A stretch of DNA of 54,051 nucleotides, counting the filler, from Asterionella formosa (Eukaryota), in the NCBI GenBank assembly GCA_002256025.1. It is 4 parts of 4 records of this genome, joined end to end, with 100 filler letters (N's around TTAATTAATTAA, not from the genome) between each part and the next. Parts side by side here need not be neighbours in the genome. Positions count along the whole stretch, not along the records: positions 1 to 13,445 come from NKIB01006681.1; 3 more parts are not named here. One strand, 5' to 3'. A model generated the notes under the pieces. The model worked only from the letters and a program-made list of their open reading frames with translations, was not told the origin of the DNA and searched no databases. Positions within the stretch are counted from its first letter, which is position 1. Every line of letters starts with the position of its first letter. The translations under genes were made by a program, and so were the position numbers. This document shows, piece by piece, positions 1 through 54,051 of the stretch.

Positions 1-1773
1 ACCATCATCCCCTCAGTTGGGGTCGGAGTATACATGAGTATGAGTATACCGTAAAACCTGGTCTCTTGTACCCTCTATGTACAGAGTCACGAGTGATTTC
101 ATTTAAAGGGTGATACAAGACACCGGACCGTTTTCGATCGCCAAACATTATGAAAAAACTAACTTCAACAGCGTTTTCTCCGTCGTCTAAGGCGGTAATA
201 GGTTCAAACGGTTTCTACATAAATCTTTTGGTGAATTGGTGCGCCCGAGTTTCGTGATAGCATCAACAGTAATTCCTAGATTCTCTACACGTTTGTACCT
301 AATCCTACAATTATATTAATTTGTGTAGGTTCTACGCCTTCGATCGTGATGGATATTAATTAATATAAGCCAACCACATCGCTTATATGATTATTGAATC
401 AGTTGCCACGCTTCAAATATTTCTGCATCATCAGTCAGCAGACGAAAATGATTCTATGGGTCACAAGCATCCACGACAAGCAACAAAGTGAAAATGATAC
501 CTGAAGATCTCACTGCCAAGAATCAACACAAGGCATTATGAGCACTGCAACCACAGCAAGCAATGACATCGACGAAATCAAGAACAAGACTGTTTTCACA
601 AAACATAATCGCCCAGCCACAACAAACAAGCACAATGGCACCACTGGAAGATAGCTCTACCAAGAACCAACAAAAGGCATCATAATGATAATCACATCTA
701 CGATTTCATGAAGAAATACATTGTTAGCATAATACTACGCCTTTAGATTGTAGCTTCAATGGCGATTTGATTGTTTGATTGATTTTCGACTAGAAATAGG
801 GCAGCTTTACTAGCGAATATGACGTACTGTTACACCATGACACCTGAAAAATACGTGACAAAGCGGTAGTAAATTCTGGTTCCACTATACTGTCCCTATT
901 TTTGCATAGACAAACTCATCCATTTTATATAACATGCGTACATAGTCTCCGATGAATCCAAATAGACAGGCCTGTTGCCTTGTTTAAAGGTTGCTTTCAG
1001 ATCTGTAGTGGTCTTAAAAGTTACCATCATGGTCATTGGAAAGTCAATAGCTTTGGTGTTGTGTTAATTGATTTTTCGGGGTATTTAATCAATCTTTACA
1101 GATGATTACTGTAAACTTATATTCTTAAAAAGTACTATAGAAGTACCACGACACCATGACACACTGTCGTGCCACTTGAAATAGTGATTGTTCTAGCTAT
1201 TGGGAGCATATGCCATAGAGATAGAGAAGGGTAGACTTCTTGTTCATGCAGTGTTATTTGTCCAATAATATCATATTGTTTCCAATTTTGTAGTGGTGAT
1301 TTGTCATTTAGTGAATGAGGAGGTGAACCAGAATCCAGCACCCATGTAGCTAGTGAGGACTCTGCCATCACCAATAAAAGAGTACCTCCCAAACAACTGA
1401 AAGTTTTAGTTCTTATGTTTTTCTATCTGGTTTCCCATTGGCGCTACCATCACAGTTACAAAGGTATGTTGCATGCACAAGGCACTGAAGGGAAGCAGCC
1501 AAACAAAACTGACATGGTGATAAAAGTCACAACAAGAGATTTGTCATGCAAAAAAATTTCAGCTATATTTTTAGAAAGAATGGTTTGTACAAGGCATACA
1601 AGAGATGCTGTTAAAGTGAGCTCATCTACGTAGTTATGACTCAAAGTCAAATGGGTCAACTGAGTAGTCTCAGTAAGGTAAAAAATGTCATTATATTTGT
1701 CGAATCATTTCTGACAACGGCTGCATGCAGTAGCTAAGAACCCAGTAGTATAGGGTTGGGCAACCGTTATAAA

Positions 1774-2060
1774 AGGATTCAGACGCTTGGGGTCATGAGG
1801 GAACCCGGCTGAATTCCGAATGTTGGGCAGCCATATAAATACCATAACAACATGCTCGAGTCCAATACCTCCGCCACCATGGGGAAGAGCACCATTACGG
1901 AACAAGTTCACATAATCCTGAATCGTCGATATATCGATTCCCCATACTTTGGCCCGCTATTCCAACAAGTCTGCTGGGTCATGAACACGCTGAGCCCCCG
2001 ACAAAATTTCTCATCCACAAATGATGTGATGGAACAAGGTCAAAGGAGTTCCAGTCGTAG
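1774..2060 (-). pseudogene. Cytosolic-type aspartyl-tRNA synthetase C-terminal fragment, disrupted
   Basis: Minus strand reads NSFDL..(shift)..[79 protein letters not shown]. This matches class IIb AspRS ([11 protein letters not shown] ... [13 protein letters not shown] ... FPRDPKRL). Two in-frame stops, a frameshift and no N-terminal part. Confidence 0.85.
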
Positions 2061-3006
2061 TTGATTGAAAGCTTCAAGAGACATGCGATATTCCCGATGA
2101 AATCTATTCTCATGAAGAAGCTTTGTGACATGCTCATTCCAGTCAATTTGTTGATGCTCCCATTTTGGAATTCGCACTGCTGGCTTCGAGTTTTGTTCAT
2201 AGGACTCCAAAAATGATCATGTAACTGCTGGCTGCAATTAGCAAAAAGCTCTGTTGTTCCGCTTCTTCTTTATCAAGATTGTCAATGGCATCCCAACTGT
2301 CAGGTTCTTCCGGTCGATTTGTTGTCATTGTTGTTACAGCAATGATAATGGTCAGACATGTTGAATAATTGAAGCTCACATTGCAATTTTTTTTGTTGAG
2401 TCTGATGCACAGCCATGTTTGCAGAGACATATAGAAAACGGCTAACTAATTTACCGTTACAGAGATATATTTGTGAAATGTATCTCTGTAAAGATTCATT
2501 TTTTTCTGAAGATACAACAAAAAATAATTTGTATCTCTGTTAAGATTGGCCCTGATACTACATGTTATTTGATCATTGGGCACCTATTTATTATGCATAG
2601 CCATAAAATGTATCAACATGCAACATGTATACCGGTTTGATAACTGATGATGCATATCCGGTCAACGTGAATTCTACGATGGTACCTGGTACATTGATTT
2701 AACACGACGTTTTTGGGGAGAAAAGTCTCCACTACAGCCACACCGTTATCATGTAATAAGCAAGTTAAACGTAGATGCTGCTGACAGGGCCGCAGAAAAT
2801 ATACGTCATACTTGATAGGAGTACGGTACATACAAGCTATGAAGGGGAACAAACGTCAGTCTCGAAACACATGGGGAGGACAACAATTTCTCCCCAGCCA
2901 GCCAAGAAAGCAACATGAAGTAGAGAGTATAGAGTCTCGAAAATTCTCCCCATTTTTCCACTCTTCAACAGGGACAGCAGTCTGATAGCGAAAAGGAGAA
3001 GCAATA

Positions 3007-4987
3007 ATGAAGAAAACGAGTGTAGCAGCAACAGCGGCTCTCTCGATTCAGATACTTTCTGGACTTGTACAACTCCCAGCAATTTCAAGTGCCTTCGCTC
3101 CAGGAACCGGAGTGGCCTTTTGCTCGCTTGCAAAGCGAAGTACGACCGCGCAACACAGGAGATTCGTGGCGACCGATTCATCCTTCCCACCTCCAGATCT
3201 GCCGGTTCAAGGAGATGATGGGATCTATCACCTTCTCAGCAAGGAGCAGCACTTGTGAGTTGCAGATGGCTACTGTTTGTTTTTGTTTTCACCCATGTTT
3301 GTGTTGCTAAATCGCCAACACCTACATACAACACTGCAGAGCGTTCCTTGAAGCCAATCCAGACAAACTCGTTGTCCTCAAGTTCTACGCCCCATGGTGC
3401 AAGGCTTGCAAAGGCTTGGAACCGAAATTTCTATCCATCGTCAAGAATCCTACATATCAGGACTTGCCCATCCTATTTTCAGATTTATCAGTCATGGGGA
3501 ACAAGGACTACATTAAACATTTGGGCGTCTTGGCTCTTCCATTCATTCAGTTCTATGCAGGAAATGAAGGGGGATTAGTAGAAAGCTTTCCCTGTGGCCC
3601 CAGCAAGGTGCCCATACTCAAGGAAAAACTCACGCACCTCATCAATGAACGTATTGATCCGACGACGAAGAAACTAAAAGCATGGATCTCCACGACTGAA
3701 GAAACAGAACCATGTGCAGCTCGCTCGTTGACAACGACTACAGAACCCAATAGCAGCAATGCGACACAGTTAACTGTAGGTGGAGTTCAAATTTCGGAAG
3801 AAAAACTTGCACTGTTGAGAACATCCATACCATACTTTGCTGACTTTACGGATGAAGAATTCTTCGGGCTCATGAGCAAGGCAAAGCTGTTGACTTTTGA
3901 ACCATCGTCCATCATCATGAGAGAAGGCAAGCCAGGAAAAACATTTTACGTTATCGATACTGGCGAAGTCGAAATTTCTTGCCGCACGGCCTTTGCGGAC
4001 CCACTCACCACTCCCTCGTCATATTTGGGAACAGTCATTAATAAGTTCGGTCCCAACGAATACTTCGGCGAACGATCGCTCATTACAGGAGAGCCTCGGG
4101 CAGCATCAGTTGTCGCTTGGAAAAAGACACGATGCTTTGCCTTTAACATTAACGACATTCCGCAATCGTCCATTCTGTCGGGCAAGGGTGGAGTCAGTGA
4201 ATTCCGGCTGCAACAAGTTAATAACAAGTATGGAGTGGACATGGATTTCGGGGATGCTACGTCGGCCACATTGAAAGCGCAATTGGAAGCCAGTACGATG
4301 GGGAGTCAAGTACGTGGATCAGTCAATTCACCTCAAGTCATTCGAGGAGTAGATACCGATGAAGAAGTGGAGGATGATGTGGTAGCATCTAACACAATGT
4401 CTGTGGCAGACATTGCCAATCCTAATGATCAAATCATTATTCCATTGTTGGTCAAGTTCCGAATGATTCGACACGCCGCCCGTTGCTTTGATTATATCAT
4501 GACAACCCAACCCAGGTGGGGCGATAAAGGAACTCAACGTCGTCGCAGTATGTTAGTGCAACGTCTGACTAAGGCACAGCGCGAAGAATTCACTAATGTC
4601 TTTTCGATTATTGACCAATCAAAGAAGGATGAGATCAGTTTGTTGGACTTGAAGAGAGTAATGGAGTCTATAGGGGAAACCAAGTCTGACGTTGAGCTCC
4701 AAGCAATGATTTCAAATACAAATATGGATGGGAAAGAAGTGATATCAAAGCAGGACTTTCTGGGCATCATGGCAGAAGCGGACTTTTATCATTTATTCAA
4801 AGACACGTTCGCCAGTATGGACAAGCACAACAGCGGGTTTGTCAAAGCATCTGAGTTAGATCGTGTCCTTTGTGGTATGCGTGACTTGATCAGTGACGAT
4901 CGCAAATCTATTATTGACGTGGATGACAAGGATATGATGATTGACTACGAACAGTTTAGTAAGATGCTGCTGGGAACTTCTCTTTGA
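3007..4987 (+). CDS. Predicted plastid-targeted thioredoxin + cyclic-nucleotide-binding + EF-hand fusion protein, 631 aa; exons 3007-3254, 3340-4987
   Basis: Intron 3255-3339 (GTGAGT..GCTAA..CTGCAG) joins the ORFs in frame, giving ..EQHLAFLEANPDKLVVLKFYAPWCKACKGLEPKF (Trx CxxC). CNB domain has FGERSLITGEPRAASV. C-terminal EF-hand loops include DKHNSGFVKASEL. N-terminus is a hydrophobic signal followed by SSAFAP. Confidence 0.9.
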
Positions 4988-5654
4988 TCCATTGGAGATA
5001 TACCTTAATACCTCACCGGTTTAGTGTTGCATATTCAAGTAGAAAAATTAAGATTTTGCCCTTTCGAGTGGGTCCAATGAGATGTAAATAGTAACAACTA
5101 AGTCCTCCCTGCATGGTCTCCGTTGAATGGACTGGTATCCTTGTACCGGCTTGACCTTATACCTGGACTCCATACCCTTCTGAGTTATTACAGCCAGACC
5201 TGAGCTTCATTAATAATAGTGACACTATGATGATAGGCTGTACATATGATGCATCCGTCCATTGTTGGCAAGGCTGTCGTGGCCATACCGGGTCCTGCTA
5301 CCAGGTACTTTATCTGGTAGAATTGTTACCTGTTCTGTAGTAAGTACAAGTACTGTCGTACCAGGTACATGCAGTACCGGTAATATAAATATTGTCATAG
5401 AATAACTAAATAAATAAATACATACATAGCTATAATTTTCCGGTATGTAGTCTCGAAACCATTAGCAATAGCAACGATACTTAATGGAGACACATCCATG
5501 GCGGCCGAGCTTAAACTCGTGTCTTCAGCTCACATAAAAATACAAATACAAAAAATTTCGCAGTTTCTTCTCGTTACCTTCGCAGCTATTGCTTACTCTT
5601 CCATTGCTCATTCTTTCTCTTACTTTGAATTCATAGGATTATAGCATCATTGCT

Positions 5655-8252
5655 ATGCCTACACCATTCTCTGTTTATGTACGCACAGCAAAGATTCTTC
5701 AGCAAAGCGAAAAAAAGCACAACAAACAGAGAGATTCCGTAACCAAGCTTGCCGCCAAAAATGTTACGACACCATATAAGAGTCGATTGTCAATGATTCA
5801 GAAAGGAGATTCGTCTCAACAAGACCAACATACTCCCGTTTCTGATACTATCAGGAACTACGGTAGTCAGAACCCTCGTTTGCGACAAATCCGACACTCG
5901 TATGCACTTCCATCAGTAGCGAGAAGGTTGCCGCCAACACCTTCCATTGCACTATTTGGTGGCAATCGTGTACCTTTTGATATAAAAGGAGCAAAAGAGG
6001 ATAACGATTCGCATATGGGAGGTGTTGTCATGTCTCAATTGACCATGCCTGAGTTTGGAAGCAATTCCGTCAGCGACTCCACGAATTCGCAGCATTCCAC
6101 GTCATATCCTCCATTTCTAAATCATTCATCCAACCAGGGTGTTTCAAGCAATGGTTCCTCTCAACTGAATCATCCAAAATCTCAATTCAGTGCTTCTCTC
6201 GCAAAAGCATCATCTACTGACTCGCGTCCACTTCGATTGTCTCAGATCTCCAGTTCAGCAACAAGTCAATTCAGTTTTCATCAGATTCCGCGCGCTCCTT
6301 CTGGAACGCCGATCCCCGAGACTCCTATTCATCAGAGGCGATCTTGGATGTCTAATACTATGCCCTGTCGACGAAGCATTTTCGAAAATCCCATTATTCC
6401 TCGCTTCAGAGACATAGAACAACCTCCGTATCATTCCCAAACACTGGTTCCTATCAATACCAAGGATCGAGCCACGTGTTCAGCCAATTTACATCCCATT
6501 TCCGCTACTCCTGCTCCCACCCGTGAGGTTATTTTTAACGACAATAGATGTGAATACATGATGTCATCGCCTTCCGAGAAATTGAGCGTCGTTTCACGAA
6601 ACGAGTCCGACGATGTCGCCAACAAGGAGCTGCACCAGTTGACAGAAATCCATAACATTGTAACGCAAGCGACCAATCAAATAGAGACGCTGGCCGAAAC
6701 TGTTCGGGATCAGAGGCGTCATATGGATGAGATTGAGGCAGCGACCCTTGATTTTCAAAATGATCATTCAGAAACCGTTGTGCGAGAGCAGAAACGTCAC
6801 ATGAACGAGATTGAGACTGTCAGAAATCAGCATCAAATTGCACTTAACGAAACTGCTGTCCGAGAGCAGAAGCGTCACATGGACGAGATGCAGGCTGTCA
6901 AAAGCGAATATCGAATTGAACTTACCGAAACTGCTGCCCGAGAACAGAAACGCCATATGGAGAATTTAGAGACTGCACTCACTGAAAGTGCGGTCCGAGA
7001 GCAGAAACGTTACATGGACGCGATGGAGGCTGTCAGCAGTCAGTATCAAATTGCACTTACCGCTACCGCTGCCCGAGAGCAGAAACGTCACATGGAGGAT
7101 TTGGAGACTGCCAGCAGTCATCATCGAAATAAACTCACTGAAACTTTGGCGCTAGAGCAGAAACTTCATTGGGAGGCGATGGAGGCTGCCAATCTTAAGA
7201 ATCGAACCGCGCTGACTGAAACATCAGCCCGCGAGCAGAGACGTCATATGGAAGAAATGGAGGCCGTCAGCTGGCAGTATCAAAATTCTCTTGAGACAAT
7301 ATGCGCAACAAGTAAAAGCGATATTCATTCTGTTGGTGCTCGAGAAATCAAATCTCTTTCCACGTCCTTGACAAACCATTCTGTATCACTTCGCATTGCA
7401 GAAGACGATCACCGCCGTGAAGCATTCGAAGCGGAGAAGTCAAATTTTATCTTTAGCGTCCTCCCGTTGCTCCGAGATAAGGCGAGAGATATCATTAATG
7501 CAGCACTGGACAGCGAGCTGGTGATCACCAAAGTGCACGACATAATGAATTCGTTCAAGGTCAGCGTGATCGGTCAATTGAAGGCAGAAAGCCGCAAAAT
7601 ATTCATGCTACCTGCCTTCACTTTTGGGATGGAAAAGCAGTCCGTTTCCCAGCTCCCAGTAGCCTCAACCCCGCCATCCAAAATACTTGATAATGTTATA
7701 CTCTCCATGGATTCCGCAACGAAGAAACGCCCAAGCCCCGTTTCGATACCGGTTCGCCGAAGCAAACGTCTTCGTACTTCGGCCAAGGCGTCTGCTTTGA
7801 AAGAAATTCAGAATCACTGCGTCACACCGTATGCGCAAAGGAACATAGAGCGCAAATCAATCGATAGCTACACAAAACTCCCTACCACAAACTCGCTGTC
7901 TCCTAGGTCAGTGCAGATTACCACTAACATGACTGTGGACCTTGAAAGGTCCAATACTGAGAAAGGAAAACAGAAATTTTTGGAAGGTGACAGGCGACCT
8001 CGTAAGCTTGAGATGGACCTTTCCGCAAGCGAGCTGGGGCCGCGAGGCAATTTTAGGTTCACAGAGCCTCGCAGCACAAACAAGGCGGCCGTCGTGCCTT
8101 GCACGCCTAAATCCAAATCTAAAACCTCCGCGGTATCAGAAATCTCTTACCATCCCAATCGCAATCGCTCGAAAAGACGTAAGGCTCAGAACTACCAGCA
8201 TCATAATGTTCACAAGGCAATTGACGACTCTTTCAGTTTTTTGGATCGTTAG
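5655..8252 (+). CDS. Hypothetical 865-aa protein: S/P/Q-rich disordered ends, central helical repeats, basic NLS-like clusters
   Basis: Long uninterrupted ATG-started ORF with 8 internal ETxxREQKRHM repeats, plus KKRPS..RRSKRLR and RSKRRK clusters. Confidence 0.8.
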   Translation: MPTPFSVYVRTAKILQQSEKKHNKQRDSVTKLAAKNVTTPYKSRLSMIQKGDSSQQDQHTPVSDTIRNYGSQNPRLRQIRHSYALPSVARRLPPTPSIALFGGNRVPFDIKGAKEDNDSHMGGVVMSQLTMPEFGSNSVSDSTNSQHSTSYPPFLNHSSNQGVSSNGSSQLNHPKSQFSASLAKASSTDSRPLRLSQISSSATSQFSFHQIPRAPSGTPIPETPIHQRRSWMSNTMPCRRSIFENPIIPRFRDIEQPPYHSQTLVPINTKDRATCSANLHPISATPAPTREVIFNDNRCEYMMSSPSEKLSVVSRNESDDVANKELHQLTEIHNIVTQATNQIETLAETVRDQRRHMDEIEAATLDFQNDHSETVVREQKRHMNEIETVRNQHQIALNETAVREQKRHMDEMQAVKSEYRIELTETAAREQKRHMENLETALTESAVREQKRYMDAMEAVSSQYQIALTATAAREQKRHMEDLETASSHHRNKLTETLALEQKLHWEAMEAANLKNRTALTETSAREQRRHMEEMEAVSWQYQNSLETICATSKSDIHSVGAREIKSLSTSLTNHSVSLRIAEDDHRREAFEAEKSNFIFSVLPLLRDKARDIINAALDSELVITKVHDIMNSFKVSVIGQLKAESRKIFMLPAFTFGMEKQSVSQLPVASTPPSKILDNVILSMDSATKKRPSPVSIPVRRSKRLRTSAKASALKEIQNHCVTPYAQRNIERKSIDSYTKLPTTNSLSPRSVQITTNMTVDLERSNTEKGKQKFLEGDRRPRKLEMDLSASELGPRGNFRFTEPRSTNKAAVVPCTPKSKSKTSAVSEISYHPNRNRSKRRKAQNYQHHNVHKAIDDSFSFLDR
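6696..7295 (+). repeat. Coding tandem repeat, 8 units of mostly 78 nt (26 aa)
   Basis: Units ETVVREQKRHMNEIETVRNQHQIALN, ETAVREQKRHMDEMQAVKSEYRIELT and so on; one unit is shortened to 19 aa and the first is 25 aa. Confidence 0.9.
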
Positions 8253-8427
8253 AAAAGAAATTCTTTTTTTGGTCGGTTGAATCAATAAAAACCATTTGGA
8301 TCTTGCCGAAAAAGGAATATTCATTTCGCTGTAGGCTCTACTAAATCAGTGTATTGAATAGAATTCGTTGCTGCATCCAAAAGCACTATAATTTCAAATA
8401 CCTTAAATCAATCGATGTATGGAGGGT

Positions 8428-8742
8428 CTAATACTCTGGAATTACCTGTCCCGTTTCCACGTCTATCATTTCGCCAGTCACTGGGTCGACTTCAACCTCC
8501 TGCTTCTTTCTTGTGTCTTCAGAATAACGAGGAAAATTCATGTATTTTTTCCTAAACTGTTCGCGCATTTCTTTCTGTTCGTCCGTGACAAAAGTGGCTC
8601 TCATATTCTTGATCCATTGCATATGCTCGTCGAATTGGTCTGGATCCAATTGGTTGGGCGCCTTTGGCTTCTTGTCAGTGAATTGGGAGCCGCTGACGAT
8701 TGCCGTCAGAGTGAGGAAGGTCAACAACATGCAACGCATCAT
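8428..8742 (-). CDS. Small predicted secreted protein, about 104 aa, unknown function
   Basis: From the ATG at 8742: MMRCMLLTFLTLTAIVSG resembles a signal peptide, followed by a charged mature region ending EVDPVTGEMIDVETGQVIPEY. Convergent with the 865-aa gene. Confidence 0.65.
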   Translation of the reverse strand: MMRCMLLTFLTLTAIVSGSQFTDKKPKAPNQLDPDQFDEHMQWIKNMRATFVTDEQKEMREQFRKKYMNFPRYSEDTRKKQEVEVDPVTGEMIDVETGQVIPEY

Positions 8743-9234
8743 GCAAAACAACGAAAAAGGTTTTTTTGAAGAAAGAAGTATCGGTATAGCAAATGCAATC
8801 CAAAAATGCATGTTCTAAAATTCAAATGCTCCTATATCACGGTTGACACGACGAGTCGGCATACATATTTATAAACCACCATTTCTACACGCATGTAAAC
8901 AAATTTCAATACAGGTACCAATTTTAACGCTCCCTGTTGCACGTAATTTAACTGAAAGAGTGGTAAATTTAACGGTTGACTATGTACTGGTATACTAGCC
9001 AGCATCCAAGCAAAAAAATATGCAATAGACCTGCAAAAAATCGATTATCGAAACTATCGGTACCTGGTACCAGTAATCATATTCTACTGGAAGATGCGGT
9101 CATTGCGCCCACCTGCAGGGCTTCGAAACCCTAACGGAACGATGGAGTCGGCTGACTTTCTATTTCTAGCAAATTGTTTTTCGTAAGGAAATCAAATTAT
9201 AAGCGTAATTACGAAAAAATATTCATTTGTATGT

Positions 9235-9350
9235 TAGGGAATGGCCTAGTGGTCAAGCAAGTTGCCTTTGACCTGAGGTTGCTGTGAGATTCCATTCCCG
9301 CAATTTTTTTTTAAGAAGCAATTGTTGGGTTCGACTCCCTCACTCCTTAC
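9235..9350 (+). ncRNA. tRNA-like sequence (pseudo-tRNA or SINE head) with Pol III A and B boxes
   Basis: A-box TGGCCTAGTGG (9242-9252) and B-box GGTTCGACTCC (9328-9338). Anticodon-arm-like GTTGC-CTTTGA...GCAAT is interrupted by an insert of about 45 nt containing a T-run. Confidence 0.55.
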
Positions 9351-9839
9351 CGTCCCGCACGGTCTTGCCTGGTGTGCAAGAAATAGTGCTGGGTTGCCCC
9401 CCTCCCTACAAGCAGCTTGTGTTGCCTTCCTAGGCGGTCGGAGTTTCCCCTAACGCTGCAGCTAAGACAATCACCTTTCGCAAAAGATGGTTGGGGACTC
9501 ACCTACGCTAACAAAACTAGGGAAGCACAGGTCTTGTCGGCAGGTAGCACAATGAAATATTTGAAGAGGGGACACGTACAAATGGGCTATAAAACATACT
9601 AAATATTTTTATTAATGTGTATGCTATTTATGAACAAAATTTTACTGATGCTAATATTATGTTGTACTGGTAGCTATGGTGGCTACCTAATGTACCGGTA
9701 GTTTCAGGATGCAGCCAGCCAGCATATAATATTTATTTTAGTGATAACAATATTTAGTACATAACACGTTATTGATAAAATCTGGGCCAGCTCCTGCCAT
9801 TTACTGGTAACTATTTGAACTTGAAATACTTCATGGCAA

Positions 9840-9970
9840 TGAGCAAATTTTCTAGCTGTGAGCAAAAATTTGATGAGGTAGGGAGCAAATTTATTTAGCG
9901 ACGAGCAATTTTTCTAAGCAATGAGCAAATGCTATGAGAGATGAGCAAAATTTCGTGTAGTGAGCAAATT
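9840..9970. repeat. Seven GAGCAA(A/T) motifs at about 20-bp spacing
   Basis: GAGCAA at 9841, 9860, 9883, 9903, 9923, 9943 and 9962, with variable spacers. Confidence 0.8.
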
Positions 9971-11759
9971 GGAGGGTTTATTAAGGAGGGAATGCCAAAT
10001 CACTACTAATTAGGGTTATGATTTAAATTTACTTAGGAGGAAGAACATGAATAGGAAGCCAGCCGACTCCAACAGTCGGTCGAAATTGCAAAGCCCTGCA
10101 GGCGGGCTGAAACCAAAAAAGCGCGCAATTGGCGCAATTACCACCACACCTTCCTGGTGCGTATGATTCACAGACTCATACGGAGTACATACAAAGCAGA
10201 ACAGATTTGGCATTGGAATCACAAACAACCACACATATGACACCATGGGCCAATGCCTCGGCAGGTACTAGGGCAGACCGTGTACTGGTCAAGACTTGGG
10301 CTGCACACGTGTTTTTAGTGAGTGAATGTCTCACACTACCTCTCCCAGGTGTAGGGGCGGGGTTGTGCCTCGTCACCAGACACCAGGACATAAATGGATG
10401 ATGGGGTGCTTAAAAACCATTTCTGATTAGCTACTATGCACGTGTACTGGTGTGAAGAGTTCGAATCCTCCCATGATTACCCCCAAGCACCCACAACTAT
10501 GGGGCAGACGGGCAAAGCGGCCGGATTGGTTTTCTCCTGGCGCCTTGTTGGAACAGCAAAAAACACCACACATACTACGACAATTTGTTCCCAACCGTTA
10601 GCATTGCGCTCACTCATCCGCCATGCCCTTCTTGTCCTTCTTGCTGTACTCCCAGAAAGATTCTACTGATGATCCTTAGAAAGTTATTATCTACAATGTT
10701 GTATTCAATGAGGGGGTGTTCGACATGATTGCTGAGGATAGCTCATAAGTTGAAGAAGAGACATTGACACTGAAGAAACAAGAATCAAGACCTCCAAAAA
10801 GAAAAGTGACAAGAACCAGCAGACCAGATTTTGTCTCACATCTTTATCCACCAGAATCTCACTCAGTTGTCCATTTTCATGATAAATCCTTTTTCTCGCG
10901 GTGAAAGCAGCAATAACAAGCAATTATAACAATGATATGAAGAACACCAATTGATACCTTCATTCAGCGAATATTATCAGTTTTCATGTGTTCACAATTA
11001 GCAAAATGTGATAGGATTCAGTGGATCATATTTTCGAACGCACTTAAATATTGTTATCAATCAGCAAAATCTGTCTAAAAATACGTGCAGTGATTTGCAT
11101 TGACTCAAATACAAGTCAGCTTTTAGGGACAAGCCAAGCAAGAAAATGGCATCAGGATGATTGATTGAGTCAAAACAATTTGACCTTCAAAGCTTAACCA
11201 AACACTTAATAAAGTTTGTGTCAAACTTAAAATCACTTGAATCCTTGTCCATGATGATGTTAGCTCTGCCAAAAATCCAGCCAATCAACTGATGGAACAA
11301 AGCAGTTGTTGCAAGTGATTTCCTCACAATGACACTTTCTGTTGTTTACTTTCTTGGAGTATATGTATCAAAAAGAGGAGGCTTGACTAAATCATGCAGG
11401 AGCTTGAGGGATGCATGATTGAACTTTCACAATGCAATGAAGCATCATTACGCTCACTACTGAATAAAAGACAAATAAACTTCAGGCATAGACGAGTAAC
11501 AATGCAGTGAGGATACTGTCATAATATCACAGACTACCTGGTACCCTCATCATTTAGTTGGGAGGACAACACAAAAACACTCAATGTATGAACTGTGAAC
11601 AATTATATGCTATTTATATTTTAATAATTTATAATTATTGGCGTCACAATAAATATAGATATATAATATTATGTCGACCACAATCAGCTTTTTGTGATAT
11701 CTGAAGAAGTAGCTTCCCTGTGCTGTCCACATCTATTTCACCAGCCAGTCACAGCAAGA

Positions 11760-12980
11760 ATGGAAGAAGCAATTGTCAGTACCGCTATCATCAAAGCAGA
11801 AGTTGGAGGGAAGAAGGCGTCGTCGTCTCGCGGCCGAGTGACGTCTCCCGCATTGGAGCAAGTTTCCGCTGCGACCCTCGCCGCTCTGGCTCAAGCAGCG
11901 GGGAGCCTCCAGTGCTTGCCCAATTTATTACTCCTGGGGAGCAACCTTCCGTCGGTGGAACAGTTAACGACAGCAGCCACCAAGTTCTATACAGAAACAC
12001 CCCCGTTTGTTCATTTTGCAAAGAACGATTCAGCGCCGCAATTAAAGATAGAGGGACATTTTCTCGTCAAGGGTGGGATGCGAGGGTATCGCATGGCGAG
12101 AGCAAGTCACGGAGTTACGGAGGGGACGTACTACTTTGAACTTGTAATTAAGGAACCTCCATCAGTTCAAGAAATCGCTGCTTCACTGCCCTCCAATGTT
12201 AGACTCGGACCGAAGTTGCAAAAGCAGCTTCAGGACGAGTTGCTTAGGCAAACTGCTGAATCGTCAACCGAAAAATCAACAGGCGACCATGAACCGAAAA
12301 AGAAGAAAGCAAAGGAAGATGTTGATTTTATAGGTGGTCATCTCCGTGTGGGTTGGTCCATGCGTACTGCCGACCTCCAAGCCCCAGTGGGGTATGACAA
12401 GTGGTCCTTTGGCATTCGTGATATTTCGGGATCTCGAATACACAACTCACGTCGACACGATGATTGGGGTGGAGAAGCGTTCGGACCTGGTGATGTTATT
12501 GGATTGTGCATAAGCCTGGGTACAGGACTTGGAAATATGCGTGCGTTTAAAAATGGTGAAGCAATGGGACACTTTGTCATTTCAAAAGGGAAACGCGAAG
12601 GCGGAGCATGCTTTGATGACATGCCAGATGGGGTGTACTATCCAGCCGTTAGTGTCTATATGGGTGGCACCTGTCAAGCCAACTTTGGACCGCACTTTAT
12701 TTATCCACCTAGGCAGTTGCCGTCTGGAATGAAAGTACACCCTGTCAGTGGTTTGTCCCCCATACCTTCAGTGACTGTTGACCTCAATGCGCTGCCCAAG
12801 AAATTGGACGAAGGCTTGGTCAAGAACTTTCAAGAGCTAGTCAAAACAGAAACTGATATTCGTTACCAAGAGTATCAAAAGCATTTGCAGGATCATATTC
12901 GGATAGTAAAGGCAGCACGACAAGAACGAGGTTTGTCAGTTGAAAATTTGCCGACAGAGGAGAAAAGGGAAACAGAATAG
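11760..12980 (+). CDS. ASH2: ASH2/Bre2/TRAUCO-like SPRY-domain subunit of Set1/COMPASS, about 406 aa
   Basis: GYRMARASHGVTEGTYYFE, HLRVGWS, LQAPVGYDKWSFGIRD, GDVIG, FKNG, YYPAVS and NFGPHF are ASH2L SPRY motifs. First ATG is at 11760. Confidence 0.85.
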   Translation: MEEAIVSTAIIKAEVGGKKASSSRGRVTSPALEQVSAATLAALAQAAGSLQCLPNLLLLGSNLPSVEQLTTAATKFYTETPPFVHFAKNDSAPQLKIEGHFLVKGGMRGYRMARASHGVTEGTYYFELVIKEPPSVQEIAASLPSNVRLGPKLQKQLQDELLRQTAESSTEKSTGDHEPKKKKAKEDVDFIGGHLRVGWSMRTADLQAPVGYDKWSFGIRDISGSRIHNSRRHDDWGGEAFGPGDVIGLCISLGTGLGNMRAFKNGEAMGHFVISKGKREGGACFDDMPDGVYYPAVSVYMGGTCQANFGPHFIYPPRQLPSGMKVHPVSGLSPIPSVTVDLNALPKKLDEGLVKNFQELVKTETDIRYQEYQKHLQDHIRIVKAARQERGLSVENLPTEEKRETE

Positions 12981-13078
12981 CCAAGGCCATCAGGGAATAC
13001 CAATAGTAAGGGATTTCAGATGCATATGGTACTAAATTAACTAAAAAAATTCACTGTCATTGACAATTTTTCTTGAAA

Positions 13079-13445
13079 TCAACTTTGAGCTACATGAAGT
13101 GCGACTTTCCTAAAGTCTCGCTGTATAAATTCATCATTCTCAAAACCAGCCTGACAGCATAGCTTGTAAATATCCTCCACTTCCTTGTCATGGCCTAACC
13201 CTGCTGCAGCCCGAAAGAAAAAACAATAAGTTTCTGCAGAGGGCTTGTCATTCAATTGACTATTAGCCCGCTGAAATATTTCTGATGCAACCATGAATGC
13301 CCTCTCACGACTTTGCAGATCAAAGGATTCAGAAAATGCACATGCCATCATTGCAGAATTGTAACTTTTGATGTTTGGGGGGATCGACTGTTCCTCCATT
13401 TCAGATAAAATATCCCATGCCATTTGGGCTTTATCCAATGATTTG
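13079..13445 (-). CDS. Pentatricopeptide-repeat protein, C-terminal part (5' end lost in spacer)
   Basis: AWDILSEMEEQSIPPNIKSYNSAMMACA and KPSAETYCFFFRAA are PPR-like; the frame is open up to the N spacer. Confidence 0.75.
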
Positions 13446-13545
13446 NNNNNNNNNNNNNNNNNNNNNNNNNNNNNNNNNNNNNNNNNNNNTTAATTAATTA
13501 ANNNNNNNNNNNNNNNNNNNNNNNNNNNNNNNNNNNNNNNNNNNN
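13446..13545. other. Artificial contig spacer N44-TTAATTAATTAA-N44
   Basis: The same 100-nt construct occurs three times; the 12-mer places stops in all six frames. Confidence 0.95.
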
Positions 13546-13696
13546 CATTTAATGGACGTTCCTTGGATTTTTGGGTAATTTGACAATATGTTTCATTGCT
13601 TAGTGACCGAATTTCATTGGTACTGAATGCTCTCCTAATCAAAAACCTAGAGACTACTCTGCTTACATATTTGACAACTTGTGTATTAACAGGCAT
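13546..13696 (-). CDS. Probable N-terminus (mitochondrial-like presequence) of the PPR gene across the spacer
   Basis: MPVNTQVVKYVSRVVSRFLIRRAFST is Arg/Ser-rich with no acidic residues, on the same strand as the PPR fragment and open into the gap. Linkage is inferred, not seen. Confidence 0.45.
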
Positions 13697-13829
13697 TGCC
13701 TTGAGTGAGTCCAACTAGAAAGTCAGTCAAGACAACAAGAACTCTCTGAAATCAGGCAGATATTTAATTTTATAAGTGGATAATGTCATTCTACCTTCGT
13801 CCCTGACAATAACAATGATTCTCAAATTC

Positions 13830-14837
13830 CTACAAGATTGGCATTGCAGGCTTCGTAATGTAAGATGTCTTGGTCTGTACAACTTCATCAATGATTCCAT
13901 AGTCCACAGCTTCCTCTGCCGTCATGAAGAAATCCCGGTCGCAGTCGGATTCAATCTTGTCCTTGGTTTGCCCAGTATATTCCGCAATGTACGTATTCAA
14001 GACTTCGCGGATGAACAGAATCTCCTTGGCTTGGATTTCAATGTCCGCAGCTTGGCCTTGAGCTCCACCCAAAGGTTGATGAATCATGATTCGAGCGTTG
14101 GGCAGGGCACGTCGCTTGCCAGGTGTACCAGCACCCAACAAAAAGGCCCCCATGGAAGCTGCCATGCCAAAGCACACCGTTGACACATCGCAAGGAACAA
14201 ACTGCATGGTATCATAGATGGCCATACCAGCACTGACGGATCCGCCAGGTGAGTTGATGTACAGTGTAATGTCCTTGGTGGGATCTTCATTTGCCAAATA
14301 CAATAGTTGAGCCACCAGAACATTGGCAACTTCGTCGTCGACTCCCTGTCCCAACAAAAGGATTCTATCTTTGAGCAGACGAGAAATTACATCCATCTGA
14401 CCGGCATCCGTGTCAATCATAGGCATACGAACGGGAGCCTGGGGAGGCTTGTCGTCGGGGTTCTTTCTACGAGGGTCGACCTAAATGAATGGGACGAACC
14501 AAGTTAAGTTAGACTGTAACGATGTATATAAGTAGATCTTAAATGAGACAGGAAGTGGAATCAAATCACCGTGTGAAAAGTCAAAAGAAGATCCAGGGTC
14601 TCACTTGAGCTGCATGCCGGTACCCTTGGTATGTGCCTTTACAGAATCGAGCTTACGAGTGCAACTAAAGGACGCTAGACTAACCTCAGGCACTGGCTCA
14701 CTCATGCTCCAAGATACGCCGTGGCGCTGCATATTAGAAACCACGGAATGTCTCGAAAAGGTAGGGCTCGGACTGAAAGCAGATGCAACAGTCAGCAGCG
14801 ACGCTGCTGCAAGAAAGCTTGACAACGATACTTTCAT
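13830..14837 (-). CDS. clpP: Nucleus-encoded plastid ATP-dependent Clp protease proteolytic subunit, about 267 aa; exons 14837-14685, 14480-13830
   Basis: [24 protein letters not shown] (Ser), MIHQPLGG (His), DRDFFM (Asp). Exon 1 [23 protein letters not shown] is a signal peptide + ASAF motif. Phase-0 intron GTTAGT..CTAAC..TTTAG. Confidence 0.93.
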
Positions 14838-17800
14838 GGTGGAAGCGTCAATTTCTTCTGGATTTATAATTTACGATGTATCGGTGCCGCTATCTTAGGT
14901 TCCTGGCACTATCAGATATACCGGTATACAGGTAGGAATATATGAAAATGTACAATCATGCATTGATATTTGGTACCAGTACCCTTGTACCCTTGTACAG
15001 GTATTTAATGTCGGTTTTTATCGTACAGCTATGGTACATATAATATCGGTACATATGCATTGCATCAACGACCATGCATTTGATCGTACATACGGATGAT
15101 GCCGCTGATGTGTTAAAAGAACCAGGTACTCAGGTACGAGTGTGTACGTGCTTACGACGACTCCCAGCAGAATTCCAGATGGAAGCAAACTGCTGTGTCC
15201 GTGTTCCTATACTGGTACTCATATTATAGGTGTGCTGCAAACACTACGGTACCTGGTACAACACATTCACACATATTAGAGCGCTTAATATGGAGTCACC
15301 ACGAGTACATATATTTTTGCACTATATAACTGTAAATAGAGGACCAAGTCTATTACTGGTAGGTATGTCTATGAATAATAAACATATAACCGAAATGAAG
15401 TGGAAACAATCAATGTGTAGCTACATATTGAAAAATAGTGAAAAAAATAATGCAACTACAGCAGTATGAAATCATGCATCTGTGTAATAATAACCTGAAT
15501 ACATACTAGCTAGCTGTGTATGACCACCAGTGTGATGATCAGCAGATATCAATTGATTGTCAATATAATCAGTGGCACTGTTCTATCTGGAATATATTCC
15601 TCATACATTTCGTCAGTTTGCAATGTGGCAGTGAAAAGAATGCAGCTCAAAGTATGGTAGTCACCATATCCCACACAACGCTTTGCCAAACAAAATACTC
15701 CACCTTTCTTACTCTATCCTGCACAACCCATGAAACATTTTTAGCCACCTTACAAACCTAGTTCCAAGTTTGCATTCCCAACAAAGAACAAGTAGTTTTT
15801 GGTGTACCAGAAAGACTACAATACTGACAAAATTGCTTCCTCCCTCCTACCTCTTTGTTGCACATCCTGCATCATTTCTGTTGGTTCATCAACTTGTTAA
15901 TTGCTGAAAACTTCTTTCTGGACTCTCAATCATCATTCTGCATACTTGTCACTCCTGCTACCACCAATAATACTAGTAGTCAGAAGTCAAAACTCCTTCA
16001 AGATGAGAGTCGATTGGCTGATGTCATCCACCTTACTTTCAAAACTAGGCGACATTGCATCTCGATCTGCTGGGAGTACAACCCAAGTATATAGTTCCAA
16101 AAACAAACTGGCAGCTCAGACTTCCCTCCTACACCTGCTGTTGGTGTCCCATCACTCACACATTCCCCTCCTTACCTGCAGGTAAGAAGTAGTCTACCGC
16201 TGCTGCATACTGAGTACCAGGTACCTGGTACCAATGGTACATGAATGAGGATGGGGTTTAATTTTTGTGTACGACCGGTACCAGGTGGTACCTGGTACTA
16301 CCAGTACAGTGTATTAGCTAATATGTACTCGTACAGTGTATATTCCTACGATGATCGTGTGTACAGTTATGGTTTAATTAAACCAAAAAATTAAGCCCGC
16401 AGTGGTGAAACCAGGTTTAATTTTTCAATACCTACATACTGTTGCAACACGGTCCTTACAATTGTATTTTCAGATCAATCCTGTGCCAGTATTAAAATGA
16501 CCAAGTAGACACATACCACAGGGCTACAGGAAAATACAACTTGGATTTAATTTTACCAATTACGGTATAGTATAGCAGGGGGCTGTTCGAAATACCTTGT
16601 ATGTGAATTTTGTACGGCTAGTAAAAGGTACCAGTCAAAAAATTCCTGAAGGCTACTGGTAACAACATATTACCCGTTTTTGGACAAACATTAGAAAAAT
16701 GTTCGGGTGACCCAAATTAAAGCCCTTTTGAGCAGATATCAACTAATTGATGAAAGTACTAGCTGGTTGAATCATTTTATAATTTGAATGAGATTTTGTT
16801 ATGATATCAAACTTTTTAAGTTGTTCATTTTGCATTCATTTATTTTTCATATGTAGCTAAATGTATTATTTAATGGTAAATGGTTAGAAAATAGTTCCTC
16901 ATTTTCCATACTTTCTCCAATTTCTTTTGCTACTGAAATTGATTTTTTGTGTATCACTCTTCCCTCACCACCAGTCTTTGCCATCCTCTTCAGCTGAGGC
17001 TGCTGGTGGTGGTATAGCTCCAGCAGCAACTGAGACTGGTGCATTGCCAAATCCAATTGTTTCAACATACCTGGTGAGTAGTAGTTGTTTTTTTGCTGGT
17101 GATTGCGCATCGCCAATTAATTTGTAACATGATGACACACTCATTTGTAACACGACATCTTTTCGTTTGCACCACCATCCATTCATGTCACTGCCTGTTT
17201 ATTAAGTGCTCTGATCGCTTGAACCTTGTTCAACGGTGTTGTGTAATCCTTAAGTTTATTATTTGCATTCTCAATTGGCTTCTCCTCAGCTCTTCTTTCC
17301 CCCTAGTCATATCTTCCAGTGATTCTGTTCCAAGTTTTAAGCGCCCAGCCGCCACATGCATGAAGTCCATCTAAGACGCTGTTTATGGCACTTTTTCGAA
17401 TTTATGTCTTATTGACTTATTTATGCTACTATTCTAAAATATTATGCTAATTTTTCTAAAGTTATTTGGGTTGTTGAAAAAATTGTGTTATAAAAAGCAT
17501 TTCAGTTATCGAATAATTATGTGATCAAACCAAAAAAAATTTGTGTTCGCGACAATATTCACTGACCAACAAGTCGTTGCTACAGTATAATAGCAAAGTT
17601 ATGCTGATTTGCGGACACATTAAGCTGGTTTCACCGCATAACTAAATTAAGAGTCCCCAATATCGATTCAATTATTATTTTTTCCGCTTTCACATTTTCT
17701 TTGGTATCAACTCCCAAAGAATAACACATTTGTCAGCACTGATACCTGCGAACACATTTACCACACAAATCGCCAGTACAATCAATCAATCAATTCTCAT

Positions 17801-17847
17801 TTGATAAATATCTATTTTCACATCAATCAATGTTAGCTATAGTCATT

Positions 17848-17913
17848 GTGGGGGAATGGCTTTGTGTTCAACACACCTTCTGCAATGGTGGGTTCGATTC
17901 CTGCATTTTCCAC
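17848..17913 (+). ncRNA. Second, more decayed tRNA-like/SINE-head copy
   Basis: GGGAATGGCTTTGTGTTCAA ... GCAATGGTGGGTTCGATTCC resembles the 9235 copy (GGGAATGGCCTAGTGGTCAA ... GCAATTGTTGGGTTCGACTCC). Ends GTGGGGGA/TTTTCCAC can pair; the anticodon arm is largely missing. Confidence 0.45.
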
Positions 17914-18390
17914 CTGTCTTTTTCATGTAGTCCGCCCATCTGCCATTGATCACATGTTTCACATCCATGTCAACAAAGGTAAGACATGATTTTTATCCAT
18001 GATTCCCATCTATACTGCATCGACTCATAAGTCTCTTCTTGCCTCATCTAAACAAGAAGCCAAATATCGGGGGATTTGGCCAAAAATGGAGCACAGTGAG
18101 AGCAATGCATCTGGAGATTTTGGAGGAACATGAATAATATGTCTACCATTTAGAATAAACCATCCATTGCTAAGGATTTTAACATCAAGGCTACCAAGAC
18201 ATTGACTTATCTTGCTCTATGAGCACAATTTTCAACTCTTGCTCTTTCCACAGTGGAAATGAATTCCATGAGTGCAAAGACCTTGTATAATGCTTTTTTG
18301 AAGAACTTCTATCATTTCTTGGTTATTTCAAACCATGAAAGAAAAGTGGCACTTTCTACCAGCACTTCTCAAGTGAAGAAGAAACCACCT

Positions 18391-19767
18391 TCAGCCGATA
18401 ATTTCATGTAGCTTCTCAACAATTCCTTGGCCCCACAGCAAAGCACCCGCTTTGCTTGGGTGCAAATAATCCTCCATGAGAGTGTAATTAATCTGATTCC
18501 TGTTTTCATTGAGAAAATATGATGTTCCATTGAAAAAGTAAAAGTTTTTGCTGGTGGATGCCAGACATTCCAAACGTGCATTGATCCATAGATATGCCTT
18601 CCAACGCTCATTGGTTGTATCACCACCAAACAATGGAGCAGACCCCACAGGAAGAATACTGTTGATGACTATCTTGGAATTGGGTTTCTGTTTCACAATT
18701 TCTTTCACAACAGCAATATTGCCAGCCAAAATTGATTCACGAGAACAACGGTCACTATAATCATTTGTTCCAATTAATACCCAAATAACTTTTGGATGAA
18801 GTGTTCCTGGCAACTCCCCATTTTGTATTCGAAACATTAATTCATTGCACTTGACAACAATGTAAACATTTGTTAGAATTAGAAGGAGGAGAAAGAAAAA
18901 ATCCACATGGAAATTGTGAAAATGCGCCACTTACTCGATCCCCAGCTAATCCCAACGGAATCGCAGCATACTTTCCTGCTTGTGGCCCAAATAGCTGCTG
19001 AAATACTTCTTGAATACCTGCAAGTTTTTTTTCATTTTGAGACAGGATTGTCCCAAGCCATTGCTCCATAATAGAGTCCCCCAATAGTAGGACATCAATG
19101 TCAGATTCCGAGGAAACTAGTTGAATATTCCGAATCCGTCCTTCTTCCCATAATTGAGAATGCTGCGTGTTAGATCTTGGAAGCACTGGGTTAGTACACC
19201 TACAGTAGGTATTCTGTTGCGATCGAGGAAGGAGAGTCAGTACACCGAGTTTGGGAACACAACTTGATCGCCAAGGAGTTCCTTTCTGACGCTTACCGAT
19301 TCGCCTTCGCGGCAAAACGTAGTGTTCTGGACCAACATTTGGTCGTGTAGCTGTGCGAAATTAATATCCAAGGCTTTCGCACAAGCTGTGGCATTGACAT
19401 TCCATGGCCATGAATGCGACAACTCAGAGGTTGTAACGCGATGATGATAATTCCGAAGATACGAAACAAGAAAGGGCCCCAGGAAGCAGGCAGCCAACAA
19501 GATACTTGCTATTAGTCTCCATGCGTCTCCAAAGAAACCAGGTGGCTCGTCGTGATACCGATTCATTTCGATTTCAAAAGCCTTGCGTCTAGCGTAATTG
19601 TTTTCTGGTGGCAATAGAGGCAGATGGTCTATTTCGTCCGTCTCATCCAAAGAATGCGCTAGGTGCTCCAGACCCGAGCGAGTCAAATCTACCATATCAA
19701 AGGGCGGAGCGCCTTGTTCACGAGATGGGTTCCTCCTGGAGGCGTACTTTGTATTTGCTGAGCTCAT
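18391..19767 (-). CDS. Membrane-anchored SGNH/GDSL hydrolase (PAF-acetylhydrolase Ib-like), about 402 aa; exons 19767-19297, 19213-18935, 18849-18391
   Basis: Two phase-0 introns (GTAAGC..ACTGAC..CAACAG; GTAAGT..CTAAC..TCAAG) join three ORFs. SGNH blocks LLGDS, LGLAGD, IGTND, DYLHP. One TM helix, LIASILLAACFLGPFLVSYL. Confidence 0.88.
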
Positions 19768-20430
19768 GATGATCAGTCATACCCAGTGAATAACGTTCTT
19801 CACTTGGCACTGCTCAGAACAAGGCAAGCGGACCGCTAAAACAAATTTGCTTTTTTGTAATGTGAGTCTTGCATAATATAGGTGTTTTATAGAAATAAAC
19901 CATCGAGGGGACGCTCAGTATTGAAACAAGGACAAGAAAGTGAATTGTATACCGGTATATTATTTTTAATATGTAAAATACCCCTCAGGCAGAAAAAACT
20001 TCGAAGGAGTCGACCAGGTACCTTACTACGAAATGACAAGTAGAATATTCGGGTTTCGACACACTGAGGAGCGAGCGAAGCAAAGAAACGCCTGTCAGAC
20101 TACCGGGGTATACAAGCATACTGCTATGACCGCCAAATTTTCTGTTGCTTTTCCGAAGATCTTTGTTTGATTCTGCAAAATTGAACGTGATAATATCAAT
20201 AAAATACTTTATTGTAGATTACATACTATTCTGTACATGCCGGCAACGGAATTTATATCATGATTGGTAAATCATTACAATCGATTCCTGTTTCAACAAA
20301 AGTGTGACCATAATTAATTTTCGGAGACGAAATACCTTTGCTATCGCATGCTCCGCTTGAAGCATACCGGTGTAGGCCAACAACAAGACAGAATATCAAA
20401 CGGTAGAATCAACAAGTGCCATCCGTGCCA

Positions 20431-21111
20431 ATGCAAGTTCCTCAAAAGCTCAGGTTAATTGGCCCCACAGCATTTCGAACATTCCGCTGCGTTTGGATGC
20501 TACAAGAACTGGGTGTACCTTACGAGCACTCAACTGCTCCTCCTTGGAGTGATGAAGTCAAACAATATCACCCAATGGGTAAGGTTCCGGTTTTAGTGGT
20601 TGACGACACATTTTCCTTGTATGAGTCTGCTGCCATCAACACATTTCTCGGCGACGTCTATCATGATACAGAAGGGAGGGCGTTGGTCCCCTTGGTTCCT
20701 TCCATAGAACGAGCCAAGTACGACCAAACTATTCTTTGCATCATGACAGAAATAGATGCGCAAGGCCTTTGGATTCATCGCAAGCATGCTGCGTTAGGAA
20801 AGGTATTTGGAGAAATCCCCGATGCAGTAGCAGCGGCCAAGAATCAATTTGCGAAAGCCAATCAAACCGTATCCCTCCAATTGGATCCATATTTGCTCGG
20901 GGAGAGCTTCTCTGCTGTTGATATTTTGTACGTCCACTGCTTGGATTGGGCCATTGCAATAGGTTGGCAAGATACATGGGACAAGGACAACATTATGGCT
21001 CCTCGCTTAGTGGAGTACTTAAAATTGTGCCGATCGCGACCAGCATATGAACAGTCGGTGGTCATAAGAAACCAAGAGCGGGAACAAAAAAAGGTGCAAG
21101 CAAACATTTAA
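20431..21111 (+). CDS. Glutathione S-transferase family protein, about 226 aa
   Basis: RCVWMLQELGVPY, HPMGKVPVL, LYESAAI and YLLGESFSAVDI are GST N- and C-domain motifs. Confidence 0.9.
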   Translation: MQVPQKLRLIGPTAFRTFRCVWMLQELGVPYEHSTAPPWSDEVKQYHPMGKVPVLVVDDTFSLYESAAINTFLGDVYHDTEGRALVPLVPSIERAKYDQTILCIMTEIDAQGLWIHRKHAALGKVFGEIPDAVAAAKNQFAKANQTVSLQLDPYLLGESFSAVDILYVHCLDWAIAIGWQDTWDKDNIMAPRLVEYLKLCRSRPAYEQSVVIRNQEREQKKVQANI

Positions 21112-21246
21112 ATATTAAAGTAGTAGGAATTGTTTTGTGAAAATAATTCTGTGTAAAATATGGATAGTAGTTGCTTTTGGAGGCAGGTGACAGGGAATCG
21201 CATCATTCCCAACGATGACGACAAATGAATGGAGTTTCTAAGGCGT

Positions 21247-22658
21247 TCATGGCAAATAACGGAATGGAGACGGGGCAGATGGAGCATGCGGGGCAGACGA
21301 ACCCAATACCTGAGACTCTCTGACCAGGGCTAGTCTAGCGTTTAGAAGAGCACGATCACCCTCACAGTAGAGGCTTCCGAAGATTTCGGCCGCATGACCA
21401 AACGATCCTGCAGCGAGAGCTTGGGTAAAGCTATTTCCCATCATCATCTGGCGAGCTGCAAGTATGGTGGGGTGAATAACACCGAAATAATTATCACTTG
21501 GATATGTGAAGTTGCCTCCAGTAGGTCCTGCGAGTCCAAGTGATATTGCAGCAGCAACCGATTCAGAAGTAGGAAACAACAATCTTCTTTCAGCCTGCCA
21601 CGGAAATTCACTCGTTTCCCTCACCATGGGAGCAGAAAGTTCAGCATTGCCGTTCGCCGCACCACCGATTCGGTTGTTCGATTGAATGCGGGCGGTCACA
21701 TTTTGTCTTGGTGGAGGCACTGTCCCGGAACCACGACGATCGATGCAGTCATCGAGTGAGTCGGAATCAGAACGATCCTCACTGGAACTCTTCTTGGTGT
21801 GTCTGATGTTGCCTCCTTTTGGGGCTGTCCAAATGAAACCGATCTCGTTCAAGGCTTGATAGCGCTCGGTTGTCATACGGCTAGGGCGCCCTCGTTTCAT
21901 TACTTTAGCATCATGACGTTGAGTAGACACCCAGTGACCTAGCCTTTTATTTGACTATATATATGAGCAGGCAAGCATGCGATGATGAGTGCTCTGTAAG
22001 GGTAGAAACACTTTCATTGTATTTGGATTGCTTCAGACTTACCTTGTAAATGCTTGGTACAAGACAGTGCTGAATCAAATCAACAACAACAATACCGGTT
22101 AGAGGGGCGCGAGATTGCAGAGTGGACAGGCCATATCAACTCACTCCATGTTTCCCTTTGAATGCAACCAATTCTTGGTATCGCCGCTCCCAGGGGATTT
22201 TAAGGGGATTGTTTGTCGACCAAACGAAGCCAATCTCTTCGAGGCGTGCGCCCCTCGACGGGTCCATCGGCGTCGAGTTTGCCTTTCCCGTCCAGGCTCG
22301 GCCTTCTTTCCACACCTTGTATTGCCGACGTTGGGTCGAGACCCAAGCCCCAAGAGCTGGGCTTTCATTGTAACGATGTGGAACCAAGCAGTTTCCGTGC
22401 GAGACTTTGTAGTTCAGCAAATGGCTAAACATAGTTTCCCATTGAGATTGGAGGATATCGGACTTGTAGGACTTGAGCTTGGGTCGCTTTGTTTGCTCAG
22501 GCAGAACCTGGTCATGTAGATTAGCAGATTCCTTCTGCATGCTTGGTGCCGTGGCAACGTCGTCTTGCTTTGAGTCATTGCATGGGATTTCGAGTCTTGA
22601 TGCACGTGTGACCTTTGGCGAAGTATCCGTATCAGCAATCATCTTGTCGAATTTATGG
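21247..22658 (-). CDS. Helicase-associated (HA) domain repeat protein; exons 22658-22145, 22069-22043, 21954-21247; 5' exon unresolved
   Basis: Two HA repeats: WETMFSHLLNYKVSHGNCLVPHRY..LGAWVSTQR..LEEIGFVW and, after splicing through a 27-nt micro-exon, WERRYQELVAFKGKHG|HCLVPSIYK|SNKRLGHWVSTQR..LNEIGFIW. An acceptor-like CTAAC..CATAG at 22659 suggests a further upstream exon. Confidence 0.85.
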
Positions 22659-23610
22659 CTATGGGCACACCAAAAACGGCGTTGTTAGTGCATTGTGGTG
22701 CTGCTCACATTATGTAGTTCTTTTCATATTATGTGGATCTTTACTGGTGTAATAACTGGGCATCGTGCCTTCAGCAATTGAAATGGGCAATCTCAAGATA
22801 GAAAGCAGCAGTTGAATCTCAACGCACAACCTCATATTTCACTTTTTGTGGCTTTTCAGACTCAGCGAGCTTTGTACCTTCTTGCTTTTTCACACATGCA
22901 TCAAAGGCCATCAATAGGACTTACCAAAGTGCCAGATCCTGTTGTCGAACTGAGGTTCGAGATTGAAAGCACCAAGAAACCAAGCGAACGGAAAGAACAA
23001 GGGGTATTTAACGGGCAATTATGCACAATCGCATTTGATCATGACAACTGTAAATTTCCTCGAGTACTTCGACGTAGAAATATACATGTTCTGTTGAATT
23101 CTTTTTCACGACATGTCTTCTAGCGCTATTAGCGCTTACGTACAGTCGCTTGGTTCAGCTCTACAGAGCTTTTACGATACAATTCCAGTGCGATTGTATG
23201 CCGCAAACACCAGTGTCAAAGTCCATGCTACTGTACCTGTTAGGAGATACTCCATCGTAGGGGTACCGTACCGACATTTTCCTTCTTGGTGGTCATTCGC
23301 TGGTCAGTGCGTACTGGTTCCTGGCGGTTTTATTTACTACCATTACTCAACCAGGTATCATAGGAGTGATGTTACGAGGGTACCAGGAAATTGCGGTCAT
23401 TTTGCAGAAACTGTGAACAGGACGCCGGGCGGATAGATACAGTCTACCGGTATTTCAACTCCTACTATGGTAAAATTACTTACATCGACATAAATATCTA
23501 GAGGATATTAGTACATTCAAACCACTCTTCAGACTTCATTTTGTGTGGCAAGTCTGGACGTCTTAAAATAACCAACCCCCATCATACCCGGTATCAGTGC
23601 TACTCGACAA

Positions 23611-23725
23611 AGTACTTGGTACCTGGTACCCTCGTGGTACCAGGTACCAGGATTCTGTGTAAGTGGTACCTGGTACATCCAGCGGACAATCGTCCGGTAC
23701 TGGTACCTGGTACCAGGTACCAGGG
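23611..23725. repeat. GGTACC(A/T) palindromic heptamer cluster
   Basis: TGGTACCTGGTACC..GGTACCAGGTACCAGG..GGTACCTGGTAC..GGTACTGGTACCTGGTACCAGGTACCAGG. Confidence 0.85.
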
Positions 23726-24028
23726 AGCCAAGGAGTACCGTAGTATAGTCTGAGAAACCGGTCTTACTGGTATACTACGGTAGAAGGTACCTGGTGAGCA
23801 ATCCTGCACATCGATACAGATGTATATAGGGTTAGGGTTATATCAAATATATTGGAATTCAATAATGAGAGAACTCGACTAACACCCTTTCTATACTTTG
23901 ATGTCAGTTCACGAAATGAGTTGTACATAAGGATTAATTAATAAGCTCATATATTCAACAAATACTACTACTTCTAGTTAGATACTTCACTTTGAATTCA
24001 AAAAGAGTCGAATTAGAAGACAACAAAC

Positions 24029-25081
24029 ATGGCAATGTATTCAAGGGTTCCTGTGATTCCTTTGATCAAAGACTACAAAGTATTGACTATCAAGACTAAA
24101 ACATTCAGAGTTGCTTGAACCGGTGGAAGGTTTGAATTGTTTGATCAAGATATGATCGATGGAAGCTCGGTGGAAGCATTGTTAATTGGAGTGAGTCAAT
24201 TTCGTGACATGGCTAAAACATGTGCCTTTAGCCCTGCAGATACCTTTTCCTACTTTAAAAGGTGTTTGACCGACATTGCCTTATCGGATTGGTTGATTGT
24301 GGAAGTACACCCAGAAGATCAATCTTACGATAGTTTCGATGAAGCGATGGTTTTATGGTTAGACGATCATTTACCAAACGAGAGTTTTCAACGTCAACGA
24401 CAATGGATGCTACGTTATTTATCTAAACCCTTTTCTATGTTGGTAATGGATTTCGGAGCTCGTATTAAAACTCTAAACAGGCTACTTCAACTAATGCCTC
24501 ATCCAGAAGATCAAAACGGATTGTCAAAAGAAGATATTCGGATTATCATTATCTGTTCTAGTATGCCCAATCAGTGGCAACAAGAGTTTGAATTAAATCA
24601 TGCAAAGACTTCAGACCAATCGATTCGCTCGGTTCTTGCTTACTTCGAGAGTCAACAATCGTTTAAGGACCGAAACAAGAATCTTTCCAGTTTTCAAACA
24701 ATCACACAAAACCGTCTTCGTATTGCTAAAGGCAATCGTGTGGTGCGTCAAGAAAACGAGCGTGTCAGTCGTCAATTCTACAACGATAATTTTACTCCAA
24801 GTGGTCGTGGAAGAGCGCGTGCTATTGTCAATGCAGACGGACGCGCATGGGATCGTCAGGCGACTGTTCGTCATCAAGCTTTACAAGCCAGTCGTACGTA
24901 CCATGATTATCGTGGTCCTTGCCCGGTACATCCTGAAGGTGCACATACTTGGGGCAATTGTTTCCAGAATCCTCATACTCAAGGTGGTCGAGCAGGTCGC
25001 ATGGCTGGTCGTCATAATGGACGTGGCCGTTCCAGTTTCGGTAGACGAGGACATTTTGGTACTACCGGTACAGACACATAA
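24029..25081 (+). mobile_element. Decayed LTR-retrotransposon gag-like ORF (Ty3/Gypsy-like), no pol seen
   Basis: ATG 24029 is in frame with the 314-aa ORF but interrupted by TGA at 24116. Capsid-like segment (QRQWMLRYLSKPFSM..RIKTLNRLL..SMPNQWQQEF), then knuckle-like CPVHPEGAHTWGNC and an RG-rich tail. Confidence 0.6.
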
Positions 25082-26293
25082 GATATCTACCAGTAGCAGA
25101 CTAAAATACTCGGCCAGCACGTACTAGGCAATAGAATACCAAAATGATCACGTGACTACAACAAATACCTGTGCAAATACTATTGACTATAGTAGTCCAT
25201 ATACATAATTCGCGTGCTGGTAGAATTCTTGCATGGTTTGAGGACTGGTTTGGTCTGTATCATTGCATAAGGTGTCTCCTCTTGCAAAAAACATACGTTT
25301 ATGAATTTTCATTTCAGTTGAACTTTTCAAGGAATGAATACACGCCAAGAGAATGGTTAATGTGTTGGAGAAAATAACATTTCCCCAAAGAAGTAGTTTT
25401 GCAGGAACTGTGTAGGAACTTGATCCATCTCCCTTCTCCAAGTTCAGCATAGCAGGCGATATGCACAAAGAAGCATGGCTGAGACTGTCTATTTATAGTA
25501 ACAGAGTGATTCTGGTTTCGTAATTTTCATATCTCATCAGATTCACTTTGTCATCGTACTAGTTCTTTACCTTTGACAACAGGAGCGTATTCTTTGATGT
25601 ACCTGGAATGGTTCAATGGATGGCCGCAGTTGGATTTAGACACAAACCTCGACAAAAGCACTAGTACTTTGTAGATGTTCATGAAAAGCCAGACACTTTG
25701 GCCTATCGACCACCAGCCAGTCTATACTGCAAAAATGCAAGAAGCACAAGTTGAATGCCCATTTATGGATTCAAGTTTCAGTAGTGCAACAATGTAAAAT
25801 ATTAGAAACCGGAAGTCACATTTCCTCTAATTACGGTTTTCATTAGCTATACTAGAGAGGAAGCAATGGTAGAATGGCTACCAAATGGGCGGGGGGGGCA
25901 AACACAGAGAATCCTACTAAGTTTTCTCCCCAATGATCCCAGATCCCAGACCCTTCTTGAATTTCACTTGCTACAGAAAATGGAGAACGGCCGCCATGAT
26001 CTGTTGATTGTTGCTGTATGGCTGGTGCCACTGACCAAGCAAAACCTCCAAAAATCTCAATGACTTGCTTGTTTATTGACTTGAATGCAAAAGGGATCGA
26101 AACCAGTGGAAAAAGCAAAAAGGGTTTGTCCCTACTACACAACAGCATTTGACAACAATAAGTGCTATCAGCCATCTTTGGATCAATCCACAACTGTTAG
26201 AAAAACTGACACATATGTGTTGCTTCTCTCAGGATACTGGTAGTCAAACAGTATTTGTAAGTTACAAACAACAGCAGCATTGTAGCCCATTTA

Positions 26294-26989
26294 TTGATCG
26301 ATACTTTCTTATTTAATCTTCAACTGACACTCACATTATTTTACAGAAATATGCATGAGTTACTTCCTCAATTTGTGGTAAGTGAAGATGGAAGCGAAAT
26401 GCATGTTGTTGTGTAAGCAAAACATGAACAGCTAACAGTGAATTGCTTCTCTTTGTTAGTATGGCTGATTGGAACAACGAAACGGATTCAATAGTATTAG
26501 GAAAATGCGTGAATGCACACTCAGATCCGTCAGGAGTAAATGGAAGAAAGCAGGGGAACAACGGCAAGACAACCAGCACTGCTACAACAACCTTCAGAAT
26601 TGGATTGGGGGGAAGGTGGAAGTGAAAGCGGCACCAACAATCATTGCGATGAGAGCAATTGTAGAACATTCTGTAGCCACTCAAGATATAGAAAGCAACA
26701 TAAAACCATTCTTAAATATAGTTCAAAATTTCGATCAATTTCATCCTATTTTAGACAGTGATATCGATAAGAATTACGATCATCCTAAGATAGATATCTG
26801 ACAAAAGTATACACATCATATGACTATGTTTAACTAATCATATGATGCAATGGTATTATAATTATGATAGTATCATCATAAATCAAGCTCGTTAAAATTT
26901 TACTGGATGATCATAATTGTATGATACATTGATCATATTTTTTATCGAAAAACTATCATATATGTAAAAATCCTGTGCCACTTAGCGTA
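26294..26989 (+). repeat. Dispersed repeat of about 690 bp, copy 1
   Basis: Collinear but diverged match to 27799-28473, from TTGATCGATA to AAAAATCCTGTGCCACTTAGCGTA; ends at the contig edge. Confidence 0.9.
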
Positions 26990-27089
26990 NNNNNNNNNNN
27001 NNNNNNNNNNNNNNNNNNNNNNNNNNNNNNNNNTTAATTAATTAANNNNNNNNNNNNNNNNNNNNNNNNNNNNNNNNNNNNNNNNNNNN
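26990..27089. other. Artificial contig spacer
   Basis: N44-TTAATTAATTAA-N44. Confidence 0.95.
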
Positions 27090-27380
27090 GCAGATTATGG
27101 GTCAAGTCGGTACAGATCAGGCGAATTGGTCGCTTATCAGGGCTTCTTTCCGGACAAAGAGGATCCTTGCCGAATGCTTCAGGCAGATGACAGGCGGGGC
27201 AATGTCGTTGGTTCTTGCCTATGGCCCATTCACTGACAAAATGAAGATCTTGGACCCCACATCATATGACAATGTGAGCCACTTTTGGAAAATGTTGTCA
27301 ATGGTCATTCCCGGTTCGGTTACGCAGCCCCCATTTGTAGCAGCAGGTAACGCAACCAATGTCAGCAAAGGTATAAAGGT

Positions 27381-27780
27381 ATGCCACATCATACCTGTAC
27401 ATTATTGCATACTAATGTCAATTTGTCAACGGTTTGTCAAGAGCCACATTTTGACTACCAGCATACAGAGCTGGTAATCAATGATGTTGACATGTGCCTT
27501 CCTTGGGGATTGGATATGTCCCTCAGTTCTGGTGGGTTCTCCATAAATGTCTGGGATGGAGAGTCATTCGACTGGAACTTTGACTTATATCGAAAAGGTA
27601 AAGCAGCAGAGAATCAACATGCGATGTTACTTTGCATTCCTTTCAAGTACATATTTTTTATGCGGGATGATACTGTTCATGCAGGTGCTATGGACAGACA
27701 ATCACCTCACCAATGAAGCTTTGACACTTCATATGTACTTGTCCCCTGGTTCCACTCCCGAAAAAACTCAGTTGCGATCA
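27381..27780 (+). pseudogene. Broken 2OG-Fe(II) oxygenase-like (DSBH) coding fragment
   Basis: QEPHFDY (HxD) ... FMRDDTVHAGA (distal His), then after a frameshift TNEALTLHMYL. The upstream ORF 27097-27477 is in another frame. Confidence 0.5.
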
Positions 27781-27798
27781 GGAAACGAGCTGCATTAT

Positions 27799-28473
27799 TT
27801 GATCGATATTTTCTCATTCAATCTTCAACTGACACATTCTTTTACAGAAAAATGCATCAGTTACTTTCTCAATTTGTGTTAAGTGAAGATAGAAGCGAAA
27901 TGCATGTTGTTGTGTAAGCAGAACATGAAGAGCTAACAATGAATTGCTTCTCTTTGTTAGTACTATGATTGGGACAACAAAACGGATTAAATAGTTATGG
28001 GAAAATGCGTGAATGCAAACTCAGATCTTTCAGGAGTAAAAGGACCAAGCAGGGGAACGAGGGCAAGGCAACCAGTACAAAAACCTTCAGAATTGGATTG
28101 GGGGAAGGTGGAAGTGAAAGCACCAATCATTGCAATGATGAGAGCATTGTAGACCATTCTGTAGCCACTCAAGATAAAGAAACATAGAACCATTCATAAT
28201 TATATTTCTAAATTTCGATCCATTTCATCCTATTTTAGACAATGATTTCGATGAGTATTACAATCATTTAAGATAGATGTATGACAAAAGTATACACATC
28301 ATAGGCCCATGTTTAACCAATTATATGATGCAATGGTATTAAAACTATGAAAGTATCACCATACTTCAAGCTCAGAAAAAGTTTACTACATGATCATAAC
28401 TATATTATACATTGATCATATTTTTGATCCAAAAACTATCATATATGTAAAAAATCCTGTGCCACTTAGCGTA
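27799..28473 (+). repeat. Dispersed repeat of about 675 bp, copy 2
   Basis: Diverged direct copy of 26294-26989. Confidence 0.9.
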
Positions 28474-28859
28474 CGAAACCCTTGATCCTCTATGCATGAT
28501 GGTTTTTATTTGCAGATGTAGATGTGGGGACAGATTAACTCACCAGTGCCAGATTATGGCATTTACAGCACACATAATTCCCCCACTCTCATTCGAAAGA
28601 GTGTATCCTTCCTTTCCCTGCCTTGCAGCGCCCAAAGTTACCCCATTTGCTGGGTTGATACTGGGTAGGTCAAGATTTTTATACAACCTAGTAGGCTGTC
28701 TGTCAATGCCAGGAAGCGCCACCACCACACACATGGGCTACCCTACTAATACTTGAGTAGTCTTATGATGCTTAATAAATGAAGTTAACTATATTTACAG
28801 CTGCACCATCAACTGAGTCCGTTTCAGCGCCACTTGCCGCTACAACATGCTAGAAGCAC

Positions 28860-29275
28860 ATGAAAGAACCACAGGAGTTGACAAGAAACTCATGGAGACA
28901 GACCAAAATGACTAAAATCCACCCAACAGCATCATTAAATTGAGTAAGGCTTTTGACGATGTCCATGCATCCAAGTCAGATCCAGAAAGACCGTTACCGT
29001 CACACCGTCCCTACATAGTACATACTGACCAACAAACAGATGAAAGAATCACATGACTTGACTAGAAACTGATGGAGACAGACCAGCAGAATGACCAACA
29101 TTCACCCAATAGTAGCATCATTGAATTGAGTAACGCTTTTGATGATGCCCACACATCCAAAGCAGATCCAAACAGAGAATTCTGTCCCACTACAGCTCCA
29201 CAGTACATACTGAACAACAAAAAAGATGAAAGAACCACAAGAATTGACAAGACACTCTTGGTGACAGACCAATCA
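28860..29275 (+). repeat. Degenerate tandem repeat, about 180-186 bp, about 2.2 units
   Basis: ATGAAAGAAyCACA..TTGAC.AGA.ACT..TGG.GACAGACC recurs at about 28860, 29040 and 29226. Confidence 0.8.
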
Positions 29276-29975
29276 AATTACTTAAAAGTTCTCAAATGGC
29301 AAGACAATAGCTGGAGTGGGAATCGCCAAAATACAATCATAGGAAATACCGGTATGTGCAAAATTTATTTCAATGATGGGCAAAAGCGGACCTTTGGCAA
29401 GATTTGATGTGAACATCGTGAATATTTGAAACATATTTCAAATGATGGGCAATAGCCAGCTAAAATTGATATTTTTTGCTTAATGAGTGGGCAGTAGCTA
29501 AGCGAATAGCGCGACAATAACTAGTTTGTAAATTGCCATAACAAACCCTTTTCGGTGGCTACATGCCTTCTCGTACACATATGTCCTCCGCTGGGATGGC
29601 ACTTGTAGGGTGACCTTCTCGCAGCGGCGGGGGCGCCACTCGTAGCTGCGCTCACCCTACCGGTTCTCGTGACACCCAGCCTCGAACAAATGTATGCTCG
29701 CATGCATGAGACCACCTCGGGCTTGTATTGCCTTCAGTATGTATTATGATGACCCTGTTTTATTACGCACTATCTGCTTGACATGGATATATGACGACGA
29801 TGATTTCAGGATCTTTTTGCCCATATTACCGGTAGGCAAGTATGTGATGCTGCTGATGCTTCCTCATTGCATCGCAACTGAACAATTTTATGCATAGCAA
29901 ATGTATTTGTGCTCGCACATGTTGAAGCTTTGAAATTGATTTCTACGGGAACAATCAAGGGTTACAACTTCCCTC

Positions 29976-32354
29976 ATGTGGCGAGCACGATCACGTAGCG
30001 CGTCAACTGCCATAAAGCAATTCGCTCGCAGTCCTCGTCAGCCCTTTGCAGCAGCAGCTGCAGCTGCTGCTTCACTAGTAGCGCTTCACATTTTGGATAC
30101 CCTTTTAAATACAACCAACAACAGCACTGAGGGACAAAGCAGCATTCCAACAGGAGCTGTTGTATCATGTGACGATTCCAAGGGAAATGTTGTGTCCCCT
30201 GGCATCATGAGAAACCTCTCGCGTCTTGCCCGCCACTCCACAGTCCAACGCCTCGAAGCCACGTCCACTGCTGCGTCGCTCTCATCTCGTTACACCATTA
30301 AATGGGGCGTCCCCTTGGGAGAAGGAGCCTTTGGAAAAGTGTACCAGGGAATCGACAACGACACATTAGACCCAATCGCACTCAAGAAGATATCTAAGCA
30401 GCATACATCGAGTGACGCCTTTGCGCGAGAAATGGATGCACTTCTCACTATTCGTGACCAAGGTGGCCATCCAAATATATGCGGACTAAGAGAAAATTTT
30501 GAGGAGCAAGGCCACTATTTAGTAGTTCTTGACTTGGTGGCTGGGGGGGAAATGTTTGATTACCTATGCACCAAGGGGGCCTACAGTGAAGCAGATGCGG
30601 CAAGGTTGATTCGAGAAATTGCAAGTGCACTGGCATTTGTACATGGAATTGGCGTCGTACATGGGGACTTGAAGCCCGAAAATCTCATGCTTAGTACGGA
30701 GAATCCAAGTGACTCTGTCATTCAATTGGTCGACTTTGGATGTGCCCAAGTTTTACGCCACCGAGATTACATGTTCGATTTCAGTTCATCGCGCACTATA
30801 GGCAATACGCCGGCATATAGTCCTCCCGAAGTGTTCCAGAACAAGAAGCTCCGGGTTATGGAACCATCCATGGACATGTGGGCCTTGGGGATTATATTAT
30901 ATATCATGTTAACCGGAGTTCATCCGTTTGATTTACAAGGAAATAGCACGGATAAGGAGATCGAAGAACGGGTACTGGCACGAAAGACGCCACCACTCAT
31001 GTCCAGTCCTATTACAGCGCATCTATCGCCTTCGGCCTTGGATCTCATCTCGAAATTAATGACTTGGAACCCGAAACAGCGTATCACTGCGTTGGAAATG
31101 TTGGAGCATCCATGGGTGCGTGGCGAGACAGCTTCACAAGAGAAAATGGAAGGCTCTGACAAGAAGTTGTCTAAATATCGTGCCTTCAAATCGCGTCTTG
31201 AAGCGGAAGTCTTTGGTGAATTCGTCCACTGGGCTAATGATGATTGCCTTGTTTCGAAGCGCACTTCACTGTTGGAACGGAGCTTTCGAAAGTTTGATCC
31301 CGAGCACAAAGGATACATAACTTCCACTAATCTCAGGCAGTTGACAAAAGACAAATTAAACTCTGATTCCGAAGAGGAAGAAACACGTCTGTCCTTGGCT
31401 GGATTTAGTGATCTTTTGAGTGAAAATATGAAGAATCGATATTTTCCGAAGGGACACATCATATATCGTGAAGGCGAAAGTGGCCATCACATGTATTTTA
31501 TCAATAGCGGGACCATCGAAGTCTCCACCAAAGACGGATCGCTAGCTAAGCGATCTCAAGGTGACTTCTTTGGAGAGGGCGCACTGTTGCATCCTCGCAA
31601 GATTCGATCAGCAACCATCAAATGTGTCACCCCTGTTCATGCAATTGAGATTTCGAGAGAATATTTTGACAAATACCTGGCAACAAGCCAAGCTGAACTG
31701 CATTTGACTATAAAGGAGAAAGACAAGACGAGAAAGCGGAATCGAGCAAAGTCCATTCTTCGATTACAGAACAATATAAAGGATCGCAAAATAAAGAAGG
31801 GAGATTATGCCTTCAAAGTCGGAGATGAAGGCCTTGAGTTATTCATTTTGGAGGAGGGTAAGATCGACATACTCATTGAAGATCACATCGTCTTTTCAAT
31901 CTCTCCGGGGGATATGTTTGGAGAGCACTCGTTGATATTCGGAAAACCTCGTAATACGGCCGCCCTTTGTGTGTCAGACCTATGCAAGATGCACGTCATG
32001 CGAGCTCGAGATTTCTATTCCTTTCTAGATGCCACTCCAACTGTCAAGGAAAGTGTGCGAGATATATGTCTTCGTCGCGAGTTTCAGAAAGCATTAGTAT
32101 TTCGAACCAAAAAACCATTCCCTACCAAGCAATCTGACTTGAAAGAAGCCTTTGATGCAGCTGATGAGGACCTGTCAGGAAAAATCTCGTTGGCCAACAT
32201 AACATCCATGCTAAAGCAAATGGACCCGACACTGACTGTTGAGGAATTGCACGACATATTAGTCTCACTAGACCTTGACGAGACTGGTCAGGTGAGCTTT
32301 GAGGAGTTCAAAAGTATTTTTGGAGTGGACGAAAGACAGGCAAAGGCAATATAG
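29976..32354 (+). CDS. CaMK/CDPK-like Ser/Thr kinase with EF-hands and two cyclic-nucleotide-binding domains, 792 aa
   Basis: LGEGAFGKV, ALK, HGDLKPEN, DFG, YSPPE, DMWALG, HPW. EF-like loop DPEHKGYITSTNL. CNBs FFGEGALL..RSAT and MFGEHSL..PRNT. C-terminal EF loops DEDLSGKISLANI and DLDETGQVSFEEF. Confidence 0.93.
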   Translation: MWRARSRSASTAIKQFARSPRQPFAAAAAAAASLVALHILDTLLNTTNNSTEGQSSIPTGAVVSCDDSKGNVVSPGIMRNLSRLARHSTVQRLEATSTAASLSSRYTIKWGVPLGEGAFGKVYQGIDNDTLDPIALKKISKQHTSSDAFAREMDALLTIRDQGGHPNICGLRENFEEQGHYLVVLDLVAGGEMFDYLCTKGAYSEADAARLIREIASALAFVHGIGVVHGDLKPENLMLSTENPSDSVIQLVDFGCAQVLRHRDYMFDFSSSRTIGNTPAYSPPEVFQNKKLRVMEPSMDMWALGIILYIMLTGVHPFDLQGNSTDKEIEERVLARKTPPLMSSPITAHLSPSALDLISKLMTWNPKQRITALEMLEHPWVRGETASQEKMEGSDKKLSKYRAFKSRLEAEVFGEFVHWANDDCLVSKRTSLLERSFRKFDPEHKGYITSTNLRQLTKDKLNSDSEEEETRLSLAGFSDLLSENMKNRYFPKGHIIYREGESGHHMYFINSGTIEVSTKDGSLAKRSQGDFFGEGALLHPRKIRSATIKCVTPVHAIEISREYFDKYLATSQAELHLTIKEKDKTRKRNRAKSILRLQNNIKDRKIKKGDYAFKVGDEGLELFILEEGKIDILIEDHIVFSISPGDMFGEHSLIFGKPRNTAALCVSDLCKMHVMRARDFYSFLDATPTVKESVRDICLRREFQKALVFRTKKPFPTKQSDLKEAFDAADEDLSGKISLANITSMLKQMDPTLTVEELHDILVSLDLDETGQVSFEEFKSIFGVDERQAKAI

Positions 32355-33041
32355 TTGTTTTGTGTCTCGATAATCAAAAGTGAATCGCGTAAACTACCAA
32401 GTGCTGCTACAAACTACTTGCTCTGTTCCTCCGTAACAAGGGGACAAGATATTCAGAGAAATGATGCGATAGGAGACTACGAAATATAGATTTGGTAATT
32501 CATTTTATATTCAGAAAGATATTCGTTGATTTCCAGTTGATAGTCTGAAGAACCGGTTTAAATATTCTTTATCGATTGATATAAGGTGGGTCAAGATGTA
32601 TACAAAGTAATGCCTGCAGGGTGTTACCAGTTCCAAACATATCGAGGCAGAGGTTGTGAAATAATGTAACATCTGCTGTTACCTGCACAAGTAGAACAAT
32701 AGACTTTAGCCATGCTACAATACCAAATGACATCAAGGCTGAAAATCACCCTGCCGTAAATGTGACCATGCATGCGTTTCATTCCTACATCCTGAAATGG
32801 AAAGAATGTTTCGCCACTTGCTCACTTCACTAGCTAAAAAAGGCCGGAATGAGATTTCTATTGTACGGCTCTACAGTCCATGTTGTTTTCAAAATTTGAC
32901 AATATTCCCAGCTCCTAGAAAGTATTCTGATGTATTCAGCTTTTGGATAATTATTTCGCCTGCCAGCTCTTTCGTTTGGGTGAATTCCTGTCAATTAGTT
33001 TGAAATCGTTTGCGCGAAGGATTTCGAGGCTTGAATACTTT

Positions 33042-35878
33042 CTACGGATCATCGTTACGAATCATCGTAAGAGCAACGATATCTTCCCGAGATTCATCGT
33101 CACTCAACGACTTTAATCTCCTTCTTGCGTCTTGCAGTCTTAGGCTGTCGTCCGTTGCAATTGCCGCCACATCATTGTGCGTGTTACTGACTGAGTTTCC
33201 TACGTTTTCGGTCGGTTCAGGGACCGTGATGCCACTTCTGTCGCCCTTTGCAAGTCTGTCTGCCGTTAACTTCAACAGCTGGGTGATGAATCTATTGCTG
33301 GTCTTCATTAAGGCCGATCGACGACGCCAAACTTTGCTAGTCAAAATAGATGCTAGCTCTACAGCTTCCTGTCGGTCGATAGTCGACAGGTCAAAAGTAG
33401 AGACAATAGATTGCTGCCTGCTGAAGGCTATCAGCTTAGTAGTGGTGTCGACAATCACGTCATCAGCGGCGCTCATTCTTACAAGGGGAGATGTTCTCCA
33501 CAACCCGAGAGGATCCACCAAGGTTCCAAGGATAGTTCGCCCGGAAGGAAGCATACCAGACTGCTCACGTAGTTGAGTCCAAACAGATCTGCTGGTGGAC
33601 GCGACAATCTTGGCAAGCTGCTCCAATAATATGCTTTGAAGGGGCGTTTCTTCTTCTGTAAAAATGAGATCTAAAAGCTGGTCCGCAGCTTGCTCCAATT
33701 GCTGGGTCCGGGACATATTTTCCTTTCCCAACAAGGCCCCAGAAGCAGATGTTGTATAATTACCGAATCCAGTCACAAGCTGTTCCACTCGCCTGTAATC
33801 AACAATTCTTGTGTCAACGTTATACTTCTCAGGTCCAAAGATAAATGTTGAAAGAGCCCCTCCAGTTCGTTCGGATTTATCAGTCAATAGGCGCTTGGAC
33901 ACATACGGGAGACATTCATTAATGATGGAATATTTGGGATCATTTGAGAGTCCAATTCCTTCTAAAACACTGAAGGACTTTGCGATGTAAGCAAAGTATG
34001 GAGGAATTTGAAACAGATTTCCTCTGGTGGCAGTCAGGTCCTGGAGCTGCGTGACAACTTGGTTAACATTTATGGCACCTACGCCTCCACCTGTCGTCCA
34101 TGCTCCGTAGATATCTGCGAGGACTTCAACAACGCCACTATCTTCGATCAAATCAGCTTTATTCGGCGGGATAAATCCTAGCAGGAGCAAGTCTCGTGGG
34201 ATCTCGGCGTAGTCCGCAGATGTCAAGTGAGCCATGTGTTCAATCAAGGTCAATTGCAGGTCTTTATCAAGCGTTGTCACCATCCCCCAATCAAGAATAC
34301 ACAGGCGACCCTCTGGTGTTCGCAATAAGTTTCCGGGGTCTTGAGAGGAGAACAGACATCCATTGTTTTGTTAGTTCCCAAAAAAATTTACATTTCATTA
34401 AGTTGACAGAACCAACTTACGAGGATCACAGTGAAGTAGGCCAGTTTCAAGCATCATTGTCAAGTAAGTGTTCATGGCAATGCTGCAAAGCACAGTCACA
34501 TCATCTTGTGCCGACTTGTCAAGTCGTTCTCCATCCACCCATGCAGTAGTCAAGACTCTTCGCGTCGAGTACTGCTCAATGATATCAGGAGCAAATACCA
34601 CATCCTTCAACGGGGTTGTTTGTATGGATTTCATAAAGGTCTGGGCGTTTTTGGCTTCACTATGATAGTCCAATTCATCCACGAATCCAGTGCCCCATGC
34701 ATCGACTGTCCCAACAGTGTCCGTATTCAAGTTGAAAACCCTCTTTGCAATCGACCCCATTTCCCGTAACAAGTGCATGTCAAGAGCGATTTGTTCCATA
34801 ATATTGGGACGCTGGACCTTGATAGCTACTTGCTCGCCGGTAGACTTGAGGGTGGCCTTGTATACTTGTCCTAATGACGCTGCTGCTACTGGCTTCGCCG
34901 ACACACTGACCACAACATTATCAACTTTGTCGCCCCATTCAGTTTCCAAAATCTGTTTTGCAATGGCAGTATCAAAGGCGGGAACTTGATCCTGGAGCGT
35001 TTGAAGTCCCCGAACATATGCGGGCGACAAGAGATCTGTTCGGATACTAAGCGATTGACCAACCTTAATAAAAGTAGGTCCAAGTTTTGTCAAGACACCT
35101 GCCAACTGCACAGCTCGTTCTTCTGACTTTTGGTCCAGCGATTTACTAAAACAAAAATATGTTGAGTATATTGAGTACGTCTACAGGAATGGCATGTATA
35201 TATATATCCATGATCGCCCAATACTCACTTGAGATAATCCTGCAATAACCCAAGTCCAAACCCAATAGATGTCGTGGCAACATCTAATCCGCGCGCCACA
35301 ACTTTGATTGGGCGCCGATCAAAGTATGCTCGAGCCGAGAATGGGTCATATCGCTGCAACGGATAAGGCTGTAGCGGAGGTGGGCTTTGGCCAGCACTCA
35401 ACAGAGACGACACCGCCGCGTAAGTCACCAATGTGGAGGCCAAAATTACCAACGAAGGTGAGGCACCGTCCAAAGACACGGACGATAGATGTTGCGAAAT
35501 ACTGTTGTAGAGCGGTTGAAAGGAAGGGTGATCCGCAAGATAGGATTGAAGAGCTGCTACCAATATGACCCTCGCCTTTTCGAAAGCTAGCAAGACCGGA
35601 GCATCTACAGAATCTAGTGCTGATTGGAGCTGACTCAAGGTAGATTTCAACTGATTGATTGCTCCAGATAAGGATTCGTGATAGCCTGACGAAAGTTTAG
35701 CATTTATAGGATCAAAAATCGATATCAAAGCACTTGCAACATCCTTCACGATCTCCGGCGTTTGCTGTGCCTGGAGAGAAGTCGAAAGCAAATGTTTCGG
35801 TGAGCTTCTGCCCGGAGCAAACGCCAACCCCTTTCCGCCAAGGAGAAAGAGAAGCGAAAGGCCTCCTAAGATCTTCAT
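33042..35878 (-). CDS. Plastid-targeted ABC1/UbiB (ABC1K) atypical kinase, about 890 aa; exons 35878-35229, 35145-34421, 34339-33042
   Basis: LGPTFIKVGQ, AAASLGQVY, VAIKVQRP, ELDY, spliced LHCDPHPGNLL, ILDWGM. Both introns are GT-AG and restore the frame. N-terminal signal followed by GLAFAP. Confidence 0.92.
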
Positions 35879-36170
35879 GTCTAGATTCCAGCTTGGAGTC
35901 CTTCTTCCTTCTTCTCACTGACGTTGTTTGAGAAATGAAGGATTGATCATCGGTGATACATGGACTTTCCTTTGAATAGTTCGAGGTACCTGGCACCTGG
36001 TAGAGTATATTTGATGATGCAGCACCGGTAACACAAAGAACACAAGCAGAGACGAGCATCATCGAAGCAAAAGCAATACCAGCGCATCAAGTGCATCATT
36101 CATAGATCATACATCATACTACAGGTATGAAAGAATACTGATCAGATCTGACGTAACAGATCAGAGACAC

Positions 36171-36280
36171 TGGAGTACCTAGTACCTGGTACCTGGTACC
36201 AGGTACCTGGTACCAGTGCGTATCAAAGGGCTGATCCATGATGAACTTTCCATGTACCCTGGTACCAGTACCTGGTACTC
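36171..36280. repeat. GGTACC(A/T) palindromic heptamer cluster in a divergent promoter region
   Basis: GTACCTAGTACCTGGTACCTGGTACCAGGTACCTGGTACCAG and CCTGGTACCAGTACCTGGTAC. Confidence 0.85.
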
Positions 36281-36469
36281 TATGCATTACAGATACCGGT
36301 AGATGCACACATGTACAAAAACATCTTGCTATCGTTGACCTTATATACTTTGCTTGATAATGCTTCATCTTATCGGGGGTACCGGTATGCTGATACCGTA
36401 GTCTCGTATTCTCCTTTAGAGCTAGCAGGTACCTGGTACCGGTTGACTAGACAACCATTTTTCAGTGAA

Positions 36470-36793
36470 ATGGCCGACAATTGCTGTAGCTTTTTCTTTT
36501 CGATTCTTTGGCTTGCCTTCCTCCTTTTCATAGCATGGCCAATCGCATTTGCTGCCGCAATTGTTTGGTTACTTCTTCAGGTGAGATTCTGATATCACAA
36601 AATCCATCCAGTTTCTGTGCCCACCTCATGGTCTAACTAACAAGCATTTCTGACTGTTCCTCAGCCATTTGAAGCACTCCTTGGTAACTGCGCAAAATCC
36701 ACTAATCATTTCTTGGAGAAGCTCGTGACCTGGCCAAGAGAATGCGGAAAAGCAATTGTCGACGGATCAAGAGGTTGCCCACATCCTCGATGA
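36470..36793 (+). CDS. Small 79-aa membrane protein; exons 36470-36580, 36665-36793
   Basis: Phase-0 intron CAG|GTGAGA..CTAAC..CCTCAG| gives MADNCCSFFFSILWLAFLLFIAWPIAFAAAIVWLLLQPFEALLGNCAKSTNHFLEKLVTWPRECGKAIVDGSRGCPHPR*. Confidence 0.75.
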
Positions 36794-37577
36794 ATATTTG
36801 TTCTAAACAGAGACACAGCTCTAGTATGAAAATGTGAAAAAATAAATGCATTTGGATGACGTTCTGTTTTCCCTCTAGGAGAAGAAAGATGTGTGTAAGA
36901 GATTCTACTTTGAGAGTATAACCGAGCAGGCTTACCGNNNNNNNNNNNNNNNNNNNNNNNNNNNNNNNNNNNNNNNNNNNNNNNNNNNNNNNNNNNNNNN
37001 NNNNNNNNNNNNNNNNNNNNNNNNNNNNNNNNNNNNNNNNNNNNNNNNNNNNNNNNNNNNNNNNNNNNNNNNNNNNNNNNNNNNNNNNNNNNNNNNNNNN
37101 NNNNNNNNNNNNNNNNNNNNNNNNNNNNNNNNNNNNNNNNNNNNNNNNNNNNNNNNNNNNNNNNNNNNNNNNNNNNNNNNNNNNNNNNNNNNNNNNNNNN
37201 NNNNNNNNNNNNNNNNNNNNNNNNNNNNNNNNNNNNNNNNNNNNNNNNNNNNNNNNNNNNNNNNNNNNNNNNNNNNNNNNNNNNNNNNNNNNNNNNNNNN
37301 NNNNNNNNNNNNNNNNNNNNNNNNNNNNNNNNNNNNNNNNNNNNNNNNNNNNNNNNNNNNNNNNNNNNNNNNNNNNNNNNNNNNNNNNNNNNNNNNNNNN
37401 NNNNNNNNNNNNNNNNNNNNNNNNNNNNNNNNNNNNNNNNNNNNNNNNNNNNNNNNNNNNNNNNNNNNNNNNNNNNNNNNNNNNNNNNNNNNNNNNNNNN
37501 NNNNNNNNNNNNNNNNNNNNNNNNNNNNNNNNNNNNNNNNNNNNNNNNNNNNNNNNNNNNNNNNNNNNNNNNNNNNN

Positions 37578-38786
37578 GCAGCGATATCAAATCTACCATA
37601 TGGTGGCGGAAGTGGGCCATGACGAAAGCCATCTCGCCAGAAGAAGAGGGCTCTCTCCTTGAGTACGGTAGTGTCTGGATGTTTCCAAAGCTGGCTAATA
37701 TCGATCCCGTCCAAAACCGATGGCACGTTAATGCCTAAAAGGGATAGAAGCGTCGGTATGACATCTAATGTGGATACCATTTCGTTACTTTCTTTTCCTG
37801 CTGGAATAACACCGGGCCATCGAACCAACGCGGGCATTCGAAGATTTGCTTCCCAAACTGATCCTAATCCAGTATCTGCTCCACAATGAACTCCGTTGAC
37901 CTCTTGGTTTTTCCCTGGAAGCACACACCGTCTCATGTTTTCACTCGTAGGACTAGGTTCGTAATCACTCGGGCATGCTGTGCAGGTTAGATCTGTGTTA
38001 TCCTGCAGCCAACGGCCTTCAAAAGGTCCTTTCGACCCTGAACATTCCTGCTCTGCGACCCACGGTCCATTATCACTCGTGAATAATACAATGGTGTCAT
38101 TGCTGATGCCCAACTCATCTAAAGTATCCAGCACTTGACCAGCAATCCAATCCATCTCTTCAACTGAGTCCACAAACGTACTAGGTCCGGTTCTACCCCA
38201 TTGACACGTCTTTTGTTCATTTCCGAATTTTGGTGCACAGAGTTGATGCACGTGCGAGAATGGGAGATACAACAAGAATGGTGATTGAGTTGCATGATGT
38301 TTCCGCATGAATTTATTCGCTGCATCGGCGTAGACTTTAGCCAATTCTTGTAATCGGACTGGCTGCTGTAGAATCGTGCCTCCTTGATACAATGGAAGCC
38401 ACAAGGTATCATCTTTATCCTGGAAGCAGGTATGATTGTCAACAGATCCACCAGACATGTGATAGGGAATCCCAATCCATTCCTCAAAGCCTTGATTTGT
38501 TGGTAAATAATCAGGTCGATGCCCTAGGTGCCATTTTCCAACTATGGCAGAAGCATATCCTGGGAGATACTCGGCTATTGTCGTTTCATTCGGTGAAAGT
38601 CCATATACTGAATCGGGACCAAAAACTCTAGGATAAATTCCCATCTTTGCAGGATATTTTCCAGTTATCAATGCTGCTCGACTGGCTGAGCATAGGTGTG
38701 CGGCGGAGTTCCAGTTATTTAACTTCAATCCTTCTCGCCCAAGTCGATCGATGTTTGGTGTTTTTGCAGAGGCTGCTCCGAAGAAA
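37578..38786 (-). CDS. Formylglycine-dependent (S1) sulfatase, arylsulfatase-like; both ends in N gaps
   Basis: TPNIDRL, LCSASRAALITG, GKWHLG, FTSDNGP, WEANLRMPALVRWPG, DGID. Confidence 0.9.
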
Positions 38787-40530
38787 NNNNNNNNNNNNNN
38801 NNNNNNNNNNNNNNNNNNNNNNNNNNNNNNNNNNNNNNNNNNNNNNNNNNNNNNNNNNNNNNNNNNNNNNNNNNNNNNNNNNNNNNNNNNNNNNNNNNNN
38901 NNNNNNNNNNNNNNNNNNNNNNNNNNNNNNNNNNNNNNNNNNNNNNNNNNNNNNNNNNNNNNNNNNNNNNNNNNNNNNNNNNNNNNNNNNNNNNNNNNNN
39001 NNNNNNNNNNNNNNNNNNNNNNNNNNNNNNNNNNNNNNNNNNNNNNNNNNNNNNNNNNNNNNNNNNNNNNNNNNNNNNNNNNNNNNNNNNNNNNNNNNNN
39101 NNNNNNNNNNNNNNNNNNNNNNNNNNNNNNNNNNNNNNNNNNNNNNNNNNNNNNNNNNNNNNNNNNNNNCGGCAATTCCCGCTCTAGCTATCGTCTTGCC
39201 ATTCGGGTACTTCTAAGTAATTTTTAGGCTTTAAGTAATTTGTTAAGCAATTTTTATTTAGGGGCAATATGGGGCAGATCGAATTTTTCGGCATTAAAAT
39301 TGCTGATTTTAGCATGACAGCTAGTAAGGTAATGGTAAAATACATGACAGAAATCATATAACATGCATCAAACAGACGAGAATAATTGTAAAAAGCAATA
39401 CCAATGAAATTATGCTTGACAATTGGAGCATCTAAATAAAGCATGAAATACAATGTAATGGTAGCATCAACTGAGAAGAAATTTGGATTAGAAATTGAGT
39501 AAAAAATATCAGTTTCCCTCAACACTTTTGCATTGCAATATTTAACCGAAGAGAAATTGCTAGATAAATGCTGATTGTTTCTGCTGGACAAAAAATATTT
39601 CGTTCTACAGAGGATGTCGAATAATATAGCTAACTTTTTGTGCACACCCAGATTTATGGCCAGTTGGTGATCCATGTCGATGGTCTCATCAGCCCCCCTT
39701 GCTTGTTGAGGCTGCGAAGCGAGCAATCGACGATACATTGACATTTTTTTGGTGTCAAATCCTTCATCCACTGCCATTGGTTAACGTAGTCTCAACGAGG
39801 GGGGGGGTTCTGGAGCAAACATTCCCAAGAAGGTATGATTCTATCGAAAAACACGCAAAAATCCAGGTCAGGTTCACCTTTTTCTAGAATACTTAGAACC
39901 TATCATATGATATACACCATTCGATTTGGAATAATTTTTATGTAGAAGAGGCTGTTAGCCGAATAATTTTTTCATGATTAGCCAAGCCATAAAACTTTGT
40001 TGCAACTATACATGACAGCTGCAATATTTTGTACTTCAACAAATGTTTTCAGACGAAAGGAAAATAGAAAATCATTGCAAAAATAATCCTATTCCATCTT
40101 GCGGCTTTTTAGCTAGATTAAGCTCCTTTCATTTTTTCAATCAAGTGATGCGAAATGAGTGGTTGATCGCTGTCGCTTCGATTTTCAACTTTTTCACCTC
40201 TCAGCAAATCTTGGCAGCATTCCAGACCCAAGATTCGCTGAGCGATGAAGAATTTCATAATTCCAGAGATTCATCAATCATATATTCTTATGTAGAATGA
40301 ATCTTTGTAGACTTTTTTCTCCATCTGCTCACAACACGGTAATGCTACTATTACATTAAAAAACATGTTCATCATAAATACCTATTACATCGTCACACAT
40401 CGCCATTGTCATCATCATTGTTACCCTTGTTGTTATCTCGTTCGCCTTGATTGGTTTCATACAGCATCATATAACTTCACTTTTATGGTCCCTTAGCTAA
40501 GACTATTCAATTGCTAATAGTAGAATAACC

Positions 40531-40630
40531 NNNNNNNNNNNNNNNNNNNNNNNNNNNNNNNNNNNNNNNNNNNNTTAATTAATTAANNNNNNNNNNNNNN
40601 NNNNNNNNNNNNNNNNNNNNNNNNNNNNNN
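40531..40630. other. Artificial contig spacer
   Basis: N44-TTAATTAATTAA-N44. Confidence 0.95.
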
Positions 40631-42119
40631 TTCAGAGAATGTTTACTTGGAAGTTGAAATTGAGGAGGAAGGGGCATTTCCATTGCATTTTCAGCCGGTG
40701 CGATCTTGAAAATCTGAATATTGCATGGTTTCTGAATTCAACCCTTGGAGAGTTTTTAGTCTCAATTGTTCGTCCTTGTGACTGAATATTGTTATAAACT
40801 GAATCGTCGCTGTCGTCATGAAGTGGATGATTGTGGTCACTTGATTCAAGGATAAGACACATAATCTCTTCTTGTCTAATCTCCCTAAATGCTGCAGCAG
40901 TTACAATGCCATCATTAACTTCTTTCCTTGAATGATTCGATGCACTACCGCAATACATAGTTTCACTATGTATTCCAGGAACTCGATGTTCTTGCATGCA
41001 ATGTCGGCAGTGACCATATGCATAAAAAAACAAGGTTGCTACAATTTCGATTGTGAGACTCAGATGGGGATTTGTTCTTCCGAAATTTGTAGTTACACAG
41101 ATAACACCATTGCAATGTGCGCAAAGACATTGCAAATGGCAAATGATGACCAAGTCAGGATATGAAAAGGATAGAATGAAAATGAATTAATATATAATAA
41201 TAAATTGAGCACCAATTCGGACATGCTGTGCTGGAAAATATAGAGTCGTGAAATTATCACTCCACCATAGTAGTAAAAATGGAGGTATACCGCTACATAT
41301 AGCTAGTACAGGCGGCACTAATAGTAATAGTAGTATAGAGCAGAATCAATGTTTTCCTATCATCTATGATATGGCTTGCATTTGTAGAAGTCTCACACTA
41401 ACTATAATTATTATGTTACTACTAAGTATGCATTGGATTCTGTTAGATCCATTCAAAATCAACATCGTCATCAATGTCCCATTGATTAATGCGGTCATTA
41501 TAATCAATATTCTTCTCAGGAACATTTGGTTGAAGTGATTCAACAAATTGATGCATATCCTCTTTACTTACGTTGGGAAATGAAAAGTATGAGTGTGGGT
41601 TGATGATATTTGTGGTGGGAGTAGCAATTCCACTAGGATTCCTTCCATATTCAGATTGATTATTTTGTGAAAGTCCAGTGTATATTTCCTTATAATAAAC
41701 GAGTAAATCATCAGTCCATTGATCAGTGAGACCATTTGAAACTGAACTTTCTTCCCTCACACTTTTTTTATAAGTGGTTTCCCACCAATGTCGACAAAAT
41801 CGGTAGAATGACGAATTTCGTTCTCTGAAATTTCATGGGTATCTGGATTGAAATCCAAATATTTTTGTTGCAATCGGAATAGTCCTTTCAGCACCAAGAA
41901 GCAAAATGCTTCTATACTGGCATTGATCAGCGAACCAACAAAACGTGTTTGCAATTCACACTTTGCCCGAAGACTGAGCGAGTTGAAATTTGGTCACACC
42001 AGATTTGTCTCCTGTTAAAAATGGTTCTCCACGGCTTGTCTTGCCTATAAAATACACCGGAGCAAGAACATCACGCCAGACTTGTTATCCATGGCTTCCC
42101 CCTGTCAATGTCCTTTGAC

Positions 42120-42680
42120 TGCGCAAAACGATGGTTGTCATTTGAAATGATAGAAATTCGTTTCTTGGCATGCAAGATGGAATGTGCTCACAGTTGAGTC
42201 TTCTATTTCTTGTAAAGGCTACTATTTCATTTGTGATGGAGGGTACCTATGATGGCCAGTGTTGATTTGTCCAATTAATTACGGCAATGAACATGGAAAA
42301 GAAAAGGGGGGGGGGGGGGGGGGTTTGTGGGGGGGGGGGGGTTTGAAAATATTTTGTGTTTGTGTTTGGTTATTTGAAAAGTCGATAGTTATTTCTTAAG
42401 AACTGGAACAACTTGTCTCGACTTGACCATATCGAAAATGCGTTCACATCATGCTGTATGCTCCATGACATACTATTAGAAAGCGATGGTTACCTTGACT
42501 GTGAAAGTTCTGACACACAGCATATTGCACATACTGTGTGAGGTGACTGCATGGAATTGCATGTTACTTCACACCGCAACTTCTTGAATGAAACAGTGGC
42601 AGGGGGTAAACAAAGTCAATGGTGGAATAGAGTTCAACTACTTGTTGATCATTATGACGAATTTCGTAAAAGATGTAACT
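42120..42680 (+). mobile_element. PIF/Harbinger-type DDE transposase remnant
   Basis: Plus strand reads KGYYFICDGGYL*WPVLICP, then after the poly-G tract CVFGYLKSR*LFLKNW..IENAFTSCCMLHDILLESDGY. This matches the Harbinger DxGY and E(C)xFGxLKxRF..CCxLHN motifs; contains stops. Confidence 0.75.
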
Positions 42681-42847
42681 AGTAAAATAAATTCATGAGT
42701 ATTTATGTTGCCTAATTAGTTCCTGAACATCAGAGCTGTGCATAGAAAAGCAAGCATCACAATACCAAATGTTCTGTAGATTTCGAAAACCATCACAGCA
42801 AATGGAGCATACAAATTTGTTGCAATCAATGCAAAGGTGTTCACTGT

Positions 42848-43820
42848 TCATGACTTGGCAGTCAGTGCAAATGCCTCCAACAAGTCCTGGGCCTTGATTT
42901 TTATCTTGCTCATCATTACGAACAAAAGAGGGAATTGGGGTAGTATTTGTTGGTGTGAGTTCATTCCAAAGACACTTGTCGCACTGACAACACTTTTGTC
43001 AGTCAAAACACTTGTACTACTCTCAACATCATAAGTTTGTAGGGAAGGTAGATTATCGAAACAATTCAAAACAGCTGCATGATATCTGTCTTAAGGGAGA
43101 TGAGCAACAATCTCATCAGTTTTTCCCTTTCGAGTTTGTGCTGCTTGAAAATTGAGCATCGACATATCCATCATGGTTGGGGTTTTCTGTTTGCTTGGTG
43201 ATGAATATTCATTATCATGATGATGCTTTAGTTTGCTACTCCTGCCATGCTCCTTATTCCTCTTCTCTTCGCGATCTGCCAGCAGCATCTCTCGCTCGTC
43301 GACTTATATTTACGACATTAATGTCTTTCACATCTTGAACCAATTGCATATTCTTCCGAAAAATCTTTTAAAAAACAAATAGCACAAAACTGGATCCCTG
43401 TATTCCCAATGATTGGGTGGGCTTGGAACAACCATGATTTCGAGTCTGCTGGTTGATTGACCAGGTAGATCAACTCTGTCAATCATGATTTGACAAATTG
43501 GATTCTTTTTTTGGAAACTTTGCTTGTAAATATTGCAAACAAATTTGAAATATGCATCCTTCAAACCTTGTCCACTAGGAAGTTTGTGCAAATCCTGGGC
43601 GATGTTTGAACTAAAAATGATACTGTTGCGAAGTTTGTTTCTAATCTCCTGCCACTTTCTCCATAAGGTATCGCCAGTCATGCTCGATTTATCCTTGGAC
43701 CCCCATGCATATCGCAGTTGAAATTTTATGGCGGTATCACACATATCATCCTCGAGGTCATCATCCAGGTTTCGAAAATACGCTTCAGCCATATCTCGAA
43801 AATTCTTCTCCTCGGCACCA
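42848..43820 (-). pseudogene. Fragmented ORF convergent with the transposase, possibly the Harbinger Myb/SANT-like ORF
   Basis: MTGDTLWRKWQEIRNKLRN..LPSG resembles a trihelix/Myb-like third helix; broken over three frames. Position next to the transposase fits the two-ORF Harbinger layout. Confidence 0.4.
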
Positions 43821-46800
43821 CTGGATCGCAGCAAACCAACGGCAGCAGAGGTCAGGGACCCGGACCGGCATGCACATGACATGAACGGTCAAGTTTTTAA
43901 GTGCTACGAAGAACAGAGTGACCGTCGTCAATACAGCAGAACGCTTGAGGCTTTGGAAGGATATGTCAAGAAGTCCCTTAAGTACTCGGAAGACCTTGCC
44001 ATACTATTTGCCGACCAAATGGAGGCCCCAACAGTCTCCATGCCGATGGACCCAGGGAAGGACCCAAGCAAAACGGCCGAAATTATTTGGGCTGAGGAAG
44101 TCAAGGAGTACGTGAAGCATACCAGCACCCTCAGAAGCAACCTAGCCACAATCCATGCCGTGATTTGGGGGCAGTGTAGTGAGGCCATGACGGCCAAAGT
44201 AAAGTCGCTTGATGATTACAAGGCCAAGACTGTAGACAATGATTGTTTCTGGTTGCTCAAGCAGATCAAGGCCGTTACGTTGCAGTTTGACGAGAAGCGC
44301 AATGGGTTTATATCACTCCTCGATGCAAGAAACAGTTCCTAACCTGCCAACAGCAACAATGGCAAACAGCCGACGCTTACCTTGAGACCTTAAAAGGTTA
44401 GGCTGACACCATTGAGTACCACGGCGGAACGGTTGCAGAAAATCACGAATCGGTCCCGATGGCTACAGATGACGGAACCATACGCAGTATTGATGAGCGA
44501 AAGGCCATTGCACATGATAGAACCCTTGCAATTGCTTTAATCCGTGGAGCTGATGCGACCAGATATGGCACGCTCATTGTTGGTCTCTCCAATCAGTATG
44601 CAATGGGGAAGGATGATTACCCGACCGACATTACATCAGGCTACAGCCTACTTGTGAAATACAAGACCCCCGAAAACACACGTGCCAGAAACCCAACTCC
44701 CAGTCAACTCGCTGGTAGCCCTGAGGCCGGTGCCAAGACCTTCACACAACGAGGAGCGACCACCGACATCAACGGAGTGACACATGACGACGTCATATGT
44801 TACAACTGCCAGAGCATTGGGCACTATGCAAGCGACGGCCCTGAGACACAAGGAATGACGAACACTGGCACAACATTGGTGCAACATGTGTACATGCTTG
44901 GCCAAGCAAGCAAGACAAATATCGACCCTAACTGGATACTTTTGGACTCGCAATCCACAATCTCTGTGTTCAAGAACCCACAGATGTTACAGAACATTAG
45001 AAGCAGTCCACATGTACTCCGCGCACTGACAAATGGGGGACACCAGGATTCCAACATGATTGGTGACTTCTCAAACCTTGGACAGCCAGGTGTGGTATAA
45101 CCCCGATTCCATTGCCAACATTCTGTCGCTTGCCGATGTGCGCAAAGTATGCAAGGTATCCATGGATACGTCTCAGGAGGAACCAACCATATTTGTACAC
45201 CGACTTGACGGATCGGTCATGAAGTTTATTGAACACCCTTCCGGACTCTATATTTTCAACCCTAACGCTACTAGTTACTGTGTCAACGCGTACACCATGG
45301 TCTAAAGCACAGTAGCACAACAACAAAAATGTTTTCGCATCGGGAAATCAAATTGACCGATGAAGCTAGGATCTTTACAGAAAAATGGGGCGCCCTGATG
45401 AGATCGAGTTCCAATCCATCCTCAGAAAGAACCTCATTCGGAACTGTCCGGTGACACCAGACAACGCCAAACGAGCACTCCTTATCTATGGCCCCAACAT
45501 TGCTGTTCTCAAAGGAAAAATGACCCAATCCAAAGCTACACCGCGCGCTCCAAACTTCATTGCCTTGCCCATACCAGCACCCATCCTGAAGCATCACCAC
45601 AACATTACACTGTGTGTAGATTTCTTCTTTGTGCAAGGGCTCATATTCCACCACACAATATCACGTGGAATTGGTTTCCACACCGTAAGTCCGGTCCCAG
45701 ACCACCAGTCTTCCACCATTCTTCGTGAAACCAAAGCCGCCATACCCATGTATCAATCACGCGGTTTGACAGTACGCGATATACATGCAGATAATGAATT
45801 CGATTGCATTCGTGAAGACATCCGTCCTATCGAAATGAACATCGTGCCCACAGACAGTCCTGTTGGCGAAATCGAACGATGTATTTGCACCATTAAGGAG
45901 CGCCTCCGTGCTTGCGTTCACGGGCTACCGTTCAAGCGCCTGCCAAAACTAATGATAACCCACATGGTGGCCGATATTGTGCGCTGTTTGAACCAGTTCC
46001 CACACAAGAACGGGGTTTCAGACACACTGAGCCCAGCTTGTATCATCACTGGTGCTGCCAACCCCGACTACAACAACATGCGACTCGAATTTGGCTCATG
46101 CGTACAAGTATTTGAAGACAACGACCCCTCAAACACCCCACATTCCCAATCTTTAGGGGCCATATCTCTCAACCCCACTGGCAACGCGCAAGGCGACTAC
46201 TATTTCATGTCGCTTGCAACCGGAGCCAAGATTTCCAGACACCAATGGACCCTGCTACCCATCATTGACACCGCCATCGCCCGCTTCGAGGCCATTGCCC
46301 TACACGATGGGCAACACCTCATACAGGAGCGTGGTCTTGTCATTGAATGGCGCCCCGACCAGCCCATTGACGATGATGAATATGACCGCAACTACACTGA
46401 GCCTGGCAATACACCGACTGAGGACGATCCTTTTGAGGCCGAAATTTTCGCACCCATCGATGAAGAAGAAATCGCCGATCTGCTTGCCAATGCCTCCGAG
46501 CCTGAGAATGACGCAGTGGAACAAGAAGCGCACATCGTGATTGAGGGAAATGGTCTTGAAACTGAAGAATGTGATGACACAAACCTTGACCAAGACAACC
46601 TAGTAGGAGTCCTGGACATCGAACACGAAGAAGAAGACGAACTTGATGAAGAAAACGAGTACAAAGAAGACATCGGCTATCGCGAAAATGTAGGATACGA
46701 ACAAGGAGAACAGGTGGCAGTTGTAGGAGCGCAACGCGAAGAAGTCGGCAACGACCACAACAACCAAGTGGGAATGCAGCAAACCTCTCCCACCAGAACA

Positions 46801-48819
46801 TACAATCTTCGGGATCGTGGAGGCAATCAGGCCGCCCAATTTAAGGAGGTCATGGAAAACCCACATGACAGTAAGTCCTACTACCCGCCAATGCAGTTCA
46901 TACAGCACGGAGCCATGGGCACAAGATCACCTATGAGGCAGCGACGAGAGCATTAGGGCCCTCGTTTTTGGGCATATCGTGACGCAGATGACGGCAAAAG
47001 CAGGGATAAAGAAACACGGAAGGGTAGCCAAGGCAGCACTGATGGCTGGCGGAGTTTGCACAGTTGGAGGATCTGAATGTGTACGAGTCCATGAATCCGC
47101 TATCCCTGACCAAAGAACAAAAAAGGGCGCCCTTAGGGCGATTAACCTGATCAAAGAGAAACAAGACGGACGACTTAAAGGGCAAACTGTAGCAAACGGA
47201 TGAACACAGCGTACGTTGTATGACAAATCTGAGACCGCATCACCAATAGTGTCCACCGATGCACTCATGTTGGCTATAATTGTGGACGCACATGAAGGAA
47301 GAGACGTAGTCACTGCAGACGTGACAGGGGCAGACATGGACGATTTTGTGGTGATGAAGTTCATGGATGACTCAGTTGACATACTGTGTGAGATGAACCC
47401 ACTGCACAAGAGGTTCATAGCTGTGGAAAAGGGTACTAAGGTGCTCTACATCTGGCTAGTGAAAGCGATTTATGGATGTGTAAAATCGGTTCCTCTGCTC
47501 TGGTACAATCTGTTTAACAACACCCTAAACGAAATGGGTTTTGTGCTTAATCCCTATGACCCATGCATTGCGAACTGCATAATTGATGGAAGTCAATGTA
47601 CAATTGCATGGTACGTTGACGACAACAAGATTTCCCATGTGGACCCGGCAGTAGTAACCATGATCATAAAAAATTGAGAAACTTTTCGACAAAATGACAG
47701 TGACCAGAGGGAAGGAGCATGTGTTTCTAGGAATGAACATATGATACACTAATGAACACGCCGCTGTAATACACCATCCAGAAAGAATCTGTTTGATGTT
47801 GATGATGGAGCCGAGCTACTTTGTAAGCAAGAGGCCAAATCTTTCCACAAAATAGTGGCAAAGCTCCTGTATGTGGTGTCTACAAGGGCAAGGATGGACA
47901 TACTATTGGCTGTTGGTTTCCTGTGCACAAGGGTATCCAAAAGTACCACACAGGACCAAGCGAAGCTCAAACGTCTGCTGGAATATATCAGAGGGTCCAT
48001 GGACCTCGAAGACACATTAGGCGCAGATGATATGGGGAGGATGAGATCCTGGGTGGATGCATCATATGCCGTACATTCCGACATGAAGAGCCACACAGGA
48101 GGAGTGATGTCCTTTGGGACTGGAGGCATCATGTGTAATTCAAGTAAACAAAAGCTCAATACAAAAAGCTTGACGGAGGCAGAACTTGTGGGAGCTAGTG
48201 ATTATCTGCCTTACGCCATCTGGGTGAAGATGTTCCTCAGGGCACAAGGACATATGATTGCTGATAATTTCCTTGAACAAGAAGATAACGAGAGTGCCAT
48301 CAAGCTTGAGAAGAACGGAAGAATGTCGACAGGACCTAAATCTAGGCATATTGACATACATTATTTCTGGATTAAGGACCGCATCAAGGACAACAAAATT
48401 ACCATACAACACTGCCCAACTTTGCGGATGCTAGCGGATTTTTTTACAAAACCGTTGCAAGGAGCCCTTTTTCGGAATTTCCGTGACGTGATCCTACTAG
48501 GGTACAAACACATCGACACCCTGGCCATGAACCCACTGCCATCGGCCAAGGAGCGTGTTGAAAAATGGCGACCTGATGACTGTGGGATAGGAACTCCGGG
48601 TACCAACACTGGCACACTAGTTACGAGGAGAGAAGATTCGACAGTACCACTTACTTGGTCTGAGGTGGTGCATAGTAGAGGTGGCTCCACCAACCATACA
48701 GAAGTAGATGAGACTGTTTCAAGATCATTATCTCGAAACAATCCAGTTAGTAAGAACGAAGTTTGATCCGAATTTTTCTTACCTTCAACTCAATCAAATA
48801 TAACCGATTCTTGAAACAA
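43820..48819 (+). mobile_element. Decayed Ty1/Copia (CoDi-type) LTR retrotransposon, 5'-truncated
   Basis: Copia domain order: gag (MNGQVFKCYEEQSDRRQY, WGQCSEAM, CYNCQSIGHYA), protease (WILLDSQST), integrase (CVDFFFV, ADNEF, EIER), RT (KAIYGCV, YVDDNKISH), RNase H (WVDASYAVH, DNESAI, LADFFTKPLQG). Many stops and frameshifts. Confidence 0.95.
48556..48819 (+). repeat. Probable 3' LTR of the Copia element
   Basis: Purine-rich AAGGAGCG directly followed by TGTTG at 48556; candidate end AAACA at 48819. No partner LTR is available to confirm the boundary. Confidence 0.5.
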
Positions 48820-49020
48820 TCATAGGTTCAGGGCCTATGGCATGTCGGGGAAAATAGATTTTGCAACAGAGACAAGGGCACACGCCAAAAAGCCCAAGAA
48901 TGGATGAATCAATGTAGTAATGTTTGTATGGTTGTCATTGGAAGGAAAATTTTTCATTTGTTGGTGAATTTGGTGGAGATGAAATACAAAGTGCATCTGC
49001 TTGTGCTATTCGTGTTGCCA

Positions 49021-49131
49021 TGTTGTTATTGTTGTTGTTATTGTTGTTGTTATTGTTGTTGTTATTGTTGTTGTTATTGTTGTTGTTATTGTTGTTGTTA
49101 TTGTTGTTTGTTATTGTTATTGTTATTGTTG
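49021..49131. repeat. (TTGTTGTTGTTA)n microsatellite
   Basis: About 6 near-perfect 12-bp units decaying into TTGTTA units. Confidence 0.95.
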
Positions 49132-49194
49132 TTTATTGATTTTGCTGCTTGCTTCCAGTTTGCTTCATTGGTTTGTTGTTTTGCTAGCTATATC

Positions 49195-49640
49195 TTCTGA
49201 AAGTACCAGTTTCAATGCACTCCTCCTCATATCTTGGTGTGCAGCTTGCTTGTCCTTGTATTTTGTCCCAAAAAACCTTGACTCATTCACTCTTTGCAAG
49301 TCTTGTTCAGTAATTTGTAATCCAAAACCGAGTTCCCAAGACTGAAAGACAGGTCCAAAACCGAATTCCCATATTGAAAGGCAGGTATCATGATTCCCAT
49401 TCCATCATGCATCTTTGGGGACAACATAGGTCTCCTTGTTGGCTGGGTCCATACCACCAGCACTGGTTCCCTAATATTGTGAATGGTTTTAATATACACT
49501 CATCATTCCCAAAAATTATTAACAGCTTGGCTCCTCTTGGAAATCGTATGCTTAGGTCCCCTCCAAATAGTGCTTCTTTCAGCTTATGTGGATCAACAGT
49601 GCCAACATGGTATTCAACAAAATTGCCATCCTTATAGTAC
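49195..49640 (-). mobile_element. DDE transposase-like remnant (possibly IS630/Tc1-related)
   Basis: Minus strand, across frameshifts: VEYHVG..FGGDLSIRFPRGAKLLIIFGNDECI..WYGP..LSPK..DGMGIMIPAFQ..ELGFGLQITEQDLQRVNESR. The hydrophobic strand + DE and PK..G.GxM pattern fits the first catalytic region. Confidence 0.5.
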
Positions 49641-51316
49641 CCTGAACCCCTGCCTTGTTACCTCACCCTTCTCTTCCATGGCAGCTGCTGCTGTAATAAC
49701 TATTTCTGATGAAACATCAGGTTCCCTAGCAATAATAATCTACTTTCTGCTTCTTTGCCTTCTCTTCTTGTTGTTCACTCCTTGCTTGTCCTTCTCCTTT
49801 TCCTTCAATTCAATTCGTCTCCTAGACCAGTCATGGCAATTTTACTATTTTAATCAAAGTCAGAAAAGTATCAATTAATCAAGCTGTCATGTTAAAATTT
49901 TAATTGAACGATTACACCAGATGATACGATCATTGTAATAAAATAGCAAAGAAGTGATTTCAATAGGTCATGGCAGTATATAGTACTTTTTTCTAGATAA
50001 TGTATATAAAATTTTTTTATATCTTCTCTCTTGCAAAAGGCAACAATTTTTTTCGTCAATAACCCAGAATATCCTTCTTTCAGATTGAGAATTTCAGAAG
50101 TTACATTCGAATTGGTTGTGGTTCCGGCAAGAGATGAATTGAGTTGAGTGCTTGTGCTAAATGTATGTATTTCCGCAGTGACCAGAAGGTTATAGTAGAG
50201 AGGCCCTCACCCTCGTTCTAAGACTACTTTTCTATTTGTTCTTTTATTTGCAAAGCTTTTTTCCCAGGAAGTTGAGGAAACAAGGGCAACAAAATCAGAT
50301 TTCTCAATAGCAAACGGCAAATCATATTCAGTCTTTTTGGTAAGTAGGTCTCGGCTTTGCAACTGTAATTTCCATTTTGAAACTTTTATTCTGCTACGAC
50401 GAATCTCCAACTTGCCAGTAGGAGGTTCCATAAGGGACACTTATACACACACTCCATGGAGTCAAAGGACTGTTGATATATTCAAGAAAGGAGCAATCAA
50501 ATTGGGAGCAATGTCCATCTAGGTTGAGGAAAGGGTTTATTCAGACACTGCGGTCAAACAATTCCAAAGAATCCATTTGAGCCAACATTCTCACCAACAG
50601 TATGGTAGTAATGCTTCCTGATCCCAAACAACAGAACAAAGTGGGCACATAATTTCCACATAAAGCACACAGGTCTATATCGCTTTCCTTTGCCAATTGA
50701 CCTATGGTACAGTATGTACCACGACGCTAGATCTACTATATCATTAGATGGTATAAGTCCTAGTATATAACGTTAACTTTATAGGCTCTTCTATACAGAC
50801 CATATAGGTACTTGTTTACTCTCACTGTAGAGATTTACACAATACACACTGTGTATGTATACCACGTCAACCATAAGTGAAAGGTGTACCCTTTTACATT
50901 ATGCACACAACTACCATGGAACCCATACGTAGTACATAATATATATGTACACAAGAGTGATCATGATTAGTACGTGATGCTATACACACGGTTACTATGT
51001 ACCCGCAGCTATATGTTACATGATAACTATTGGTACAGATGTATCTCTAGAATAGACGTACCAATGCTAGGCTAAAACATAACACCTAGCATGGACTCTT
51101 GACACCTAGTAGTACATGCTGCCCTTCTCATCAAGACCCTTGTGAGTCCCCTTGGACTAGGAGCTAATATAGATACACTAAACATTAAGCTCATAATTAC
51201 CCAGAACCTACTTGTTGAATCCTGACAACCGTAGGGCACCAATGTTTAGGTTAAAGCAGCGCTCATTGCCATGCATGCCATTCCACAAATGCCACTCTTC
51301 CCGGAGAAAAGGTTAC

Positions 51317-51358
51317 TTTTAACGGTTTCATGTGAAGTTTTAACGGTTTCATGTGAAG
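51317..51358. repeat. Perfect 21-bp tandem duplication
   Basis: TTTTAACGGTTTCATGTGAAG x2; the core GGTTTCATGTGA recurs near 51592. Confidence 0.9.
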
Positions 51359-51838
51359 ATTTCACAAAAAACTTTGAACTTGAGACTGAAATAGTTGATG
51401 TTTCAAATAATTCATTTCAAAGTTCAACTAAGACCCTGCTCTTGTGGCTATTTCATTTATGACATGCATCTTCCTTTGTGAAATAGTAAGGATATTTTTG
51501 GTGTCTTAATTCATGCTACCAGGTACAGTTTATGGCTGTGCACTTCACGTAAATAATTTTTACTGTTTTGCTGAACAAGATTACTTATCGTGGTTTCATG
51601 TGATGGCTGGTTCACAATCAATCATACAGTTATTTCCAAGGCAGGACTAGTTGATGTTACGACTAAACATTTTAAAAGTTCAAGATAAATTTTTTTTAGA
51701 GGATAAATCATTGCGAAAGACGACTTCACTACAAATTGTTTGATTGCAATCTGCCCTGAATTGATTGAGAAAAACGGAGCGAAATGGATCTCGAGAAAAA
51801 TCGCGACATGATTTGTGAGGATGCAAGCAACAACCAAC

Positions 51839-52267
51839 TGTGAGAATACGGTTTTCTTTTGGGCACATGCACAGCTCCTATGGTATGGTCAGCGGTATTC
51901 TCCGGGTTCCGATCGATCTGTGGTGTTTTGACAGTCATTGCTTCATTATTTGATTCAAATTCATTTCTTTCGACTGGGTGCGTTTTTATTTAGGTTGGAT
52001 CAGATACCGTCTGATCCGTTGCAATGCCAACCATCTTATTTCAAAGTATATGATGTATCTTCATGCTGCGGACCTGGGCAATGTTCATCCTTGCATTCAA
52101 GATTGAGATTTGCAGTTGAATGGATTTTTCGACTCTATTCTCGCCATCATTGCGGTTATTTGCATGTTCCGTTTTTGCGTTGGATGGCATTGGCGATGGC
52201 CGTTTTGCTTTGTGGAGCCGTTGAACGATGGCTACCGGTTCAGCAACAATAGTTTATAGATCTCACA
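51839..52267 (+). repeat. Probable 5' LTR of the second Copia element (429 bp)
   Basis: Bounded by a perfect 7-bp inverted repeat TGTGAGA...TCTCACA, about 200 bp upstream of gag. Confidence 0.6.
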
Positions 52268-52471
52268 ATAATAATAAGAAAGGTACAACTTGATCAACTT
52301 CATTTGTTCGCTCACTATAGTTATTTTCGATAATTGTTGTATTGCCTACACCAGCTTTGCATTGCAATTCCCACACGCTTCCCCTGCGCTAACTGAGACA
52401 TACGTCTCTCCAGACAAACGTCTATCATTTCACGACGATCCCGTCGCATTCAAGGACATCCACCTGGTACC

Positions 52472-53506
52472 ATGACCGCTGTTGCTCCTCCACTTTTCGT
52501 CTTTGCATTGACTCCAGCTCTTGCAAATCCTGACCCTGTCGATTATGCAACAAGCGAAGGCATGAAGCTTTACAAGTTGGCAACTGAGAGGTTGACTCAC
52601 AGCTTTGATGTTGAGACTGGAAGTCTACGCCTTTTCCTTCAAGCTCTACAGCAGAGGGCCGATTCCTTTGAATGGGCAAGTGTTCTGATGGTGCCTGATG
52701 TCAATGGGGTGCCAAGAAACCTGATCACTGAGTATGGTCGGGTGACCATGACAGACGTCACCAACCATGCATTGACTCATGTCCACAATCAAACCAGAAT
52801 GGCTCAAAATAGCGCTCAGCTCTTTACTTGCGTCTATGACTCTTTGTCGCTTGAAGCCCTAGTACTCAAGATTTCTACAGATTCATCCGCCTACCGCCTT
52901 ACATCTGCGGTTAACCCAAACTTTGTTGTTGCCAGTGGGGCATGCTTCCTGAAGCTTTTGATTACACGTTGTACAGTGGACACTAGATCAACGGTTGCTA
53001 CCATCAGGCGAACCCTGAACAACTTAGATGTGTACATGGGATCTGTCAAGGGAGATATCGAAAAGTTTAATTTGCATGTTCGAGTTCAGCGTGATGCTCT
53101 ACTCTCCCATGGAGAAACATCGTCTGATCTCCTCACCAACCTGTTTACAGCTTATGATGCAGTAGAAGATAAGGTCATTCACGACTATATGGTTGGCCAG
53201 CAAGACCAATATAATGATGGTCGAATCGATTTCGATGTGGATTCCCTTATGGACCTGGCTCTGAACAAGTACAAGATGCTGATCGAATCGAGCAAGTGGA
53301 ATCTTCCTGATGCACGAGATCCAAAAGTGGATGCTCAAATCATAGCTTTGACTGCAAAGTTGGAGTATTTTAAGAAAACCAACAAGGATGCTGCGGCTGA
53401 AAAGAAAGAGAAAGCCCGCAAAGCAAAGGTGGCAAAGAAATGGGCCTGGAAACTGGTTCCCCCAGCTGAGGGAGATGCAAAATCCAAAATCTTTGATTCA
53501 AGGTGA
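52472..53506 (+). mobile_element. Ty1/Copia (CoDi-like) gag ORF, 3'-truncated, no pol
   Basis: FALTPA..VDYATSEGMKLYKLAT, NLITEYG, RMAQNS, DIEKFN, LTNLFTAY and WAWKLVPP are recalled as diatom Copia Gag motifs. It stops before the expected knuckle and is followed by unrelated sequence. Confidence 0.8.
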
Positions 53507-54051
53507 GCTTAATCTTCAGTTTTCATAATTGTATCAGCAAAGCGAGCGAGAAATCACATGGTTCTGTTATTGTTATCTACATTTATTTTACATTGTAGCC
53601 GTCCTTCACAACAGGAGCATTCTCTTCAACGCATCAGTGAGTTGTGGTGCTGCCTGGCTGATGCCATTTTGTTGTTTCAATTCGACTACCCCGAGAAACA
53701 CTTGAATACTACCGCATCTGTGTGTTGCTTTCTGCTGTTGCTAGTTCTATCATATAAATTACTGACACACTGTTGTTATGAAAATCTCTGCAGGTCAATG
53801 AAGAATTCATTTCAAGTACAAGAAGGAAATCAGTGTGTGAGGATGCATTCATGTTGCAACTTTGTAGAATGATGCCTGTTCAAGAGTGAATAATTTCCCC
53901 CTTCTGAATGAATGGCTTCTCCTTGTCTTGCAATGTCCTTACAGATGTCTCATAATGCCTGCCTTCTCAAGACTGAAGATTCCATTCTGATAGAACAGCT
54001 TTGTTTGATTGCATATCGAGATTTGTTTCCCATGTAATGTGAAATACCAGT

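Follow-up and report, generated by a model that had tools for sequence, protein, structure and literature searches.

Does a diatom plastid contain an enzyme in which disulfide exchange, cyclic-nucleotide perception and calcium perception are combined in one polypeptide? The question is raised by a locus of Asterionella formosa (assembly GCA_002256025.1) situated in the window analysed here, a joined stretch of 54,051 nucleotides of which positions 1 to 13,445 correspond to NKIB01006681.1. The original prediction described a spliced gene encoding, behind a plastid presequence, a thioredoxin domain fused to a cyclic-nucleotide-binding (CNB) domain and to a calmodulin-like C-terminus. The reading preferred in this work, to which a probability of roughly 0.55 can be assigned, is that the product is a stromal 'sensor-responder' thioredoxin of the Thioredoxin-like-2 type, analogous to calredoxin and provided with an additional cyclic-nucleotide sensor; its gating by ligands is what we infer from this architecture.

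Gene structure and transcripts

The N-terminus of the protein is missed by the ORF track, as had been pointed out at the outset: the long ORF at 3311..4987 lacks a usable start, and its first methionine is found only past the CxxC motif. Removal of the intron at 3255-3339 gives an open coding sequence of 1896 nt (631 aa) from the ATG at 3007, which is preceded by an in-frame stop codon. The splice proposed in the original prediction is correct. Indeed, the 3254->3340 joint is present in RNA contigs from 4/4 runs belonging to four studies, its shorter flank counting 232, 30, 232 and 201 letters, and a 631-aa database protein (P0003) is identical to the spliced product save for V6I and I234V, both of which also occur as variants in the RNA contigs. 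Intron-retaining RNA was observed as one 145-nt contig in run X2, and the GC content is 0.42 in the intron versus 0.52 and 0.45 in the exons. The 5' ends of the RNA contigs lie at 2910 in X8, no later than 2800 in X2, and at 3023 in X1 and X6. The contigs are unbroken from 3340 to 5047 (X1) and 5183 (X6), with no further canonical joint, and their 3' ends, at 5047 in X1, a polyA library, and at 5165 and 5183 in metatranscriptomes, do not fix the true end of the mRNA. An extra joint, 3552->3638 (85 nt, CT..AC), was carried by one 84-nt contig of a single run, where its shorter flank counts 30 letters. It was rejected as an intron because its ends are non-canonical, because it would shift the frame within the thioredoxin domain and because the long contigs of X1 and X6 are uninterrupted there. 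The locus is a real, two-exon, nuclear diatom gene, the features of which are listed in Table 1.

Table 1. Features of the gene and of its predicted product, in window positions.
Feature	Position	Strand	Residues	Evidence
5' leader of the mRNA (minimum extent)	2910..3006	+		RNA contig starts; in-frame stop before ATG 3007
Exon 1, coding part	3007..3254	+	1-82 and two bases of codon 83	matches the P0003 N-terminus
Signal-peptide-like region, ending SSA before Phe	3007..3093	+	1-29	hydrophobic window; A|F at 29/30
SSAFAP, ASAFAP-type junction, Phe at +1	3085..3102	+	27-32	inspection of translation
Transit-peptide-like stretch	3094..3204	+	30-66	composition; low pLDDT
Thioredoxin domain (spans the intron)	3205..3652	+	67-187	Pfam PF00085; AlphaFold fold
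Intron, 85 nt, GT..AG, phase 2	3255..3339	+		joint in RNA contigs, 4/4 runs
Exon 2, coding part (stop at 4985-4987)	3340..4987	+	83-631	continuous RNA contigs
Active-site motif WCKAC	3395..3409	+	102-106	translation; alignment of relatives
ALP, at the thioredoxin cis-proline position	3533..3541	+	148-150	A148, L149, P150 invariant in 97 sequences
FPCGPSK, with extra invariant Cys168	3587..3607	+	166-172	invariant in 97 sequences
Linker with conserved E-P-C (Cys208), short predicted strands	3653..3796	+		conservation; AlphaFold
Cyclic-nucleotide-binding domain	3797..4231	+	236-380	Pfam PF00027; Foldseek; PDB sequence matches
Phosphate-binding cassette FGERSLITGEPRAAS	4064..4108	+	325-339	translation; conservation
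Acidic linker, partly disordered, motif Q..RGS.N.P...GVD	4232..4435	+		conservation; pLDDT 36-67
Basic amphipathic helix, directly before the calmodulin-like domain	4436..4507	+	449-472	AlphaFold, pLDDT 80-86
Calmodulin-like domain, four EF-hand-like helix-loop-helix units	4526..4984	+	479-631	PDB calmodulins; Pfam; AlphaFold helices
RRRS, basic, kinase-site- or pseudosubstrate-like	4538..4549	+	483-486	R484, R485 invariant
EF1 loop DQSKKDEISLLDL, degenerate in the A. formosa lineage	4613..4651	+		loop columns; PS00018
EF3 loop DKHNSGFVKASEL, near-canonical	4820..4858	+		loop columns; PS00018
3' untranslated region (extent from contigs)	4988..5183	+		RNA contig ends

Domain architecture and its distribution

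In the A. formosa protein, thioredoxin, CNB and EF-hand domains are detected by Pfam in this order, all three above cut-off. The fusion is not restricted to this species: according to the precomputed Pfam annotations of the 120 best relatives, which are diatoms, 117 possess the three domains, in the same order, and the other three are shorter (484-508 aa) and devoid of CxxC. Among more distant representatives, all three domains were found in 10 of the 14 tested, with names including Corethron, Leptocylindrus, Octactis speculum and a pelagophyte; outside the diatoms, the architecture is present in a dictyochophyte and a pelagophyte. The statement in the original prediction that no characterised protein of this kind was known agrees with the literature searched on thioredoxin, cyclic-nucleotide-binding and EF-hand proteins, including diatom, plastid and Phaeodactylum, where no paper describing the three in one chain was found. 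Such fusions are not mentioned in the main text of a phylogenetic survey of thioredoxins (PMC12661521), and the ESM Atlas provided no usable look-alike of the protein.

The AlphaFold model of the whole protein has a mean pLDDT of 79.5; values exceed 90 over most of the thioredoxin and CNB domains, and residues 1-58 are disordered. With a whole-model pTM of just 0.53, the arrangement of the domains is uncertain. Docking of the thioredoxin domain against the CNB and calmodulin-like part gave weak support for a contact, with a score of 0.55 (best of three controls, 0.19). Among solved complexes, 51 of 78 attain the mark applied, as do 2 of 108 mismatched pairs; passes at 0.60 or below comprise only 5 of those 78 complexes and all 4 passing mismatches (of 180), so that, by the tool's own counts, a pass of this size is false in most cases, except where the pairing was already probable on other grounds. 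The runs, made without alignments, agree in at least 83% of contacts, with a partner pLDDT of at least 84.

Presequence and predicted targeting

The signal peptide and the SSAFAP motif of the original prediction were both recovered: a hydrophobic stretch (Kyte-Doolittle mean 1.91 in the hydrophobic window), disordered in the AlphaFold model, is followed by SSA|FAP. As judged by inspection and a simple script, 48 of 53 full-length relatives have an equivalent presequence, with a hydrophobic start and an [ASGC]|[FWY] junction (F in 41, Y in 6, W in 1). Downstream, the transit-peptide-like stretch is rich in Ala, Pro, Ser, Thr and Phe, carries a net charge of +2, has a pLDDT below 50 up to residue 58 and is kept neither in length nor in sequence among relatives. 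In the diatom-targeting literature, an aromatic residue after the cleavage site denotes import into the plastid proper as opposed to retention. The ASAFAP motif itself is mentioned in PMC4329603. The A. formosa fusion protein is probably targeted to the plastid by a bipartite presequence, which would carry it through the four plastid membranes to the stroma. Targeting to the thylakoid lumen was also considered, the transit region containing His-Arg-Arg-Phe, yet on inspection no hydrophobic stretch follows and this destination was rejected. In the main text of the Thalassiosira pseudonana plastid proteome paper, the terms 'cyclic nucleotide', 'EF-hand' and 'calmodulin' are all absent (PMC6683858).

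The thioredoxin domain

The thioredoxin domain scores 39.5 bits against PF00085 (cut-off 23.5), and residues 74-187 of the AlphaFold model adopt a strand-helix-strand-helix-strand-helix-strand-strand-helix fold with a pLDDT mostly above 90. The atypical active site WCKAC is present as originally described. In the 120 best relatives this motif reads WCRAC (94), WCKAC (21) or WCRSC (2) and is missing from three; in an alignment of 97 sequences W102, A105 and both CxxC cysteines, C103 and C106, are invariant. The ALP motif aligns with the LP located ahead of the second-to-last strand in Thioredoxin-like 2-1, and its P150, from the general features of the fold, is presumably the cis-proline. Likewise, VESFPC, which contains the extra cysteine, aligns with VESFSC of the same plant protein. 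Five extra conserved cysteines are located outside CxxC in the 97-sequence alignment.

The best single-domain match in the PDB is Arabidopsis Thioredoxin-like 2-1 (6lyx/6lyw), with 50.1 bits over 91 residues. With a family profile, the scores are 63.6 bits for Thioredoxin-like 2-1, 50.7 for the next single-domain thioredoxin and 41.2 for the best single PDI domain among those printed. This comparison, made with solved structures (PDB) only, suggests that the domain is Thioredoxin-like-2-like, being closest to this plant chloroplast type among solved single-domain structures. When stand-alone relatives of the domain were sought among shorter proteins, the 18 matches were all fragments of the same family, one of them a partial model from Fragilariopsis cylindrus; TrxL2 and ACHT, atypical thioredoxins of plant chloroplasts, were not among them.

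A different location would follow if the protein were a PDI-like oxidoreductase with Ca2+-binding EF-hands that stays in the endomembrane or periplastidial space, short of the stroma. It does possess a signal peptide, its FYAPWC..CK context is also PDI-like and scores well against PDI a-type domains, and EF-hand proteins are common in the ER lumen. This possibility is nevertheless very improbable, given the aromatic residue after the predicted cleavage site in 48/53 relatives, the variable Ser/Thr-rich stretch between the signal peptide and the fold, a C-terminus (LLGTSL) that is no ER-retrieval signal, and a chloroplast stromal thioredoxin as the best single-domain match.

For the stromal thioredoxin favoured here, Thioredoxin-like 2 is an informative reference. 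This stromal single-domain protein carries the motif WCRKC, has a midpoint potential of -258/-245 mV and acts as an oxidant of FBPase, SBPase and Rubisco activase. It transfers electrons to 2-Cys peroxiredoxin and, because of the basic residues of its motif, is not reduced by ferredoxin-thioredoxin reductase (PMC6882916). Two features are common to it and the diatom family, namely the VESFxC segment containing the additional Cys and a basic amino acid as the first X of CxxC; the diatom proteins differ by their WC(K/R)AC motif and their fusion to two sensor domains. Compared with the reference motifs WCRKC (TrxL2) and WC(G/A)SC (ACHT) (PMC12661521), WCKAC corresponds to neither and has only the first basic residue in common with TrxL2. 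Both the basic residue in CxxC and the resemblance to Thioredoxin-like 2 point to a fairly oxidising potential; its value is unreadable from the motif since the second X is Ala, versus Lys in Thioredoxin-like 2. The redox potential, the failure of ferredoxin-thioredoxin reductase and the coupling to peroxiredoxin are known for TrxL2 only. A domain that appears to be Thioredoxin-like-2-like is as likely to oxidise its targets, or to deliver electrons to 2-Cys peroxiredoxin, as to act by classical reduction.

The cyclic-nucleotide-binding domain

The CNB domain with an intact phosphate-binding cassette, another element of the original prediction, is borne out by a score of 49.5 bits against PF00027 (cut-off 27.5) and by the complete FGERSLITGEPRAAS cassette. 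The best Foldseek matches are CNB domains of PKG and PKA (probability 1.0, E 1e-8, target TM-score 0.66-0.80), and HCN CNB domains are also retrieved (E about 1e-8). In the cassette F325, G326 and R328 are invariant, and E327, R336, A337, A338 and S339 are kept in at least 90% of the 97 sequences; the retention of Gly, Glu and Arg-Ala-Ala-Ser is what binding of a cyclic phosphate would predict. Ahead of the cassette, near the binding pocket, the family has a conserved insertion of 14 residues, AFADPLTTPSSYLG.

The nature of the ligand is less clearly indicated. Ala after the cassette Arg denotes no more than a lean towards cAMP. This Ala, on which the cAMP preference of the original prediction was founded, is indeed present, but the preference is weakened by the fact that the nearest solved CNB sequences belong to cGMP-dependent kinases of apicomplexans, in which the main difference in the cassette is a Thr in place of Ala. 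The domain thus has the fold of the PKG and PKA regulatory modules and a cassette nearly identical to that of apicomplexan PKG CNB-D, and differs from them by the Ala for Thr after the cassette Arg, by the insertion, and by being attached to a thioredoxin where it regulates no kinase domain. A kinase encoded elsewhere in the window (29940-32354), with two CNB domains and EF-hands, was rejected as a recent source of the CNB and EF modules, the identity being 27% over 116 residues (E 3e-05).

Diatom cAMP signalling has been placed upstream of nuclear gene expression (PMC7378808). Evidence for cyclic nucleotides inside diatom plastids was not found in the passages of the literature searched.

The calmodulin-like domain and the preceding helix

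The C-terminal region is calmodulin-like, as originally claimed: PDB calmodulins match residues 407-544 of the exon-2 ORF at E 3e-15 to 1e-13, and EF-hand_7 (33.4 bits, cut-off 30) and EF-hand_6 (29.2, cut-off 25) are both detected. The accompanying claim of at least one canonical EF loop did not hold. By PROSITE pattern PS00018, 0/4 loops match in the A. formosa protein and none in its two nearest relatives (P0004 and P0005). EF1 carries K at position 5 (D in 90/97), D at position 6 (G or N in 92/97) and D at position 12 (E in 94/97), whereas the pattern fits this loop in 84/97 relatives. EF3 is off pattern at positions 3 (His) and 9 (Lys), and EF-hand_1 scores 21.1 bits there, under its cut-off of 25.4. 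Among the 97 relatives, 72 have one canonical loop, 15 have two and 10 have none; position 12 is Gln, Thr or Ser in EF4 of 94/97 and Lys in EF3 of 27/97. Judged from these loops, Ca2+ would be bound at one or two sites at most, even in the relatives. The calcium limb thus appears weakened in the A. formosa orthologue, in which the family-wide canonical loop has decayed; Ca2+ sensing is probably ancestral since EF1 is canonical in 84/97.

These observations bear on another explanation, in which the CNB and EF-hand modules of a plastid thioredoxin-like oxidoreductase have lost the perception of cAMP, cGMP or Ca2+ and have become structural, partner-binding or dedicated to other ligands, with activity set only by the stromal redox state. 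The lack of canonical EF loops here and in 10/97 relatives is consistent with it, as are the insertion near the binding pocket and the absence, in the passages of the literature found, of any that places cyclic nucleotides in a diatom plastid. CNB folds with other ligands are moreover known, and the Foldseek matches include trypanosome 'cAMP-independent' PKA regulatory subunits, one of them guanosine-bound. The invariant Gly and the widely kept Glu and Arg-Ala-Ala-Ser of the cassette argue against such a loss, as does the probable ancestry of Ca2+ sensing, and the explanation is considered unlikely.

The segments joining the domains are also conserved in part. In the linker following the thioredoxin domain, E204, P207, C208 and R211 are kept in at least 90% of the 97 sequences, and strands are predicted at 209-213, 227-229 and 232-234. 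In the acidic linker, Q406 is invariant and R408, G409, S410, N412, P414, G419, V420 and D421 are kept in at least 90%, as are L452, L453, R455, A462, C465, F466, Y468 and I469 of the basic helix. This helix, as modelled, could act as a docking helix. Its position directly upstream of a four-EF-hand domain is reminiscent of calcium-dependent protein kinases (CDPKs), in which a junction helix is captured by the calmodulin-like domain; the likeness is one of layout only, and by analogy an intramolecular capture of the basic helix may be envisaged. A CDPK-like identity was rejected: the diatom protein has no kinase domain and no CDPK is found among the 60 best PDB matches.

Downstream of the basic helix, the invariant Arg-Arg of RRRS is followed in the 97 sequences by Ser (72), Ala (16) or Thr (4) at residue 486, and then by a hydrophobic residue. 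This pattern resembles the alternation between substrate and pseudosubstrate sites in PKA regulatory subunits. Together with a CNB domain most similar to kinase regulatory modules and the five extra conserved cysteines, it would be compatible with a protein acting mainly as a regulatory subunit or adaptor, in which the thioredoxin domain is a redox-sensing or docking module and the output is association with, or dissociation from, a second protein, for instance a plastid kinase held through an inhibitor site in the manner of PKA regulatory subunits. This role seems quite unlikely. RRRS lies in a predicted helix starting the calmodulin-like domain, whereas the corresponding site of PKA regulatory subunits is in a free linker ahead of the CNB; the full thioredoxin catalytic set is invariant, which argues for catalysis; and no partner is known.

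Comparison with calredoxin and proposed function

The sensor-responder thioredoxin retained here has a partial precedent in calredoxin (CRX), a protein of the Chlamydomonas reinhardtii chloroplast whose single chain holds both a calmodulin-like EF-hand domain and a redox-active thioredoxin domain. A contact between the two domains makes the thioredoxin activity of CRX Ca2+-dependent, and the protein interacts with 2-Cys peroxiredoxin (PMC4911631, PMC13351737). Both CRX and the diatom protein join a thioredoxin domain to an EF-hand sensor in a single chain. The order is however reversed, the active-site cysteines of calredoxin (C238/C241) being near its C-terminus (PMC4911631) whereas the diatom order is thioredoxin, CNB, calmodulin-like. 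In addition, calredoxin has four functional Ca2+-binding EF-hands, against no canonical loop in the A. formosa protein and usually one in its relatives. Calredoxin is absent from the 60 best PDB sequence matches listed, and the diatom fusion is most likely independent of it.

As the sole catalytic module, the thioredoxin domain is taken to be the output. It would swap disulfides with stromal partners, and could oxidise light-activated enzymes and hand the electrons to 2-Cys peroxiredoxin. Binding of a cyclic nucleotide, plus that of Ca2+ in most species, would alter the access to the active site or its reactivity. By analogy with calredoxin, we infer that disulfide exchange may be gated by cAMP or Ca2+; in A. 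formosa the cyclic-nucleotide input may be dominant. Stromal Ca2+ signals do exist in diatoms (PMC11663583).

A more ambitious scheme can be formulated, and is put forward as a speculative one that is unlikely to hold. Cyclic-nucleotide signalling would enter the secondary plastid of diatoms and related ochrophytes, with the fusion protein as its stromal receptor. A Thioredoxin-like-2-type oxidoreductase would be switched by CO2- or light-dependent cAMP or cGMP together with, in most species, Ca2+ transients in the stroma; it would turn Calvin-cycle or carbon-concentrating enzymes off by oxidation, the electrons flowing to 2-Cys peroxiredoxin.

The extent of thioredoxin regulation in diatom photosynthesis is 'still contentious' (PMC6683858). 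A large share of the carbon of the ocean is fixed by diatoms, in which the switching of plastid enzymes is a matter of debate. The present family unites, behind a plastid presequence, a redox enzyme with sensors for two second messengers in the same polypeptide, and has been kept from early-branching diatoms to pelagophytes and dictyochophytes. If its domains work as their sequence suggests, it would constitute the first candidate for a cyclic-nucleotide receptor inside a plastid, a parallel to the coupling of Ca2+ to redox control by calredoxin in Chlamydomonas, and a handle on whether the diatom CO2 signal, which is cAMP-based, also acts post-translationally in the stroma. A natural comparison is offered by the freshwater A. 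formosa lineage, where the Ca2+ loop has decayed. Should the reading as a stromal receptor be true, the protein would connect second messengers with plastid redox control directly and post-translationally, a connection that has no known plant counterpart.

Gene structure and transcript evidence

Inspection of the open reading frames yields a single long frame in the region of the gene (3311..4987, plus strand), for which no usable start exists: the first Met lies downstream of the thioredoxin active site. The ATG at 3007 is immediately preceded by an in-frame stop and opens a frame of 83 codons that ends at the TGA 3256-3258. Excision of positions 3255-3339 (85 nt, GT..AG) fuses the two frames, and the resulting CDS of 1896 nt encodes 631 residues plus the stop. 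The original prediction, in which the ORF track falls short of the N-terminus and this intron is removed, is confirmed by two independent lines of evidence. First, the related database protein P0003 (631 residues, from a 2005-nt contig) is identical to the spliced product with the exception of V6I and I234V, and these differences match the variants 3022 G>A and 3778 A>G found in RNA runs. Second, when RNA-library contigs were aligned to positions 2800-5200, the joint 3254->3340 was seen in all four runs (four studies), with shorter-side overlaps of 232, 30, 232 and 201 letters. The intron is kept in a single contig of 145 nt (one run). Downstream of 3340 no other canonical joint was found, and long RNA contigs continue unbroken to 5047 or 5183. 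Being made of contigs, this evidence bears on the presence of the spliced form in the libraries, transcript ends and expression level lying outside its reach. The RNA runs in which the gene occurs bear lake, freshwater or estuary labels.

Features of the spliced protein and of other parts of the window (residues refer to the 631-residue product unless exon 2 is indicated)
Feature	Position	Basis
Thioredoxin	exon-2 residues 6-76	Pfam, 39.5 bits (cut-off 23.5)
cNMP_binding	exon-2 residues 185-272	Pfam, 49.5 bits (cut-off 27.5)
EF-hand_7	exon-2 residues 417-477	Pfam, 33.4 bits (cut-off 30)
EF-hand_6	exon-2 residues 417-445	Pfam, 29.2 bits (cut-off 25)
Disordered N-terminus	residues 1-58	AlphaFold model
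Complete thioredoxin fold	residues 74-187	AlphaFold model
CNB barrel and flanking helices	residues 236-380	AlphaFold model
Acidic linker, partly disordered	between CNB barrel and helix 449-472	AlphaFold model
Long helix, basic amphipathic, directly upstream of the calmodulin-like domain	residues 449-472	AlphaFold model
Helical EF-hand domain	residues 479-626	AlphaFold model
Frame of 871 codons, immediately downstream of the gene	5637-8252 (+)	no Pfam match at E <= 1e-4
Open frame with SPRY domain	11667-12980 (+)	34.8 bits
Frame of 804 codons: protein kinase domain, two CNB domains, EF-hands	29940-32354 (+)	Pfam: Pkinase 197 bits, cNMP_binding 111 bits (2 stretches), EF-hand_7 61 bits
ABC1 atypical kinase, first frame	33042-34370 (-)	profile positions 2-194
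ABC1 atypical kinase, adjacent frame	34398-35180 (-)	profile positions 187-240
Open frame with Sulfatase match	36932-39187 (-)	128 bits
Pairs of 44-base N runs, 12 bases between	13446-13545, 26990-27089, 40531-40630

Other features of the window

The two adjacent ABC1 frames are probably a single gene (33042-35180) interrupted by a short intron. The sulfatase frame appears to span 751 codons, a length inflated by masked or unknown sequence, since N runs (36938-37577 and 38787-39169) lie within it. The paired N runs resemble masking or scaffolding marks and not biology.

Domain organization and structural model

As originally proposed, the C-terminus is calmodulin-like: the final ~140 residues match PDB calmodulins with E about 1e-15, and EF-hand_7 exceeds its cut-off. 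An AlphaFold model of the P0003 sequence, built from an alignment of 97 relatives, has a mean pLDDT of 79.5 and a pTM of 0.53. With the whole model as query, the Foldseek hits were CNB (cyclic-nucleotide-binding) domains, those of PKG, PKA and HCN, at E about 1e-8 and target TM-scores of 0.66-0.80. Five extra cysteines are conserved among the 97 relatives, C168 being invariant and C208, C348, C465 and C594 kept in at least 90%. In the same set, the disordered linker carries the conserved motif Q..RGS.N.P...GVD, and an invariant Arg-Arg is followed by Ser (72/97), Ala (16/97) or Thr (4/97) and then by a hydrophobic residue.

An old three-domain family

Of 7999 candidates scored in a word-indexed protein search, 548 matched at E <= 0.001; the 120 best matches are 50-100% identical to the protein across about its full length. 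In our own reading of the precomputed Pfam column, cNMP_binding and an EF-hand family are listed for every one of these 120, and Thioredoxin for 117; the other three are shorter models (484-508 aa) in which the CxxC is also missing. Their named sources include Skeletonema, Thalassiosira, Cyclotella, Cyclostephanos, Chaetoceros, Eucampia, Extubocellulus and Grammatophora; the label Alexandrium on one record is taken here as unverified. Their database names are automatic ('Calmodulin', 'hypothetical protein').

An exhaustive search of 50%-identity representatives extended the family to 87 clusters at E <= 1e-30, and a Pfam scan found all three domains in 10 of 14 more distant representatives. 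Corethron hystrix and Leptocylindrus danicus, both early-branching diatoms, are among these distant members, as are the dictyochophyte Octactis speculum and Pelagophyceae sp. CCMP2097; a partial model of the family is present in Fragilariopsis cylindrus. Mean column identity is 40% across the 97 sequences, with numerous invariant positions, linkers included. This spread over diatoms, a dictyochophyte and a pelagophyte, together with the invariant positions, marks the fusion as old within ochrophyte algae and strongly constrained. The related protein P0207 (445 aa) shares this type of thioredoxin (WCRSC) and ends in a calmodulin-like part but has no CNB; it is a calredoxin-like two-domain form inside this family.

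Probable plastid targeting

The signal-peptide-like N-terminus followed by SSA|FAP, on which the predicted plastid location was based, is indeed encoded by exon 1. An aromatic residue at position +1 distinguishes stromal from periplastidial proteins. A script requiring a hydrophobic window and then [ASGC]|[FWY] was applied to the 53 relatives with a Met start and at least 85 residues upstream of the CxxC, and 48 passed, with F (41), Y (6) or W (1) at +1. The five failures resemble models truncated at an internal Met; P0028, for example, corresponds to P0029 minus its first 27 residues. The segment separating this junction from the fold varies in length and sequence; it is rich in Ser, Thr, Ala and Pro and carries a net charge of +2 in the Asterionella protein. 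The abstract of PMC4329603 names 'ASAFAP' as the motif conserved in the plastid presequences of diatoms.

Type of thioredoxin

The atypical active site WCKAC noted originally is present. Both CxxC cysteines, the Trp before them and the Pro at the cis-Pro position are invariant in the 97 relatives, and the motif reads WCRAC in 94, WCKAC in 21, WCRSC in 2 and WCGPC in none of the best 120. The top PDB sequence match over the whole domain is Arabidopsis Thioredoxin-like 2-1 (6lyx/6lyw; 50.1 bits, 91 residues), in an alignment that takes in a VESFxC segment with the extra invariant Cys168. Searched with the family profile, TrxL2-1 scores 63.6 bits in a single stretch, followed by another single-domain thioredoxin at 50.7; the best single PDI domain among the matches listed reaches 41.2 bits, and multi-domain PDIs score higher only by summed domains.

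The available portion of PMC6882916 describes TrxL2 as a WCRKC protein with a midpoint potential of -258/-245 mV, that of thioredoxins f and m being -321 to -335 mV. TrxL2 acts as an oxidant of FBPase, SBPase and Rubisco activase and as a reductant of 2-Cys peroxiredoxin, and cannot itself be reduced by ferredoxin-thioredoxin reductase owing to two basic residues (PMC6882916). The diatom motifs WC(K/R)AC and WCRSC depart from that of TrxL2, because only the first basic residue is common to both.

The cyclic-nucleotide-binding domain

The phosphate-binding cassette, claimed to be intact, reads FGERSLITGEPRAAS. G326 is invariant across the 97 sequences, at least 90% of which retain E327, R336, A337, A338 and S339. 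An Ala following the cassette Arg is the rule for cAMP-type domains, and the original prediction took it as a cAMP signature. The closest solved sequences, however, are the CNB-D domains of apicomplexan cGMP-dependent kinases, PKA regulatory subunits coming next. Thr in place of this Ala is the main difference in the apicomplexan cassette, YFGERALLYDEPRTAS, and the Ala is therefore only a lean towards cAMP. A 14-residue insertion AFADPLTTPSSYLG, with an invariant Asp-Pro, lies upstream of the cassette strand and is absent from the kinases.

In the literature, as far as its accessible parts extend, no placement of cyclic nucleotides inside the diatom plastid was found: the part consulted of PMC7378808 describes cAMP as signalling CO2 to promoters in the nucleus, and the cyclic-nucleotide passages of a 2026 review leave plastids unmentioned (PMC13436692). 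The kinase frame of the window is a second gene in which sensors for cyclic nucleotides and for Ca2+ are combined; its identity with the CNB region of the present protein is only 27%.

Loss of a calcium loop

Scored with the PROSITE EF-hand pattern PS00018, none of the four loops fits, so that the original claim of one or more canonical EF loops is not borne out. The EF1 loop (DQSKKDEISLLD, window 4613-4651) has Lys at ligand position 5, Asp at position 6 and Asp at position 12, whereas the 97 relatives have Asp (90), Gly/Asn (92) and Glu (94) respectively. EF3 (DKHNSGFVKASE) is off the pattern at positions 3 and 9, EF2 lacks the Asp at position 1 and EF4 has Gln at position 12. Across the family, canonical loops occur at EF1 in 84/97, at EF3 in 16/97 and at EF2 in 2/97. 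Ten sequences have none, including the two nearest relatives (82-84% identity), which share a basic residue at EF1 position 5 with the Asterionella protein. The one Ca2+ loop generally retained by the family has therefore been lost in this lineage.

Mechanism and comparison with known systems

Thioredoxin is the sole catalytic module and hence the natural output, for which the CNB and calmodulin-like domains would serve as inputs. We infer the gating of this domain, its direction and its ligands. In calredoxin, the EF-hand and thioredoxin protein of Chlamydomonas that serves as precedent, four EF-hands touch the thioredoxin domain, Ca2+ switches the activity (half-maximal near 0.28 µM) and 2-Cys peroxiredoxin is trapped, according to the sections consulted of PMC4911631. 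Stromal Ca2+ transients under high light and oxidative stress are described for diatoms in the available text of PMC11663583.

Docking of the thioredoxin domain (residues 60-200) against residues 236-631, with alignments not used, gave a score of 0.55 against 0.19 for the best of three controls, a verdict of 'weak support'. Of 78 solved complexes 51 attained the corresponding mark, as did 2 of 108 mismatched pairs; for passes scoring 0.60 or lower the figures are only 5 of the 78 and all four of the mismatches (of 180) that passed. Contact agreement between runs was at least 83% and partner pLDDT at least 84. The result is compatible with an integrated unit, without proving one.

The protein is not a calredoxin, from which it differs by its reversed domain order, its added CNB and its lack of four working EF-hands, nor is it a plain TrxL2, given its different motif and its three-domain chain. 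Its mode of work would be most like that of calredoxin, and its catalytic domain is, among solved structures, most like TrxL2. No description of a thioredoxin, CNB and EF-hand architecture was found in the literature, although Weber et al. 2009, in their inventory of diatom thioredoxins, may list the gene; the main text of a recent thioredoxin diversity survey mentions no such fusion (PMC12661521). The function is entirely predicted; the architecture itself is firm, and its conservation extends broadly across algae that are ecologically dominant.
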